Below, in pieces: positions 1 to 64,000 of a stretch of 64,000 nt of DNA. Positions within the stretch are counted from its first letter, which is position 1. Every line of letters starts with the position of its first letter. Location: the IMG/VR virus record IMGVR_UViG_3300025120_010521; one strand, written 5' to 3'. A model generated the notes under the pieces. It was not told the DNA's origin. It saw nothing but the letters and a program-made list of their open reading frames with translations, and searched no databases. The position numbers and the translations under genes were made by a program. Source of the stretch: a virus. Its lineage: Duplodnaviria > Caudoviricetes.

Positions 1-486
1 AGTTAACAACATACCCAATGAATCAATTACAAACATAACTTTTGGTCTCTCACTTTGCTCTAAAGATCCATAGTCTGCTCTGTAATTTGATACAAACTCA
101 GAAATAGTTTTTGCAACATCATCAATCATTGCAACGTTAATACGCATTAATTTTTCTGGGGATGTATCTACTTCAAGTGCTTGTAACCAATTTTCATCTA
201 ATGCATTTTCTGAATCAAATACGATACAAAATATGCCTTGCTTTTGTGCATTTTTGATAATATTACCAGAAGCAATTAAACTCTTACCAGAACCTGATTC
301 ACCTGCTAACATTGTTACACGACCTAGTGGTATACCTCTATTAAAGTCGCCACTAATCAAATAGTTTAAACAGTAGTTTCCCGTTGATATCCATGTGTCT
401 GGATCAGAGTCAAAACCTGTAGAAATACCACCAATGCTTTTTGTTATTGACTTTCTAAATTTACTTACGTCAAATGGTCTTACCAT
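1..486 (-). CDS. uvsX: UvsX/RecA-like recombinase, runs off the left edge of the window
   Basis: Manual translation from ATG at 486: MVRPFDVSKFRKSITKSIGG...RGIPLGRVTMLAGESGSGKS (Walker A)...VFDSENA...FVIDSLG (Walker B region). Confidence 0.9.
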   Translation of the reverse strand, partial: MVRPFDVSKFRKSITKSIGGISTGFDSDPDTWISTGNYCLNYLISGDFNRGIPLGRVTMLAGESGSGKSLIASGNIIKNAQKQGIFCIVFDSENALDENWLQALEVDTSPEKLMRINVAMIDDVAKTISEFVSNYRADYGSLEQSERPKVMFVIDSLGMLLT

Positions 487-549
487 AACTTCTCCTTACT
501 ATATTTGTAATAGTGCATGATTTCTCATGCACCACTACTATACTATATT

Positions 550-1563
550 TTACTTGTTTTGTCTAGCTCTAATCATAGCCAAAATATCATCTGCTGATGC
601 TTTTGACTTATCATCTGTTGCTGTTGCTGTAGCAGTTGCCACTTCTGGCTGTGCCACAGGTGCTTCTACTTTTGCTTGTACAACAGGTGCTTCTACTTTT
701 GCTTCTGCCTGTGGAGCAGGAGTTGGTGTAGCTGTTACTGTTGTTGTAGCAGTTGTAGATGCATTTGATTTAGATGACGCCATTCCAGGTGGTCTATAAT
801 GTTGACCAAATCTGCTTTCATCATATAATTCACCATCAACTGATGCTTTAAACATTTCTGCAATTATTTTTACATCTTCTGCAGAAGGTTTCTTAGGAAG
901 ATAATCACCTAAGTTGTGTAATCCGTGAGTATCAACTGCTGATCTTTCACTATCACTTACTGATCTTTCTTTGAAAGACCAAGTTGAAGTTGAATAATCT
1001 GCATACCCACCTTTTTGAGTTTTGGTTAATTTAAAGTCTCTACCTTTATCAATATCAGTTGGCAGATCTTCCATATCTGGATTCATCAATGCTGATCTAA
1101 TAATGTTAAAAATTGACGGATTAATTACAAAACGTCTAATTGGATTCTCTGGTGTTGAATCTTCTTCAAGTGGAGAGTTAACAACAAAACCTTGGAAAAT
1201 GTAAGAACGTTTTTTCCAATATTTTCTACCCATGTCTTCTAGACTTGGATCCTTAAACCATGGACGAATTTCACTTAATACTGGACATGGTTCTCCCCAC
1301 ATCTCCATACAAGGAACTTGTACTGTCGTTGGTTTAGCTTCAGATGATCCTTTAATACCAGCAAATGGTAATCTGATCATTTGTCTTTCTACCCAAAAGA
1401 ATGTATTGTTTGGATCTTTATCTGATAAAAATCTTAGTGTTGCTGTTGTGCCTTCAGGAATATTCCAGAACGGATAAATTGCGTTGTCGCCTCCTGAACT
1501 ATTTGGTGAACGTTTTACTTCTTGTTCTTGAAGCTTTGCTCTTATTTCTGCTAAAGTTGCCAT
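550..1563 (-). CDS. 32: Single-stranded DNA-binding protein, T4 gp32-like
   Basis: LRFLSDKDPNNTFFW, VPCMEMWGEPCPV and YWKKRSYIFQGFV motifs of the gp32 family; AGGAGA SD; located next to uvsX. Confidence 0.88.
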   Translation of the reverse strand: MATLAEIRAKLQEQEVKRSPNSSGGDNAIYPFWNIPEGTTATLRFLSDKDPNNTFFWVERQMIRLPFAGIKGSSEAKPTTVQVPCMEMWGEPCPVLSEIRPWFKDPSLEDMGRKYWKKRSYIFQGFVVNSPLEEDSTPENPIRRFVINPSIFNIIRSALMNPDMEDLPTDIDKGRDFKLTKTQKGGYADYSTSTWSFKERSVSDSERSAVDTHGLHNLGDYLPKKPSAEDVKIIAEMFKASVDGELYDESRFGQHYRPPGMASSKSNASTTATTTVTATPTPAPQAEAKVEAPVVQAKVEAPVAQPEVATATATATDDKSKASADDILAMIRARQNK

Positions 1564-1577
1564 AATGTTTTCTCCTA

Positions 1578-1619
1578 TATTAGCCTATGTTAGCCTGTGT
1601 TAGTATATGTTAGCCTATA
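1578..1619 (-). repeat. Four 10-bp tandem repeats in the gp32 leader, abutting the SD
   Basis: Plus-strand units ttagcctatg, ttagcctgtg, ttagtatatg, ttagcctata at 1580-1619; on the mRNA strand they read AGGCTAACA-type. Confidence 0.9.
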
Positions 1620-1651
1620 ATTAAATAATGTTTTAGTTAACATTATCTACT

Positions 1652-1680
1652 AGTATATTTATGTTTTATGTATTTGTCAA
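1652..1680 (-). promoter_or_regulatory. Sigma70-type promoter for gp32/uvsX
   Basis: TTGACA-N17-TATACT on the minus strand, followed by an 8-bp hairpin (1625-1646) at the predicted transcript 5' end. Confidence 0.8.
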
Positions 1681-1754
1681 GTATTTTTTTGGAGAAATTT
1701 TAGAGAAAAAGAACCATAGTTCGAAAACCTTAGGTTCTTTATTGGGAGGGAACT

Positions 1755-4082
1755 TTAAAGACCTGCTAGATCTTTAATTCTTTGGATATCTGAATCTTGT
1801 TCAGACTGTTCATTAACTTCGTAACCTGCATTTGATAATGCGTCAACAACAGCACTTTTTGGACTCATTGTGTGAATATTTACACCACCCTGCATCATTT
1901 CATTTGCATCGCATTGTGCTTTGATACCACCTTTTGCAAGATCATATTCCATATCTTTACAATCTTTATCAGTAATACCTCTGTCCATATCGTAGTCGCC
2001 ATCAACTTTAATTGTGTGCATGTGTGGTTCTGATTGTCCACCATATCCACTTGCTTCTGTTTTTGATTTTTCCATTTCGTCAGCAATTGCTCTTAACCAT
2101 TCTGGCTCTGATGGATTTCTATCACCATCTGATACATCAGCATAACCAATTGAGTCTGCTTCTTTTCTCAACATAGCAACAATTTCCTCTGTTGATTTTC
2201 CAGCATACTCACTTGTTGGATCTTTAATATCATCTTGTACAGCATCTTTGTAATCTTCAAAGTCTTGTTGTCCGTCTATTGCCATACTATCAAATTCTTG
2301 TCTTGCAACTCTATCCATATCTTCTGGTGACATTGGATTTTCTTTCATACCTTTTTCTTTAGCTTCTGCATCTAATTCTGCTTTACGTCTCATAATTTCT
2401 TTTTTAAGTTCTTCGTCTTTGTGTGTGTTTGGATCCATTTGGATATCTTGTATAGCTTTTTTCTTTGCCATATAATCTTCTTTATCTTTAATATCACCTT
2501 CATCAACAAATGATTCAGTTTTTATTTTTTTATATTCTGACATACAACTAGACGCCATCAACTTCATTTTTTCTTGATTACAGCCTTTGTATTTTTCACA
2601 AATTTCTTTTTCAGTCATACCCTTTTCGCAACATTTCATTACTTCTGCTTTTAAAGGCATTTTTTCTACTGCTTCAGCAAATGATTCATCTTCACCATAT
2701 GGTGCAACCATTTCTTCTAATTCTTTTTCTGGATTAGGAACAACGTCTTCTGCTTTTGGCAATGCTTCTGGCTCTGGTTTTACTGTTTTCATTTTTACGC
2801 CTTGAATAATTGCTTTTGCTGTTTCTTTTTCCCAATTTTGTATTTGATATGTTTCAGGATCTTGTTTGATCTTCATTTGTATATTTGGATCAGTTGCATA
2901 ATGTGTAAACTTATCTGAAAGTCTTGCAAGGAATACACTCATCTCATCATCTTTAATTCTTGAAGCTAAATCTGAAAGTCTATATGCCACTTTTGCATCT
3001 TTGTTTGTAAATGCACCAACATTTTCTGGATCGTATTCTTGTTGCGTTGCATTTGCTTGATGCACATCTACAGGATCACCTGATTTAATCTTTGTCATAA
3101 TTCTTTGTGCCATAGCTTGTGATGAATTGTCTTGTTCTTGTTTTGCTTCATCTACTATTGACTGTAATAATGGAAGTACTTCACCAATTTTTTCATCAAA
3201 TTTTGTAACTGTAAATTTACCTTTTAATTCTTCTAATGCTTCAATAGTTGGTTCTGTTGTTTCTACTGCTTTGTAATTTTCAGTAAAGTCATTATAACCA
3301 CTTGCAGTTGTTAATTTATGAATTGTACTTTTAATATTTGTAATTTTATCATTTACTAATGGTAAAATGTCTGCCGCTTGTTCTTGCACTTGTGAAAAAC
3401 GTCTTGCAAATTTTGTAACTTCTTTTAATTTTGCTAATTGATCTGATAAGCCAACAATTACTTCACCTAATTCGTCATGTGGTTTACCACCTTCTGCTAC
3501 GTGACGTGCCATTGCTCTTGCACCATTTAAATGTACATGAGGATACTTAAATCTTTCACCTTCTGATGTTTCTACAAAAATACCTGAAATATTTCTTGAT
3601 CTTGCGCCTCTGCTATTTTCATCAATAGGCTTACTGTGTCTTACGATTACTTTCACACCTTCAAGTTTTTGTTCACTTGTTTTTGTTGATCCTTGTAATG
3701 GTGTATAACCTTCTGTTTGTATATCCGTCATTGTATCTTCCTTACTTTGATCAATTTTAAATGCATAATTTTTTGGCTTTAATTCTTTACCAAATATTCT
3801 ATGATCAAAATCTAACATATAGCTTTTTGCAATATGCTTAATGTTATTTATAATTCCTTTGACATTTTCTTGTGTTTTCTCAGAACCTTGATGTAGCTTA
3901 ATTTCACTGTTTTCAGCATCTAAATGAATCATATAATTAGGCATTTTTACATAAAAATAGCGAGATTCTTCAGGATTAACTGTTTCATTACCTGTAGATG
4001 AGTCATACATCATAACTTCATGCCCAGATCCTTTGATAATCTTGAATATTTTATTCGATACTGTGTTAAAATCTACTGCCAT
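1755..4082 (-). CDS. Large conserved hypothetical protein, probable head-internal/structural protein
   Basis: 775 aa ORF with late promoter TAAATA-N5-ATG; acidic C-terminal half built of short modules; ends IQRIKDLAGL, similar to the scaffold end ELKKLAGLGVN. Confidence 0.55.
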   Translation of the reverse strand: MAVDFNTVSNKIFKIIKGSGHEVMMYDSSTGNETVNPEESRYFYVKMPNYMIHLDAENSEIKLHQGSEKTQENVKGIINNIKHIAKSYMLDFDHRIFGKELKPKNYAFKIDQSKEDTMTDIQTEGYTPLQGSTKTSEQKLEGVKVIVRHSKPIDENSRGARSRNISGIFVETSEGERFKYPHVHLNGARAMARHVAEGGKPHDELGEVIVGLSDQLAKLKEVTKFARRFSQVQEQAADILPLVNDKITNIKSTIHKLTTASGYNDFTENYKAVETTEPTIEALEELKGKFTVTKFDEKIGEVLPLLQSIVDEAKQEQDNSSQAMAQRIMTKIKSGDPVDVHQANATQQEYDPENVGAFTNKDAKVAYRLSDLASRIKDDEMSVFLARLSDKFTHYATDPNIQMKIKQDPETYQIQNWEKETAKAIIQGVKMKTVKPEPEALPKAEDVVPNPEKELEEMVAPYGEDESFAEAVEKMPLKAEVMKCCEKGMTEKEICEKYKGCNQEKMKLMASSCMSEYKKIKTESFVDEGDIKDKEDYMAKKKAIQDIQMDPNTHKDEELKKEIMRRKAELDAEAKEKGMKENPMSPEDMDRVARQEFDSMAIDGQQDFEDYKDAVQDDIKDPTSEYAGKSTEEIVAMLRKEADSIGYADVSDGDRNPSEPEWLRAIADEMEKSKTEASGYGGQSEPHMHTIKVDGDYDMDRGITDKDCKDMEYDLAKGGIKAQCDANEMMQGGVNIHTMSPKSAVVDALSNAGYEVNEQSEQDSDIQRIKDLAGL

Positions 4083-4087
4083 ACTAT

Positions 4088-4093
4088 TATTTA
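4088..4093 (-). promoter_or_regulatory. Late (gp55-type) promoter, ATG at predicted +1
   Basis: GATAAATA-ATAGT-ATG on the minus strand. Confidence 0.65.
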
Positions 4094-4100
4094 TCCTATA

Positions 4101-4709
4101 CTACCAATATATTCTACCCATATGACTTACCCTATTAAAGCTCTCTTCCTGTTGAGGCACAGAATGATAGCTTCTATCTGTATTAATATAAGCAAAAAAC
4201 ACTCCCGGTAAGCATGGTAATTGTTTAATTTTTGGTCGCCAATTACTTTTATCTTCAGTTAAATCGTGCATCCATAATCCTGTATTTTTAAAATCAATAG
4301 TGTCTGGCAAATATAATTGATAAGTTATACACATAGTATAATTTTCATTGTTATCATCATTTACATTTTTTAAACAATGCATATCTGTGTGAGGTGGCAA
4401 ACTTGCACCTTTTGTATGCCAAGTATTTGTTTGATTTACCAAATATTTGCTAGGTAGATCATAACCTAGTTTATTAGATAATGTTTTACAAAAATCATCA
4501 CTAACAAAATGCTCAAAATTTTTGTTATCATTGGATATTCGTACACAACCTTTCATATCTGGATGATTATCATAATGCCAACTAAACTCATTTTGAATTT
4601 TTTTACTTAATTCTATTGCTTGAGTTGTTTCTAAATAGTTTTCAGCAACAATACATTGCCATGGCTCACTAATAACTGTGGATTTTTTTATTTTTTCTAA
4701 GTCAAACAT
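4101..4709 (-). CDS. 2OG-Fe(II) oxygenase superfamily protein
   Basis: LPPHTD (HxD), distal SYHSV, and C-terminal R (FNRVS). Confidence 0.7.
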   Translation of the reverse strand: MFDLEKIKKSTVISEPWQCIVAENYLETTQAIELSKKIQNEFSWHYDNHPDMKGCVRISNDNKNFEHFVSDDFCKTLSNKLGYDLPSKYLVNQTNTWHTKGASLPPHTDMHCLKNVNDDNNENYTMCITYQLYLPDTIDFKNTGLWMHDLTEDKSNWRPKIKQLPCLPGVFFAYINTDRSYHSVPQQEESFNRVSHMGRIYW

Positions 4710-4715
4710 TTTATT

Positions 4716-6311
4716 TTATATAATTATTGGCATTGGTTCTTGCCAATCGTCATCATCTTCAAGTTTAGCACCTAATGACTCTTCCATTGTAGCATCATAC
4801 TTGGTTAAGAAATCAGTCATACGTACTACTAGTAATAATGCTGATACTAGATCATCATGTTCTCCTGATTTAGCTTCAAAAGAGTTTCCTTTTGCAACAA
4901 ATACTTTAAGTTCTCTTATAAGTGGTCTAGAATATAATGTAATTTTGTCAGCTTCTATCCACTGTTTAAGTTTTGAACAAGCAGTAACCTTCGACTTGTT
5001 GGTTGTATTGTAACCTTTACGCACTACTCTACGTTGTTGACCACCTCTACGTGGTTCATGTAAGAAATATCCAGGAAATTTATCTTCGCCCATTTCGTCA
5101 ACAGTTACAATTGCGGCTTCACCAAGTGTATTATTTTCAATTGTCCAATATATTTCTGGATTTGGTGTACCACTTGCTCGTAACTGTTGATCTATTTCTT
5201 TGAGTATGCTGTGCATGACTCTAACTTGCCCCTGGATAGGCGTTTTATTGTGTTGCCATTCAGCAACTTGCTTAAAATCTGGTAGGCTAAACACTTGTAT
5301 AGCGGAATAGTCGCCGCCTGTACCCAAACACGGATCTAATGATACAAGATATGTATTGCCTTTTTGTACTTTTTGATACCAACGCACTTGACCGTGTTTT
5401 ACTAAAGGTTGTGTACCTTGTAGTGTAACTAATTTTATACCATCAATTAGTGTTTCATCAAACGCAATAAACTCACATTCATGCTCACGTCTAAATCTTT
5501 CTTCACCTATACGTTGTCTTTCTTCTTTAGCCCAATCATCATTTCTTTCAGGATGTTGACTCCAGTGTACGAACTTTGGTCTAAAACCATTTAGTCCTAC
5601 ATCTGCTGGATTGCCATATTCGTCTTGTAACTTGTTAGCACCTCTCCACAACTGTGCAAATAGATCATCATCATTGTTTGGTGTTGATGTAATAATACAT
5701 TTACCACCTGTTGACAATGTTGGAGATAGTGAAGTCCAAAATTCTCGTGCTTTGTTCTGTGGTTCTACGAATGCAAACTCATCCATGTATATCATTGATA
5801 TGGACATACCACGTCCTGTTGTTTCTGTGGTTGTTTGTGCTATAATTCTTGACCCATTATCAAAATCCATTGATCCTTTATTATAACTTGTTACCCCACA
5901 CCTAATATAATCTGGTGTTTCTTCATATGCAAACCTTACACGTTGCATAATGTCTTGTGCACCTTGATATTTGTGTGCCGCAATTAATATTAATGTGTCC
6001 GGATGAAACATTGCATACCATAATAAGTACCCTGCGGCACAGGTTGTCTTACCTGTTTGCCTTGCACACATGGCTATTGCAAATCTATATCCATTGTATG
6101 TTTCTAATAGCTCTTCTTGGAATGGATATGGATCAAATTTCATACGTCCTTTGGTAGGATGTTGAATCCACATGTGTGATTTCATAAAATGTAGGTAACC
6201 TGTTTCTAAATCTGCACACTTTTTTAAATCTTGTAATTGTTGTTCTGTGTATTTAGATCTTGAATATGCTTTTTTGACTAGGTTGCCTTCTAAAACTTTA
6301 CTACGTGCCAT
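4716..6311 (-). CDS. 17: Terminase large subunit, T4 gp17-like
   Basis: ARQTGKTT Walker A, TGRG motif, IYMDEFAF Walker B, ITSTPN coupling motif, nuclease motifs LDPCLGTGGDYS and HDDLV. Confidence 0.95.
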   Translation of the reverse strand: MARSKVLEGNLVKKAYSRSKYTEQQLQDLKKCADLETGYLHFMKSHMWIQHPTKGRMKFDPYPFQEELLETYNGYRFAIAMCARQTGKTTCAAGYLLWYAMFHPDTLILIAAHKYQGAQDIMQRVRFAYEETPDYIRCGVTSYNKGSMDFDNGSRIIAQTTTETTGRGMSISMIYMDEFAFVEPQNKAREFWTSLSPTLSTGGKCIITSTPNNDDDLFAQLWRGANKLQDEYGNPADVGLNGFRPKFVHWSQHPERNDDWAKEERQRIGEERFRREHECEFIAFDETLIDGIKLVTLQGTQPLVKHGQVRWYQKVQKGNTYLVSLDPCLGTGGDYSAIQVFSLPDFKQVAEWQHNKTPIQGQVRVMHSILKEIDQQLRASGTPNPEIYWTIENNTLGEAAIVTVDEMGEDKFPGYFLHEPRRGGQQRRVVRKGYNTTNKSKVTACSKLKQWIEADKITLYSRPLIRELKVFVAKGNSFEAKSGEHDDLVSALLLVVRMTDFLTKYDATMEESLGAKLEDDDDWQEPMPIII

Positions 6312-6316
6312 ACTTG

Positions 6317-6324
6317 TATTTATA
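6317..6324 (-). promoter_or_regulatory. Late promoter TATAAATA for terminase, ATG at predicted +1
   Basis: TATAAATA-CAAGT-ATG, an exact T4 late consensus. Confidence 0.75.
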
Positions 6325-6340
6325 CTAATTAAATGCGTAC

Positions 6341-6604
6341 TTAATGGATATTGAAGATATCGTCAACTGGATTAAATTCAACTTGTTTTAAATTTCCTGC
6401 ATATGACAAATATATATCTTTTATACGTGCTTCAACATTGTCATTCCAATGATTTAAAAATTTGTGTGCTTTTGGAAACTGTGGAGGTATATCTGAAAAT
6501 TGCCACATGAATAATTGTAGGATACTTTCGTAATCCGGCATCCAATAATACACTTTTATTGTTGTTATTCTTGCATCTTTGAGTATTTGATCTCTAATAC
6601 GCAT
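6341..6604 (-). CDS. Usg-like family protein
   Basis: TTIKVYYWMPDYESILQLFMWQFSDIPPQFPKAHKFLNHW resembles the Usg pattern TT.I.Y.MPD...LQ.F.WQ..D..P.FP...FL..W; preceded by TATAAATA-N5-ATG. Confidence 0.7.
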   Translation of the reverse strand: MRIRDQILKDARITTIKVYYWMPDYESILQLFMWQFSDIPPQFPKAHKFLNHWNDNVEARIKDIYLSYAGNLKQVEFNPVDDIFNIH

Positions 6605-6622
6605 ACAAATATTTATAAGGTA

Positions 6623-6994
6623 TTAGGATACGAGTAATATGATAATATAATAAGTTAGATAATGTAGGCCTTGGTCGATTGACGACAAGAACCAATAACC
6701 TTTTGACGGAGATTTTATACCAAGTCTTTTTTGTGTTGAACTTTTTAAGAAATCAATATGCCAATGTGCTAGATAATCACATATACCAAAAAGAATTGCC
6801 AACGGCCATGGTATAAAAAACAACAACACAAACATTGTACCAAGCCCATGTTGTGCATAATGCACCTGTGCTGATAAAGAAGTGTATATAGATTTTTTTT
6901 GATTATAGGTTAATAGACTTTGGATCCATAAATCAATAACACAATGTTTGATTAGTAGGAAAAAAAATAAACTACTTACAACAACCGCAGTCAC
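6623..6994 (-). CDS. DUF3307-like membrane protein
   Basis: Hydrophobic helices with KH..D..Q, H..QH, H.HID..K and DQ..H motifs. Confidence 0.7.
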   Translation of the reverse strand: MTAVVVSSLFFFLLIKHCVIDLWIQSLLTYNQKKSIYTSLSAQVHYAQHGLGTMFVLLFFIPWPLAILFGICDYLAHWHIDFLKSSTQKRLGIKSPSKGYWFLSSIDQGLHYLTYYIIILLVS

Positions 6995-7038
6995 AATGTT
7001 TACATTCTTCTGGACAATTGTGATTACACTTTTCGCAT

Positions 7039-7350
7039 TTACTGTTGTTCATTTTTAAAACTTTCATACTCTTCTGCTAAACGTGATTCTTTATCTTCCA
7101 AAGTTTCTTCAATTGGATTGTCACCTTGTCTAGCTGGAACAAATCTCAACTTACGTTGTGCTTTCTTTGATGGTGTAAGTGCATCTATGTCAATTTCTTG
7201 CTCATCTGGTTCATTAGTGCCAGCAACTTCTACTTCTTCTTGTGCAACTTCTTCATCTGCTTGATTCTGTACAACAAGAACAGTTGGTTGGATACCAGCG
7301 AGTGTAAGTAATCTTGACAACACATCATTTTCGTTAATTTTGTCTGACAT
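7039..7350 (-). CDS. Acidic hypothetical protein, probably head-associated
   Basis: 103 aa, Glu-rich, contains RLLTLAGI and RLAEEYESFK motifs. Confidence 0.5.
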   Translation of the reverse strand: MSDKINENDVLSRLLTLAGIQPTVLVVQNQADEEVAQEEVEVAGTNEPDEQEIDIDALTPSKKAQRKLRFVPARQGDNPIEETLEDKESRLAEEYESFKNEQQ

Positions 7351-7919
7351 TACTTTTTCCCTTTCGCAATATAGCTTGTAACTTTTGATTCTGCTAATCC
7401 GGTTACTACTTCGACATTGCCACCTTCTTTTTTCTGAGCCTTAGCAAGTCCTTTTAGAAAACCTTCTTTTGATTTTTCGTCATGTATGATATTATCTGTA
7501 TCTGATGAATCTTCTTTTTTATAATCTTCACCTGTGATTGGTACATAATCATTATCAGATTTTTCAGCATTTAATCTTTCTTGTTCTTGGTGTAAAGGAT
7601 CACCATCATGTTGAACAATCACTGACTCATATGGTAGTCCCATGTGATCTGATAAATGTCTTGATAATGTTTGATATGAAATTGGCATAGCTGTTGTAAC
7701 TTCAATAATAGTTACTTCTGTGTTAGTAACGTTTGCTGGAAAATCCAATGGATGTTCTTGCATAATAGTTTTTTTAGGACTACCTATTTTTACTACACTG
7801 TATGGTGCTAATGCTAATTCCATAGCATTTAAATGTGAATCTTCAAGTACACCTGCAATTTTTACTTTAAATGTGTACTCTTTTACTGCTTCAACTAGAT
7901 ATTCTTTAAATGTTTTCAT
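7350..7919 (-). CDS. Conserved hypothetical phage protein
   Basis: 189 aa, starts MKTFKEYLVE (propeptide-like); late promoter at 7939-7944. Confidence 0.55.
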   Translation of the reverse strand: MKTFKEYLVEAVKEYTFKVKIAGVLEDSHLNAMELALAPYSVVKIGSPKKTIMQEHPLDFPANVTNTEVTIIEVTTAMPISYQTLSRHLSDHMGLPYESVIVQHDGDPLHQEQERLNAEKSDNDYVPITGEDYKKEDSSDTDNIIHDEKSKEGFLKGLAKAQKKEGGNVEVVTGLAESKVTSYIAKGKK

Positions 7920-7937
7920 CGTAAGTTTCCTATATTT

Positions 7938-8528
7938 TTATTTATCTTTTTTATCGTTATCTACTCTATCTAAGATCTGCTTTAATAGTTCATTACGATC
8001 ACCAACAACGTACCCTTCGCCCTCAACAATATCAGCTGAATTATCGCTAGTTTTGTTCATTTGGTCAACTCTTTCTTTTTTTAGTTGTAGTTCAACCATG
8101 CGTAATTTCTTTTCTAATTTGGCATTTTTAGCCTCTACAGCATTTTTAAGCATAGTAGAAGCTACTTCAAACAGTTTTCCTGAATGTCTTACTTCAACAT
8201 TCATTCCTAAATTCATTAAATCTTGATATGATTTCATAGCTTCTGTGGCGTACATATCCATATCTTTATCTTCAGCATCAAGTCCTGTTACTTGTGGTAA
8301 TGCACGATCAATCTTTTCAGCAGTTGTTATTGCTTTCATAATTGGTGCTGGATCGGTGTTCTTGACGCTATCTTCTTCATCTTGCTTATTTGGTTCCTTT
8401 TGAATTTCTTCTTCGCTGTTCTGATGTTGCGTATTTTCTGCTTTGGTGATAGTCTCATGCTCATCTGAATTCTCCTTGGCTTGATCTATAATATCTTCCA
8501 TTGGTATTTTGTTTTCTTTTTCGTTCAT
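7938..8528 (-). CDS. Candidate terminase small subunit
   Basis: Helical/coiled-coil core (FEVASTMLKNAVEAKNAKLEKKL) and C-terminal VVGDRNELLKQIL, reminiscent of the gp16 tail; close to terL. Inference only. Confidence 0.45.
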   Translation of the reverse strand: MNEKENKIPMEDIIDQAKENSDEHETITKAENTQHQNSEEEIQKEPNKQDEEDSVKNTDPAPIMKAITTAEKIDRALPQVTGLDAEDKDMDMYATEAMKSYQDLMNLGMNVEVRHSGKLFEVASTMLKNAVEAKNAKLEKKLRMVELQLKKERVDQMNKTSDNSADIVEGEGYVVGDRNELLKQILDRVDNDKKDK

Positions 8529-8560
8529 AATCAGTACCTATTAACTACGTATATAATTAT

Positions 8561-9460
8561 TTATCCAAGTTGTGCACCATTATCAAACTTTACGCCGCCT
8601 GATATAGTAATATGCTCGTAGTCTGCTTGATATCCTGAATTATCTCCACTAGCAAATATTGTTGACATTGTTGATGTGTTTGGTGCTGTTAAAACTTTTG
8701 CCGCAGTATCTAAATATAATTGATGCCCTAATGGATTATAACTTTGTACTCCTGCAGAATTAATTGCACTATCATTCCATTCTGGATCCATTGACGTTGC
8801 AAAGGTTGATATGTATCCCCATTCAGCCGCTAATAACAAATAATAATATTCTCTCATTAACAATGCTCTAAAGTCTGGATCACTAAATGATCCTGAATAA
8901 CTTGATGTATCAAATATTGGATTTCCATTTGATCCATTTGTTGTTCTTGCTTGTTGCATTGCATTATAGATATCACTTGTTTGATTAGTTTGATTCATTT
9001 TTGTTGCAAATGCTTGTGGTAAACCATAAACAGTAATTGTATGTAATAGATGTTCAACAACTTCCATCACTGCTCCATTACCTGCAGATACTTCCCAAAT
9101 AAAATCTACATTTGGATTTGTATATTTTGTATAATCAATTCCTGGATAGTTGTCATTGGCATTGTCTTCTACTATACCTGGTGTGTATGCACTTGGTTGA
9201 CTATACCCAATTAGTTGTGCTGTATTTGTTTCTAACATTTTATTCATTACAGTGTTTTGATCTGTTGTGTTAATTGATCCACCGGAACCAAACATAAGTT
9301 CAACTGTCTTTGCAACTTTTTTAATCCAACTATCCGATACTGCTGTTGCACCACCAATACCAGGAAGTGCTAATAACTTAATTCCGTTTACTAAACAAAT
9401 TTTAGTCCATGGAGTGTAACCAGCTGTTGTTGTAATTGGACCTCCTGTTTTTACTGACAT
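8561..9460 (-). CDS. Hypothetical protein with possible zincin-like metal-binding helix
   Basis: MEVVEHLLHTITVYG plus a distal REYYYL motif; not a canonical HEXXH. Confidence 0.4.
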   Translation of the reverse strand: MSVKTGGPITTTAGYTPWTKICLVNGIKLLALPGIGGATAVSDSWIKKVAKTVELMFGSGGSINTTDQNTVMNKMLETNTAQLIGYSQPSAYTPGIVEDNANDNYPGIDYTKYTNPNVDFIWEVSAGNGAVMEVVEHLLHTITVYGLPQAFATKMNQTNQTSDIYNAMQQARTTNGSNGNPIFDTSSYSGSFSDPDFRALLMREYYYLLLAAEWGYISTFATSMDPEWNDSAINSAGVQSYNPLGHQLYLDTAAKVLTAPNTSTMSTIFASGDNSGYQADYEHITISGGVKFDNGAQLG

Positions 9461-9463
9461 AGT

Positions 9464-9895
9464 TTACCTTTTCTTTAATTTATATATAGAATCTTCATTT
9501 AAAATTCTAAACATTATTCCTTTACGTTTACACCACTCACCTGCCGCTTTCCATTTTGCTCTGTTCAATGCAATAGTGGCTCTATCTTTTGTAGTCTTTG
9601 CCGCTTCTTGAATTGTTTGAGCTCTTGGTTTTACCTCAATCATTTCAGCACGTGGTCTGCCATTCTTAGTTAAGTATTGTATTAAGAAGTCTGGCACGTA
9701 CACAGTATACTTACCTGTAAACGGATTACGATATGGTATTTTAACTGGCTCACTTGACCACGCAACAATATTTGGATTAGTGTCACAAAACTGCATAAAC
9801 ACTGCTTCCCAACTAGATCTATATATTGGTACACGTTGCCCAACATACTTGCGTGGGTTTTTTGGTTCAAATTGTCCTTGTTTAAAATAAGCCAT
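9464..9895 (-). CDS. 4: Head completion nuclease, T4 gp4-like (TnsA-type PD-(D/E)xK)
   Basis: QGQFEPKNPRKYVG, YRSSWE, WSSEPVKIPY, YVPDF, IEVKP, NRAKW. Confidence 0.85.
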   Translation of the reverse strand: MAYFKQGQFEPKNPRKYVGQRVPIYRSSWEAVFMQFCDTNPNIVAWSSEPVKIPYRNPFTGKYTVYVPDFLIQYLTKNGRPRAEMIEVKPRAQTIQEAAKTTKDRATIALNRAKWKAAGEWCKRKGIMFRILNEDSIYKLKKR

Positions 9896-9914
9896 CAGTA
9901 GTATTTAACCACTA

Positions 9915-10355
9915 TTAATAGGCAATCATTCTTTTAATATGATTTGGAACTTGTGAAACTGTAATTGTTGTTCCAATTTGACTAGTTATTGGACGATAAT
10001 GATTAACTAGTGTTAGTCCTAAATTTGAAAATTTAATTGGATCTGTTATACTATCAAATAACTCATCAAATTCAATATTTAAAGTTTTAACTGCATCAAT
10101 ACAAAGATATGCATAGGCTTTTGCAATTTGTCCATCCATTCCTGCCGCTGTAAAAATTCCAAGTATTCGATCATATTTTGCTGGAGATAGTTGCGACTGT
10201 ATTCCACCATATTGATTTAATATTAATGTTGTAACATCTTCTGCAGATAAATTTGGTTGTGCATTTTGTAACGCATTAAATACGTTTCCAAATAGAGAAA
10301 CTATTTGTGACTCTCCACCTACTCTTGCTATTAATTTTGTACTTTGATTAGCCAT
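9915..10355 (-). CDS. Hypothetical protein in tail operon
   Basis: 146 aa ORF coupled to the 10355..12037 gene. Confidence 0.5.
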   Translation of the reverse strand: MANQSTKLIARVGGESQIVSLFGNVFNALQNAQPNLSAEDVTTLILNQYGGIQSQLSPAKYDRILGIFTAAGMDGQIAKAYAYLCIDAVKTLNIEFDELFDSITDPIKFSNLGLTLVNHYRPITSQIGTTITVSQVPNHIKRMIAY

Positions 10356-12037
10356 TATCTATAACTTGCTCCTCCGCCTGTTGGCGAACTGTTGCCTTTT
10401 TTACGTGTTGCATTTCCATTTGCATTTTTAGTTATTTTGCCATTAACGACATTAGATTTTGATTTTGTTTCAACATAATTTTTACTATCTGGATTATTTC
10501 TTCCTGATCCAGCGGCCGCAGTTTGAAAAGCACTACCCCAGTTACCAGATACAAGTCCTGATGTTGCTGACTTTGTAGTTCCATATACACTTGAAGCTAC
10601 ATTTGAAATGGCGTCACTAAATGGTGTACTACTTATTTGACTTAGATCGGCACTCATTTTAGATAAATCACTTTTGAATCCACCGTACACAGAGTCGCCG
10701 CCATCTGTACCAGTATTAAACGATCCATTTGTACCTGCATTAGTTCCATTGCCAAATACTCTAGCTGATTGTTCATCTGGTATTGATGCAGACATTTTTG
10801 TCCAATCATAATCTGGATTTTCACTTGTACCATCACTACCTTCTGTTTCTGCTTGAGCTGTTGTAGGTGTGTCTGGCATTTTTAAACTGTTTTCAAATAA
10901 TTCGTCAAAGTCAACTGCAACATCATGTGATGATGCTGACATATCATAGTTTAGTGTTTCATATACAACTGTTTCATATGCAAATTGTAAACCAAGTTCA
11001 ACTGGTGTACTTGATTCATATGTTAGTACATCATGATCCATTGCAATAACTTTAGGATGTATAAATCTAATTAGATTATATTTTCCGCCATGTACAATAA
11101 ACAAGTCTAAACTTTTGATTGGATATGTATGACTTATTGTACTCGATTCAAGACCAAAGTTATGTTGATTTATAAACTGGTCTTCTCTTATTAGTGGATT
11201 TGGTGAATATAATCCTTGATTACTTTGTGTGTCTCCACCATACTTTTTACTTCTGTTTCTACCATCTTTTAAATTTAATTCGTACAAATATCTCCAAAAT
11301 TTTAATGCTGTATTATTCATTGTATCGTAAAAACGTACACTTACTGGATCATAATCAACACGTCTATACACATTTCTTTTTCTGTTGTATTGATTTAATG
11401 TGTCATATTGAAAATTAACTTTTGGTCCGTCAATTTGTTTTACGTTAAAAACTAAAGAACGTCTAACAGTTTCCATAACTTGTTGACGTTTTGATTTTAA
11501 ATCATTATGTTTTTTTGATAAATTCTGTTGGGCCATGGCATCTATACCGCCGCCACTATAACTATTAAAGTTGTTTGCATTATTACCAGCCGCTTGAATA
11601 TCTTTATCTAAATTTTCAATTTCAGAATCACTAAAAATTGTATCAAATTGACTATCAGCTGAAAATCTAAATGTTGCAACATACTCAAACTTCTGCCTTG
11701 GTACACCTGTCATTTGTACCATAGGTGCTTGTCTTAGAGTAAAATTATCTTGTGCTCTTGTAGGTGGTTGAATATTTGGTGTGCCTGAATCTGATGGTGA
11801 TCTACTAAATGGTTCTTGTGAACTAGTTTTTGCGTTAGCGTCAGCTTTACCTTTTAGGTTAGCAATAGCCGTGGCATTTTGATCTGCCATTATGTTTGCT
11901 AGTTGCTGATCGCCACCATCTCTAACTGCATTTATTTCTGATTCAGTGAACACCGAAGCAGTTGTGTCCATCGATGAAAACAACTTTTTCTGCTCCGGTG
12001 TTAATTTTTTTGGTTCAGTGTCCCAAGTATCTGCCAT
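10355..12037 (-). CDS. Tail-tube-fold protein (tube initiator or second tube-like) with long low-complexity extensions
   Basis: Central VKQIDGPK...DTLNQYNRKR...VDYDPVSVRFYDT...LQFAYE pattern typical of gp19/gp54-like folds; directly downstream of the tube gene. Confidence 0.55.
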   Translation of the reverse strand: MADTWDTEPKKLTPEQKKLFSSMDTTASVFTESEINAVRDGGDQQLANIMADQNATAIANLKGKADANAKTSSQEPFSRSPSDSGTPNIQPPTRAQDNFTLRQAPMVQMTGVPRQKFEYVATFRFSADSQFDTIFSDSEIENLDKDIQAAGNNANNFNSYSGGGIDAMAQQNLSKKHNDLKSKRQQVMETVRRSLVFNVKQIDGPKVNFQYDTLNQYNRKRNVYRRVDYDPVSVRFYDTMNNTALKFWRYLYELNLKDGRNRSKKYGGDTQSNQGLYSPNPLIREDQFINQHNFGLESSTISHTYPIKSLDLFIVHGGKYNLIRFIHPKVIAMDHDVLTYESSTPVELGLQFAYETVVYETLNYDMSASSHDVAVDFDELFENSLKMPDTPTTAQAETEGSDGTSENPDYDWTKMSASIPDEQSARVFGNGTNAGTNGSFNTGTDGGDSVYGGFKSDLSKMSADLSQISSTPFSDAISNVASSVYGTTKSATSGLVSGNWGSAFQTAAAGSGRNNPDSKNYVETKSKSNVVNGKITKNANGNATRKKGNSSPTGGGASYR

Positions 12038-12059
12038 TGGTTACTCCTTAGGTCAAATA

Positions 12060-12659
12060 TTATAAACCTGTTCCAGTACCAAATGTTAATGGTGCACGTG
12101 GAAATAATTCGCCGCCGCCTTCGCCAAAGTGTGTTGCATTATCATATCTCATAGTCATGATAACTTGCACTGGTTCTGATACCGCATAATCACCGTCTGA
12201 ATAATCTACGTTTTGTAAGAAACAACCTTCTAGATTCCATTGTTCTAATTCAGCATCGCTTGAACCATCTAAAATTTCAATTTTAGTTGTAAATTTATAT
12301 TGAGTTCCGCTGGTTGGACCAGTTTGCTCAAAGTGGTTCATTTGTTTCTGAACTTGTTGACCTGTTAATCTAGAGATACTGTTGTTCATATCATCACGTA
12401 AAGTAAGTGTGATTGGCTCCCATGTGTGTTTGCCCATTAAGTATGCTACTGAGTTGTAAACGTGTACAGGAACTTCTTCGTGTGTTACTTTTGGTCTTGT
12501 TACGTTCATAACCTGTTGAGTTAAATCAACTGGGTTAGCACCTAAGTTACCAAAACCTGTAAAACGTACTCTAAAACGATATTTAAGTTTAGGCTGTAAA
12601 ATACCGCCTCTACCTGTAGCACCGTCTATTGGAACGCCAAATTTGTTTAATGTAGCCAT
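12060..12659 (-). CDS. 19: Tail tube protein, gp19-like
   Basis: QPKLKYRFRV, GKHTWEPITLTLRDD, WNLEGCF, MRYDNA; immediately downstream of the sheath gene. Confidence 0.85.
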   Translation of the reverse strand: MATLNKFGVPIDGATGRGGILQPKLKYRFRVRFTGFGNLGANPVDLTQQVMNVTRPKVTHEEVPVHVYNSVAYLMGKHTWEPITLTLRDDMNNSISRLTGQQVQKQMNHFEQTGPTSGTQYKFTTKIEILDGSSDAELEQWNLEGCFLQNVDYSDGDYAVSEPVQVIMTMRYDNATHFGEGGGELFPRAPLTFGTGTGL

Positions 12660-12745
12660 TGTAATCTCTCCTTACAAATTAATTTGTATTAATAGTATTT
12701 AGTCAAATATAGGAAAATTTAAGAAAAAGTTTGATGTTAAAGGGT

Positions 12746-12783
12746 AAAAAAAAGGCTACTGCATCTCTACAGTAGCCTTTTTT
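12746..12783. terminator. Intrinsic terminator after the sheath gene, possibly bidirectional
   Basis: A8-GGCTACTG-catctcta-CAGTAGCC-T6. Confidence 0.85.
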
Positions 12784-12798
12784 AGTGTATTTTGTCTA

Positions 12799-15789
12799 TT
12801 AATTATAGCTCATATTCTCACCAGTGTTCTTTATTCTGATCGGAATATATATAAACTCTGCCGCTTTCGCTGGCTGTATAGCTATATCGATCCACATCTG
12901 GTTAGCATCAATACGTGTTGCTGTGTTGTTTGATTCATCACAAACAACTAAGAAGTCGTATAATGCTCTTTTTGAAGCCAAGTCTGCTAAAAATCTTTCA
13001 AAAGTATCAGACACTTGATCTCTTGTCATTCTATCATTTAATTCAAATAAGAATGGTTTTGCAAGTTGATCAAATTGATATCTTAAGTAACAAATTAATC
13101 TGGCTACGTTAACTCTATCAAGTGCTGATGCTGTTGAGTGCAATGTTTTTTGACCAAACACTGTTAAACCTCTGTTAGGCATAAACGCAATTGGGTTAAC
13201 TTTTTTAGAGTATAATGTATCTCTTGAACCTTCACTTAATACAACTGAATTATATTCACCTGTTGCCGGGTCAATATAACCAACTGATGATGCATTTGAT
13301 ACTAAACCTCTTTGATAACCTGCTGGAGCAAACCACTGGAATGCCGCGTTATCACTTGAAGCAATAGTTCTTAATGCTACATGTGAAGCTGGAACAACAA
13401 CGTTGTTACCTGCTAAATCAGTTGATAGTGCTGATGGATAGTAAACAGCTGAGTAAGTGTTGCTTGTTACTAGTCCGTCTTCACCGTTAGTTGTTGCGTT
13501 TGCTGAGTTTGATATCCAATTAGATACTTCTGAAGGAGTTTTTAATCTAAATGGAGCATCAAGAATAACAAATGCTGTTTCTTTTCTTGCTGTGTTAAGT
13601 GCAATCATTTCATCATATGTTTCTGGGTAACCAGGACATGCAATTAAATTAAAGAATCTTGATTCTGCTTTAATTTCATCGTTGCTAACAAATGCTGATT
13701 GTAGTGAAGTTACTACAACTTGTCTTTGTGCTTTTCTACCCATGTATGGTGAACCATCTGGTTTATTACCAGCCGCATTAATCCAAATTGGACCAATGTC
13801 TGCACTGTTTACAACATAAGATGTTTTATATCTTTTAACATTATAACCAGACACTCTTGTGTTAAACAATAGTGTACCAGCCGCATAGTTTGCCGGATCA
13901 ACTGCATCTGAATCAAATGATGCGTATGTTGAACCCCAACCTACTGCCGCGTCTGTTGTACCTGCTGGGTTACCTACTGCATCACCGAACACAATGCCTG
14001 AAGCTGATGATTGATCAGTATTATCTAATAATACCCATGCACTTGTACCTGTATTATATTTGTAAATTTTTGGATATGCTTCTAGCTCGTTTGAGTCAAT
14101 CCAAATGTCACCATTTTCTAGTGCTGTACCATCTGACTGTTTAGTTGGTTCAGTTGATACCATTTGTAAGTCTCTTATACCTGCCGCTTCACCGTTTGGT
14201 CCTGTGTTAACATTACCTGCTGTAAAGGCGTCTTTTGAGTTAGCATAAGCAAACCATTTCATTGTACCACCGTCATTTTCAGCAATATACATATCTGCTG
14301 TTAAGTTAGTGTCGTACCATAGTGTGCCATCTACAGGTGAACTTGTTGGTGCACTTGCTGATGCTTCGTATGATAAGTTGCCCCAAATTGAAGCCATGTA
14401 CCATGAATCAGAACCTGAAGCCATATTATCTGTAAAGCCTAAGTTTGCAGTTGTTGTACCAATCACATTACCTGCTGTTGCTGTATCTTCAATCCAAATG
14501 TTTTTACCATTTGTTCTTTCAAGTTTTAAGTACTCTTTTGTACCTGAACTTGCTTCAATTGATGCTACAACTGTTTTAGCAGTTAATGATGCATCGTTGT
14601 TAATACCAGCAACTATTTCTGCTAGTGTTACATTTGAAGCCGCACCGCCTGCCGCTGTTACTGTTACATCAACGTTACAAATGTTCATTTTAAGACCAGT
14701 TTGACCTGCTGTTAAGTCAATACCGTTACCTGAAAGGTCAGCTGTTCCTGTAGTTGATGTTGTAGTTGCTGTACCTCTTAATTTGATCTCGTATGCTACT
14801 TCTGGTGTTGAGTTGTTTGCTGTTTGTTTGTATGTTGCATTGTCAATTCTATCATTGTTCCATGCCGCATCCATGTCATCATCAAACATTGTGTAAAGTG
14901 AATTTGCCGCTGGTGTTAAGGCTGTAACAGCATTGTCATCATCAGCATATAATGGTGATGAAATTGTTGACCATGTTGATGTTGATGTTGAATAGTATTT
15001 TACTACTACGTTAGCACCGCCACCTACTGTTGTTGTCTTAATCCAAACTGAACCTGCAGTTGAGGCACTTGGTGCCGCACCTGAACCTGGTTGCATATAC
15101 ACAACTGGCGTACCTGATTTTGCAGTTACCCATGTATCCGCACCTACTTGGTACCATTGTCCTGAAACTTTTTCCCAAAGTTTTGCCGGAGTTGCTGATG
15201 CAACTACAACAAAGTTACCGTTGGCACCGTATGATGATTTTGGTGATTTTTCAGTATCGTTGTTTACGTTTGATGTTGCTGATGTACTAGGTGTATCAGT
15301 TAGTACCGCTGGAGTAATTTTGCTCCATGCTGTACCGTTTGTTTGGTATACACCCCAATTAGTTGATGCTGTATCTAACCAGTACGTACCATTTGCTGGT
15401 GCACTAGTTGGAACAGATGTTGAACCTGTAAGTTCTGCTGAATCTACATCAGCACGAACTACGTATGCTCTATTCGAAATTCCTAAATATGAATATGCGG
15501 CTAATAAACCGTATTCATTTCTTTCATCCCCTGGTAACATTGTTGAACCAGCTGAATAAAATGTTGGTGTACCGAATGTTGATAACAGTTCTCTCTGTGA
15601 ACCAATTAAATACGCTTTACCCACGTTAGCACTGGTAGTACCTACTGCTGTAGAACCTGTAGAACTTGGATCAGCTTTATTTTGTGCTGATGCCACTACA
15701 AATAATGGTACTGTACCTTGTGCCGCGCCGGCGTAAAACGATTCATCAGTTACTGTAACTGAAACACCCGGTGAAACTAAATCTGGCAT
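12799..15789 (-). CDS. 18: Tail sheath protein with large inserted domains, gp18-like
   Basis: N-terminal LVSPGVSV, C-terminal KKVNPI, GQKTL, LDRVNVARL, CDESNNT and IQPAKAAEFIYI; 996 aa. Confidence 0.93.
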   Translation of the reverse strand: MPDLVSPGVSVTVTDESFYAGAAQGTVPLFVVASAQNKADPSSTGSTAVGTTSANVGKAYLIGSQRELLSTFGTPTFYSAGSTMLPGDERNEYGLLAAYSYLGISNRAYVVRADVDSAELTGSTSVPTSAPANGTYWLDTASTNWGVYQTNGTAWSKITPAVLTDTPSTSATSNVNNDTEKSPKSSYGANGNFVVVASATPAKLWEKVSGQWYQVGADTWVTAKSGTPVVYMQPGSGAAPSASTAGSVWIKTTTVGGGANVVVKYYSTSTSTWSTISSPLYADDDNAVTALTPAANSLYTMFDDDMDAAWNNDRIDNATYKQTANNSTPEVAYEIKLRGTATTTSTTGTADLSGNGIDLTAGQTGLKMNICNVDVTVTAAGGAASNVTLAEIVAGINNDASLTAKTVVASIEASSGTKEYLKLERTNGKNIWIEDTATAGNVIGTTTANLGFTDNMASGSDSWYMASIWGNLSYEASASAPTSSPVDGTLWYDTNLTADMYIAENDGGTMKWFAYANSKDAFTAGNVNTGPNGEAAGIRDLQMVSTEPTKQSDGTALENGDIWIDSNELEAYPKIYKYNTGTSAWVLLDNTDQSSASGIVFGDAVGNPAGTTDAAVGWGSTYASFDSDAVDPANYAAGTLLFNTRVSGYNVKRYKTSYVVNSADIGPIWINAAGNKPDGSPYMGRKAQRQVVVTSLQSAFVSNDEIKAESRFFNLIACPGYPETYDEMIALNTARKETAFVILDAPFRLKTPSEVSNWISNSANATTNGEDGLVTSNTYSAVYYPSALSTDLAGNNVVVPASHVALRTIASSDNAAFQWFAPAGYQRGLVSNASSVGYIDPATGEYNSVVLSEGSRDTLYSKKVNPIAFMPNRGLTVFGQKTLHSTASALDRVNVARLICYLRYQFDQLAKPFLFELNDRMTRDQVSDTFERFLADLASKRALYDFLVVCDESNNTATRIDANQMWIDIAIQPAKAAEFIYIPIRIKNTGENMSYN

Positions 15790-15919
15790 TGTAATCTCTC
15801 CTTCATAAATTATAACAACTATTGCGTTGTCATGTTATACATTATTTATTAGAAGTTGGGTAAAAGAGGGTGGTTTAAGCACCTATATTTTCCCCTTTAA
15901 AAGGGCAGTAAATACATAT

Positions 15920-16276
15920 ATGATAGACAATAGACCATTATGTAGTAAGTGTAAGTCTAGACCAGCCGCCTTTAATTATAAAAAAGGTGATAAGACGTAT
16001 TATCGCAAGATGTGTGATAAATGTATACGTCTAAGTAAAGGCAAAGGTGTAAGCTCTACGTCTACATGGCAACAAACAGGTTATAAAAAGAAAGCTATAT
16101 GTGAGAAGTGTGGATTCAAAGCAAGACACCCTGCACAGTTAGACGTTTATCATATTGATGGTGATTTAAGAAATAGTGCTTGGAATAATTTAAAAACTAT
16201 ATGTGCTAATTGTCAACGTATTATGACTATGGAAGAATTTAGGTGGCGTCAAGGTGATTTGATGCCTGATAATTAA
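15920..16276 (+). CDS. Zn-finger/HNH-like protein; start reassigned from 15827 to 15920
   Basis: Several CxxC pairs and YHIDGD..N...NL..ICANCQR; TAAATA-N5-ATG places the start at 15920, in frame with the ORF track. Confidence 0.65.
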   Translation: MIDNRPLCSKCKSRPAAFNYKKGDKTYYRKMCDKCIRLSKGKGVSSTSTWQQTGYKKKAICEKCGFKARHPAQLDVYHIDGDLRNSAWNNLKTICANCQRIMTMEEFRWRQGDLMPDN

Positions 16277-16935
16277 AATGAAGTTTCTGTGCGTTTTTCT
16301 TTTTTTACATTTTTTAGAACTTTAGACACTGAATTAATTTTATCATGCAGTTGCTCTAATGTACCATTATTTTCAATAATAAAGTCTACTAGCATACCAG
16401 AATGATCCCACTCACTTGCATGTATACCAATATCAGATAATTGCTGTATAGCAAACTCGTCACCATTTTGAGCCTCTGTTGCTAACGATGTCCAATGCGG
16501 ATCTTCTCCTCGTTTTACTCTAATTGTAAACCCGCCCATTTGTTTAATAAAAGCAAGTTCATTTCTAAATCTACAATCAGTAATAACAGTTGGCTTTTGT
16601 CCATTAGCAATATATCTATGTTCTAAACTATCTAACCAAATCTTATGATGAAAATGTTCTCTAAATAGTTCTGTACCTACAATTTGTAATGCTAATCTTG
16701 GAGTAAAATTTTTAATGTTTAATTTAGATGCCCAATAAGGATCAACACATTCTCTAAAATGTCTACTATGATCAGTATCACCTTCTAATGTTTTTCTAGG
16801 CCAATTAAATATATTTGCTGTAGCATCTTTTAAAGGTGCGGCAAATGAATCTTCCTTATAACCATGCTGTGCTGACAGCACTTCAGCTACAGTATTTTTT
16901 CCACTACCTATCCAGCCTACTAATCCAATAATCAA
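16273..16935 (-). CDS. 1: Deoxynucleoside monophosphate kinase, T4 gp1-like
   Basis: IIGLVGWIGSGKNT P-loop, SFAAPLKD, TPRLALQIVGTE, ITDCRFRNE, HASE. Confidence 0.88.
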   Translation of the reverse strand: MIIGLVGWIGSGKNTVAEVLSAQHGYKEDSFAAPLKDATANIFNWPRKTLEGDTDHSRHFRECVDPYWASKLNIKNFTPRLALQIVGTELFREHFHHKIWLDSLEHRYIANGQKPTVITDCRFRNELAFIKQMGGFTIRVKRGEDPHWTSLATEAQNGDEFAIQQLSDIGIHASEWDHSGMLVDFIIENNGTLEQLHDKINSVSKVLKNVKKEKRTETSF

Positions 16936-16936
16936 T

Positions 16937-17197
16937 TTACCACCTCAATTTTAATTGTGTTGCAATGTCTTCGCTATCAACTTTTACAGTTAATTCATCA
17001 CAGCCAGCATTTTCCCAATGCCAATCTGTTTCATATTTGTAACCAAGCATACCCATGTAGTTTGCAACTCTGGCTACTGCATCAACTTCTCTATAGTTGG
17101 CATTAAGAGCTCCACCTTCAACACTAGTACCTGTTGACTGTCCTATGTACTCGTCTCTTTTAGAAATTTTATCTACATCTAATGTAACTTCAATCAT
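16937..17197 (-). CDS. Hypothetical protein
   Basis: 86 aa ORF directly behind a sigma70-type promoter. Confidence 0.55.
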   Translation of the reverse strand: MIEVTLDVDKISKRDEYIGQSTGTSVEGGALNANYREVDAVARVANYMGMLGYKYETDWHWENAGCDELTVKVDSEDIATQLKLRW

Positions 17198-17203
17198 GTT
17201 ACT

Positions 17204-17232
17204 ATAGTATTACACAATTAAACTATTGTCAA
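17204..17232 (-). promoter_or_regulatory. Sigma70-type promoter, ATG 6 nt after the -10 (leaderless candidate)
   Basis: TTGACA-N17-TACTAT-AGTAAC-ATG. Confidence 0.7.
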
Positions 17233-18458
17233 GTAGATTTTTTTAGCATTTTATTATAAAAGTCTTCCCATTCTGGAAAAGTTTTAGCAAAATTTTGATT
17301 TCTACTTTTATCTAAAACTGCATTATACTTTATAAATTCTTTGTATAATTGTTCTTTTTCTTCTATACTTGTAATTTTTGTAGCTTGATACAGTGTACTA
17401 AGAAACTTACTATACTTGTTTTTTAGCTGTGATGTTAGATCAGATTTGTTTATTTTATCAAGTACTTTATTAAATTGATCCTGTGTAAGTAATCCTATAT
17501 TCATATGTTTTGGCCAATATATAGGATTAAAATTAAAATTAACATTACCTTCAAGTTTTTTACTATACTCTGTTAAGAAGTCTACTATATGCATAGAGTT
17601 TAGCCAAGATATACTTGATAAAAAATTAACTCTTATATAACTTTTCTTTTGCTTTTGAGTAGAGTTAACAAACATGTCTATATTGTTTTTTACTTTTTCC
17701 CAATCATTTTTACCACTTCTTAAATATGCATGTGCATCATTCATTCCATCGAGTGATAAACTTATAGACACATCACTAAAGTTTGAAAGTAATTCTATAA
17801 TATCTCGTTTTCCATATTTTGCAAAACTACCATTTGTGTTTACACTAATTTTTATCTTTGTATTTTTTATTTTTATTAACTCATCAAGTAATTGATAGGT
17901 GCCTGGCATCATTAGTGGTTCGCCACCTGCTAATCTAATAAAACGTACATATGGTAAATCTTTTTTTAATTGTTCCCACGGAATATTAGCTTCCATAACA
18001 CCGGCATTATCAGCAGTTGGTGGAGTGTAATCATGAACTAGTTTAGTATCAGCCAGCCATGCACTACTACTGTCTATTCCACAAAATCTACATTTGTAGT
18101 TACATAGATTAGAACTTCGTATGTCTAAATATTCTAATTTAAAATTATTATATGTTCCGTCTTTTTCAGTAAATCTTTTGTAATCATATATTCTATCAGC
18201 ATAAGTGTCATTTAAAAGTTCACGTAAACTAGAACTGTAAGCTGTAGCTTCATCTTTAACACAGTCATGACATCCTACAGGAGGTTTATCACCCCATAAC
18301 ATTTCTTTTCTAAGATCTTTAAATGATTGATGATTACTAGTATCTTTTATGTCACCATTAAAAGGTTTGTCTGATTTGGAATCAAAAACACAACAGTGCT
18401 TCCACGTGCCATTTGCATTTAGCTTAATATGATTCCACGGTGCGGCACAAAAGTACAT
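17229..18458 (-). CDS. Radical SAM protein with N-terminal SPASM/Twitch-like Cys cluster
   Basis: CNYKCRFC (CxxxCxxC), LAGGEPL, SLDG; N-terminal CAAPW...HCC...CHDC. Confidence 0.88.
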   Translation of the reverse strand: MYFCAAPWNHIKLNANGTWKHCCVFDSKSDKPFNGDIKDTSNHQSFKDLRKEMLWGDKPPVGCHDCVKDEATAYSSSLRELLNDTYADRIYDYKRFTEKDGTYNNFKLEYLDIRSSNLCNYKCRFCGIDSSSAWLADTKLVHDYTPPTADNAGVMEANIPWEQLKKDLPYVRFIRLAGGEPLMMPGTYQLLDELIKIKNTKIKISVNTNGSFAKYGKRDIIELLSNFSDVSISLSLDGMNDAHAYLRSGKNDWEKVKNNIDMFVNSTQKQKKSYIRVNFLSSISWLNSMHIVDFLTEYSKKLEGNVNFNFNPIYWPKHMNIGLLTQDQFNKVLDKINKSDLTSQLKNKYSKFLSTLYQATKITSIEEKEQLYKEFIKYNAVLDKSRNQNFAKTFPEWEDFYNKMLKKST

Positions 18459-18466
18459 TGGATCAT

Positions 18467-19216
18467 CTATCCAATAATTATACCAAGTGGGTCACCGCCG
18501 TCTGTATAGTTTCTTATTTCTTCTTCTAATCTATCCATTGACACCTGTGCTTCTGCTTTTAAGTCAGCGCCATTTAATGTAACGCCACCTTGAGCACCAG
18601 GTAACTGACCAAATTTTGATCTTGCTTCGCCTAACATCATTTTACATTGTGCAAGTGCATATTCTCTTATCCATGATTTTGCATAAGCGTCATCTAATAA
18701 AGTTTCGTCAGTACGTTTCATATATACTTGAAGTAATAATGTTTCGTCATTTCTTGGTCTTCTAACAATTGTTAGTTTTTTAGTTACTGTGTCCCAAGTA
18801 AAATTAATTTTATTACCAAACAACCTACCAATAGTTTCTTGATATTGACTAAATGCTTCCCAAGTAGTTAAGCCACCAATTCTTCCTGCTTGTAAAAAAT
18901 ACAAGTTAGTATATGCAATTTCAAATGGGTCAACATCAACACCTGATTGCTGGTCTGAACCTAAAGCACGTCTAAATGTTTCACGTACTTCAATTACTTC
19001 ATTTGGTAATGTATATTCATTTGTATCTTTTTGCATTTGTAAAAATAATGTTGACTCTTCGTTAGCATTTGACGATCTTTGTCTAAATCTATCAAACGCC
19101 ATGTCTAATCCCTGATTATAATGTTTAGGGTCAAGTTCAACATCAACCATACCATCACCAAGTAGGTTACGCATATCATTAATAATTTTATCTCTATTTG
19201 ATTTCTCTTTGGCCAT
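18467..19216 (-). CDS. 13: Neck protein, T4 gp13-like
   Basis: LGDGMVDVELD, YTLPNEVIEV, WIREYALAQCKMMLGEARSKF, GGVTLNG. Confidence 0.8.
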   Translation of the reverse strand: MAKEKSNRDKIINDMRNLLGDGMVDVELDPKHYNQGLDMAFDRFRQRSSNANEESTLFLQMQKDTNEYTLPNEVIEVRETFRRALGSDQQSGVDVDPFEIAYTNLYFLQAGRIGGLTTWEAFSQYQETIGRLFGNKINFTWDTVTKKLTIVRRPRNDETLLLQVYMKRTDETLLDDAYAKSWIREYALAQCKMMLGEARSKFGQLPGAQGGVTLNGADLKAEAQVSMDRLEEEIRNYTDGGDPLGIIIG

Positions 19217-19245
19217 TTTAATATCCTATACTTGTATTTATTTTA

Positions 19246-20184
19246 TTATTGAAAAATACGGACTAGTACAGTTTCTTTATTTAGACGTCCGTTAAGTTTA
19301 GTTTCAGTAGTAGATAGTGCGTTAAAGGTGTTCTTAATCGCTTGTAAACCGCCCGCATTTAGCTTTTCCAGTACTTCTTGGGGTTTACGTACTGTTTTCT
19401 GTAAAGCCGTGCTTAGATCGTAATTTAACAGGGTTGTGCCTTTTAATGTTAAACCGTGGTGTTTATGTGTAGCTTCATATATACCCATTTTCCTGTTTTT
19501 AGTATTGAATACTATAACTGCTGAGCATCCAGGTAGATTAATAGGCTGTTCTGATACTAGTTTAAGATCTTTATCTTCTGCTTTGTATTTTACTTTAGCG
19601 GCCATTTTTTCTTTTGATGGTGGCTTATATTTTCGTGGTTTACGTTGTTTCTTTTTATTTGCTTCCCACAATTCACAATCTTTATAAACACGTTCCCACC
19701 ATGCAATATGCTGTTTCATTTCAACTTTTGAATACGATTCAAAACTTTCAACATAGTCTTGTTGTTCATCTGTACGTTCGCTTTGTTTAATGTCTCTATA
19801 TTTTAATCCTTTTGATTCTTCGTCTATATAGACATCAATCTGTTGTTTTAACATTTTCATAAAAGCACCTGGTATATCATTAGCAAGGAAATAATTGTAT
19901 GCTTTAAATTTCTTATGATCACCATTTCTAGCCCATACATGTTCAAATTCGTCATCAATATCACCAATAATATACAGCAATCGCTTATGCATACGGTCTT
20001 GAATTGACGGTCGTTTTGGCTTTTCTTCAACTACTTCTGCTTCTGCAGGTAGTTCTTTAACTGGTTCTAGTTCATCAGACTGCTCAACTACCTCAGACTT
20101 AATTGGGCTACTATCTTCATCTAACCGCCTTAGAAAGTCAGGTATGTCCAGTAAGTTGTTATCTTTCACGTTTTTCTTCTCCAT
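19246..20184 (-). CDS. Conserved hypothetical phage protein
   Basis: 312 aa; C-terminal VFNTKNRKMGIY...KGTTL...QKTVRKP motif; sigma70-type promoter upstream. Confidence 0.55.
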   Translation of the reverse strand: MEKKNVKDNNLLDIPDFLRRLDEDSSPIKSEVVEQSDELEPVKELPAEAEVVEEKPKRPSIQDRMHKRLLYIIGDIDDEFEHVWARNGDHKKFKAYNYFLANDIPGAFMKMLKQQIDVYIDEESKGLKYRDIKQSERTDEQQDYVESFESYSKVEMKQHIAWWERVYKDCELWEANKKKQRKPRKYKPPSKEKMAAKVKYKAEDKDLKLVSEQPINLPGCSAVIVFNTKNRKMGIYEATHKHHGLTLKGTTLLNYDLSTALQKTVRKPQEVLEKLNAGGLQAIKNTFNALSTTETKLNGRLNKETVLVRIFQ

Positions 20185-20201
20185 ACTGCTATATATACAT
20201 C

Positions 20202-20229
20202 ATTATACATAATTCGCTAGTTTTGTCAA
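20202..20229 (-). promoter_or_regulatory. Sigma70-type promoter
   Basis: TTGACA-N16-TATAAT; back-to-back with the plus-strand late promoter TAAATA at 20242-20247. Confidence 0.6.
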
Positions 20230-20268
20230 TCTTTAGTTGAATAAATACTTACATAAAAGGATATTGAT

Positions 20269-22107
20269 ATGCCACGACTCAGCTTATGGAAACCACAAAA
20301 GGGTAATGATTACAAGATGATTGACCGGGTGATCCGCGAACATTTTAATGTTGGTGGAACTGGTGTATTCATACATAAGTACCTTGGTCCACATGCTCAA
20401 GCAAATACTACAGATAGTACACAGCCTGATAATTCAGTAGTACGTCCAACTAACATACAAGACCTATTATTTTTAGAAAATAGAGATCGTAAGTATGATG
20501 CTGATGTATATGACATGCGTGGAGTATATCAAGTACAAGATTCAGATTTTGATTTAACACAATTTGGTGCATTTTTATCTAACGATACTATCTATATGAC
20601 ATTTCATATAAATGATATGATTGATATATTAGGTAGAAAGTTAATGAGTGGTGATGTATTAGAATTACCACATCAACGTGATGACACAATGTTAGACATG
20701 GCACGTTTAGAGTTTACCACAAAGCCAGCAAAAAAATTTAGAAAAGGCGAAACTATAACAGGTGCAACAAGTGGTACAACAGGTACTGTAGTAAATTATA
20801 ATCATAATGCAAAAGTTTTAAGAATGGTTACCGACGGAGACTTTACAGTTGGCGAAACTATTACTGGTACATCAAGTACAGCAACAGGTGACGTTTCAGC
20901 TTACTATCCAGAAGGTCCACAAGCTATTAATAGATACTATGTTGTTGAAGACGCCGCAAGAGGTTCAGAAGGTTATTCACCAACTTGGTATCCACACATT
21001 TGGAGAATTAAATGTACTCCACTAACAGACAGTCCAGAGTTTTCAGATATACTTGGTACTGGTGAACAAAAAGATGATTTAAAGAATTTAATTTCAACAT
21101 ACCAATCAGAAATTGATATTAGTGAAGCTGTTGTTAATCAGGCACAAAATGAAGTTCCTAAAAAAGGATACGAAACTGCACACTTATATGTAAACAAAGC
21201 TGATCAATTTATTCCTGGTAACGTTTATGCACATTGGCAAACTAACATAGCATCATTTAAACTTTACGAATCAACAGATACAAATTGGCAAGCATTTGAT
21301 TACTTTGTTAGTTCAACGGCTCCAACTGCTAATTATAAAAATGGCGACTATTGGTTAGATACAACAAGTACTAACTGGGGACTTTATGTTGGTAACGGTA
21401 CTGTATGGAATAGTCAAACTGTATCAATTGTTGACTCAGCAAATATTGACGGAAGTACCAAGTCACCAATATCATCATATGTTCCATCAACTGATTATGC
21501 TATAGTAGTTTCAGATAGAAATGTTGGTGCATCTTATTTCAAAAAAGTTACAAACGGTTCATGGATAAAAATTGCAACTGACTCAACTACTGTAGGACTA
21601 CTTGGTGTTGACGTTGCTATTAATACTACACAACCTTCAACAAATACAGCTGGAAAAATTTGGTGGAAAACTAATACAACAAATGGATTAAATGTTTCAT
21701 TTAAAAAATATTCATCAACTACTGATAGTTGGGTTACACAAGATATTAGTTTACACTCAAGCCAAGATTCGGCTAATAATGCATTTGGATTTAGTAATAA
21801 AGTCGGCGTACATGCTGGATCAGGTAAACCACCAAACGGTATTGCAATAGCACATACAGGTTCAAGTTTCCCTGCTTCATTAAATGATGGCGATTATATA
21901 TTACGTACTGATTATGAGCCAAGCAGATTATTTAAGAAAGTTGGTAACAGATTTATTAGAATATCAGACGATCACAGAGGCACATACTCTGCGGCTAATA
22001 GAATATTAAATACATTTATTGAAAACTCTAGTTCTAATCCTAAAACAGCAGATGGAAAAGAACAACAAGGATTAAGTAAAGCAGTTAAACCTAGGACGGA
22101 CGTATAA
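20269..22107 (+). CDS. Neck/head-closure protein, gp14-like, with insertions
   Basis: MPRLSLWK, IQDLLFLENRDRKYD, DFDLTQFG, GRKLMSGDVLELPH, TWYPHIWRIKC; precedes the gp15-like gene. Confidence 0.65.
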   Translation: MPRLSLWKPQKGNDYKMIDRVIREHFNVGGTGVFIHKYLGPHAQANTTDSTQPDNSVVRPTNIQDLLFLENRDRKYDADVYDMRGVYQVQDSDFDLTQFGAFLSNDTIYMTFHINDMIDILGRKLMSGDVLELPHQRDDTMLDMARLEFTTKPAKKFRKGETITGATSGTTGTVVNYNHNAKVLRMVTDGDFTVGETITGTSSTATGDVSAYYPEGPQAINRYYVVEDAARGSEGYSPTWYPHIWRIKCTPLTDSPEFSDILGTGEQKDDLKNLISTYQSEIDISEAVVNQAQNEVPKKGYETAHLYVNKADQFIPGNVYAHWQTNIASFKLYESTDTNWQAFDYFVSSTAPTANYKNGDYWLDTTSTNWGLYVGNGTVWNSQTVSIVDSANIDGSTKSPISSYVPSTDYAIVVSDRNVGASYFKKVTNGSWIKIATDSTTVGLLGVDVAINTTQPSTNTAGKIWWKTNTTNGLNVSFKKYSSTTDSWVTQDISLHSSQDSANNAFGFSNKVGVHAGSGKPPNGIAIAHTGSSFPASLNDGDYILRTDYEPSRLFKKVGNRFIRISDDHRGTYSAANRILNTFIENSSSNPKTADGKEQQGLSKAVKPRTDV

Positions 22108-23480
22108 TGGCACAATTTTGGTATGATCAACAAATAAGAAGATACTTGTTACAGTTTGTACGTATCTTTAATGGATTCCAAGTACAAAGTGGTCAAAAAA
22201 ATGCAGGTGGAACATCATCGCAAGTTTATAAAACTGTACCAATGCGTTATGCAGATATGTCAAGAATGGTTGCACATGTACTACGTGGTAATACAGAAAA
22301 TGCACTAAACTCTACACCTTTTATGACTTGTAATGTAGCAAACTTAAATGTTGCTAGAGAACGAAGACATGATCCAAAATTAATTTCATCTCAGCAAATT
22401 CAAGAACGTAAATATGATTCTATGAACGATCAATATACTGCCGAACTTGGAAATACATATACTGTTGATAGATATATGCCAGTTCCTTATGATTTAACAA
22501 TTAACGTTGATGTATGGTGTTCAAATACAGAACAAAAATTACAATTACTAGAACAAATACTAACATTGTTTAATCCAACAGTAGAAATACAATCAAATAC
22601 AAATCCATTAGATTGGACAAATATTACAGTTGTTGAACTTATTGATATACAATGGTCGTCAAGATCTGTTCCACAAGGAGTTGATTCACAATTAGATATT
22701 GCAACACTTATTTTTCAAGTTCCAATTTGGATTAATCCACCGGCTAAAGTTAAGAAACAATCAATTATACATTCTATTATTAATAGAATACATTTAGACG
22801 ATAACTTATCTGATTTACAATATGACAAAGATATGCAAAACTTTTTTGATCAATTTAGTAATCTAGAAGAAATTGTTATTACACCACAAGATACACAAAT
22901 TGACGTAACTGGAAATACTATTAGTTTATTAAATGCTCATGGTATAAATGAAGGATATGAATGGAAAGAATTTTTTGAACAATACGGAGAATTCCAAGAA
23001 TCTACTTCAAAAATAAAATTAAGAAGATCATCAAATATAGAAGACTCAACTCAAGATATTGTTGGAACTATTGCTTATCACCCAACTAATGGTAACCAGT
23101 TAGTGTTTACAATTGATTCAGCTACATTACCAACTAATACAAAAACAGCTATATTAAAGATTGTTGACCCTCAAAAGAATTATCCAAATGATGGTACTCT
23201 TGCTGGACAACAAACCGGACAACGATATTTAATAATAAATGACATTGCAAAAAATTCTTCAAATTGGGGTACTTTAGAAGCATCAGCAAATGACATTATT
23301 CAATTTAATGGCACACAATGGGAAGTGTCATTTAATGCAACTGCTAATGGTTCAACTGTTCAGTATGTAACAAACAGTGCAACTAGCTATCAATATAAGT
23401 GGACAGGATCTGAATGGATTGACACTTATCAAGGTCAGTATCGTCCAGGTTATTGGATATTGAATTTAACTGGAACTTAA
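22107..23480 (+). CDS. 15: Tail sheath stabilizer/terminator, gp15-like
   Basis: FWYDQQIRRYLLQFVRIF, YMPVPYDL, QLLEQILTLFNP, LTFxVPIW-like end. Confidence 0.75.
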   Translation: MAQFWYDQQIRRYLLQFVRIFNGFQVQSGQKNAGGTSSQVYKTVPMRYADMSRMVAHVLRGNTENALNSTPFMTCNVANLNVARERRHDPKLISSQQIQERKYDSMNDQYTAELGNTYTVDRYMPVPYDLTINVDVWCSNTEQKLQLLEQILTLFNPTVEIQSNTNPLDWTNITVVELIDIQWSSRSVPQGVDSQLDIATLIFQVPIWINPPAKVKKQSIIHSIINRIHLDDNLSDLQYDKDMQNFFDQFSNLEEIVITPQDTQIDVTGNTISLLNAHGINEGYEWKEFFEQYGEFQESTSKIKLRRSSNIEDSTQDIVGTIAYHPTNGNQLVFTIDSATLPTNTKTAILKIVDPQKNYPNDGTLAGQQTGQRYLIINDIAKNSSNWGTLEASANDIIQFNGTQWEVSFNATANGSTVQYVTNSATSYQYKWTGSEWIDTYQGQYRPGYWILNLTGT

Positions 23481-23516
23481 TTGACTAAAGCATAATTGTG
23501 TGCTATAAATAAACTT

Positions 23517-23939
23517 ATGTATGATGCTGTAGGTACAACTTTTTTATCCCAAGATACAAAAAAATTCTGTTTAAATAAAAGATCAAAAGAAGTAAGTAAT
23601 CCTGACACTTGGAGTTTTTGGGGTGGTAAAGTTGAACGTGGCGAAACTGTTATAGGTGCATTAAAAAGAGAGATTCAAGAAGAAATAGGATTTGTTCCTA
23701 AAATTGTAAAAATACATCCATTGGACATTTATCAAAGTATTGATGGACATTTTATGTATCATACTTTTGTTATTGTTACACCAACAGAATTTGAGCCAAA
23801 CATAAACTACGAGTCGCAAGATTATAGCTGGTCAGAAATAAACAAGCTCCCAGCACCATTACACCAAGGTGCTAAAAAAACATTGTTAGATAAAAACAAT
23901 GTTAAAAAACTACAGTTAATAGTAAATAGTATTAGCTAG
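23517..23939 (+). CDS. Nudix hydrolase; start reassigned from 23496 to 23517
   Basis: Nudix box GGKVERGETVIGALKREIQEEIG; TATAAATA-AACTT-ATG upstream. Confidence 0.88.
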   Translation: MYDAVGTTFLSQDTKKFCLNKRSKEVSNPDTWSFWGGKVERGETVIGALKREIQEEIGFVPKIVKIHPLDIYQSIDGHFMYHTFVIVTPTEFEPNINYESQDYSWSEINKLPAPLHQGAKKTLLDKNNVKKLQLIVNSIS

Positions 23940-23972
23940 TATTATTGAAAATAACTATATAAGGTAAGAACA

Positions 23973-24644
23973 TTGTCACGTATTATTAATTTTAACCAGG
24001 CAAAAATTGCACACTCTTTTGAACAATTTGCAAAAGACGGTGTTATCACTGATGATATTTTAGAAAATATTGATTCAAAATTTCATTTCCAGAGTGATAT
24101 CGATGATGTGTTAGAAGAATATTCTAATAAAGATAAAAAAAAGTTTTTTAATATACTACTTGAAATAAAAGAAGCAGTAAAGCAGATGACCAGCCAAGAA
24201 AATATGGATATTCGTTTTGAACTTGAAGATGAATATTTTAATTTAATACAAAATTTAGAAACAAATAATGCAAAGTATAAGATACCTTCAATACTAATAA
24301 AATATCGAAAAGATATTAACCCTATTCGTGCATTAAAATTTGAACTACAAGAAATTATGTCAATGTATACAGTTGAAGATGATTATCACTTATGGCTAAT
24401 AAAAGAATTTAAAAAAGAAGAAAAAATAAAAGAAATTATGTTTTGTGTTAAAAACGATATTATAAAAATTATTGAAATGCAAAAAAAATTTAAGAATGCA
24501 AAAAAGAAATATTCATACTTTGTATTACCAATGAGCTATTACCATTGTATTGAGATGGAAACTGATATGGTTAAATGGATTAAAACTTTACAAGAATTTT
24601 TAGTGTGGAGTACACAAGATGATATTAAAAAACGCTACGATTAA
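23973..24644 (+). CDS. Hypothetical protein
   Basis: 223 aa helical ORF with TTG start. Confidence 0.5.
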   Translation: MSRIINFNQAKIAHSFEQFAKDGVITDDILENIDSKFHFQSDIDDVLEEYSNKDKKKFFNILLEIKEAVKQMTSQENMDIRFELEDEYFNLIQNLETNNAKYKIPSILIKYRKDINPIRALKFELQEIMSMYTVEDDYHLWLIKEFKKEEKIKEIMFCVKNDIIKIIEMQKKFKNAKKKYSYFVLPMSYYHCIEMETDMVKWIKTLQEFLVWSTQDDIKKRYD

Positions 24645-27088
24645 ACAACAATATTAATTAATTTAATACCACTATCGTTATTATCTTCTAAAGACTTACC
24701 AATTACACAAAATCCTGGAGGAGTTGGACTATCATCTGTTAGTGTACATGCTGTACCAGGAGTAACATTTGTTACAAGTACATCACCTTTTCTAACAGGT
24801 CCTTCTACTTTACAAGGAATTTTACCACGAAGTGCAACTGCTACACCATCTGCATCTTTATTCATTAAGTATGCTGGGTTTGTTGATACAACACCTGCAA
24901 CTCTTGAATCTTGTAATGCTCTACATTGTGTTACTTCTTTATCTCCGCCAAATACTAAAACTGTACCTGGTTCATAATTATCATCTGATGTGTATATCTC
25001 TGCCAAGTCAGCATATTTTGCCGTTGTTGCTGTTGCGTAAACTGTTCCTGCTTGTATATCTGCGTTTGCTGTTACTGTAATATTTGTTGCTGATTCACCA
25101 CTTGTTGTTGTAGTAGCAATCCATCTATCTGTTGTTTCATCCCAGAACCATGCCGCATTATTTTCTGATGATCCACGTTGTACCATAACACCTGCATCGT
25201 TAGTATTATTTGCTGGTTGTGTATCATGTTTGTTTAATAATATAATGGGATCTTCAACGGCCATATTTTGTACGTCCATTGTTGTTGCTGTACCCATAAC
25301 TGTTAAGTCAGCATTGATGTTTACATTACCTGAACCATTTGGTGTTAAATTAATATCACCGTTAGCTGAAGTTGTAATATTAATAACAGCACCTGTGATA
25401 GCATTACCATTAACATCCAATGACCCGCCAAGTTGTGGAGTAGTGTCTTCTACTATGTCAACTATTCCATCTTCATAGTTGTCATCTGCTATTACCCAAG
25501 CACTACCATTGTATTTTAAAATTTTGTTTGTTGCTACACCAGTTGTGGTAACATCTGATAAATCGTTTAACGACATCAAACCAGTTGCATCTGAGTTTAC
25601 CCAAGCACTACCGTTGTATTTTAAAATTTGATTAGTAGTTAATGACCCAATTGTTGTGTCCGTTAGTGTTGAAACTGTATGATTTGTTGGTGTCCACGTT
25701 GACCCATTATATTGTAAAATTTGGTTTGTTGATACTCCAGATGTATTAACATCAGTTAGTTCATTTAATGTATCAATTAAGTTTGTTCTAAATTCAATTG
25801 CTGAAGCATTTACATCACTTACTGTTATATCAACTGTACCTGCTGTCATTCTAGCAACTGCAATTTTGTATTCTACTGCACCTGTTGATCCCATATTACT
25901 ATTATCAGCAATAGAAAATGTATACGTGTTACCTTGATAACCTGATGTTTCTACTTTGTGTATTGCACCTGCTTTATTACCTGATGATCCGTTCCATGTA
26001 AAACTTTGACTCCATCCATAAGCTGAACCTTCAACACTTTTTAATACATAAAATCTTAATGGTGTGTTTACTGGATTTACAGTTGGCATATCCATTGTAA
26101 ATGTAATTAATGTAGTTGCTGATGCATCAACACCTGCTAAAGTTAATGTTGCTAAAGTTGTTGTTGCTGACGGATCTGTAGTGTTAACTGTAATTGTTCC
26201 CGGTGACGTTGCTGATATTGTGTGATTTGCAATTGCAACTGCTGGAGAAGTTGGAACAAAATTTGCGCCATTCCAAGCAAGATAATTTCCTGATGCAATA
26301 CTACTAGTATCAACATCTGACAATTGGTTCATTGCCATTAAATTGTTTGTGTCTGTGTTGACCCATTTACTTGCACTACTGTTATATTTTAATATCTCAT
26401 TATTAGAAACACTTGTAATTGTCGTATCTGTTAATAACTCCACAGTAGTTACGTCTGAACTTGGTTCCCATCTCGAATTTGAAGTACTCCATTTTAAAAT
26501 TTGTCCATTGTTTGGAGCAGTATTGTGAACGTTTGATAAATCACCAATTGTTGCATTGGCAATACGTGCATCTGCTAGTGCGTTTGTAAAAAATTTGTTA
26601 GCACCTTCTGTAATATGATCTGTTGTACCAGGTATTGTTAATACACCTGTACTATTGTTATATGCTTGTGAGCCTGCTGTGCCTAAACTAATGGCCGCTC
26701 TTGATCTTGCATCTGTGTAATATAAATTACCACTTTCTGGAAGGTCTGCTGTTGATATTTGATTAGCACCTGTACCAAAATCAATCATAGTATCGTCAAT
26801 TGAATTTGCCGCTATACTAATTGTACCTGAAATAGTGCCAGTTGTTGTTAAATTTTTATTGCCTAAATCCCAGCCACTTGTTTTGTAAACTAAACTTGCT
26901 ACATTAGATCCACCTGATTCAATAACAATACCTGATCCGTTTGAATCAAGTGTTCCACCTTTGTTTAGAATAATTCTGTTATCTTTTATTTCAGTATCTG
27001 TTGATGTTGTTGTAATTTGTGATCCGGATACTTTTAAATTACCGGTTACAACTAAATCTTCTGCACTAATAATAGTTTGATCTGCCAT
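24641..27088 (-). CDS. Tail fibre/appendage-like protein with C-terminal chaperone-like domain
   Basis: Six L.D........N.IL.YN.S.W repeats, DTTPQLGG.LDVNG motif, C-terminal KYADLAEIY...YEPGTVL...VALRGKIPCKV; GGAG SD supports ATG at 27088. Confidence 0.7.
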   Translation of the reverse strand: MADQTIISAEDLVVTGNLKVSGSQITTTSTDTEIKDNRIILNKGGTLDSNGSGIVIESGGSNVASLVYKTSGWDLGNKNLTTTGTISGTISIAANSIDDTMIDFGTGANQISTADLPESGNLYYTDARSRAAISLGTAGSQAYNNSTGVLTIPGTTDHITEGANKFFTNALADARIANATIGDLSNVHNTAPNNGQILKWSTSNSRWEPSSDVTTVELLTDTTITSVSNNEILKYNSSASKWVNTDTNNLMAMNQLSDVDTSSIASGNYLAWNGANFVPTSPAVAIANHTISATSPGTITVNTTDPSATTTLATLTLAGVDASATTLITFTMDMPTVNPVNTPLRFYVLKSVEGSAYGWSQSFTWNGSSGNKAGAIHKVETSGYQGNTYTFSIADNSNMGSTGAVEYKIAVARMTAGTVDITVSDVNASAIEFRTNLIDTLNELTDVNTSGVSTNQILQYNGSTWTPTNHTVSTLTDTTIGSLTTNQILKYNGSAWVNSDATGLMSLNDLSDVTTTGVATNKILKYNGSAWVIADDNYEDGIVDIVEDTTPQLGGSLDVNGNAITGAVINITTSANGDINLTPNGSGNVNINADLTVMGTATTMDVQNMAVEDPIILLNKHDTQPANNTNDAGVMVQRGSSENNAAWFWDETTDRWIATTTTSGESATNITVTANADIQAGTVYATATTAKYADLAEIYTSDDNYEPGTVLVFGGDKEVTQCRALQDSRVAGVVSTNPAYLMNKDADGVAVALRGKIPCKVEGPVRKGDVLVTNVTPGTACTLTDDSPTPPGFCVIGKSLEDNNDSGIKLINIVV

Positions 27089-27149
27089 GCTTTGCTCCAA
27101 TATGTATTACTATTATTTAGCAGATTTGGCCAATTTATAATATGTGTAG

Positions 27150-27185
27150 TCAAGGGAAACCCCGGAATAACCCGGGGTTTCTTGA
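27150..27185. terminator. Terminator after the major capsid gene
   Basis: GAAACCCCGG-aataac-CCGGGGTTTC, 10-bp stem. Confidence 0.8.
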
Positions 27186-27204
27186 TTTAAAAACGTATAA
27201 TTTA

Positions 27205-28374
27205 TTAGATAAATGTTACGTTTGAAATATCAATTTTTGATAGGTAGTCTGCTGAATTACCAAGTGATGATGCAGTGTTTGTTAACTCTACATAACCGTA
27301 TCTTGTCATAAAGCTCACTACTGGTTCAAAAGTTGACGGATCCACAATAACGCCTGATGACATTAGTGGGATGTACGGACAATAAAATGCCGCCGCGTCT
27401 ACTTCACCAGCACCTTTGTAACCTACTAATACTGGAGAATCATCTACCAAGTATGAGTTTACATATACTCTCATAGCGCCGTTTAATGTACCAACAAATT
27501 TAGTGTTAGTAGGTGCTTCAAAAGTACCTTCAGTTGTTCTTGCGAACGCTGAAGTTGTCGCTGATTGTAATACAGTCAAAGCCTGTGGAGAAACTACAGC
27601 CCAGTTAGCCGCGCCTCTTCTAGTTCTTTGAGCGATTAAATTAGCTTCTCTGTTAATAGCTACAGCCAATGCCGCATGTTCGTCACCCACGAAAGTTGGT
27701 GTACCTGTTGCGTTTGATTGGTTGAAAGCCGTTCCAGCTGGTGCTAATGATGTAAGTGAACCAAGAATTTCTTGGTCGATTTCAGCAGTAATTTCTTGTG
27801 CTAAAGCCGCCATTACTTCTGCTTCTACATCTAAACCATGCATTGCTGATGCGTCTTGTGCCGCTTCAAATGTCCAACGTGCTGATAGCTTTCTTGTTTT
27901 AGCTTCAACTGTTTGTTTTAAGATTTGAATTGACATTTTGTTACCAGCTTCACCTTCTAAAGATGAAGTTGATGTTCCAGCTGGTACTGATTGTGTACCT
28001 GAACCTGGATTTGCTGAGTAAGATCTTGCAATCTCAAAAGGTGATAGTGCTTCAGAACCTGCTGTTACACCGTCTTTTGCGTCTGAGTATCTAACTCTTA
28101 ATGTGTGAATTTGACCTACTGGGCCAGTCATTGGCTGAACACCAACGATTTCGTTAGCGATAACTGTAGGCATTACACGTCTGATTATTGGAAGAATTAC
28201 TTTGTTTAAAGCCGCTACGTTACCGGCACCTGTTGCGCCAGTTGTTGCCGCCTCAGCTAAGTATCTCTTTGTATTTTCAAGAACAGCGTCCATTGATTTT
28301 TTTCTTTGACCTGAAAGGCCTTCCATCAACGCACTTTTAGTATCTGTCCATTTTTCATTGATCATGTCTGTCAT
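27205..28374 (-). CDS. 23: Major capsid protein, T4 gp23-like
   Basis: IIRRVMPTVIANEIVGVQPMTGP, VEAKTRKLSARWTFE, EIDQEI, FYCPYIPL, MTRYG. Confidence 0.96.
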   Translation of the reverse strand: MTDMINEKWTDTKSALMEGLSGQRKKSMDAVLENTKRYLAEAATTGATGAGNVAALNKVILPIIRRVMPTVIANEIVGVQPMTGPVGQIHTLRVRYSDAKDGVTAGSEALSPFEIARSYSANPGSGTQSVPAGTSTSSLEGEAGNKMSIQILKQTVEAKTRKLSARWTFEAAQDASAMHGLDVEAEVMAALAQEITAEIDQEILGSLTSLAPAGTAFNQSNATGTPTFVGDEHAALAVAINREANLIAQRTRRGAANWAVVSPQALTVLQSATTSAFARTTEGTFEAPTNTKFVGTLNGAMRVYVNSYLVDDSPVLVGYKGAGEVDAAAFYCPYIPLMSSGVIVDPSTFEPVVSFMTRYGYVELTNTASSLGNSADYLSKIDISNVTFI

Positions 28375-28375
28375 T

Positions 28376-29479
28376 TTAATTAACTCCTAGACCTGCTAGT
28401 TTTTTAAGCTCAACAATATCACCTGCTTCTGAACTAGGTTCAGTTGGTGATTGTCTATTACCAGTTACCTCTGTTACTGATTCAGTAACAATAGTTTTGT
28501 TTGATTCAGCTGGTGCTGATTCATTTAAAACTGCTGGTAAGTATTTGTTAAACTGTTTTTTTAAATCACTTGTTTGTACAGATTCAAGTAATTCGTTCAT
28601 TACGCGACGCTTGTCTTTAGATAATGATGACGTTAACTCTGTAAGAGCTTTTTCACGTACATTTTTATCTTCAGCAATTCTCAACTTCATTTGAACTGCT
28701 TCGATTTCTGCGTCTTTTTCTTTTAATTTAGATTCTGTGTCAGTAGTATTTGCTGTTACAGTTTCTAATTCATTTTGAAGTTTTCTAACTTCTGTACCTT
28801 CAGCTAGATGAGAAGACATATACTCGCCTGCGAATGCTTCAAAAACTTTTCTACCAAAGTTGTTTTGTTTAGCAACTTTAATATCATCTTTAAGTTGTGA
28901 TAATTCGCTTCTCAAACTTGTTTCAACTGTTTTTTCTACAACATTAGCGGCTTTAGAAACAAAACGTTGTTTAGCTTCAGCAATCATTTTCTTGCCTTCT
29001 GCTACTAATTTAACTTTTTGTTCTACAACTGCTCTTTTGTCGTTTTCAAATTCAGTTAACTCTTTTGCTAATTGTTTAACAACAAAGTTTTCCAATTTTG
29101 CAAAATTGCTTTTTAAGTTTGTTCTATCGGCGTGTAGTTCTTTTACTTCTTTAGCTAATTGCTCAGCAACAAATTTGTCTACTAGACCAACATGTTTTTC
29201 AATGTTCGTTTTGTAAGCAACTGTTTGCTCAGCCAATGATGCTCTGTCAGCCTTCAGCTCTTCTATTTCAGCTGTAATTCTGTCAGTTAACATTGTGTCC
29301 ATAGCTTCAACAATCTGACCCTTGTCATTTTCATAACGTTGGGCAAATTCATCACGAAGTTCAGCAGTGATCTCTTCTCTGGCTTCATCTAATTTAGATT
29401 TCCACGTCTCTTGAATCTGAGTTTTCAAGTCTTCTGAAATTGCGTCTGACTCAAGTATTCCGTTAAAAATATCTGCCAT
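28376..29479 (-). CDS. 22: Prohead scaffold protein, gp22-like
   Basis: Long coiled-coil between the protease and capsid genes. Confidence 0.85.
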   Translation of the reverse strand: MADIFNGILESDAISEDLKTQIQETWKSKLDEAREEITAELRDEFAQRYENDKGQIVEAMDTMLTDRITAEIEELKADRASLAEQTVAYKTNIEKHVGLVDKFVAEQLAKEVKELHADRTNLKSNFAKLENFVVKQLAKELTEFENDKRAVVEQKVKLVAEGKKMIAEAKQRFVSKAANVVEKTVETSLRSELSQLKDDIKVAKQNNFGRKVFEAFAGEYMSSHLAEGTEVRKLQNELETVTANTTDTESKLKEKDAEIEAVQMKLRIAEDKNVREKALTELTSSLSKDKRRVMNELLESVQTSDLKKQFNKYLPAVLNESAPAESNKTIVTESVTEVTGNRQSPTEPSSEAGDIVELKKLAGLGVN

Positions 29480-29491
29480 GAGTAGTTCTCC

Positions 29492-30121
29492 TTATAACTT
29501 CAACTCTTTTATTAATTTGACTATTTCATTCTTTAAATAGCCTTCTGCTTTGCGATCATAAACAGCGTCGGCGCCTATTCCGTATAAACGTCTTCCGCCT
29601 TTCATGTTCATCAAACCTTCATATATTGCTTTTGGATAAGCATCTGGGGCTGATGGTTGTGCAACAATGTCCACAGTAACAATTTCAAAGTCAGCAACTT
29701 TGCCGCCTTCGTTTACATTACCGGTACCTCTTGATGACACACCCAATTTTGCTCCACTTTCCAAAAGGGTTTTTACAATGTTTCCCATTGGGGTTGGTAA
29801 AATTTTAAGTTTACCAATTCCGTTTGGACCGTCCATCCACATTGATTCGATCATGTGTGATACACGATCTAAATTCACTGTTAATTCTTCAGGGTGATCT
29901 GCTTCACCTAAAACAGAGTAACCACCTTTCAAGCGTTCGTCCACAGAAGTTACCGCTTTTTCGATTTCTTCTAGTGGATAAACACGTGAATTCTGATTCT
30001 TTACTCCGCCTTGAATGAATACACCTTTCATGAATAGGTTTTTCTTATCACCTTCGCCTTCATGTAATACTTGCATGCCGGCTTGGTCAAAAGTTAAACT
30101 TTCTAAAAGTGGTTTAATCAT
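29492..30121 (-). CDS. 21: Prohead maturation protease, gp21-like
   Basis: GVFIQGGVKNQNSRVYP, LGEADHP, LGVSSRGTG, VDIVAQPSAPDAYP. Confidence 0.93.
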   Translation of the reverse strand: MIKPLLESLTFDQAGMQVLHEGEGDKKNLFMKGVFIQGGVKNQNSRVYPLEEIEKAVTSVDERLKGGYSVLGEADHPEELTVNLDRVSHMIESMWMDGPNGIGKLKILPTPMGNIVKTLLESGAKLGVSSRGTGNVNEGGKVADFEIVTVDIVAQPSAPDAYPKAIYEGLMNMKGGRRLYGIGADAVYDRKAEGYLKNEIVKLIKELKL

Positions 30122-30150
30122 ACTGACGATCTCCTTACTCTAACTCAACC

Positions 30151-31101
30151 TTAAGCACTTGCTTTTGGTTTTGGTGCTGGTGATAATTTAGCATCACCTT
30201 GTTTTGGAGCACCCATATCCTTGACTGCAGGAGCCTTGCCGCCTTTTTCAGCCGCATCGCCACCAGCTTTCACTGGATCTGCACCGTCAATTCTTTTTGC
30301 TCCACCATTCGCCGCTACCGGTGAATTAGCATTTGCGCCGTCATCTCCACCTTTTGGAGTTGAAACAGCATTTAATGTAGTTGCTTCGTCTAAATCTTCT
30401 GAACCTTCTTTTGAATCTTCTGAACCTTCAAATGCAACTTCGTCAGCAACTTCAACTGTTTCTTCTGCTGGCATTTCCATAGGTGGCATTTCGCCTTCTA
30501 GGTCGTCAGTAGCTTCTTCGTTGTCATCGCCTTCTTTGTCGTCTTCGTCGCCCATCATTTTTTCAAATTCAGCTTTAAGATCTTCTAAAGCATCTTCTAG
30601 ATCGTCAACTCTGTCTTCAACTTCCTCATGATCATGGTTATCAGCTTCGCCATCTTCATCACCATCATCTTCGTTAGTTTCTTCATGCTCAATTTCTTCA
30701 GCATGATTGTCTGCTTCATCTTTGACAGCAGTTGTTAAATCTTGTTCTTGATCGCCGGAACCGCCAACTTTTTCTTCAACGGTTTCGTCACCTGACTCAT
30801 CAGTTGCTTCTTCAACTGCTTCTTCATCTGAATCTTTTGCTTCTTCTACAGCATCTTCATCTGATTTTTCTGCTTCTTCAACAGTGTCCTCATCTGATTT
30901 TTCTGCTTCGTCAACAGCTTCTTCAGTGTTTTCAGTAGTTAAATCTTCTTCGATTTCGTCAGTTTGGTTTTCGATCAACTCTTCATGTATTTTTCTAGCT
31001 TTCTCAACAATTACATCATGTAAAAGCTCTTGAGCTTTATCTGACTCGTTGTTAACTAGATATTCTAGAACTTGTTCTAGTTTTGACTTTGTAGTAGACA
31101 T
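30151..31101 (-). CDS. Acidic prohead core protein (gp67/gp68 position)
   Basis: Very Asp/Glu-rich; A.ELLHD..VEKAR.IHE motif; lies between portal and protease. Confidence 0.65.
   Translation of the reverse strand: MSTTKSKLEQVLEYLVNNESDKAQELLHDVIVEKARKIHEELIENQTDEIEEDLTTENTEEAVDEAEKSDEDTVEEAEKSDEDAVEEAKDSDEEAVEEATDESGDETVEEKVGGSGDQEQDLTTAVKDEADNHAEEIEHEETNEDDGDEDGEADNHDHEEVEDRVDDLEDALEDLKAEFEKMMGDEDDKEGDDNEEATDDLEGEMPPMEMPAEETVEVADEVAFEGSEDSKEGSEDLDEATTLNAVSTPKGGDDGANANSPVAANGGAKRIDGADPVKAGGDAAEKGGKAPAVKDMGAPKQGDAKLSPAPKPKASA
30790..30925 (-). repeat. ~33-bp imperfect tandem repeats in the core protein
   Basis: VDEAEKSDEDT / VEEAEKSDEDA / VEEAKDSDEEA / VEEATDESG. Confidence 0.75.
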
Positions 31102-31244
31102 AGTGTTAATCTCCTAATATATTACTAGTAATATGTTTAGATACCTGTATAAGGTACAAACGTATATATTATTTACATAATTATAGGAAAATTAGTAGGA
31201 AATACCTGTATTTTGACTCGTTTTGTAATAATAACTTAATATTA

Positions 31245-31445
31245 TTACATTGCAGGCGGTTGTGCGTACATTGTAGCAACAAATTCTTTGTTTTTTTCTT
31301 GATCTGCTTTACGCATTTCACGTACTTTACGCAATTTGTTAAGGTGTTTTAATGTAAGACGTGTTTTACGACCATCACTGATATGAGCCATATGATAATG
31401 GTCATGCTCTGGAAAATAGTTTTCTTTTAATTCAATATAACGCAT
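31245..31445 (-). CDS. Small basic head-region protein
   Basis: RKTRLTLKHLNKLRK; TAAATA-N5-ATG. Confidence 0.6.
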   Translation of the reverse strand: MRYIELKENYFPEHDHYHMAHISDGRKTRLTLKHLNKLRKVREMRKADQEKNKEFVATMYAQPPAM

Positions 31446-31453
31446 ACTTTTAT

Positions 31454-31804
31454 TTACCTTTTGCCTCTACGAGCTTTAAGTGCCATATTTGCACGTTTTA
31501 CACGTTGCGATGCTTGACTGTATTTTTTAGTATATGAAGATCTTGCACCGTGTATACTACCTTTTGCTTGTCGTGTATTTTTCATTTTAGTACTTTGCTT
31601 GATATTTAATGGTTTGTTACAAGTACTTGGATTAGCAACAATACGTCCTTTTCTAGGTCCTGTAGGACATCTAAAACGTTGTGTTGTAATTCTTGCTTTA
31701 CCTTTTGATTGTGATCTACCAGTACGTCCAAATATCTGACTAGCACCTTCTTCAATAGGTTCTAATGAATATAAGTCTGTTTTGCTGATTTCATAAATTT
31801 TCAT
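31454..31804 (-). CDS. Highly basic head-region protein
   Basis: RFRCPTGPRKGRIVANPSTC; K/R-rich; late promoter at 31824-31829. Confidence 0.6.
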   Translation of the reverse strand: MKIYEISKTDLYSLEPIEEGASQIFGRTGRSQSKGKARITTQRFRCPTGPRKGRIVANPSTCNKPLNIKQSTKMKNTRQAKGSIHGARSSYTKKYSQASQRVKRANMALKARRGKR

Positions 31805-31832
31805 AACAATACCTTTGTTATGTTATTTATAA

Positions 31833-32309
31833 TCAAAGGTAAACTAAATCTATTGTAGGATATGGTGAGCTTGAAAATACATCTTGCGGTAGTGCCCTAC
31901 ATAAAGTTATAGCTATTTTGGTATTTGGAACTATTGTTTTCATTTTAATATACCCTGTTGGTCGATCTGATATACATTTAAATAAGTGAGCTCCACATAT
32001 GATTAATTGTGTTAACTGATTGTCATCCATGTATTTTTTTAGAAGTTTAGGATCTTCCATAAAATTTAAATCATTTTTATTATCTGTTAAAAATGTAAAA
32101 AACGGATTTGGTGAATGATGATGCATTGCTATATTAATATGTGCTCCTTGTTTTTTATAGCTATCTAATTTTATTGACAAAAATTTAGAAAATTCACACA
32201 TATCTTGTTTTATTAATTCAATGCTTTCTTTAGACAAATTATCAAAAGATATTTGATCAGTGTCCCAAATGTCAATTACATTAATTAATGTACGAGATAA
32301 ATCTAACAT
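31833..32309 (-). CDS. Hypothetical protein
   Basis: 158 aa ORF downstream of the portal gene. Confidence 0.45.
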   Translation of the reverse strand: MLDLSRTLINVIDIWDTDQISFDNLSKESIELIKQDMCEFSKFLSIKLDSYKKQGAHINIAMHHHSPNPFFTFLTDNKNDLNFMEDPKLLKKYMDDNQLTQLIICGAHLFKCISDRPTGYIKMKTIVPNTKIAITLCRALPQDVFSSSPYPTIDLVYL

Positions 32310-32322
32310 TATCTTGTGTAGT

Positions 32323-34035
32323 TTATTGTTCTGGTGTAGTGTCTGTATCTGGTGTTAGTGGTGAATCTAATCCTGCGTCGCCGGCATCGCCAGCAGGTGC
32401 ATCATCTAATCCTTCAGTATCATCTGAAGCTGGCATTGGTGCCGCTCCTACATCTGAAAGGCCTCCACCTCCTACATCGTCACCTTGTGCTGGTGGTTCA
32501 GTAGCATTAGCATTTTCTTCTGCCCAGAGTTTTTCGTTTTTGTAAATTTCGCCTTCATCAAGTCCAAGATAACGTTGCATTGCAAAACGTTTAGAAATAA
32601 ATGGAACTTGCTGTACCTGTGTAAAGATACTAACCATTTGATTATCAATTTCAACTTGTCTATACTTGCCAAAGTTTTGTGGTTCATTAAATTGTATTTC
32701 AAATGATCCTGAATCAATTTCAATACCTCTATGCTTTAAGAACATTTTAAATTCTCTATCAAGAGCAGGCATAACCATTGTTTGTAAACGTTGACAAAAT
32801 TTTGTAAATCTAAATTCTTGTATGTATGCTGTACCAACTCTACCATCAGTAAATGCCGAACCGGCATCATCTGGGGATGATGGCAAATAACTTGATGGAA
32901 TTCTTAAACCTTTCATCAACTTATTATTAAAGTATTTTAAGTCGTCAATTTCACCTAAGTTTTGACCGCCTGGTAATGTTTCAACTTTTGATCCTCTACC
33001 CTCAGCCGTTTGTGCAAAAAAGTAATCTTCAATTTGTGATAATGGGTTATAAGCGGCATCCATAATGTTTGCGCCACCACCTGTTTTATTTGGAATACGT
33101 TTTTGATGTATTTCATTTTTAACACGTTCAATAAATGCCATTGCTTTATTGCTAGGCATATTACCTACATCAATATAAAACACTCTACGTTCTGGTGCTC
33201 TTTGAACTCTGTAAATAATAATAGCATCTTCTAATAATTCTTTTTGTTTGTACACTTTAAATATTGCTTCTAGTACTGAAGTACCAAAAGGCCAAAATCT
33301 ATCCATGCCTTCTGACAATGATATATGTGCAATATGTGAAGCATCAACAGGTGTTGTCATTACTTCCATATTAAATCTACCAGCTTGTGAAGTTGTAGTT
33401 CCGCTAGTCATACCTTTGTATTTTGCATCACCGCTAAACGGCATATTACCACTTTGGTATGCTGTTGGAGCCGTGTACTGATATTGACTCATTGTTGTTA
33501 AGTTTAAATTTTGTAAATTTAAATCTAAATCTCTAATGAAGTATGCTTCTGGCTTTTTACCTTTACCTTCATTAACAACTATTTTTTCAATTTTTGCATG
33601 ATCAACCCAAAGTAATTTATATGTCTCTGGATCTCTAACTAATACCTGATCACCATACTTGATTACATTTCTAAAAAGTTTAAAACATCTTTTATCCCAA
33701 TCGTTAACACTTGCCCATTGTTTGATTGATTGATTTAAAATTTCTGTTTCTGTATCAGTTGGTTTGTCTTTATAAAAGATTTTAAATGGAACACCTGTCT
33801 TTGGGTCATTTTGAGTTGAAAATTCTGCAATAGTATCAAGTGCCGCATTTATTTCTGTGTCAAGATCCATTTGATCATATTGATAATAACGCTCAATACG
33901 ATTTGGCTGACCTGCATATACTTCTGGTAGCCATGAGCTGTATTTTGAATTTGATGTTTCACCAAATGAACTACCTACTGGACTTTGCTGTCCTAGTTTA
34001 TTTTCATATGTAGTAAAGTGTTTTTTCCAACTCAT
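32323..34035 (-). CDS. 20: Portal protein, T4 gp20-like
   Basis: LEDAIIIYRVQRAPERRVFYIDVGNMP, EDYFF...EGRGSKVETLPGGQNLGEIDDLKYF. Confidence 0.96.
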   Translation of the reverse strand: MSWKKHFTTYENKLGQQSPVGSSFGETSNSKYSSWLPEVYAGQPNRIERYYQYDQMDLDTEINAALDTIAEFSTQNDPKTGVPFKIFYKDKPTDTETEILNQSIKQWASVNDWDKRCFKLFRNVIKYGDQVLVRDPETYKLLWVDHAKIEKIVVNEGKGKKPEAYFIRDLDLNLQNLNLTTMSQYQYTAPTAYQSGNMPFSGDAKYKGMTSGTTTSQAGRFNMEVMTTPVDASHIAHISLSEGMDRFWPFGTSVLEAIFKVYKQKELLEDAIIIYRVQRAPERRVFYIDVGNMPSNKAMAFIERVKNEIHQKRIPNKTGGGANIMDAAYNPLSQIEDYFFAQTAEGRGSKVETLPGGQNLGEIDDLKYFNNKLMKGLRIPSSYLPSSPDDAGSAFTDGRVGTAYIQEFRFTKFCQRLQTMVMPALDREFKMFLKHRGIEIDSGSFEIQFNEPQNFGKYRQVEIDNQMVSIFTQVQQVPFISKRFAMQRYLGLDEGEIYKNEKLWAEENANATEPPAQGDDVGGGGLSDVGAAPMPASDDTEGLDDAPAGDAGDAGLDSPLTPDTDTTPEQ

Positions 34036-34114
34036 TTGTATACGTGCCTTTTATGCAGTTATTTATGTAAATTATATAGTATTTTAATTATGATTGCAAC
34101 CAATATATTCTGGC

Positions 34115-36478
34115 CTACCCACCATTTACTTCATCAACTGCTTTTTTAGTACCACCAGTATTACTAGCAATTGCACTTAATAATCTAATTGATGTACTAT
34201 AAAATTCACCTTCTGACGTTTTTGTTGGATCACTTGATCCTGTCATTGGAAGATATTGATTCATTACACGCATTTTAGCCTGTGATAAACGTTCTGGATC
34301 TAGCATGTCTGTAGAAGTAGCTTTATTATTAGTGCCCATATTGTTAGCACTGTCATTCATTGATGCAACAATATCTGCACCGCTTGCCCCAACTGTTTTG
34401 TAACCTATACTTTCGTCAAGTTGTGCTTTGTTTACATCAAGATATGTTACTGCTTGTTGTGTTAATATGTCACGAAGTGCATCTATTAATTGTTGATTGC
34501 CTGATTCGTTAACTTTTTTAAGCATAGCATCAAAAGAACCTTTTCTAGTTTGAAGAACTTCACCAGTCTCGATGTCTCCTTTAGGAAACATACTTGCAAA
34601 CTGTTTTGCCAACATTGGTGGTAATTCATTTTGTACACCTGATACAATGTCATTATCAAACGACATTCTAGTTCTACCTTCTTTTGAATATCTTTTAAGG
34701 TAACTTTCATTAAACATTCCTGCGTTTGCTAGAGCGCCGCCGCCAGTTAATGATCTAATTTGATTTTCGCCCATGGACATGTTGGCTTGGTGAATTGTAC
34801 CGGCACCGCCTGCAAATCCTGGTAATGCTAGTTTCATTCCTTTTATGATTGCTCCAGTAATCATGTCTGCCATTAATGCTAAAGGTGCCGCCAATGCTTT
34901 AATCATTGCTTGACCTAAAGTTAAACCTTGGAACTCGCCAATAAAATTCATAAATCTATTAACAAGATTAGCAATTTTATTTGCAATTGAACCTGCATTT
35001 TCTACAAGTTTTTTTGCAAGGTCAATACCCATAGTAGTAATACGTTCCATTGCTCCACTTATTGCACCTAGTATTCTATCATTGCCAAACAGTTCAGTAA
35101 AGAATTTGTTAAACGCAACTGATAATTTTGCAGTAACACGTTCAAAGTTTATAAATGCTACAGATAATTTGTCAATCTGTGATTCTCGTCTTAATTTTTG
35201 TAAATCTTTGTACTGTTCTAATGCACCTTTTTTCTGTATCTCTTGAACTTGATTAATCAGTGCAATTTGTTGTCTTGCCGCGCCTGAGAACTGTGTGTTA
35301 GAACGTTCAATAAGACTTAATCTTTCTCTTTCAGCATCAGATGTATTTGCAATTTCTGTTATTAGTTGACTAGTTGCTTTTGCGGCACCTTGATCGTCTA
35401 AACTATCTATATTATCAATTAGTGAACTTAATGAGTTATATAATTTTCTATTTACTGCTAATAATTCTCTACCAGCTTCTGTGAAAAATAATCCACCTCG
35501 ACCGTATGCAGTTGTAAATGTTGTTGCAAGTTGATCACCAAACTCAGTACCAAGTCCTGCAAACATACCTGTTACTGTTTGTGCGGCTCTAAGTACTCTG
35601 TCTTGTACTATTGCTGGTAACACATTTAGTTTATTTGTAAATGCTTCAACAGCCGTTGATCCTTTAATAACTGCCGCAATTTGATCTCTACTTACATTTG
35701 CTAACTGTGAAAATGCTGTAATATTCTGTGCATATCTCACAACCATCTCTTCTAATTGGTCATTACTTTTTCCACCAAGCATACTTGCTGTTCTTAATTG
35801 GTCCATAAAGTCACCAGTGTATTCAGTCAACTCTGCTAGACTCATACCCAACATACCTTGAGCTTGTAAGTTATCTCTAATTTGTACATTTAAATCTGAA
35901 AATGCTTGGGCACCAATAATACCAACTGACGTTGAAAACTTTCCAAGTAATTCTGTATATTGTGCAATACCCATTTCAGCCGCCACTGCCGCTTTTGCTA
36001 ATCCTAATGAACCTTGTTCCATTCTAAAGCCCATTGCAAATACTTGTCTAAATGAATCTGAAAACTGTTTTAATCTTCCAATAACAAAACCAACTGCCGC
36101 GGCAAAGCCACCAATTACAGCACCAGCTATTCCTAGCTTGCCAGCAAATCGTTGTACTGCCATGTTTACTGATTTAAATGGTGTTGACACATTCTTTTTA
36201 ACTAAATCTTTAGTATAATCTCCACCTTTTTTATTCAACTGTGTAACTAGTTTTTTTGAATTTTCTGAACTATTTTTATTAAGTTGTTCAATCCTAGCAA
36301 CTACGTCTTTTAAGTGTTTTGTTTGTTTTTCTTGTTCTTTTGAATCTTTTGTGTCAGATTTCTTCATTGCACCTAAGGCTACTGCAATCTTTTTTTGCGT
36401 TTCCTCAGTGGCCCATTTAGGAAGACCAGAATCGTCCCAATTTATTTGATCTATAGTAATTTTGTCGCCGTCAGCCAT
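34115..36478 (-). CDS. Probable tape measure protein
   Basis: 787 aa, helical and Ala/Gly-rich with hydrophobic GIAGAVIGGFAAAVG segment; N-terminal P.WATE.T motif; beside the gp26-like gene. Confidence 0.65.
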   Translation of the reverse strand: MADGDKITIDQINWDDSGLPKWATEETQKKIAVALGAMKKSDTKDSKEQEKQTKHLKDVVARIEQLNKNSSENSKKLVTQLNKKGGDYTKDLVKKNVSTPFKSVNMAVQRFAGKLGIAGAVIGGFAAAVGFVIGRLKQFSDSFRQVFAMGFRMEQGSLGLAKAAVAAEMGIAQYTELLGKFSTSVGIIGAQAFSDLNVQIRDNLQAQGMLGMSLAELTEYTGDFMDQLRTASMLGGKSNDQLEEMVVRYAQNITAFSQLANVSRDQIAAVIKGSTAVEAFTNKLNVLPAIVQDRVLRAAQTVTGMFAGLGTEFGDQLATTFTTAYGRGGLFFTEAGRELLAVNRKLYNSLSSLIDNIDSLDDQGAAKATSQLITEIANTSDAERERLSLIERSNTQFSGAARQQIALINQVQEIQKKGALEQYKDLQKLRRESQIDKLSVAFINFERVTAKLSVAFNKFFTELFGNDRILGAISGAMERITTMGIDLAKKLVENAGSIANKIANLVNRFMNFIGEFQGLTLGQAMIKALAAPLALMADMITGAIIKGMKLALPGFAGGAGTIHQANMSMGENQIRSLTGGGALANAGMFNESYLKRYSKEGRTRMSFDNDIVSGVQNELPPMLAKQFASMFPKGDIETGEVLQTRKGSFDAMLKKVNESGNQQLIDALRDILTQQAVTYLDVNKAQLDESIGYKTVGASGADIVASMNDSANNMGTNNKATSTDMLDPERLSQAKMRVMNQYLPMTGSSDPTKTSEGEFYSTSIRLLSAIASNTGGTKKAVDEVNGG

Positions 36479-36525
36479 TTTTCATTAAATACCCATATAA
36501 TTAAGTAGATAAGTACTACTATTAC

Positions 36526-36537
36526 ATAAATATTTAT
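36526..36537. promoter_or_regulatory. Palindromic bidirectional late promoter ATAAATATTTAT
   Basis: TAAATA on + (36527-36532) and on - (36536-36531); the only copies in the 97-bp gap between two divergent genes. Confidence 0.65.
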
Positions 36538-36575
36538 CGTTAAAGTTATATACGTATATAATAGGAAATAAAAAC

Positions 36576-37418
36576 ATGAGTGAAAACAAATTATCAAAAT
36601 ATTATAGAGCACCAAAACTGTATGTTCGTGTTCCGAGTCAGGGTGCATTTAATCCTGAAGTAGAATCAGCAATGGGTGGAGAACTAGCTGTTATGGCTAT
36701 GACTGGCCGTGATGAAACTATGATCAAAAATCCAGATGCATTACTTAACGGAGAAGCAGTAACATCAGCAATTAAAAGTTGTGTTCCAGGTATTCAAGAA
36801 CCAAAAGACATGCCAATTACTGATATTGATACATTGTTAATTGCCATTAAAATTGCTACCACAGGAGAAGAGCATGAAGTAAGTGCAACTTGTCCTAAGT
36901 GTAAAACTGAATCTAGAGGAGTTGTTAATTTAAGAAATATTTTACCAACTGCTAAATTGCTTGATTCAGAGTATCCTGTAAAATTAGATACAGGAGTAAC
37001 TGTATATGTTAGACCATATACTTTTTCAATGCAGACAGAAGCGGCATTGGCGGCATTTGACGAAACTAAAACACTTCAAAATTTGACACAGGAAAAAGAA
37101 ATTAATTCTGAAAGTATGTCAATTTATAATAAGAGTTTTAGAAGAATGGCAGATATGAGCGTATCGTTATTAGGTAGAAGTATTATCAAAGTTGTTACAC
37201 CAGAAGGTGACGAAGTTAGTGACCCAAATGAAATATTTGCGTTTATCCAAAACATAGATTCAAATGCGGCGAAACAAATTGACGAAGTACTTGCAAAAAT
37301 TAATAGTTTAGATATCGATAAGAAAATTGAAATGACTTGCGGCAAAGAAACATGTGGCAATGTATGGACATCAGAAATTGATTTCAATCCTACGGATTTT
37401 TTCGCAGTTGGCTCTTAA
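36576..37418 (+). CDS. 26: gp26-like baseplate hub/tail assembly chaperone
   Basis: YYRAPKLYVRVPS, MTGRDE...NPDALLNGEA, D.DTLLIAIKIAT.G, CPKC and C..C motifs, ends TDFF. Confidence 0.75.
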   Translation: MSENKLSKYYRAPKLYVRVPSQGAFNPEVESAMGGELAVMAMTGRDETMIKNPDALLNGEAVTSAIKSCVPGIQEPKDMPITDIDTLLIAIKIATTGEEHEVSATCPKCKTESRGVVNLRNILPTAKLLDSEYPVKLDTGVTVYVRPYTFSMQTEAALAAFDETKTLQNLTQEKEINSESMSIYNKSFRRMADMSVSLLGRSIIKVVTPEGDEVSDPNEIFAFIQNIDSNAAKQIDEVLAKINSLDIDKKIEMTCGKETCGNVWTSEIDFNPTDFFAVGS

Positions 37419-37633
37419 AGGCTGAGCCTGACCAAATAAATGTCTACTTTGAAAAGTTGGCTAAAGAACGTGATACTATAAAACAACAGATAACCGAAAT
37501 CTGTTGGTACATGCGTGGTTCCCTTACTTGGGAAGAAGCATGGTCTCTTTCCGAAGTCGATCGAAATGACTTAATTAAATTTGTCGGTGAAAATGCCGAG
37601 CGATTTAAAAAGTCTGGACAAGTAGTTGTTTAA
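37403..37633 (+). CDS. -1 frame extension of the gp26-like gene (gp51-like); not in the ORF track
   Basis: -1 frame is open 37382-37633 (RSWLLKAEPDQINVYFEKLAKERDTIKQQITEICWYMRGSLTWEEAWSLSEVDRNDLIKFVGENAERFKKSGQVVV); first ATG only at 37511; slippery heptamer T TTT TTC at 37397-37403. Confidence 0.7.
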   Translation, partial: RSWLLKAEPDQINVYFEKLAKERDTIKQQITEICWYMRGSLTWEEAWSLSEVDRNDLIKFVGENAERFKKSGQVVV

Positions 37634-45041: not shown

Positions 45042-47987
45042 ATGAGTAATATAAAAACAAAAACAGGCGACGGTATCTTTTTTAAAAATAAAGAAGGTAA
45101 AGACGTAGCACTTGCAGAAAATGTAAAACCAGAAATCACTATTGAGTTTGGTTCCGGCAACGAAAAGTTTGGTTCCGGCGACGAAAATACTAAACCTACT
45201 AAACAAAAAAAGAAACTAGATCCTAAAGTAGTTGTAACTGGCGAAGAAGAATCATGGAACGGATTGTCCATGAAAGAAACATTTGTAAAAAAGTCTAATG
45301 AAGGTACGTTAGACCAGACAACTCTACCTAAAAACTTTATCGACGCTACTACTCAAGGAATTGTTGCAGAAACACTTGCTGATAAAGAAATTATAGACAT
45401 GATGGATGTTAGCGGATCAACAATATTATCAGATGAAGCAGTTAGTAAAAATTCTCCAAATTTGGAAGATGAAATTACTGACGAATATTCAAAATTTAAA
45501 ACAGATTCTGGTTTATTACAATCCGGTGATAAAAATTATTACAAACAAGTAGGCGGAGATGCCAATGTTGCTGAAGAAGTTTATGCCCAGCAAAAAAGAA
45601 AAGAAGCAAAACAGGCATTTACATCAGATGAAGCCTATACTGGAAAAAAGAAAAATGAAAAATTTATATATAAAGATGTGGGTGGAGATGCCAGTGTTGC
45701 AGAAGAAGTGTACGAAGCAAATAAAAAACCACAAGACAAATACAAAGCACATTATAAAAGAAATTTACTTTTAGATTACGACACTCCTACGTACCATTGG
45801 AAGTTAAGTATGCTTTCTGAACAAGATACAATTAGTGCTCAAACACATATTAACAAAGGAAATTATACAGACGATGGTTTTAAAAATTGGTCACCAGCTG
45901 ATGTAAGAATGATTATTGCTGAAACTGGGGGATCTGTATTAACACTTAATAGTGCAGAAATACAAACCACAGCAGGTCCAGTTAATAATGGTAAAAGACT
46001 TACAGGTGCAGTAGACTTTACATTAAATATTTTACAACCATTAAATGCTTCATTTACAGATACATTAGTTAACGCCGCAATGGCACTAGGTATACCAGAT
46101 GGATTAAAAGCAACCTATCTATTAGAACTACATTTCATTGGTAGGATACCACCAGGAAGTAGTTTAGGGGCCGCTGGAGAAATTGTAAATCCAATTCCAC
46201 AAACAGAAAGACAGTTTTTAATTGAAATTGTATCAGTTGATGCACAGGTTGATACTAATGGAGCACAATATGTTATAAGAGCCGCAAGGGCTGGCGATAA
46301 AGCCATTAGAGCAGACCATTATCAAACTGATAGACCTTTACAGTTAAATAATTTACAAAAAGTTAATTCAATGGTTAATGCTTTACAAGATGTTTTAAAT
46401 GAAAACGAATTAGATAAACTAGCAATTGAAAAAAGTATACTAGATGAGTATGTAATTAAACTAGATGATTACGCACAAAAAATGATTGGAGATTCTGAAA
46501 TACTTGATACTGACACATTGGAAAATGTTACAACAGAATTATCTGATGCTGTACAGTTTGATAAAAATAAAAAAATGTTTAGAATTCCAGAAGGAACTAG
46601 TATTGATAGAATTTTAGAATTTGGATTATCACACAGTAAAGTATTACAACGATTAGCTAAAGGATTAAAAGAAAGTGCAGATCCAGATACATCAGATGCA
46701 AAAGAAATAGATAGTTATGTTAAATATATCTTTCATATAAAAGTTGACACTGTAAATATTGCTTGGGATCTTTTAAGAAATGAATATGCAAGAACATACA
46801 TTTATACAATTTCAATGTTTCCAACTATACGTCCTGAAATATTACCAGGAACTTGGAACGATCCAATACTAGTTGAAAACGAAAAAATTAAAGCTATAAT
46901 GATGGGCGATCTTTCTAAAAGTAAATCCAGACCATATAGAGCAATGAGTAAACGTTACGATTATTTGTTTACTGGATTAAACGATAAAGTATTAAGATTT
47001 GATATAAAATATAATAACTATTTCTTTTTTGCCTTACACAGTTATAGAGGTGTGTTTGCTGGTTTAGATCAAGCATCAACTAAAGTAAAAGTTAAGAAAT
47101 CATCAGAAGTATTAGTAAAATTTAATAAGCAAAGAGCGGCTGTTAACGCATCATGGAAAGCATACACAAAACAAAAAGCAGATCTTCTTGATAAAGATAT
47201 GACTGTAGAAGAAAGAACTGAAGCATTAGCAGATAAGTTTGATAAATTTAAACAAGATAGAAAACAATTACTAGAGTTGTATGTTGAAGGAATTGAATCA
47301 GGTACATTTGAAGGTGACGAAAATACAATAAAAACAGCTCAGAATTTAGAGTATGTAAACCAACCAAATAATCATCCAGTATATCAAAATCCTACTAGAT
47401 TAGATATGACAAAAGCAGTACAAAATGCAGATGTTGGTGGTAATAATATTTTATTAGATGGCATAACTGCTGACATGTATGCTGAACTTATTGATAGACA
47501 AGATATTGTTGATGCTGTTGACAGTAGTAAAAAACCATTTCAAGTTATGTGGGGTTCATCGCCAGATGCATTTGCAAGTAAATTTAATGCTGACAATGAG
47601 TCAGCTGGTAAAGGACACTTTGATGCTGTACTAGAAGCAACATTAAGTGACTTCTCAGCTGATATGGTTTATATGGATATGGATATTCGAGGTGACGTAT
47701 TTTGGTTAGAAAGTGAAAGAGATCCTGCAGATGATATGACTATGAGTATGTATGAAGGTGAAAATTACTTATTATTTAGAGCAATCACAAGTGCTGGAGA
47801 ACCAGATCCAAAAACAGGAATTGCACGTCCAGGAGACGAACAAGGTGAACAAATGTTAAACGGAGTATATGCTGTTGTTACTGTAACACATAGATTTGAA
47901 AACGGACAATTTACTCAGAATATTCGAGGTGTTAAAGAAGCATTTATAACTGACATAAGTAAGTTAAACATGATAAGAGAAGTATAA
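45042..47987 (+). CDS. Baseplate hub-like protein (gp27/VgrG-like) with repetitive N-terminal extension
   Basis: Located between the gp53-like and gp5-like genes; C-terminal MDIRGDVFW...NGVYAVVTVTHRFENGQFTQ hub signature. Confidence 0.6.
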   Translation: MSNIKTKTGDGIFFKNKEGKDVALAENVKPEITIEFGSGNEKFGSGDENTKPTKQKKKLDPKVVVTGEEESWNGLSMKETFVKKSNEGTLDQTTLPKNFIDATTQGIVAETLADKEIIDMMDVSGSTILSDEAVSKNSPNLEDEITDEYSKFKTDSGLLQSGDKNYYKQVGGDANVAEEVYAQQKRKEAKQAFTSDEAYTGKKKNEKFIYKDVGGDASVAEEVYEANKKPQDKYKAHYKRNLLLDYDTPTYHWKLSMLSEQDTISAQTHINKGNYTDDGFKNWSPADVRMIIAETGGSVLTLNSAEIQTTAGPVNNGKRLTGAVDFTLNILQPLNASFTDTLVNAAMALGIPDGLKATYLLELHFIGRIPPGSSLGAAGEIVNPIPQTERQFLIEIVSVDAQVDTNGAQYVIRAARAGDKAIRADHYQTDRPLQLNNLQKVNSMVNALQDVLNENELDKLAIEKSILDEYVIKLDDYAQKMIGDSEILDTDTLENVTTELSDAVQFDKNKKMFRIPEGTSIDRILEFGLSHSKVLQRLAKGLKESADPDTSDAKEIDSYVKYIFHIKVDTVNIAWDLLRNEYARTYIYTISMFPTIRPEILPGTWNDPILVENEKIKAIMMGDLSKSKSRPYRAMSKRYDYLFTGLNDKVLRFDIKYNNYFFFALHSYRGVFAGLDQASTKVKVKKSSEVLVKFNKQRAAVNASWKAYTKQKADLLDKDMTVEERTEALADKFDKFKQDRKQLLELYVEGIESGTFEGDENTIKTAQNLEYVNQPNNHPVYQNPTRLDMTKAVQNADVGGNNILLDGITADMYAELIDRQDIVDAVDSSKKPFQVMWGSSPDAFASKFNADNESAGKGHFDAVLEATLSDFSADMVYMDMDIRGDVFWLESERDPADDMTMSMYEGENYLLFRAITSAGEPDPKTGIARPGDEQGEQMLNGVYAVVTVTHRFENGQFTQNIRGVKEAFITDISKLNMIREV

Positions 47988-47988
47988 C

Positions 47989-49467
47989 ATGGCAACATTT
48001 AAATCATCATCAATATCAAGCATAAGAAATCCTCTTTCAGATGCACAAAAGAAATTAGGAAGTGTCCATAAGTACGAAGGAATATACGAAGCAATAGTTG
48101 TACATTCAGCTGATATACAAAAAAATGGTAGACTTAAAGTACGTTTAGTTAACCATAATGTTCCTATAGACTTTATAGATGATAACGAAAAAAGAGACGG
48201 TAAGTCACATTTAAATATCACTGTACAATGGACATCACCTTTTGCAGGAGCAACAAACATTAATAATACAGTTGCAACTGGCGAAGCATTAGACGGAGAA
48301 AAAGATCCAGATAAGACATTTGGTGGTACACAGAAAAGTTATGGTATGTGGATGGTTCCGCCAGATGTTGGAAATAGAGTTTTAGTTATGTTTATCAATG
48401 GTGACATTGCTAAAGGGGTTGTCGTTGGGTGTATGTTCCAATCAATGATGAACCATATGGTGCCAGGTATTGCACGTTCTAAAACATTTACATCTGATGA
48501 AAAGTTTTTAGAAGTTCCAGTAGCAGAATATAATAAAGCGTCAGATGAGGCAAATAACATAGACTGGTCAGTTAATAGAATTGAAGCTGAAGGCAAACCA
48601 GTAGACAATGTAAGTAGACCAACTCACACTGAACATTTTAATGGTTTAAAAGAGCAAGGTTTAGAACAAGATTCAAAAAGAGGATTAACTGATTCATCAG
48701 CTAGAAGAGAATCCCCGTCAAAAGTTTTTGGTATACTAACTCCAGATGCAAATCAATTTGTAATGGACGATGGAGATCAAAAATTAATTAGATTAAGAAC
48801 AAAGTCAGGTGCTCAAATACTATTAGATGAAACCAATGGCAATGTTTATATTATTAATAAAAAAGGTACTGGCTGGATTGAAATGGACGATGCTGGTAAA
48901 ATAGATGTATGGGCAAATGACTCAATTAGTATACGTTCACACAAAGACATTAATATAAGAGCAGATAGAGATTTAAATTTAGAATCAGGTAGAGATATTA
49001 ATGTTAGAACTACACAAACAACTGCAACAGGACAGCCAAGTGATACTACTGGTATTTTGCCGGGTGTTAACGGTGCATTTAATTTAGATGTTGCAGGTGC
49101 TTTAAATATTAAAACTGTGGACGCAACAACAATAACATCAGGAAAAGAGTTTCACTTACAATCATCAGCAAATTATCTATCTGCTATTAAAGTAAATAAT
49201 TCTTCAGGTAATACTGAAATTAAAAGTGCAGGTAATCATAATGAAACTGCAACAGAAATACATATGAACGGTCCTGTGGCCGCAAGTGCAACAACATATA
49301 GCGGATTAACTGCTAAGGTTGATGCTGATGGAAATTTATTTTTTACAAATACTCTTTATACGAGAGATACTACAACTGGAAATAGAAATACTGAGAAGTT
49401 ATCAACTATCCTAACAAGGTTCCCAACTAGAGAACCTTTTGCTAGGGAAGAATTTATTGGAAGTTAA
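47989..49467 (+). CDS. 5: Baseplate central spike, gp5-like OB-fold/beta-helix
   Basis: GRLKVR, SYGMWMVPPDVGNRVLVMF, RLRTKSGAQILLD, Gly/Asn beta-strand repeats, IHMNGP. Confidence 0.75.
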   Translation: MATFKSSSISSIRNPLSDAQKKLGSVHKYEGIYEAIVVHSADIQKNGRLKVRLVNHNVPIDFIDDNEKRDGKSHLNITVQWTSPFAGATNINNTVATGEALDGEKDPDKTFGGTQKSYGMWMVPPDVGNRVLVMFINGDIAKGVVVGCMFQSMMNHMVPGIARSKTFTSDEKFLEVPVAEYNKASDEANNIDWSVNRIEAEGKPVDNVSRPTHTEHFNGLKEQGLEQDSKRGLTDSSARRESPSKVFGILTPDANQFVMDDGDQKLIRLRTKSGAQILLDETNGNVYIINKKGTGWIEMDDAGKIDVWANDSISIRSHKDINIRADRDLNLESGRDINVRTTQTTATGQPSDTTGILPGVNGAFNLDVAGALNIKTVDATTITSGKEFHLQSSANYLSAIKVNNSSGNTEIKSAGNHNETATEIHMNGPVAASATTYSGLTAKVDADGNLFFTNTLYTRDTTTGNRNTEKLSTILTRFPTREPFAREEFIGS

Positions 49468-50042
49468 TTCCAACCAACACCAACCGGTGTTAGCATATAT
49501 TGGCCTTTATCATTAGTAAGTTGCATACCATTTTCAATCTTTACTCTGGGATCTTTCATAAGTTCCCATTTACCAGATGCTGTTCTACAAGCGATACCTT
49601 CACTTCGTTCCATTCTTGCACCAATTTGTACTTCTTGGATAAATGAACGACAAGGTATTTGTCCGTTTTCAATATAGTATGTATCAGTTACCATAATACC
49701 ACCTTTATGTCCAGTATTTGGATTTGACCATTTTACTGTTTGACCATCTTTGTGATATTCTAATGCTTGATAGGCAGATTGTTCATGTTTAAGTGTTTCA
49801 TAATGATCTAATTTGGCTCCAACATTTGAACCCCATTGTGAACCAAGTATTACGCCTAAAATAGTAGCGGCATCTTTACCACTTCCGCTACCAAATTGAT
49901 TACCAATTACACCACCTACAACTGCTCCACCTAAAGTATATGTGTCTTTTTTACTTAAAGTTTGACCTGTTGTAGCAGTACAATTTGTTAATGCTATTGC
50001 AAGTGTTCCTATTGCTAATGTTTTTAAAAGATTTTTTTTCAT
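49464..50042 (-). CDS. Glycine-zipper lipoprotein, 17-kDa surface antigen (RT0821/Lpp0805)-like
   Basis: Signal peptide with lipobox ALTNC; GAVVGGVIGNQFGSG.G..AA..LG.ILG zipper; W.NP.TG..G; CRSF; C...G.W; GGAGG SD supports ATG at 50042. Confidence 0.8.
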   Translation of the reverse strand: MKKNLLKTLAIGTLAIALTNCTATTGQTLSKKDTYTLGGAVVGGVIGNQFGSGSGKDAATILGVILGSQWGSNVGAKLDHYETLKHEQSAYQALEYHKDGQTVKWSNPNTGHKGGIMVTDTYYIENGQIPCRSFIQEVQIGARMERSEGIACRTASGKWELMKDPRVKIENGMQLTNDKGQYMLTPVGVGWN

Positions 50043-50058
50043 TGTTTCCTCCATTGCT

Positions 50059-50078
50059 AGAGCCCCTTGCGGGGCTCT
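50059..50078. terminator. GC-rich hairpin (terminator or RNA-stability element)
   Basis: AGAGCCCC-ttgc-GGGGCTCT; GCAA loop on the minus strand; short T run only on the plus strand. Confidence 0.6.
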
Positions 50079-50087
50079 TTCATGAAT

Positions 50088-50309
50088 TTATGCTACGTTA
50101 GCCTTTAAAGAAGTTTTATATTCTTCTTTTGTCATTGGCAGTTCAAGTTTAATAAACTCTACTTTGCTAGTTTCGTCAACGGGTTTATAACCATTGTTAA
50201 CCAAAACTTGTGCTCTGTTATCCGGCTTGTTAGTAAATCTCATTACTTTTTTACCGTCAGCTCTAAGAGCTTCTAGAACGTATGTATACTTTGTGTTTAT
50301 ATCAGCCAT
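50088..50309 (-). CDS. Small hypothetical protein
   Basis: 73 aa; AGGAGG SD; TTGACA-N16-TATATT upstream at 50365-50392. Confidence 0.6.
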   Translation of the reverse strand: MADINTKYTYVLEALRADGKKVMRFTNKPDNRAQVLVNNGYKPVDETSKVEFIKLELPMTKEEYKTSLKANVA

Positions 50310-50463
50310 GTTAATTACACCTCCTAATTATTGTTATTGTTATTTTTGTGTTTAACATAGTATTAATATAGCATATAATAGGATATTGTCAACCTCTTTT
50401 TGGCCATAAAAAAAGCCAGCAAAATCAAGGACTTTACCGGCTTTTAATAATAAAGTGGCCTAA

Positions 50464-50727
50464 TTAGGCAACTTTTCTTTGCATAATACGATATTTTACC
50501 GCACTTCTTTTGGTATCTCTTGTAACAAATCTTAGTGATCTGATATCAAAACCGTCTTGTCTCAACTCACAAATTCTTGCAGTTGGTTTCATGATTTTGT
50601 ATCTAGATACTAAAGACTTATTAGTTACAGTCGAACCTGTACCCCAATAGTACTGTAGGATTCTCTGTTTTTGAGTTCCTAGCTTGTACTGTGAAGCACC
50701 TTTTACTTTTACATTTTGTAAACCCAT
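50464..50727 (-). CDS. Basic winged helix-turn-helix-like protein
   Basis: TQKQRIL...KPTARICELRQDGFDI; GGAGA SD supports ATG at 50727. Confidence 0.6.
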   Translation of the reverse strand: MGLQNVKVKGASQYKLGTQKQRILQYYWGTGSTVTNKSLVSRYKIMKPTARICELRQDGFDIRSLRFVTRDTKRSAVKYRIMQRKVA

Positions 50728-50765
50728 CTTTTTCTCCAGTTCTAACAAGTTAAGTTATGTTTATT

Positions 50766-50794
50766 ATAATATTACAAAAAACTGATCTTGTCAA
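50766..50794 (-). promoter_or_regulatory. Sigma70-type promoter
   Basis: TTGACA-N17-TATTAT. Confidence 0.65.
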
Positions 50795-51882
50795 CCTTTT
50801 TTGTTTATATAGGATAATACAAGGTTTTTTGCCAAGTCTTGGCCAGTCATCGATAAATGATTTGGTACCTCTTGGCCTATGTTAAGATTATTTTTGACTA
50901 CATGTATTGGACCATCATGAATTATTTCTGGTTGATCAAAAATTTTCCAATCTTTGTGAACACAATGAGTAAAACCATTTGTGAAAATGTAAAAAGGTTT
51001 TCCAGTTTGTTTTAATTTCCAATATATTGCTTCTGTGATTATAAAAGAATTTAATATTTCTAAGTCTTCATTATAGTATTTTGCTATGTATTCTTTTGTT
51101 TCTTTTGTAGAATGTTCATTTACAACTTCAGTTCTACCTAATGTAAACTTGTCATTTATAGACCAACCATCTGATTCTTGCCAAGCAATGTTAATACGTG
51201 TTGGCGATGTTAAAAATACTAGACATTTATCAAACCCATTTTCAATAGCATGTTGGACTTGCGTATATATTTTTAAATTTGTTGATCCAGGACGTGCATA
51301 TACAATAGGTTGATATCCTAAATTATATTGCCACAATTGTTCATTTGCAAATATTTCTTTATTTGAATAATCAGCACTATTAAAATCACTTGCCCAACTA
51401 CACCCACATAAAGCTAATTTTAATTTTGATGTATCTGGATTATTATTTCCATACTCATCAAATCTATCTCGAAAAGTTGGAAGATCGTAATAATATCCAT
51501 ATGGTGTATACTGACCTTTTGCCGGAGACTTAATATGTACTGATTCATCAAAGTCAGGAAGATCACTAAATTTATTTTCAAAATCACTAATAATTATAGG
51601 AACTTTAATACCAAGGTCAAGTGCGGCCTTTATTCTTGAATTACCGTGACCTACCTTTGGCTCTTTACCTGTTTGTGTGCCTATAAAATGATTATCATAA
51701 AATCCATTCTTATATGTAGCACAAACGGGCCAAGCAATCCCATGTTGTTTTATAGATTGTTTTATTTTATCCATTGCTGGAAATACGTCTGGATTGTCAA
51801 ATTCTTTATTAAACAAAGCAGGATCAATTTCAGTATACACTACTCTATAACCATATTTGTTATTAATCATACTTTCAGCCAA
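50791..51882 (-). CDS. Two-domain hypothetical: ParB-like N-terminus plus SGNH-like C-terminus
   Basis: IKQSIKQHGIAWPV...GHGNSRIKAALDLG; LALCGCSW...YARPGSTN...PNHLSMTGQ. Confidence 0.45.
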   Translation of the reverse strand: MAESMINNKYGYRVVYTEIDPALFNKEFDNPDVFPAMDKIKQSIKQHGIAWPVCATYKNGFYDNHFIGTQTGKEPKVGHGNSRIKAALDLGIKVPIIISDFENKFSDLPDFDESVHIKSPAKGQYTPYGYYYDLPTFRDRFDEYGNNNPDTSKLKLALCGCSWASDFNSADYSNKEIFANEQLWQYNLGYQPIVYARPGSTNLKIYTQVQHAIENGFDKCLVFLTSPTRINIAWQESDGWSINDKFTLGRTEVVNEHSTKETKEYIAKYYNEDLEILNSFIITEAIYWKLKQTGKPFYIFTNGFTHCVHKDWKIFDQPEIIHDGPIHVVKNNLNIGQEVPNHLSMTGQDLAKNLVLSYINKKG

Positions 51883-52397
51883 TCAATATAAAGCAATTTT
51901 CTAATTCCAGTAATTTTATCACCTTTTAATCCGTGCCACTCGTTGTTAGTAAAAGGAAAAACACAACAATGGTCATATATGTTCTTAACATATACAGCAT
52001 CATTATAAAAATTTTTATCTGTATTATGCACATATAATCCTTCATTTTCATTTTCATTTAGAAATACAGTCATGTGCAAAGCCGTACTATTGTCATGTAC
52101 ATGTGGTCCTAGTTCCCATCCAGTTTCACATTCTGCGTATGCAACTTGTGGAGTTGTATTAATTTTTACAAAAGGATATAGTGCTTGTAGTACTTCTCCA
52201 ATTGTTTGTAAATCAATATCATAATCTAAAAATATTTTATAATCTAAAAAGTATTGTTTTCTTTCTCCTACTATAATAGATGATAGATCTTTTGGTAATT
52301 TAAATTTTTTATCATAAAAAAATCCAGACCATACTTTCATGTTATTATAATCTGATTTAGAATTACGTAGATTATTAATAATTTTTATAGTTGACAT
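51867..52397 (-). CDS. 2OG-Fe(II) oxygenase-like protein
   Basis: LGPHVHD, TVFLN, EWHGL, RKLL. Confidence 0.6.
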   Translation of the reverse strand: MSTIKIINNLRNSKSDYNNMKVWSGFFYDKKFKLPKDLSSIIVGERKQYFLDYKIFLDYDIDLQTIGEVLQALYPFVKINTTPQVAYAECETGWELGPHVHDNSTALHMTVFLNENENEGLYVHNTDKNFYNDAVYVKNIYDHCCVFPFTNNEWHGLKGDKITGIRKLLYIDWLKV

Positions 52398-53023
52398 TAT
52401 TTTGATTCCTTAATAACGTCTGCCATTCTATGATTTTCTTGTGCGTGTCCTCTTTCGTCTTCTCTTACAGCAATTACGACATCTCTAAGTTTTGCACCCT
52501 CTCTTAATCCATAATAAGTTTTTGCAATATCTGGTGCATCTATATTTTGTATTTTTCCTAAATCAATTGCTTTGAGATAAGAAGTGTAACTTATTACTGC
52601 TTGTTCTTCAAAATAACCAACCATTCTATGTGCAACTTTTGGAAAGAAAATATAAAGTAACATATAAAAATGCCAAAACAAAAACTGTGCAGTAATAATC
52701 ATCCAACGTTCAAACCAATTTGGTTTTGCTATTTCGATGAATATCATGAGATGCATCCGTTCGTTTTCTGCTTCTGCTAATAAAGTTTTTATCCAACCTC
52801 TGTCATCAGGTTTCATTTTACGTAAGCTTCTTAAATGACTCCACATACCTGCAACCATACCAGGCACACCAGCAACTGTTTCTAATACAACTGCTCTATG
52901 TCCATACCGTTTAGCAAAAAAAGTATCTGCTATCCAACGCAACCGCATTGTAAAAAACAATGCACACTTATCGCCAAAATCTTGAGGTCGTTTATGCTTC
53001 ACTAAATTAATCCTTCTGACCAC
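52397..53023 (-). CDS. aox: Alternative oxidase (di-iron ubiquinol oxidase)
   Basis: LETVAGVPGMV, EAENERMHL, GYFEEQAVISY, REDERGH: all four di-iron carboxylate motifs are present. Confidence 0.92.
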   Translation of the reverse strand: MVRRINLVKHKRPQDFGDKCALFFTMRLRWIADTFFAKRYGHRAVVLETVAGVPGMVAGMWSHLRSLRKMKPDDRGWIKTLLAEAENERMHLMIFIEIAKPNWFERWMIITAQFLFWHFYMLLYIFFPKVAHRMVGYFEEQAVISYTSYLKAIDLGKIQNIDAPDIAKTYYGLREGAKLRDVVIAVREDERGHAQENHRMADVIKESK

Positions 53024-53337
53024 CCTCTATTTGGAAGCTCATCAAGATCTGATCTTCCATATTTTAACCTATCAACATGTCTTTGTTGATGTATACACAA
53101 TCTTTTATATTCTGCTAAATCTTCTACCTCAGAAATTAATTTCATTGGACACGGATCAGCAAGTAATTTATCTAAATGTTTTAATGCACATAATCTAGTA
53201 GCATATTCAATAATATCTGTTTTTGTTATTCCTTCTTTTAAACATATTAATAAGAGCTGTTCTCGATACTTGTCAATTAATTCTGATAATAATCTAGCCC
53301 GATATGGATCAGGATATGGTGGTCGGTCTTTTGTCAT
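53002..53337 (-). CDS. Hypothetical protein; start reassigned to 53337
   Basis: AGGAGA SD before MTKDRPPY. Confidence 0.5.
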   Translation of the reverse strand: MTKDRPPYPDPYRARLLSELIDKYREQLLLICLKEGITKTDIIEYATRLCALKHLDKLLADPCPMKLISEVEDLAEYKRLCIHQQRHVDRLKYGRSDLDELPNRGWSEGLI

Positions 53338-54859
53338 TGTTGTTCTCCTTGTATTCTTGTGATCCTGGATTTGCACCCTGTGGATCCAAAACCCAACCTT
53401 CCTCTTTAGCACGTTTTTCTAATTCTTTCTTCATTGTGTTACCTTTGGTTGAGTCTCCGTCTACAATTCCTTGTAATTGTTTTAGATCAGTCATTGGTAT
53501 TGTTTCGTACCAATTAACAATATTTTTTGGAAATGTGTTTACAAATGATTTGTTTCTTCTTAAATCATATTGTACATGAAACGATTTAAAATCTCTTTCT
53601 CTAGATTCTATTGATGAAGTAAATTGATGTCCAACTTGTACTTCTCGCAAATAGCTAATTAATCTTTCAACACCTTGTTCTTCCATGTCAAAAAATAATT
53701 CATGTGGTTTACCTACTTTATACAACCAGTATTCTAAATCATCTGCTAGTTTTTTCTTAATATCTTGTGGCAATGTTACTGCTGATTGAAAACTAGGAAA
53801 ACGTAATATATTAAAACTCATTGCTGGTGCAAACTGTCCATACTGTTCTTTTAGTTTAATCATTTCGTCCATAAAGTCAGTAATTGAAAACAAACACAAT
53901 GCATTAATAGTCATCATCATGTGTAGTTCACGTACATTACCTTCGTTCATCATTTTGTGTATGTTGCTTAACCATGTATCCCATATCAATCCATCACGTA
54001 TATATTCTGCATGAGCACCAAAAGATTCATTTGATGTGTACAAGTCAAACTCTTTAAACGCATGACTTTCTTTTGCTAATCTATCTATTAGTTCAGGCTT
54101 TGCACCCAAGTTAGAATTTACTGCCAATCTTACATCACAATCTTTATTGCCTTGCCACCATTCTAACAAACGCCAAAAGTCTTGTGACATGGTTGCTTCT
54201 CCGCCTGTTACTCTTAATTCTTGTAGTGTATGCTGTAAGTCTGATTCCCACCATTTAAAGAACGCTTCAACATATGGATTACCATCATTTCTTTTTCCAT
54301 ATGGCATAGCCCATTTACCATCTTGTTGAAATGCTCTTGCACCATCTGATACTAAATTTTGATATGCACCGTTCTTCTTAACATCATTTTGCCATGTTGT
54401 TGAGAACGAAGCATTACAATATGAACATGCATAGTTACAGTTGGCATCAAATGCAATCTCTAATGTTTTTAAATTAACATCATCGTTCCAATGGGTTTTA
54501 CTTGCTTCTGCAAGTTGATCTTCTGTATATATAACACTCTTATAAACTCTATCCGAAACGTTTTGTGGGCCTATATCTTCAACTTTCCAACAGTATTCAC
54601 ACTCTTTAGGACGTTCTCCATCGAGCATTTGTTTACGCACCATTTTTTTATACTTGGTATTGTGTATGGCTTTTGGATTTGCTAATACTTCTTCTACAGG
54701 TATCTTATGTGCAGGTGGGTGATGACAACTAGCTGTTGTACCACTGTTAAGCCATATAGTAGCATTGTACCATTTAGCACCACAAAATGATGGTGATATT
54801 GGATCAATTACCCTATCTCTATATTCTTGATATGTTTCTGTTTTTCTTTTCTTTGTCAT
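53309..54859 (-). CDS. Radical SAM protein with N-terminal SPASM/Twitch-like domain
   Basis: CGAKW...SCHH...CEYC; CNYACSYC; VTGGEA. Confidence 0.88.
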   Translation of the reverse strand: MTKKRKTETYQEYRDRVIDPISPSFCGAKWYNATIWLNSGTTASCHHPPAHKIPVEEVLANPKAIHNTKYKKMVRKQMLDGERPKECEYCWKVEDIGPQNVSDRVYKSVIYTEDQLAEASKTHWNDDVNLKTLEIAFDANCNYACSYCNASFSTTWQNDVKKNGAYQNLVSDGARAFQQDGKWAMPYGKRNDGNPYVEAFFKWWESDLQHTLQELRVTGGEATMSQDFWRLLEWWQGNKDCDVRLAVNSNLGAKPELIDRLAKESHAFKEFDLYTSNESFGAHAEYIRDGLIWDTWLSNIHKMMNEGNVRELHMMMTINALCLFSITDFMDEMIKLKEQYGQFAPAMSFNILRFPSFQSAVTLPQDIKKKLADDLEYWLYKVGKPHELFFDMEEQGVERLISYLREVQVGHQFTSSIESRERDFKSFHVQYDLRRNKSFVNTFPKNIVNWYETIPMTDLKQLQGIVDGDSTKGNTMKKELEKRAKEEGWVLDPQGANPGSQEYKENNNDKRPTTIS

Positions 54860-54864
54860 TTATA

Positions 54865-56250
54865 CTATTTACACATATTGTAGAAGTCTTCAAGCTCAGG
54901 AAAAGTTTTACGAAAATCTTTGTTTCTTCTTCGATCATATTCATCAACAAATGATACAAAATCTTTTCTTACTTGTTGTATATTTAATCTTTCTTGAGGA
55001 TTTGGTCCAGCCGCAATATATTGCTGAAACCGTTTTAGTTTTGCTATTTCAAAATCAAAAAATCCTTTGTACGCATTTGTATACGTTTCTGCATTGTCTA
55101 ACATAATTTGAACAGACGGATCAAGCATCTTAGAATAACTAGGATCAGCAACAACACCACTTAGATAACTTGGATGTCTTAATATTGCTGTATCTAAAGT
55201 TATTGGTACTTTACGATCGTTACTGTAAAATTCTCTTTTTAATGGATGTATCATATCAACTAACTTATGAAAGTTTGGTAAACTTAATAATCCAGTAGTA
55301 CACATTATAGTAACTTTTGTTTTAGGAAGTTCAGTTAATACACGGCATATATTATCATACCATTGATTAAAATTCAGTCCATCTCTAATATATTCTGCTT
55401 GGTCACCAAATGTATCAACAGATGTATACAATCTAGTTAGTCCAATTTTATTGTCTAATGTAATACGTTTCATTTTTTCAATATATTGATCAAACAACTT
55501 ATCTGGAACACATCCATTTGAATTAATTGCTAACTCTAAGTCTGGTCTTGGATTATTATTAATATAATCTAAAACTTTAAATGTATCTTTAGTTAAAAGA
55601 GGTTCTCCTCCAGTAATTCTGAAAGTTTGTAGAGTTTTATATAAGTCTGGAAACCATTTCCAAAATGCATCAACATACGGATTATGCTCTCGATGAGGGA
55701 TTGGTAATTTACCTTCTTTTCTTAACCAATGTAGATTATTAAAATTATCACTGGTAGGATATGCTCCTTCAGATTGAATTTCTTCCATCCATGAACTACT
55801 AAATGCAGGACTACAATAAGAACATTTTAAATTACAAACATTTGAAAAACTAACTTCAACATAAGTTGGGTTAACATTTTCGACTCCAACCATATTAGCT
55901 GTTTCTTTTAAAAAAGGTTTAGCCCACTCTTCATTTGACTTAGAACTTCTATCACTGTAGTGTTCTGGACCTAGATCTTCTACATTCCAACAATATTGAC
56001 ATTCAGGTGGTCGTACACCTTTTAACATTAATTCTCTTTGTGATTTTTTGTATTCAGTATTGTGTAGTGCTGATGGATTATCTTTTAATTCTTTTACTGG
56101 AACTTGATGAGTTCTCGGATGATGACAACTGTGTGTATGTCCATATTGTAAATGAATTGTTGATTGGTACCATTTAGCTAAACAAAAACTTGGTGAAACT
56201 TTGTTTAGTTCGTCTCTGGTTTGTTTAATCTTAAGTACTTCATCGGTCAT
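54865..56250 (-). CDS. Radical SAM protein, paralogue of the neighbouring gene
   Basis: CLAKW...SCHH...CQYC; CNLKCSYC; ITGGEPL. Confidence 0.88.
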   Translation of the reverse strand: MTDEVLKIKQTRDELNKVSPSFCLAKWYQSTIHLQYGHTHSCHHPRTHQVPVKELKDNPSALHNTEYKKSQRELMLKGVRPPECQYCWNVEDLGPEHYSDRSSKSNEEWAKPFLKETANMVGVENVNPTYVEVSFSNVCNLKCSYCSPAFSSSWMEEIQSEGAYPTSDNFNNLHWLRKEGKLPIPHREHNPYVDAFWKWFPDLYKTLQTFRITGGEPLLTKDTFKVLDYINNNPRPDLELAINSNGCVPDKLFDQYIEKMKRITLDNKIGLTRLYTSVDTFGDQAEYIRDGLNFNQWYDNICRVLTELPKTKVTIMCTTGLLSLPNFHKLVDMIHPLKREFYSNDRKVPITLDTAILRHPSYLSGVVADPSYSKMLDPSVQIMLDNAETYTNAYKGFFDFEIAKLKRFQQYIAAGPNPQERLNIQQVRKDFVSFVDEYDRRRNKDFRKTFPELEDFYNMCK

Positions 56251-57263
56251 TTTAATACTTTGTAACGAGTAATTCCGTCAGTTCCTTTCTCTGTCACAAA
56301 TGCTCCAGAGCGAGGTGGATTCCAATATACTTTTTTAAAGAATGCTGAACCTTCTGCACTTAGATCATCAATTTGTAATCCAAGACGGTTTCTTAATTCT
56401 TTACCAAGCCTGACTGTTTCATTCCAAAGTTTTTCTTTATTCCAAGAATATTTTTCAATATGGCACATTTCATCTTCTTCGCCACCTGCAAACTGTGGCT
56501 TTGTTTTATCTTCCCAAAATTTATTAAGCCATTCAAAATCTCGTACATTAACAAAATCCCAGTCAGTACAATTAGTCATATAACAACCAAGTCGTGTACC
56601 ATATAATGCCCATAGGCCGTTTTCAACATCTGCTCCTACTGATGACCAAATTAAGAGTCTATGATAGTTTTTGTCATGAATGTTTTTTTCAAAGTTAACT
56701 GGATCAACTTTATAGCCTCTGTCTAATGACATTTTAACACCTTCTCTAAAACCGGCACGCCATGCCTGATGTGGAGTTGCATTATTGAATACATGTGAAA
56801 AACATTCATTTAATTGTATGTAATTCATATCCCAACAAAAGTCTACAGCAGAACCTTCTGATTCTGCGGCTTCGTGTGTTTTCATATCAAGTACTGCTTG
56901 TTTAGGCCAGCATTTGATACCGCCATTGCCATACATTAATCCGTTAATATTGTTATAACCTGTAAACGATATTACAGAATGTTTTAAATTTTCTAATTCA
57001 TAATCTGAAAAATCAAGTTCTAAATCAATTAGTTTTTCAAAGTTAACTAATTTGTTATCTCCATCGACAGTAATAAATCTATCTGTATCACTTTTGTTTG
57101 CACAGGCTTTGTGTGCGGCATCAGATCCTTCTACACCATCTACCCATTTTGCCCATGGCACTTTGCTTTTAATATCTGCCCAATGTTCTTGTTTATTAGG
57201 TTCATCATAAGACAGATAAAATATATCAATGTCTGCAATTTTTATTTTCATATCTGTACTCAT
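56247..57263 (-). CDS. GT-A-like glycosyltransferase
   Basis: FYLSYDEPN, AAHKACA, FITVDGDN (DxD), AWRAGFREGVK. Confidence 0.6.
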   Translation of the reverse strand: MSTDMKIKIADIDIFYLSYDEPNKQEHWADIKSKVPWAKWVDGVEGSDAAHKACANKSDTDRFITVDGDNKLVNFEKLIDLELDFSDYELENLKHSVISFTGYNNINGLMYGNGGIKCWPKQAVLDMKTHEAAESEGSAVDFCWDMNYIQLNECFSHVFNNATPHQAWRAGFREGVKMSLDRGYKVDPVNFEKNIHDKNYHRLLIWSSVGADVENGLWALYGTRLGCYMTNCTDWDFVNVRDFEWLNKFWEDKTKPQFAGGEEDEMCHIEKYSWNKEKLWNETVRLGKELRNRLGLQIDDLSAEGSAFFKKVYWNPPRSGAFVTEKGTDGITRYKVLK

Positions 57264-57268
57264 ATTTA

Positions 57269-57883
57269 TTACACCTCTATCATTAAATAATCATCGTAAA
57301 TTCTTCTTGTAAACACATTACAAGACTTTAACTGTCCTTGATATGGAGCAGTTAATTTATCCTGTGTAAGTAATTGTGTAACAGGAATGTAATAACTAGC
57401 AAACAGATCATGAGGATCACCTGTTTCAGTTATAAAGAAGTTTAATACACTTGTTCCGTTTATTACTAGCATTTCTGGATTATTAAACTTTTGTGTTTTA
57501 CCAGTAAGCTGATACTTACTAGCCATATATGCTTTTAATGTTGGATTAAATTCAAAACTAATTGTTTTGTCTTTTTTATTGTGAACAACTCTAATGTCAT
57601 AACTTAAATCATCGACTTGACCTTGTGGTATACTAATTAATGTTTTATCAATTTCTCTAATATCTAAATGTATTTCTTTCTTTAGGATAGAAAAATCTCC
57701 AGGATCTTTTGGATTAAGTTTTATATAATATTGTGATTGCACTTTTGTGCCGTCGATAAAATCTTTTACATCATCAAAATTTATTTCATAATAAGGATGG
57801 TCGACACTTGTGTCTACTTCTCGAGCAATTTTAATAATGTCTTTAGTTTCTAAATCATAATATAATATTCGTGTGTGTGACAT
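57269..57883 (-). CDS. Hypothetical protein within the glycosyltransferase cluster
   Basis: 204 aa ORF, translationally coupled to its neighbours. Confidence 0.5.
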   Translation of the reverse strand: MSHTRILYYDLETKDIIKIAREVDTSVDHPYYEINFDDVKDFIDGTKVQSQYYIKLNPKDPGDFSILKKEIHLDIREIDKTLISIPQGQVDDLSYDIRVVHNKKDKTISFEFNPTLKAYMASKYQLTGKTQKFNNPEMLVINGTSVLNFFITETGDPHDLFASYYIPVTQLLTQDKLTAPYQGQLKSCNVFTRRIYDDYLMIEV

Positions 57884-58296
57884 TATAAGTCCTCCAAGTC
57901 TTGCAAGTGTGTATCTAATGCTGTAGTTGCCAATTGTATTTCTATTATATAAAGTATTAATGCAATGCCAAACATAGTTAAGCTCGATGAAAACATAATA
58001 GCAAAATAATTAATACTCTCTTGAAAAGCAAAGTATATAGCAATTAAATTAGCAATAAAGGCAATAGAAGCCAACGTTGATGTTGCACGATTTAATATTA
58101 ATCTTTTTCGCAGTATAGCAATTTGTTTTAGATATCTATTTGTTGCTTTGTCTTCGCGTGTTAATTTTTTAGCAATAACTTCATCATGTATTTTTCTAAT
58201 TAACGATGCTAATGAAGTATATCTATTTCCAAATGAAATCATCATTAGGGGTATTGCTGGAAACAATGCCGCCGGTAATAGATATATACTAGTCAT
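57883..58296 (-). CDS. DUF2721-like membrane protein
   Basis: LFPAIPLMMISFGNRY..L...IR.IH; R...L.KR..L; EI...T.AL; three to four hydrophobic helices. Confidence 0.7.
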   Translation of the reverse strand: MTSIYLLPAALFPAIPLMMISFGNRYTSLASLIRKIHDEVIAKKLTREDKATNRYLKQIAILRKRLILNRATSTLASIAFIANLIAIYFAFQESINYFAIMFSSSLTMFGIALILYIIEIQLATTALDTHLQDLEDL

Positions 58297-59161
58297 TGAT
58301 TACTGTATCCTCATAAGTTTTAACTATATCGTCTGTTAAAAAGTTTTTAGTAACATAGTGTACAATGCCACTTTGTTGATAGTTTCCAATTTTTAATTTA
58401 CACTGTGGTGTAAAATATGCACCAATATGTTTTGTCCAATCTTCTGTGCTACCGCTACGCCATCCTTGTACTTTAGATTTCATATGAGTAAATGTTGGAA
58501 AGTCAATTGTAGGATTAGTTGCATCTTCAACAATATCTAACATTTTCATTGCCATGGCATATACAACGTCAGCACTTAAAAATTCTTGCTTAGGCAACAC
58601 TAGTGAAGAATCTCTATAATATTCCCAACGTCTAAATATGTCCTCTACAACATCAAAATACTCATTTACCATATTTGATTTTTTATTGAAATAAAAACAT
58701 CCAGTATAAACATTTGGTAATAAATTAGGTCCAAATGTTTTTCTATAATGATGATCAACTACCGTGTCGCCTCTATAAGTTTTGACACGAGTAGTTGCCA
58801 GCATATCCCATTGTGATAAATGATCCCACCAATGGCTGACGTCAGACATAAACAACATGTCAGTATCTAATATCATTGTTTGTTCATATGGAGTACAATG
58901 ATAATATTTCCACTTGTTGTTAATTTTCCAATCAGCCATTTGGGCATCATCTTCAAAAGGTAATTCAATTATTTCGTCAAATATCCAATGATAGTGTGTA
59001 GGTACATCTTTCTTATTGATCACCGCTACAGAGACGTTATTGACGCCTTTTTGCGTGTGTTTAACACTGAGAGCAAGTGCATAAGCCATACGTACATAAT
59101 CAACAGTCTTACCGTTACTGTCTTTTGTGTTCTGTGCTATTACTAGATATCCTTGCTTCAT
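58289..59161 (-). CDS. GT-A (GT8-like) glycosyltransferase
   Basis: GYLVIAQN...DYVRMAYALA, TPYEQTMILDTDML (DxD), FTHMK. Confidence 0.7.
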   Translation of the reverse strand: MKQGYLVIAQNTKDSNGKTVDYVRMAYALALSVKHTQKGVNNVSVAVINKKDVPTHYHWIFDEIIELPFEDDAQMADWKINNKWKYYHCTPYEQTMILDTDMLFMSDVSHWWDHLSQWDMLATTRVKTYRGDTVVDHHYRKTFGPNLLPNVYTGCFYFNKKSNMVNEYFDVVEDIFRRWEYYRDSSLVLPKQEFLSADVVYAMAMKMLDIVEDATNPTIDFPTFTHMKSKVQGWRSGSTEDWTKHIGAYFTPQCKLKIGNYQQSGIVHYVTKNFLTDDIVKTYEDTVIND

Positions 59162-59712
59162 TATATTACCTTATTGTAAATTTGTCTCCAATTATCAACT
59201 TTTTCAACACCTGTATGATCTTGATTTGAATTGTAAGACTGTTTCATTAAAAATGTTTTGATTCCTATATCCGCACCAGCAATTGCGTTTGACCATTTAT
59301 CTTCTACCCAAACAGCACCACTGCCTCGCCATTGTGACAACCAATTACCTTTTGGTTGCATAAAAGGAATAATATCTACTTGTGAAAACACATCAGGCAT
59401 TAAATTTTCTATATTCTTTTTTCGCGATGCATTGGCATATGGATCAGTACCCATTGAGGTACAACCATATATTTTCCATCCCATATTCTTTAGTTCAGTT
59501 AATACTTCTACTGAATCTTTCCATGGTTTTAAAAAACCAATCCATGCTGTGTTGTTAAATTCTTTTATAATTTTTCCTGTTTCTTCACCTTGTGCAAATA
59601 CTGTTGGATCAAATAGCTCTTGTCCAGGATAATACCGATCTAGGTAATCATTAAAATGTGATTGCCAATCAAGTACAACACCGTCTATATCTGTTAATAA
59701 AATTTTATGCAC
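59161..59712 (-). CDS. HAD-superfamily phosphatase, 5'-nucleotidase-like
   Basis: LLTDIDGVVLDW (DxD), GCTS, WVEDK, YN..H...RV.NW-like tail. Confidence 0.8.
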   Translation of the reverse strand: MHKILLTDIDGVVLDWQSHFNDYLDRYYPGQELFDPTVFAQGEETGKIIKEFNNTAWIGFLKPWKDSVEVLTELKNMGWKIYGCTSMGTDPYANASRKKNIENLMPDVFSQVDIIPFMQPKGNWLSQWRGSGAVWVEDKWSNAIAGADIGIKTFLMKQSYNSNQDHTGVEKVDNWRQIYNKVI

Positions 59713-60589
59713 TATACATCTCCACTATTTTTTTGCTTTCTCTAACAATAGAGTACTTGTTCATTACATGGACATTTACTCCGTCGGTACGTGCTGGTAT
59801 AAATTTTCCAGGCTCACTAGTTTTTTCTAATAAAAATGATAATGATCCTTTTGAATTAATATTATGTAGTTCATCATAATCCAATGTGTGTTGTAAAAAG
59901 TTTACAGGTAAATGTTTAACTAGTCCACTTTTTGCAAACCCATTAAACATATGAACTGCAATACTAAACGCATGGTCATTTCTAAAATTATAAGACGTTA
60001 TACCATACAATGTCTTAAAGTATGGGTAGTTTGATTTTATTGCTTCTAATAAATTAAAAAATATTTCTGTTTCAGCTGACTTTCTAAAATAAAAAACTGT
60101 GGCCCAATAAAAGTCAATTCCAAAATCATCTACTTTATCAAAGTTATTATCGTGTCTACCTGTAAGTAAATCTCGACTATCTTTGTTTATTAATAAATCT
60201 TCTTTATGATTCCAAATAGCATTTAGACTATCGTTACAAATTAAATAATCAACGTCAATAACAAGTGTTTCATCATATGGAGATTCTGTGTAAACTGTTG
60301 ATCTATTGATGTTATAAAATTGTAATAAATTTACTGTATGTCTAGTATCTCTATATCTTTTGTTGTTATCAACTCTTCGTCTTTTAACAACTTTAACATT
60401 TTCAAATGCATTATCAATTATAGCTTTATCCCAAGTATCATTCATATGACGAACTGTTCCTTCGTCAGTTATTAATGTAATTGCATTAACACCCATATGA
60501 TGTTTAATCATATAAGCATTGGCAATTGCTACACTCCCATAATCAATTTCTGTATTGTTATGGGCAAATAATACTATGCCTTGACTCAT
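59705..60589 (-). CDS. GT-A (GT8-like) glycosyltransferase, paralogue of 58289..59161
   Basis: GIVLFAHNN...DYG..A, SPYDETLVIDVDY (DxD), YWATVFYF, NVHVMNK. Confidence 0.7.
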   Translation of the reverse strand: MSQGIVLFAHNNTEIDYGSVAIANAYMIKHHMGVNAITLITDEGTVRHMNDTWDKAIIDNAFENVKVVKRRRVDNNKRYRDTRHTVNLLQFYNINRSTVYTESPYDETLVIDVDYLICNDSLNAIWNHKEDLLINKDSRDLLTGRHDNNFDKVDDFGIDFYWATVFYFRKSAETEIFFNLLEAIKSNYPYFKTLYGITSYNFRNDHAFSIAVHMFNGFAKSGLVKHLPVNFLQHTLDYDELHNINSKGSLSFLLEKTSEPGKFIPARTDGVNVHVMNKYSIVRESKKIVEMYSA

Positions 60590-60939
60590 GCTGGTTCTAC
60601 TAATTTTGCTGTTCTTCTTTTAGTTTGCATTTCACTATATTGCTTATGATAATCATTTGTTACTTCAAAATATCTTGATGTAATTTCAGTTAAGAATGAT
60701 TTTAAATTTTCAATCTTAATTGGATTTTCATTAGTATCTAGTAATACTATTTCTTCGTATCCTTGCTGTACAAATGTTCCAACAAAAGCAATTAGCTCTT
60801 GTGTTACTTTAAATGTACCGCCCTGAGTTGAATATGATAGTAATGCTTCACTTTTATTTTTTAGAATTTGCTTTTGATTGAAAAATGTCTGTCTATAGTT
60901 AGCGAACTCTAGTGCCTTGTGTAAGCGATCGTCTGTCAT
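60586..60939 (-). CDS. Conserved hypothetical protein heading the glycosyltransferase operon
   Basis: GGAGG SD; RLHKALEFANY...GGTF...LIAFV...LLDTNENPI. Confidence 0.6.
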   Translation of the reverse strand: MTDDRLHKALEFANYRQTFFNQKQILKNKSEALLSYSTQGGTFKVTQELIAFVGTFVQQGYEEIVLLDTNENPIKIENLKSFLTEITSRYFEVTNDYHKQYSEMQTKRRTAKLVEPA

Positions 60940-60961
60940 TGTTTTACCTCCATATTCTTAA

Positions 60962-60990
60962 ATTATACACAAAATAAAGGTAAAAGTCAA
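60962..60990 (-). promoter_or_regulatory. Sigma70-type promoter for the GT/radical SAM/AOX operon
   Basis: TTGACT-N17-TATAAT immediately after a terminator. Confidence 0.8.
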
Positions 60991-61000
60991 ACGAAAAGTC

Positions 61001-61029
61001 AAAAAAATAGGGCGTTGCCGCCCTATTTT
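61001..61029 (-). terminator. Intrinsic terminator closing the fibre-like operon
   Basis: AAAATAGGGCG-ttgc-CGCCCTATTTT with T7 tract on the minus strand. Confidence 0.85.
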
Positions 61030-61060
61030 ATAATATTATATAATTTAATTAAATTATTGA

Positions 61061-61999
61061 TTACGCACTAACTTCAGTAGTTGTTGCGAACGATGGATTA
61101 GCAACTTGTACATTAGAGGCATTGTCTGCTCTTAATGTAGTAATTGTGCTAGTTAAAGTTCCGTCAACTGAGTCTGCACCTGTCCAACCTGCACCTTCGT
61201 TTGGAGCAGTACCTAAACCGCCACCAGTGTAGTTACCAGTTTGTGCCGCATGGTCATCTTTAAAATAAACTGTAAAAGTTAAGACTGTTGCTGAGCCATA
61301 AGCCGCATTGGCTTTTGCTTCAATAGTCCAATCATTTGCAGAGTAGGCACTTGTACCTGTTGCCGTAAAAATTTGTTGATTTGATGTTGTTAAATCATCA
61401 AAACCTACTGCCGCCGCTGTTCCACCTGAACCAGTGTATGTAGTTGCGCCTTCGGCAAATTTTACTGTACCTGCATTAGATAATAAGTTAGTCCAGTCAG
61501 TGTTTTGATCTGTTGAAGAACCACCTGAACGTGATCCAGCAAATCTAATTTCACCACCTGAGTTAAAAAAGAATCTCGCCGCGTTAGCTGATGCAAAAGT
61601 TACTGTAAATATGTGTTGTATTGTAGCTGTCCATGATGAAGTTCTTGTTGAAGTTACACCAGTGTCAGTCGCCATATTTGAAGCATCTGCTGTTAGTTTG
61701 TTATTCGTAATTAATGTGATATCAGCTTCTAAATTTGATAACGGTAAAATGTTTCCACCAACTGATACTGTGTTTGACGCATTCGTCAATGTAGTACCTT
61801 GGTGATTAGCACCTTTCTGTAATCCAGAAAGCAAACTGTTCCATTGTGCCGCCGTGATAGTGTCTCCAGCACTGATTGTCGCGATTTCACTCAATCCGTA
61901 GCCACTGTCATTAGAGCCAGTACCAATAATTGTGTTTACGTTGCCAGCAAATGTATTGTAATCACTTGCTTGAATTGTATCACCTTGTTGGTATGCCAT
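61061..61999 (-). CDS. Virion structural protein (fibre/baseplate-associated)
   Basis: MAYQQGDTIQASDYN, FFNSGGEIR motif; Ser/Thr/Gly-rich. Confidence 0.6.
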   Translation of the reverse strand: MAYQQGDTIQASDYNTFAGNVNTIIGTGSNDSGYGLSEIATISAGDTITAAQWNSLLSGLQKGANHQGTTLTNASNTVSVGGNILPLSNLEADITLITNNKLTADASNMATDTGVTSTRTSSWTATIQHIFTVTFASANAARFFFNSGGEIRFAGSRSGGSSTDQNTDWTNLLSNAGTVKFAEGATTYTGSGGTAAAVGFDDLTTSNQQIFTATGTSAYSANDWTIEAKANAAYGSATVLTFTVYFKDDHAAQTGNYTGGGLGTAPNEGAGWTGADSVDGTLTSTITTLRADNASNVQVANPSFATTTEVSA

Positions 62000-62001
62000 A
62001 A

Positions 62002-62142
62002 TTATTTCTCTCCTATTGCAATAGTAATTTTATTCATAGCTTTGTTTATAGTCTTGCTACAAGGACTTTTCTTGTTTGCTTTGCTCTCACAAACAAAATC
62101 TGTTAAGTTGAAAATAATATCTTTTGTTATTGTTGTTAACAT
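62002..62142 (-). CDS. Unlisted 46-aa ORF between fibre-like genes
   Basis: MLTTITKDIIFNLTDFVCESKANKKSPCSKTINKAMNKITIAIGEK*; fills the gap between two genes almost exactly. Confidence 0.45.
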   Translation of the reverse strand: MLTTITKDIIFNLTDFVCESKANKKSPCSKTINKAMNKITIAIGEK

Positions 62143-62147
62143 ATTTC

Positions 62148-63242
62148 TTATCCGTATACCGCCGAGCCTCTAATTCTTCTCCAACCTGAACCATTGTATA
62201 GTAATGTTACATGGTCTTTTTGGTTTAGAGTTAAATTTGATGCCGCTCCATCAATAGTGTTACCGTTTCTAGCAATAATACATGCATTTGTACTCCACTG
62301 TAAGTGTGAGTCAACTACTGTTACTGTATCGCCTGCCGCTGGTGTTCCTGGAAGTGTAATTGTTACTGAACCTGATGTTGTATTAACACCAAGTTGTTCG
62401 CCTGCTAAAGCTGTGTAGCCAGACGTTTTAATTAAAAAGTTTCTTGATGCACGTACAATTTGTGATAAACTTGAACCACCTGTTAAAGTACCATATGTTC
62501 CATCTATTGAACTTGCTTGAACACCTTCTGTTTTAACAGCGTCATCTAGGTTAACACCTCTAATTATACAGTTTGCAGTTGAACCAATACCGTCTACTGA
62601 TGCTGTAAAGTTATCGTAGATGTATTTCTCTGCCGTACCTGCTGTTGTTACATTCGGTGATGTTGATTTAATTTTAAATGCACATGGACTTGTTACTCTA
62701 ATAACTTGTTTTACACTTGAACCGTTTTTAACAACATCTGCTAAAATTTCAACTGTGTTATCTGCTACATAACCATTTGCATCTGCACTTGTAGTTGATA
62801 CTGTACCAACAACAAATGATAAAACTTCAGTACTTGTACTTTCTGATGCCGATGAAAAGTTTTTCCATCCGCTACCTGAACCATCTGAGTTTACAGCTAA
62901 TTTATTAGTTGATGTATTGTACCATAAAGCCCCAGTTGTAAGTGTGTGTGGGTATGTACCTGACGCACCAACGTACACTGACATAGGATGCCAATTAGTT
63001 GATGAGTTATAAACTTTTAAACATTGATTTGTTGTATCCCACCAAAGTTGTCCTTCTAATGGACCAGTTGGTGCTGATGTGTTTGCGTTATTTTCTAAAA
63101 TTTTTACGAAATCTTCTGCAATAAGCTCACCATATCCTGTATAGTTTTTACCAATTAATGTAATACCACCTACTGCCGCAGTTGTGCCGTTATTAACAGT
63201 TGAAACTACTGTACCTCTGGTATTATTTACTGTATATGACAT
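62148..63242 (-). CDS. Tail fibre-like structural protein
   Basis: TLIGKNYTGYGE..AEDF, P.EGQLWWD repeats, C-terminal TITLP..P..GD.V...D...W......I.RNG..IDG module. Confidence 0.65.
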   Translation of the reverse strand: MSYTVNNTRGTVVSTVNNGTTAAVGGITLIGKNYTGYGELIAEDFVKILENNANTSAPTGPLEGQLWWDTTNQCLKVYNSSTNWHPMSVYVGASGTYPHTLTTGALWYNTSTNKLAVNSDGSGSGWKNFSSASESTSTEVLSFVVGTVSTTSADANGYVADNTVEILADVVKNGSSVKQVIRVTSPCAFKIKSTSPNVTTAGTAEKYIYDNFTASVDGIGSTANCIIRGVNLDDAVKTEGVQASSIDGTYGTLTGGSSLSQIVRASRNFLIKTSGYTALAGEQLGVNTTSGSVTITLPGTPAAGDTVTVVDSHLQWSTNACIIARNGNTIDGAASNLTLNQKDHVTLLYNGSGWRRIRGSAVYG

Positions 63243-63334
63243 AGTCTTATGCTCTCCTTGTGTTAGGTATTAATATATACTACCTACTTTATATTTATAA
63301 TATTACAACAATTTGGGTCCAAAAAGCAAGTGAT

Positions 63335-63979
63335 TTATTGCAATTGTACTCTAATTGTATATACAATTTCTATGACCCTATTCAAACTCTTTTGTACAGG
63401 GTGAAATATAACGTGTGTTAACAAATATTCACTAGTAATACCACCTGAATTATATGCGTATATTCCTAGTTCATCAAAGATAAAATCAGTTGATGAATCT
63501 GAAGTTGCTGTATCAGATGTTGTTTGACTTGATGGTTCACCAAAGTCTAGTGTACATGTTATCTGTAAATCTGTGTATGAGCTTGAACTAGTAACAATAC
63601 TCACGTTATTTTTTGAGTCTGTGCTTTCGCTTTGCCCAATTAGTTTTTCATATGTTCTGTTGTATAATTCAGCTGAGTCATCTCTAATTGTACCTGTGTT
63701 TGTACTTTTATAGTTAATTTCACCTGTGTTTAATACGTCTGATCCACCATTACCAAATGCCATATGGTAGATACCGTTGTTTTCTGTTTGCCAATATGAT
63801 AGTGCGTTTGCAATAACAAAAGCCATATTACCAAAGTGAATTGCGTTACGTTTGTTTACTAATTCTTCGCCAGTTTCAGCATCACGAATTAATAAATGTC
63901 CTTCCATTTTCACTTTAGCACCTTCGTCAACGTGCTGTTCTTGTTGTTTATCTGTGTTTTTGTCCATGTTGTTTTCCAT
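63335..63979 (-). CDS. Conserved structural hypothetical protein
   Basis: VNKRNAIH, MAFGNGG, CTLDFGEP, FIFDELG, LTHVIFHPVQKSLNR...YT.R; late promoter at 63994-63999. Confidence 0.6.
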   Translation of the reverse strand: MENNMDKNTDKQQEQHVDEGAKVKMEGHLLIRDAETGEELVNKRNAIHFGNMAFVIANALSYWQTENNGIYHMAFGNGGSDVLNTGEINYKSTNTGTIRDDSAELYNRTYEKLIGQSESTDSKNNVSIVTSSSSYTDLQITCTLDFGEPSSQTTSDTATSDSSTDFIFDELGIYAYNSGGITSEYLLTHVIFHPVQKSLNRVIEIVYTIRVQLQ

Positions 63980-64000
63980 ATTAACTTATATTATATTTAT

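Follow-up and report, generated by a model that had tools for sequence, protein, structure and literature searches.

Repeated Words Shared by the Leader of a gp32-like SSB Gene and a Structured Noncoding RNA in Uncultured Phages

Introduction

Gene 32 is a textbook example of autogenous translational regulation; such control of the gene is known only from the T-even phages, and its specificity is still unexplained. In bacteriophage T4, a pseudoknot at the 5' end of the gene 32 leader nucleates binding of gp32, which then coats an unstructured tract of UUAAA/UAAA repeats up to the ribosome-binding site (PMC535899, PMC3014915). The gene 32 operators of T4 and RB69 diverge in sequence, and repression is nevertheless kept (PMC535899, PMC3014915). 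A review of T4 calls for study in diverse relatives, and T4 has no characterized regulatory RNA that acts in trans (PMC3014915).

Here we describe a locus of the gene 32 type in a 64,000-nucleotide stretch of DNA (hereafter the window, meaning the whole stretch that was analyzed) from the viral record IMGVR_UViG_3300025120_010521 (Duplodnaviria; Caudoviricetes). Like the operators of T4 and RB69, it is the 5' leader of an SSB gene in which a structured 5' element is followed by unstructured repeated words that continue to the ribosome-binding site. Unlike in T4, the word is AGGCW(A/C)A rather than UUAAA/UAAA, and the 5' element seen is a hairpin rather than a demonstrated pseudoknot. The window phage also differs from T4, which has no second, noncoding locus bearing its operator words. 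It is this second locus sharing the leader word that is new here, the leader itself being a probable variant of the gene 32 operator type. In the literature, we found no prior description of SSB-leader operator words that are shared with a conserved structured noncoding RNA (ncRNA).

Other known systems resemble parts of this arrangement. CsrB and RsmZ are sRNAs that sequester CsrA and RsmA, which are translational repressors. As in CsrB/RsmZ, the ncRNA described here has several copies of a word that is also present at or over the Shine-Dalgarno (SD) sequence of the target leader. Unlike in CsrB/RsmZ, the AGGCW words lie in open single strands (a tail and a linker) and are not GGA elements in hairpin loops; there are 3-6 copies together with a large conserved folded body, a single target mRNA is visible, and no CsrA-like partner was identified. 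The T4 RegA protein offers another likeness, as a phage protein that acts on unstructured sites overlapping the start regions of replication genes, and may be compared with the two-leader pattern of phage Atu_ph07 described below. Its sites in T4 are A/U-rich and are not tandem arrays, unlike the words in the window, and gene 32 is not a listed RegA target in T4. The iterons of plasmids and phages are direct repeats associated with autoregulation by the initiator. The same direct repeats are likewise found here at a presumed origin-like noncoding element and before a replication gene, but unlike iterons the words are 9-10 nt long, variably spaced, always transcribed in the sense direction, located inside a folded RNA and without an adjoining initiator gene.

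Results

The features of both loci are collected in Table 1. The window SSB is a distant relative of T4 gp32. Its ORF matches the Pfam gp32 family weakly (E 7e-4), the annotated SSBs of Phosso, PA5oct, Atu_ph07 and GAP32 are 46-61% identical to it, and a UvsX/RecA gene (uvsX) lies downstream. Upstream of the SSB gene is a gene for a 775-aa acidic protein (1755-4082, minus strand), which has no Pfam match and is syntenic with genes annotated as 'structural/hypothetical' that precede SSB in PA5oct-like phages.

Table 1. Coordinates of the features at the SSB locus and at the noncoding locus in the window
Feature	Position	Strand	Remarks
gp32-like SSB gene	550..1563	(-)	337 aa
SD AGGAG (1576-1572) and ATG (1563-1561)	1561..1576	(-)	
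Four 10-nt units (three AGGCTAAYA, one ATACTAACA)	1578..1616	(-)	unstructured tract adjoining SD
5'-proximal 8-bp hairpin of SSB mRNA	1625..1646	(-)	sole stable element in leader fold
SSB promoter, TTGACA-N17-TATACT, sigma-70-type	1652..1680 (TTGACA 1680-1675, TATACT 1657-1652)	(-)	consensus at 11/12 positions
ORF-free gap holding the ncRNA	38572..39181		610 bp
ncRNA promoter, TTGACT-N18-TATACT	38607..38636	(+)	conserved in homologues
5' tail, word copies 38647-38655 and 38680-38688	38643..38699	(+)	unpaired in consensus fold
Domain I, closing helix GCAAC/GTTGC	38700..38763	(+)	compensatory changes in helices
Single-stranded linker, third word 38771-38779 and conserved AAATGATG	38764..38793	(+)	
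Structured core, covariance model R1	38812..38989	(+)	
Twin perfect hairpins	39057..39103		3' edge of conserved block; conserved with the element in subgroup A
ncRNA family members	window 38607-39110; L088-L094, L101-L108, L124, L147-L199	(+) in window	

A preliminary description of this DNA had reported that 10-nt repeats of the AGGCTAAYA type run into the SD of the gp32 leader and that the leader begins with a hairpin, giving it a T4-like layout. We find both to be correct. Read in the direction of the mRNA, the units are AGGCTAACA (1616-1608), ATACTAACA (1606-1598), AGGCTAACA (1596-1588) and AGGCTAATA (1586-1578). A fifth unit, AGGAGAAAA, follows on the same minus strand and contains the SD. 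The 8-bp hairpin at 1625-1646 precedes them, and the repeat tract between it and the ribosome-binding site is unstructured. The leader as a whole folds no more stably than its shuffled counterparts (z-score -0.14); beyond the 5' hairpin one weak downstream pairing is predicted before the start codon, and general folding, as distinct from dedicated pseudoknot prediction, gives no evident pseudoknot partner.

This layout is preserved in relatives. IMG/VR contains hundreds of relatives of the window SSB, from which 80 loci with 58-86% identity were kept. The leaders inspected have a sigma-70-type promoter of the TTGAC type at the same place as in the window, and they keep the 5'-proximal hairpin in a different sequence with compensating changes. 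Between the hairpin and the SD lie 2-6 words of the type AGGC(A/T)(A/C)A. AGGC is found 169 times in the sense orientation in 61 distinct leaders and 0 times in antisense, and its density of 2.77 per 90 nt compares with a background of 0.218 (~13x). The strict avoidance of the complementary word points to selection for accessibility. An unbiased k-mer count in the leaders returns AGGC, AGGCA and ATAGGC as the most enriched, and the five leaders without AGGC carry TGGCA(A/T/C)A. The SD is fused to the last word (GGAGGCW) in 37 of the 61 leaders, so that the word overlaps the ribosome-binding site. The spacing between words is 10 nt in 27 cases, 12 nt in 22 and 14-17 nt in 46. The earlier argument for a DNA-binding initiator, that a 10-bp repeat corresponds to one helical turn, therefore fails in the relatives, where all of these spacings are common.

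Cultured distant relatives also have short tandem words before SSB, but different ones: TAGCACAAT in Atu_ph07, ACGGTACA in Vibrio phage 2.275, AGAAGCAAA in GAP32 and GGCTC in Phosso. The Atu_ph07 word recurs in tandem 74 kb from the SSB leader, where TGGCACAATTAGCACAAC (NC_042013.1, about 2606-2623) lies within the 5' leader of the gene for the large subunit of topoisomerase II. This recurrence suggests that a word of this kind can label at least two targets, and the two genes could form a small translational regulon in this cultured giant phage.

The preliminary description had further placed three same-sense copies of the word in a noncoding element 37 kb away. These are indeed present on the plus strand, as AGGCTAATA at 38647, AGGCTAACA at 38680 and AGGCTAATA at 38771. 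Outside the two loci the word is rare. With both strands of the 64-kb window considered, AGGCTAAYA has 6 matches, where 1.24 are expected, and 0 of 100 shuffles reach 6. All six lie either in the SSB leader (minus strand) or in the noncoding element (plus strand), and every one is in transcript sense. The shorter AGGCTAA is without significant enrichment in the window (10 vs 6.3 expected), and when a clade-wide position matrix, which is dominated by AGGCA, is used, the ncRNA ranks third or fourth among the clusters and is no unique outlier. The signal therefore resides in the lineage-specific 9-mer, in its clustering and in its conservation in relatives.

The close relative G001, whose contig of 328,149 bp is complete and carries terminal repeats, allows the same comparison across a whole genome. 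It has 15 matches to AGGCWAAYA, and these are clustered in no more than two places, the ncRNA (197192-197309) and the SSB leader (232937-232965); ten singletons were inspected and lie mostly within coding frames. Tandem words of the form AGGCWMA-N0-15-AGGCWMA are confined in G001 to the same two loci, and the controls gave no match. In G006, clusters of three AGGCW words are found at the ncRNA and the SSB leader and at one further site. This further site is presumed to be coding, and the additional AGGCW clusters of G007 and G009 fall within long ORFs and were attributed to chance.

Homologues of the ncRNA were collected by exact-pattern scans, which gave 14 from IMG/VR and 49 that are real among 54 metagenome matches; 43 distinct sequences have the full 5' part. 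Members of the family are ~400-470 nt long and have a hairpin capped by GNRA or UAAC and the conserved AAATGATG. Applied to 13 sequences, RNAalifold predicts 59 pairs, and compensatory changes are seen in 27. With a covariance model of the 178-nt core, 57 matches could be aligned, and 42 of these are distinct. In the alignment of these 42 sequences 96.7% of the cells are paired, compared with 85.2% after shuffling, and 0 of 500 shuffles reach 96.7%; 18 of the 38 pairs change on both sides, and the covariation score is 0.42, vs <=0.105 for slid partners. The model also detects a diverged copy in G008. By this comparative evidence, the second locus is a real structured RNA. Rfam searches with the window and diverged homologues, at gathering and permissive thresholds, returned nothing at gathering and chance-level matches with E >1 (three diverged homologues), and a tRNA/tmRNA scan found none. 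A small ORF at the conserved AAATGATG was considered and rejected, as its peptides are unconserved and the differences are compensatory for the helix.

The words of the ncRNA fall in its unpaired parts, namely a 5' tail of 35-57 nt and a linker of ~29 nt between domain I and the core. The tail cannot be aligned between the two subgroups of the family, yet all 43 of the 43 homologues carry 1-4 GGCW words there. The linker has 1-2 words in 42 of the 43, the exception being L172, where parsing of the linker failed; the tail of L172 is a perfect 10-nt array of RCTAAYAT units. The total comes to 3 words in the window and 3-6 across the 43 homologues.

The family is always found in a gp26-like / PDDEXK_15 nuclease / gp46 neighborhood, and no conserved partner gene adjoins the ncRNA, the neighbor varying among a 115-aa protein, a PDDEXK nuclease and a GIY-YIG-like gene. 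In the window, back-to-back promoters of the sigma-70 type (38563-38636), both TTGACT...TATACT, serve the gene for the 115-aa protein (minus strand) and the ncRNA (plus strand). The twin hairpins at the 3' edge may mark where the ncRNA ends, may terminate transcription on the minus strand, or may do both. In the minus-strand reading, the downstream hairpin of the pair with its T-run is terminator-like for a 383-aa gene, and a terminator-like site was called there; subgroup B has two different hairpins at the place of the twin hairpins. The ncRNA has no detectable homologue in the cultured relatives PA5oct, Phosso, GAP32 and Vibrio 2.275. It was found neither by BLAST nor by the covariance model in G007, G009 and G010, which are SSB-bearing fragments (13-33%) also without the PDDEXK neighbor and too incomplete for the ncRNA to be called absent, and G011 has one weak partial match.

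Whether both loci keep the motif, or change it together, had been raised as a means of judging their connection. The motif is kept, as seen in the four genomes with both loci, the 61 leaders and the 43 ncRNAs. Both loci occur together in the window, G001, G006 and G008, four genomes that amount to about two independent contrasts, and in all four the variants of the two loci agree. The window and G001 have AGGCTAA at both loci and G008 has AGGCACA at both, and G006 combines an AGGCA(A/C/G) ncRNA with a leader of mostly AGGCA(A/C) words. In the ncRNA, T has a fraction of 0.91 at position 5 for subgroup A, against 0.03 for subgroup B, and in the leaders its fraction goes from 0.64 to 0.42 to 0.15 with falling identity of the SSB to that of the window. 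The choice between T and A at position 5 moves in parallel at the ncRNA and the leader, as a common tendency rather than a strict match because W is tolerated there. Antisense pairing between the ncRNA and the SSB leader gives duplex energies that are no better than those of shuffled controls in three genomes.

Contigs of four metatranscriptome runs, from three samples and studies, were compared with the window, of which 21 kb were examined. Over 38200-39500, the solid contig matches all fall inside the ncRNA, at 38781-38949 with 100% identity in two runs of one sample, and contigs from relatives cover 38661-38932 and 38693-38798. Over 1-20000, the same sample has one near-identical place, 1426/1437-1650, which is the SSB leader and the start of the coding region. 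These SSB contigs end at 1650, 2 nt past the -10 box, and in a third run the greatest depth is at the SSB region. Both RNAs are thus present in RNA libraries, in contigs that give no strand, ends or abundance and may include DNA carry-over. That other genes have no contigs argues for RNA over such carry-over.

Discussion

The leader has the same architecture as that of T4 and its word often overlaps the SD, which suggests that the array can be read as a translational operator like that of T4 gene 32 but spelled with another word. The words extend from the 5' hairpin to the ribosome-binding site, overlapping it in most relatives, and cooperative occupation of the array would block initiation of translation. 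By analogy with gp32, the SSB may bind its own leader in autogenous control. The ncRNA, roughly 450 nt long, presents the same words in accessible single strands and has the same kind of early promoter, and for these reasons it is expected to meet the same ligand, which would bind it through the words of the unpaired tail and linker. It could then act as a sponge that tunes the free repressor, or it could use the factor for a function of its own or to recruit a cofactor. Binding, the identity of the ligand, repression, titration and the direction of control are the steps of this scheme that we infer.

We regard it as probable that one factor acting at the RNA level reads both loci. The fuller proposal, in which AGGCW(A/C)A words serve at the RNA level as operator sites of a single factor that binds single strands in trans, with the SSB as the likeliest candidate, and the ncRNA is a competitor or co-ligand, is finely balanced and leans slightly to the doubtful side. 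Identification of the shared factor with the SSB itself, which draws on the gene 32 analogy, is plausible but somewhat less likely than not. An OB-fold SSB that prefers a word containing G and C would be unusual, the 5' element of the leader is a plain hairpin, and the structured part of the ncRNA lies 3' of the words, a polarity opposite to that of the leader. The cultured relatives (PA5oct, Phosso, GAP32 and Vibrio 2.275), moreover, use other leader words and have no detectable ncRNA. That the tail and linker of the ncRNA mimic the operator of the SSB mRNA, bind the SSB or its repressor and so set the amount or delivery of SSB is conceivable, though somewhat unlikely.

The same logic of operator and competitor would apply if the binder were a dedicated RNA-binding repressor of the phage or host, RegA-like or CsrA-like and with several targets, and not the SSB. 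The invariant GGC suits a sequence-specific protein better than an SSB, the SSB and topoisomerase II leaders of Atu_ph07 form a regulon-like pattern, and the last word lies over the SD, as CsrA sites do. We nonetheless consider such a repressor unlikely, as the complete G001 has no match to T4-type RegA (PF01818) in a search run without a positive control, no conserved candidate gene travels with the ncRNA, and the clusters in the window and G001 are limited to two loci, which leaves no wider regulon. A different reading dispenses with a dedicated protein altogether and takes the words as weak pseudo-SD sites for the 30S subunit, which would form a standby platform that boosts SSB translation and, at the 5' ends of both RNAs, protect against 5'-end-dependent decay. 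An AUAGG context is common to the words and the true SD, which closes the array, AGGCWAA stands immediately before the ATG of a few other G001 genes, and both RNAs look abundant in the RNA libraries. However, position 4 is always C, even though AGGA would improve pairing with the anti-SD, and ATACTAACA and the RCTAAYAT array of L172 lack AGG while retaining the 3' half of the word. The internal linker copy would also be unexplained, and a noncoding RNA needs no 30S loading. Taken together, these points make the pseudo-SD explanation improbable.

The preliminary description had offered two alternatives, an RNA that titrates a translational repressor of SSB and a DNA-binding initiator for which the repeats are operator and origin iterons. 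The RNA-level alternative is the one that fits better, since the copies are in transcript sense, unpaired, part of a covarying RNA and overlapping the SD, and the initiator is disfavored. Some origins have structured primer RNAs (ColE1 RNA II), and this counts for direct repeats that are read as DNA by an initiator or repressor, with the noncoding element as an origin, as do the 10-bp period in the window leader and in some ncRNA tails and the AT-rich flanks and twin hairpins beside the element. Against them, spacing in relatives is variable (10, 12 and 14-17 nt), every copy is in transcript sense downstream of a promoter even though the loci are on opposite strands, one copy has a conserved place inside a covarying RNA, and no Rep-like gene adjoins the element; GC skew is uninformative about an origin. 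Taking these together, we hold a DNA-level role to be very unlikely. It may also be that there is no shared factor, the arrays being unrelated or the ncRNA tail being a copied leader segment that is kept for local reasons, for example because it is unstructured. A-rich words with one GGC are easily made by slippage, and generic AGGCW clusters also arise by chance in genes. We find this decidedly improbable, given that the tail sequence has turned over between ncRNA subgroups while the words persist in 43 of 43, that the variant changes in parallel at both loci, and that the complementary word is strictly avoided in the leaders.

On the reading that we prefer, a common single-strand binder of both RNAs, a large uncultured marine clade shows what appears to be a differently worded SSB operator, on which selection is clear. 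With the ncRNA, the leader provides a concrete ligand pair with a defined word to mutate. Should the link between them hold, the supply of SSB would be tied to an RNA, and there would be a first functional handle on a widespread unclassified family of phage ncRNAs. If true, the proposal that the ncRNA mimics the operator would add a protein-titrating or protein-recruiting regulatory RNA to a T4-like replication system, where no trans-acting regulatory RNA is known.

The ncRNAs of the cultured relative PA5oct are abundant and share no word with the PA5oct SSB leader. One of these, ncRNA002 (L200, MK797984.1 21951-22401), is highly expressed and 451 nt long, and one TAGGCAACA lies close to the annotated 5' end; this RNA gives no match to the covariance model, and the TAGGCAACA is probably a coincidence. 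In L104, L105, L108 and L124, a gene of 173-186 aa with a GIY-YIG-like N-terminal motif lies directly against the ncRNA on its upstream side. In G008, the first word contains the stop codon of the GIY-YIG-like gene, with no visible promoter. These GIY-YIG-like neighbors suggest homing-endonuclease traffic beside the RNA gene.

What the first reader, a model, noticed from the sequence alone, without database searches (positions are those of the whole stretch)
37380..37633. Probable programmed -1 frameshift in a T4 gp26-like gene: lambda G/GT-style tail chaperone pair
Seen: the gp26-like ORF ends ACG GAT TTT TTC GCA GTT GGC TCT TAA. The heptamer T TTT TTC (37397-37403) fits X XXY YYZ. After a 6-nt spacer there is a hairpin GGCTC-N9-GAGCC (37410-37428). 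The -1 frame is open from 37382 to 37633, has no ATG until 37511 and no clear SD. A shift gives a ~352 aa product beside the 280 aa one. Established: lambda gpG/gpGT and P2 E/E' (slippery T-run) tail chaperones are made by -1 frameshifting next to the tape measure gene; T4 has separate gp26 and gp51 genes. Inference: this gp26/gp51-like pair is a frameshifting tape-measure chaperone, which would link T4-like hub assembly factors to the classic chaperone mechanism.
Basis: partly seen in the sequence, partly recalled or inferred. Interest (0 to 1): 0.75.

Follow-up and report, generated by a model that had tools for sequence, protein, structure and literature searches.

The report
Frameshift in phage baseplate-hub chaperone gene
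One tail-assembly helper gene of this uncultured marine giant phage very probably makes a short (31 kDa) and a long (40 kDa) protein because some ribosomes slip back one base on a conserved TTTTTTC run; phage T4 encodes the same pair as two genes (26 and 51), so T4-type phages may follow the lambda G/GT rule after all.

Summary
The gp26-like ORF (36576-37418, Pfam PF12322) carries an in-frame T_TTT_TTC at 37397-37403. The -1 frame is open to 37633. It has no conserved start.

Evidence for a programmed -1 frameshift:
- All 92 non-identical related loci keep the heptamer. The preceding codon always ends in T, although it encodes six different amino acids.
- The -1 peptide is conserved from the slip site onwards (FFR-x-[RWK]-LL). 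The 0-frame tail is not conserved.
- Natural one-frame proteins of 320-355 aa match the predicted 352-aa product across the junction.
- Lineages with such a long form also carry a separate short paralogue, as T4 does (gp26, gp51).
- Seven complete frameshift-type genomes each have one PF12322 gene. T4 has two.

Weaker points:
- The hairpin exists, but it is no more stable than shuffled sequence.
- The tape-measure-chaperone role is inference only. I found no fold or sequence link to lambda-type chaperones. The tape-measure-like gene is divergent rather than downstream.
- No product has been seen.

I found no paper or record that marks the slip. The same frameshift was noted earlier in this scan in many other genomes.

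The parts
36576..37418 (+). gp26-like baseplate-hub assembly gene, 0-frame product (short form, 280 aa, 30.8 kDa)
   Evidence: PF12322 T4_baseplate E 1.1e-19 and phrog_150 'baseplate hub' E 1e-23. Four invariant Cys (C106, C109, C255, C260) in alignment A2.
37397..37403 (+). slippery heptamer T_TTT_TTC (X_XXY_YYZ), proposed site of tandem -1 slippage of tRNA-Phe
   Evidence: Present in phase in 91 of 92 non-identical related loci; the other has TTTTTTT. The preceding codon is always NNT while encoding N, S, D, H, R or T.
37416..37418 (+). 0-frame stop TAA, 4 codons after the heptamer; ends the short form
   Evidence: In relatives the 0-frame tail after FF is 1-11 residues long (4 in 60 of 92, 1 in 23) and is not conserved.
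37397..37633 (+). -1 frame read after the slip (FF RSWLLK...VVV, then TAA at 37631-37633); it replaces the 4-residue 0-frame tail AVGS with 76 residues, giving the long form (352 aa, 39.5 kDa)
   Evidence: Homologues lie in the same -1 arrangement in all loci examined. Conserved motifs: FFR-x-[RWK]-LL and WYMRG. The natural one-frame protein P0076 matches the window in two pieces that change frame at 37400-37403.
37410..37428 (+). hairpin GGCTC-N9-GAGCC, 6 nt after the heptamer; possible weak stimulator
   Evidence: MFE -9 kcal/mol, z -0.64. Both arms are invariant in 8 clade members while the spacer and one loop base vary. The same hairpin at the same spacing occurs in Salicola phage SCTP-2. 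It cannot be separated from the conserved peptide WLL-x-AEP that it encodes.
34115..36478 (-). divergently transcribed 787-aa tape-measure-like virion protein (context)
   Evidence: phrog_1293 'tail length tape measure protein', E 2e-4. Its N-terminal motif is shared with the PA5oct structural protein in the same position, E 4e-6. The RaK2 counterpart is annotated as similar to a tape measure protein.

Best explanation
The gp26-like gene is decoded in two ways.

Most ribosomes read T_TTT_TTC in frame and stop four codons later at UAA (37416). This gives a 280-aa short form.

A fraction of unknown size slips. With tRNA-Phe on UUU in the P site and UUC in the A site, both tRNAs re-pair one base back on UUU UUU. 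These ribosomes continue in the -1 frame to 37633. This gives a 352-aa long form with the same 276 N-terminal residues plus a 76-residue helical tail.

The two forms correspond to T4 gp26 (short) and gp51 (long), the two non-virion 'hub assembly chaperones'. T4 encodes them as paralogous genes.

Inferred, not shown: the fixed short-to-long ratio matters for building the central hub around the tape-measure protein. This is analogous to lambda gpG/gpGT.
For: 1. The heptamer is kept in phase in 92 of 92 non-identical loci (91 TTTTTTC). These include cultured phages whose proteins are only 26-42% identical to the window's. The wobble base before it is always T across six amino acids.

2. Eighty of these loci were retrieved through the distal WYMRG motif, so their junction was not preselected.

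3. Selection acts on the -1 frame from the slip site itself. R at +1 occurs in 90 of 92 loci, L at +4 in 88 and L at +5 in 85. The 0-frame tail varies in length and sequence.

4. There is no conserved start. The first ATG in the -1 frame is scattered between codons 3 and 38.

5. Ten representative proteins of 320-346 aa carry the extension in one frame, with a junction F-R-x-x-L and no T run. Three more of 351-355 aa were found with one of them. P0076 aligns to the window with the frame change at 37400-37403.

6. In the two lineages whose one-frame long form I checked for context, a separate short PF12322 gene lies directly upstream of it. T4 has gp26 plus gp51, and both match PF12322 end to end.

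7. The long-form profile aligns with the T4 gp51 family end to end, tail included: hhalign E 2.6e-5, probability 75%.

8. Seven complete frameshift-type genomes each have one PF12322 gene. T4 has two.

9. DNA contigs from two other studies cover the junction without any difference.

10. Of 150 in-frame slippery heptamers in the window, this is the only one followed by a long open -1 frame.
Against: - No protein, ribosome-profiling or reporter data exist; the efficiency is unknown.
- The downstream hairpin is no more stable than shuffled sequence.
- Across 86 loci the downstream structure is only 1.5 kcal/mol better than the gene background. Wilcoxon p is 0.002, and the loci are not independent.
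- FF is also a conserved protein motif: T4 gp26 ends EFFELL, encoded by the non-slippery TTC TTT. Part of the T-run conservation is therefore protein-level.
- The gp51 tail matches the extension only weakly when compared alone (E 0.008, probability 5%).
- The role with the tape measure is untested.
Confidence: 0.86

Rival explanations
1. The downstream frame is a separate small gene of about 58-75 aa. It would be translated on its own from TTG 37457, ATG 37511 or a non-canonical start, for instance by termination-reinitiation after the gp26-like stop.
For: - Gene callers and GenBank records annotate such small ORFs: Phosso CDS 319 with an ATGA overlap, 121Q gp595, Atu_ph07 gp687, XaC1_326, SCTP-2 87.
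- About 60 short ORF calls exist in the protein library.
- Eight of 92 loci have an ATG at codon 3.
Against: - Start positions are scattered and not conserved. In 26 of 92 loci the first ATG is the M of WYMRG at codon 38, which would delete half the conserved domain.
- The -1 peptide is conserved upstream of every candidate start, right from the heptamer.
- One-frame homologues are fused proteins.
- I saw no Shine-Dalgarno-like sequence before 37457 or 37511.
Confidence: 0.05
2. The long form arises by transcriptional slippage. RNA polymerase would add one U in the T6 run, giving an mRNA subpopulation that encodes the same fusion protein.
For: - A homopolymer run lies at the junction.
- The protein product would be identical (D-F-F-R...).
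- One distant relative has a longer run, T8 (L016).
Against: - Known productive slippage runs are usually 8-9 bases or longer (my own knowledge).
- Here the run is held at exactly T6 followed by C in 91 of 92 loci, and always in the X_XXY_YYZ phase. Selection for polymerase slippage would favour longer runs and would not need a phase.
- Contigs cannot show rare RNA variants, and the RNA-library contigs did not reach the junction.
Confidence: 0.06
3. It is an artefact or decay: a homopolymer sequencing error in a single long gene, or a recently broken gene.
For: Homopolymer runs are error-prone in some sequencing chemistries.
Against: - The same T6 and frame arrangement appear in 92 non-identical loci from many studies and in finished genomes of cultured phages.
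- Independent DNA contigs from 2014 and 2020 are identical across the junction.
- The 0-frame stop always follows within 1-11 codons.
Confidence: 0.01

Closest known systems
Phage T4 gp26 (208 aa) and gp51 (249 aa), baseplate hub assembly chaperones (Pfam PF12322; Leiman et al. 2010, PMC3004832)
   Same: - Same protein family: the window ORF scores E 1e-19, and T4 gp26 and gp51 both match the profile end to end.
- Same pair of forms, a short one and a long one with a C-terminal helical tail.
- The gp51 family aligns end to end with the long form.
- Shared junction motif F-[KR]-x-LL-x-x-P-[DE]-x-I.
- The gene lies head to head with the hub/tape-measure gene block in both.
   Different: - T4 uses two paralogous genes and no frameshift. 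Its FF is encoded by the non-slippery TTC TTT, and gene 25 follows.
- Here one gene with a slippery site gives both forms.
- The window protein is about 70 residues longer in the shared part.
- The tail-only match to gp51 is weak.
Lambda gpG/gpGT and the conserved -1 frameshift of tail assembly chaperone genes (Levin 1993; Xu, Hendrix and Duda 2004; also P2 E/E+E'; reviewed in Atkins et al. 2016, PMC5009743)
   Same: - A -1 slip near the 3' end of a non-virion tail-assembly gene gives a short product and a C-terminally extended one from a single start.
- The site is conserved although the proteins diverge.
- A tape-measure-like gene is the immediate neighbour.
   Different: - No detectable sequence or fold relation.
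- The protein is twice as large and has a four-Cys zinc-ribbon-like motif.
- The gene is not between the tube and tape-measure genes. It is divergent from the tape-measure-like gene, and the tube gene lies at 12060-12659, 24 kb away.
- In the model of a one-frame homologue the tail has high confidence within a single well-defined fold (pTM 0.90). This suggests it packs on the body rather than hanging on a linker; I could not inspect the coordinates.
- Binding partners are unknown.
E. coli dnaX tau/gamma -1 frameshift
   Same: A tandem-slippage heptamer makes two forms of one protein, and a 0-frame or -1-frame stop lies close by.
   Different: - In dnaX the shifted frame ends at once, giving a shorter protein, and strong flanking stimulators exist (an upstream SD-like element and a stable hairpin).
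- Here the shift lengthens the protein, and no strong stimulator was found.

Membership tests
Programmed -1 ribosomal frameshift cassette | X_XXY_YYZ heptamer in the 0-frame phase | tested here: met
   T_TTT_TTC at 37397-37403.
Programmed -1 ribosomal frameshift cassette | Overlapping -1 ORF that is long, lacks its own conserved start and is conserved from the slip site | tested here: met
   The -1 frame has 78 codons. R at +1 in 90 of 92 loci, L at +4 in 88. First ATG scattered between codons 3 and 38.
Programmed -1 ribosomal frameshift cassette | Heptamer conserved at nucleotide level among diverged homologues | tested here: met
   Kept in 92 of 92 non-identical loci. The preceding codon is always NNT for six amino acids.
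Programmed -1 ribosomal frameshift cassette | Trans-frame product corresponds to a real protein architecture | tested here: met
   One-frame homologues of 320-355 aa. tblastn changes frame at 37400-37403. Alignment A4 is continuous across the junction.
Programmed -1 ribosomal frameshift cassette | Downstream stimulatory RNA structure 5-9 nt after the heptamer | tested here: inconclusive
   A hairpin is present at a 6-nt spacing, but z is -0.64. It is invariant in the clade. It is not conserved in distant relatives, which show only a weak overall tendency to fold.
Programmed -1 ribosomal frameshift cassette | Frameshift product observed | not testable with these tools
   Needs mass spectrometry, a Western blot or a reporter assay.
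T4 gp26/gp51 family (PF12322 T4_baseplate) | Match to the Pfam profile above the curated cut-off | tested here: met
   71.4 bits against a cut-off of 24.5; profile positions 20-206 of 219.
T4 gp26/gp51 family (PF12322 T4_baseplate) | gp51-type C-terminal tail homologous to the -1 extension | tested here: inconclusive
   The end-to-end profile alignment includes the tail: E 2.6e-5, probability 75%. The tail alone gives E 0.008, probability 5%. A single T4 sequence gives no match.
Lambda gpG/gpGT-type tail assembly chaperones | Two products from one start through a -1 shift near the 3' end | tested here: met
   By comparative inference only.
Lambda gpG/gpGT-type tail assembly chaperones | Gene lies between the tube gene and the tape-measure gene, directly upstream of the latter on the same strand | tested here: not met
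   The gene is divergent from the tape-measure-like gene at 34115-36478(-). The tube gene is at 12060-12659.
Lambda gpG/gpGT-type tail assembly chaperones | Sequence or fold similarity to known chaperone families (gpG, XkdN/YqbN and others) | tested here: inconclusive
   No chaperone Pfam family among 72 members. Foldseek against PDB and against Swiss-Prot models gave nothing. YqbN 3klu_A scored Z 6.7 within the noise for one model and was absent for the window's own central domain. The N-terminal domain alone was not folded.
Lambda gpG/gpGT-type tail assembly chaperones | Binds the tape measure protein; the tail binds the tube protein; absent from virions | not testable with these tools
   Needs pull-downs and virion proteomics.

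The most novel reading that the evidence does not exclude
The PF12322 (gp26/gp51) proteins are the missing tail assembly chaperones of T4-type myoviruses. They would be an unrelated protein family that converged on the G/GT solution. The shared body would hold the tape measure protein during hub assembly. The frameshift-added tail would give a minority form a second activity, such as docking to the hub or tube initiators. T4's genes 26 and 51 would then be a frameshift resolved by duplication. On this reading the textbook exception, 'G-T frameshifting is conserved in long-tailed phages, except T4', disappears.
Probability: 0.35. Interest if true: 0.85.

Novelty: new variant of a known kind. 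Interest (0 to 1): 0.7.

Why it matters
Programmed -1 frameshifting in tail assembly genes is regarded as nearly universal in long-tailed phages, with T4 as the stated exception (Atkins et al. 2016, PMC5009743).

T4 gp26 and gp51 have been 'hub assembly chaperones' of unknown mechanism for decades (Leiman et al. 2010, PMC3004832).

This locus and its relatives show that most giant T4-like phages make the gp26-like and gp51-like forms from one gene by a conserved slip. Three things follow:
- It explains why T4 has two paralogues.
- It makes the stoichiometry idea testable in cultured phages (PA5oct, RaK2, 121Q, Atu_ph07).
- It corrects the annotation of many small 'hypothetical' ORFs called downstream of baseplate hub genes. 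Five of the seven GenBank records I read call one, and about 60 such calls are in the protein library.

Tried and rejected
- Complex prediction of the tape-measure-like protein (residues 1-715) with the short form: score 0.01, no verdict. It says nothing either way.
- Fold searches for a known fold or a chaperone fold found only generic helical hairpins with Z below 8. This covered Foldseek against PDB, VIA-align against 48,161 chains with the long-form model and with the window's central domain, and AlphaFold Swiss-Prot.
- The YqbN (XkdN-type chaperone) row, Z 6.7, did not recur. I dropped it.
- PDB sequence searches with the short form and with T4 gp51 gave no hit.
- Pfam, PHROGs and NCBIfam gave nothing for the extension alone.
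- Close homologues of the extension carry no precomputed Pfam domain.
- hhalign with the single T4 gp51 sequence was uninformative.
- BLASTP of the 787-aa neighbour against T4 gp29 showed no significant similarity.
- A profile scan of IMG/VR with the diverse N-domain alignment failed, because no stretch was conserved enough.
- No whole genome is held for the window. I therefore could not check directly for a second PF12322 gene elsewhere in this phage. There is none in the 64-kb window and none in its complete 328-kb relative.
- RNA-library contigs cover parts of the ORF but stop before the junction. They show nothing about slippage and do not prove transcription.
- No sigma-70-like promoter or + strand terminator signal beyond chance lies between 36400 and 37800.
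- Six literature searches found no report of this frameshift.

Full report
OBSERVATION

- The ORF 36576-37418 (+, 280 aa) ends ACG GAT TTT TTC GCA GTT GGC TCT TAA.
- T_TTT_TTC occupies 37397-37403 in the X_XXY_YYZ phase.
- GGCTC-N9-GAGCC follows after 6 nt (37410-37428).
- The -1 frame is open from 37382 to 37633. It has no ATG before 37511 and only a TTG at 37457.
- A slip would give a 352-aa protein (39.5 kDa) beside the 280-aa one (30.8 kDa), with junction ...TDFF/RSWLLK.

A heptamer alone means little in this AT-rich DNA. The 68 ORFs of 100 aa or more hold 150 in-frame X_XXY_YYZ sites. Only this one is followed by a -1 frame open for 60 or more codons.

WHAT THE GENE IS

The ORF matches Pfam PF12322 (T4_baseplate) at E 1.1e-19 and phrog_150 'baseplate hub' at E 1e-23. 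The window is a piece of an uncultured marine giant T4-like phage.
- The portal gene (gp20-like) is at 32323-34035.
- The sheath gene is at 12799-15789 and the tube gene at 12060-12659.
- No phage record is close at the DNA level.

Head to head with the gene lies a 787-aa protein (34115-36478, - strand).
- It has a weak tape-measure hit (phrog_1293, E 2e-4).
- Its sequence is long and mostly low in complexity, with Gly/Ala-rich hydrophobic stretches.
- Its counterpart in the same position is a virion structural protein in PA5oct and RaK2.

COMPARATIVE EVIDENCE FOR THE SLIP

tblastn with the -1 peptide finds homologues directly after the gp26-like gene in several cultured giant phages: Atu_ph07, Phosso, PA5oct and its relatives, SCTP-2, Stenotrophomonas CM1/RAS14 and the RaK2 group. 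In every record where I checked the frame, it is the -1 frame. Reading the junctions shows xxT TTT TTC in each one read.

Twelve IMG/VR loci found with the N-domain show the same arrangement. So do 80 more found through the distal WYMRG motif of the extension, a search that does not select for the junction.

Over 92 non-identical loci:
- 91 have TTTTTTC and one has TTTTTTT.
- The codon before is always NNT, although it encodes N, S, D, H, R or T.
- The -1 frame is conserved from the first shifted codon: R in 90 of 92, then L at +4 in 88 and L at +5 in 85.
- The 0-frame tail after FF is 1-11 residues of variable sequence.
- The first ATG in the -1 frame falls anywhere from codon 3 to codon 38.

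So the extension is under protein-level selection from the slip site itself and has no start of its own.

THE FUSION IS A REAL ARCHITECTURE

An exhaustive phmmer search of the extension against 1.84 billion representative proteins gave 84 hits. Most are short ORF calls of 43-98 aa. Ten are proteins of 320-346 aa that carry the extension at their C-terminus in one frame. Their junction reads F-R-x-x-L and has no T run. Three further one-frame proteins of 351-355 aa turned up when one of them was used as a query.

These proteins align continuously with the 0-frame and -1-frame halves of the frameshift loci. One of them, P0076, matches the window in two tblastn pieces that change frame at 37400-37403, inside the heptamer.

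I looked up genomic context for two of these one-frame proteins. In both, a separate short PF12322 gene lies directly upstream.

T4 has the same two-gene solution.
- gp26 (208 aa) and gp51 (249 aa) both match PF12322 end to end, and gp51 has about 48 extra C-terminal residues.
- A profile of the long form aligns with a profile of 20 gp51 homologues from end to end, tail included: E 2.6e-5, probability 75%.
- The tail alone aligns at the right place but weakly (E 0.008).
- T4 gp26 ends EFFELL*, encoded by the non-slippery TTC TTT.

A six-frame PF12322 search finds one gene in each of seven complete frameshift-type genomes and two in T4. The seven are three IMG/VR genomes with terminal repeats, including the window's 328-kb relative, plus Atu_ph07, PA5oct, RaK2 and 121Q. 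One gene with a slip therefore stands where other lineages have two genes.

STIMULATORS

The hairpin is present, but at -9 kcal/mol it is no better than shuffles (z -0.64).

In the window's own clade of 8 sequences, the stretch from the heptamer to the end of the hairpin is the least variable part of the gene. There is one variable column in 15, lying in the loop, against 9-11 upstream. The 6-nt spacer varies. The arms, however, encode the conserved W-L and E-P, so RNA and protein constraints cannot be separated.

More distant relatives have different downstream hairpins. Over 86 loci the 45 nt after the site fold 1.5 kcal/mol better than the rest of the gene (p 0.002; the loci are not independent).

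I saw no SD-like element upstream. I treat a stimulator as possible but not shown.

RELIABILITY OF THE SEQUENCE

DNA contigs of two other studies (2014 and 2020) cover the junction without a single difference. RNA-library contigs match parts of the ORF but not the junction.

STRUCTURE AND FUNCTION

AlphaFold2 of the one-frame homologue P0076, using an alignment that includes the window's two halves, gives pLDDT 95.4 and pTM 0.90. The model has:
- an alpha/beta body with two CxxC pairs (four invariant Cys);
- a long helical hairpin;
- a C-terminal tail of four helices (266-275, 279-308, 313-318 and 321-341), the third very short.

BFVD finds the fold in many myovirus 'baseplate hub' proteins. 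Nothing in the PDB or in Swiss-Prot models stands out. No chaperone Pfam family appears. So I cannot file the protein with lambda-type chaperones.

What it does is inferred from T4, where gp26 and gp51 are listed as hub assembly chaperones and gp51 is required but absent from particles (PMC3004832). The link to the tape measure rests only on gene neighbourhood and on the fact that the T4 hub contains gp29.

RIVALS

- Separate initiation of a small protein does not fit the scattered starts, the conservation upstream of them, or the fused homologues.
- Transcriptional slippage would give the same protein. It is disfavoured by a run held at exactly T6C and always in phase, but it is not excluded.
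- Sequencing error is excluded by the number of independent sequences.

KNOWN OR NEW

The Atkins et al. 2016 review states that G-T frameshifting is conserved among long-tailed phages 'except T4' (PMC5009743). Six full-text searches found no report of a slip in gp26-like genes. None of the seven GenBank records I read joins the two frames.

Earlier agents of this scan reported the same frameshift in many other genomes. I re-tested their main claims here. I could not reproduce one of them, that a domain folds like known tail chaperones, with the models I had.

VERDICT

The programmed -1 frameshift is very probable (about 0.86). The gp26/gp51 equivalence is well supported. The tape-measure-chaperone mechanism is a reasonable analogy and remains untested.

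Noticed in passing
L098:1200-1300: In a lineage with two genes (a short paralogue followed by a one-frame long form), the short paralogue still ends ...aaT TTT TTC act gat aac aaa taa. Its -1 frame stops after two codons. This may be a relic of the slippery site left after duplication. This short paralogue has also lost the four cysteines.
   Followed up: partly
L001:1630-1752; L004:1510-1740; L101:1437-1646; L102:1473-1631; L103:1243-1437: GenBank and RefSeq records of Atu_ph07, Phosso, 121Q, XaC1 and SCTP-2 annotate the extension as a separate small 'hypothetical protein' with arbitrary starts. PA5oct and RaK2 leave it unannotated. None of the seven records I read has a joined CDS.
   Followed up: yes
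window 36431-36370 (- strand; residues 16-36 of the 787-aa protein): The N-terminal motif D-x-x-[LV]-P-x-W-A-x-EET-x-x-KI of the tape-measure-like protein is the only part that BLAST finds shared with the PA5oct counterpart (E 4e-6). It may be a docking site for a conserved partner.
   Followed up: no
P0100-P0191 (T4 gp51 homologues): Precomputed Pfam labels give gp51 homologues a second family, PF28602, besides PF12322. It did not appear in my scan of T4 gp51 against the local Pfam copy. It may describe the gp51 C-terminal tail. If so, scanning the -1 extensions against it would be a direct test.
   Followed up: no
L016:1260-1300: A distant relative has AAATTTTTTTTC (a T8 run) in place of T6C, and a shorter, more diverged extension of 64 codons.
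   Followed up: no
L103:1195-1235: Salicola phage SCTP-2 (extension 32% identical) has the same GGCTC-N9-GAGCC hairpin 6 nt after the heptamer. The arms encode the conserved W-L and E-P, so RNA and protein constraints cannot be separated.
   Followed up: partly
window 37484-37506 (- strand): A terminator-like hairpin with a T tail lies on the minus strand, inside the extension coding region and about 120 nt past the end of the convergent PDDEXK endonuclease gene (37630-38127).
   Followed up: no
window 10355-12037 (-): A 560-aa protein next to the tail tube gene (12060-12659) has a short tube-like segment (residues 193-252; phrog_13438 and phrog_4542). It may be a tube paralogue or tube initiator with large additions.
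   Followed up: no
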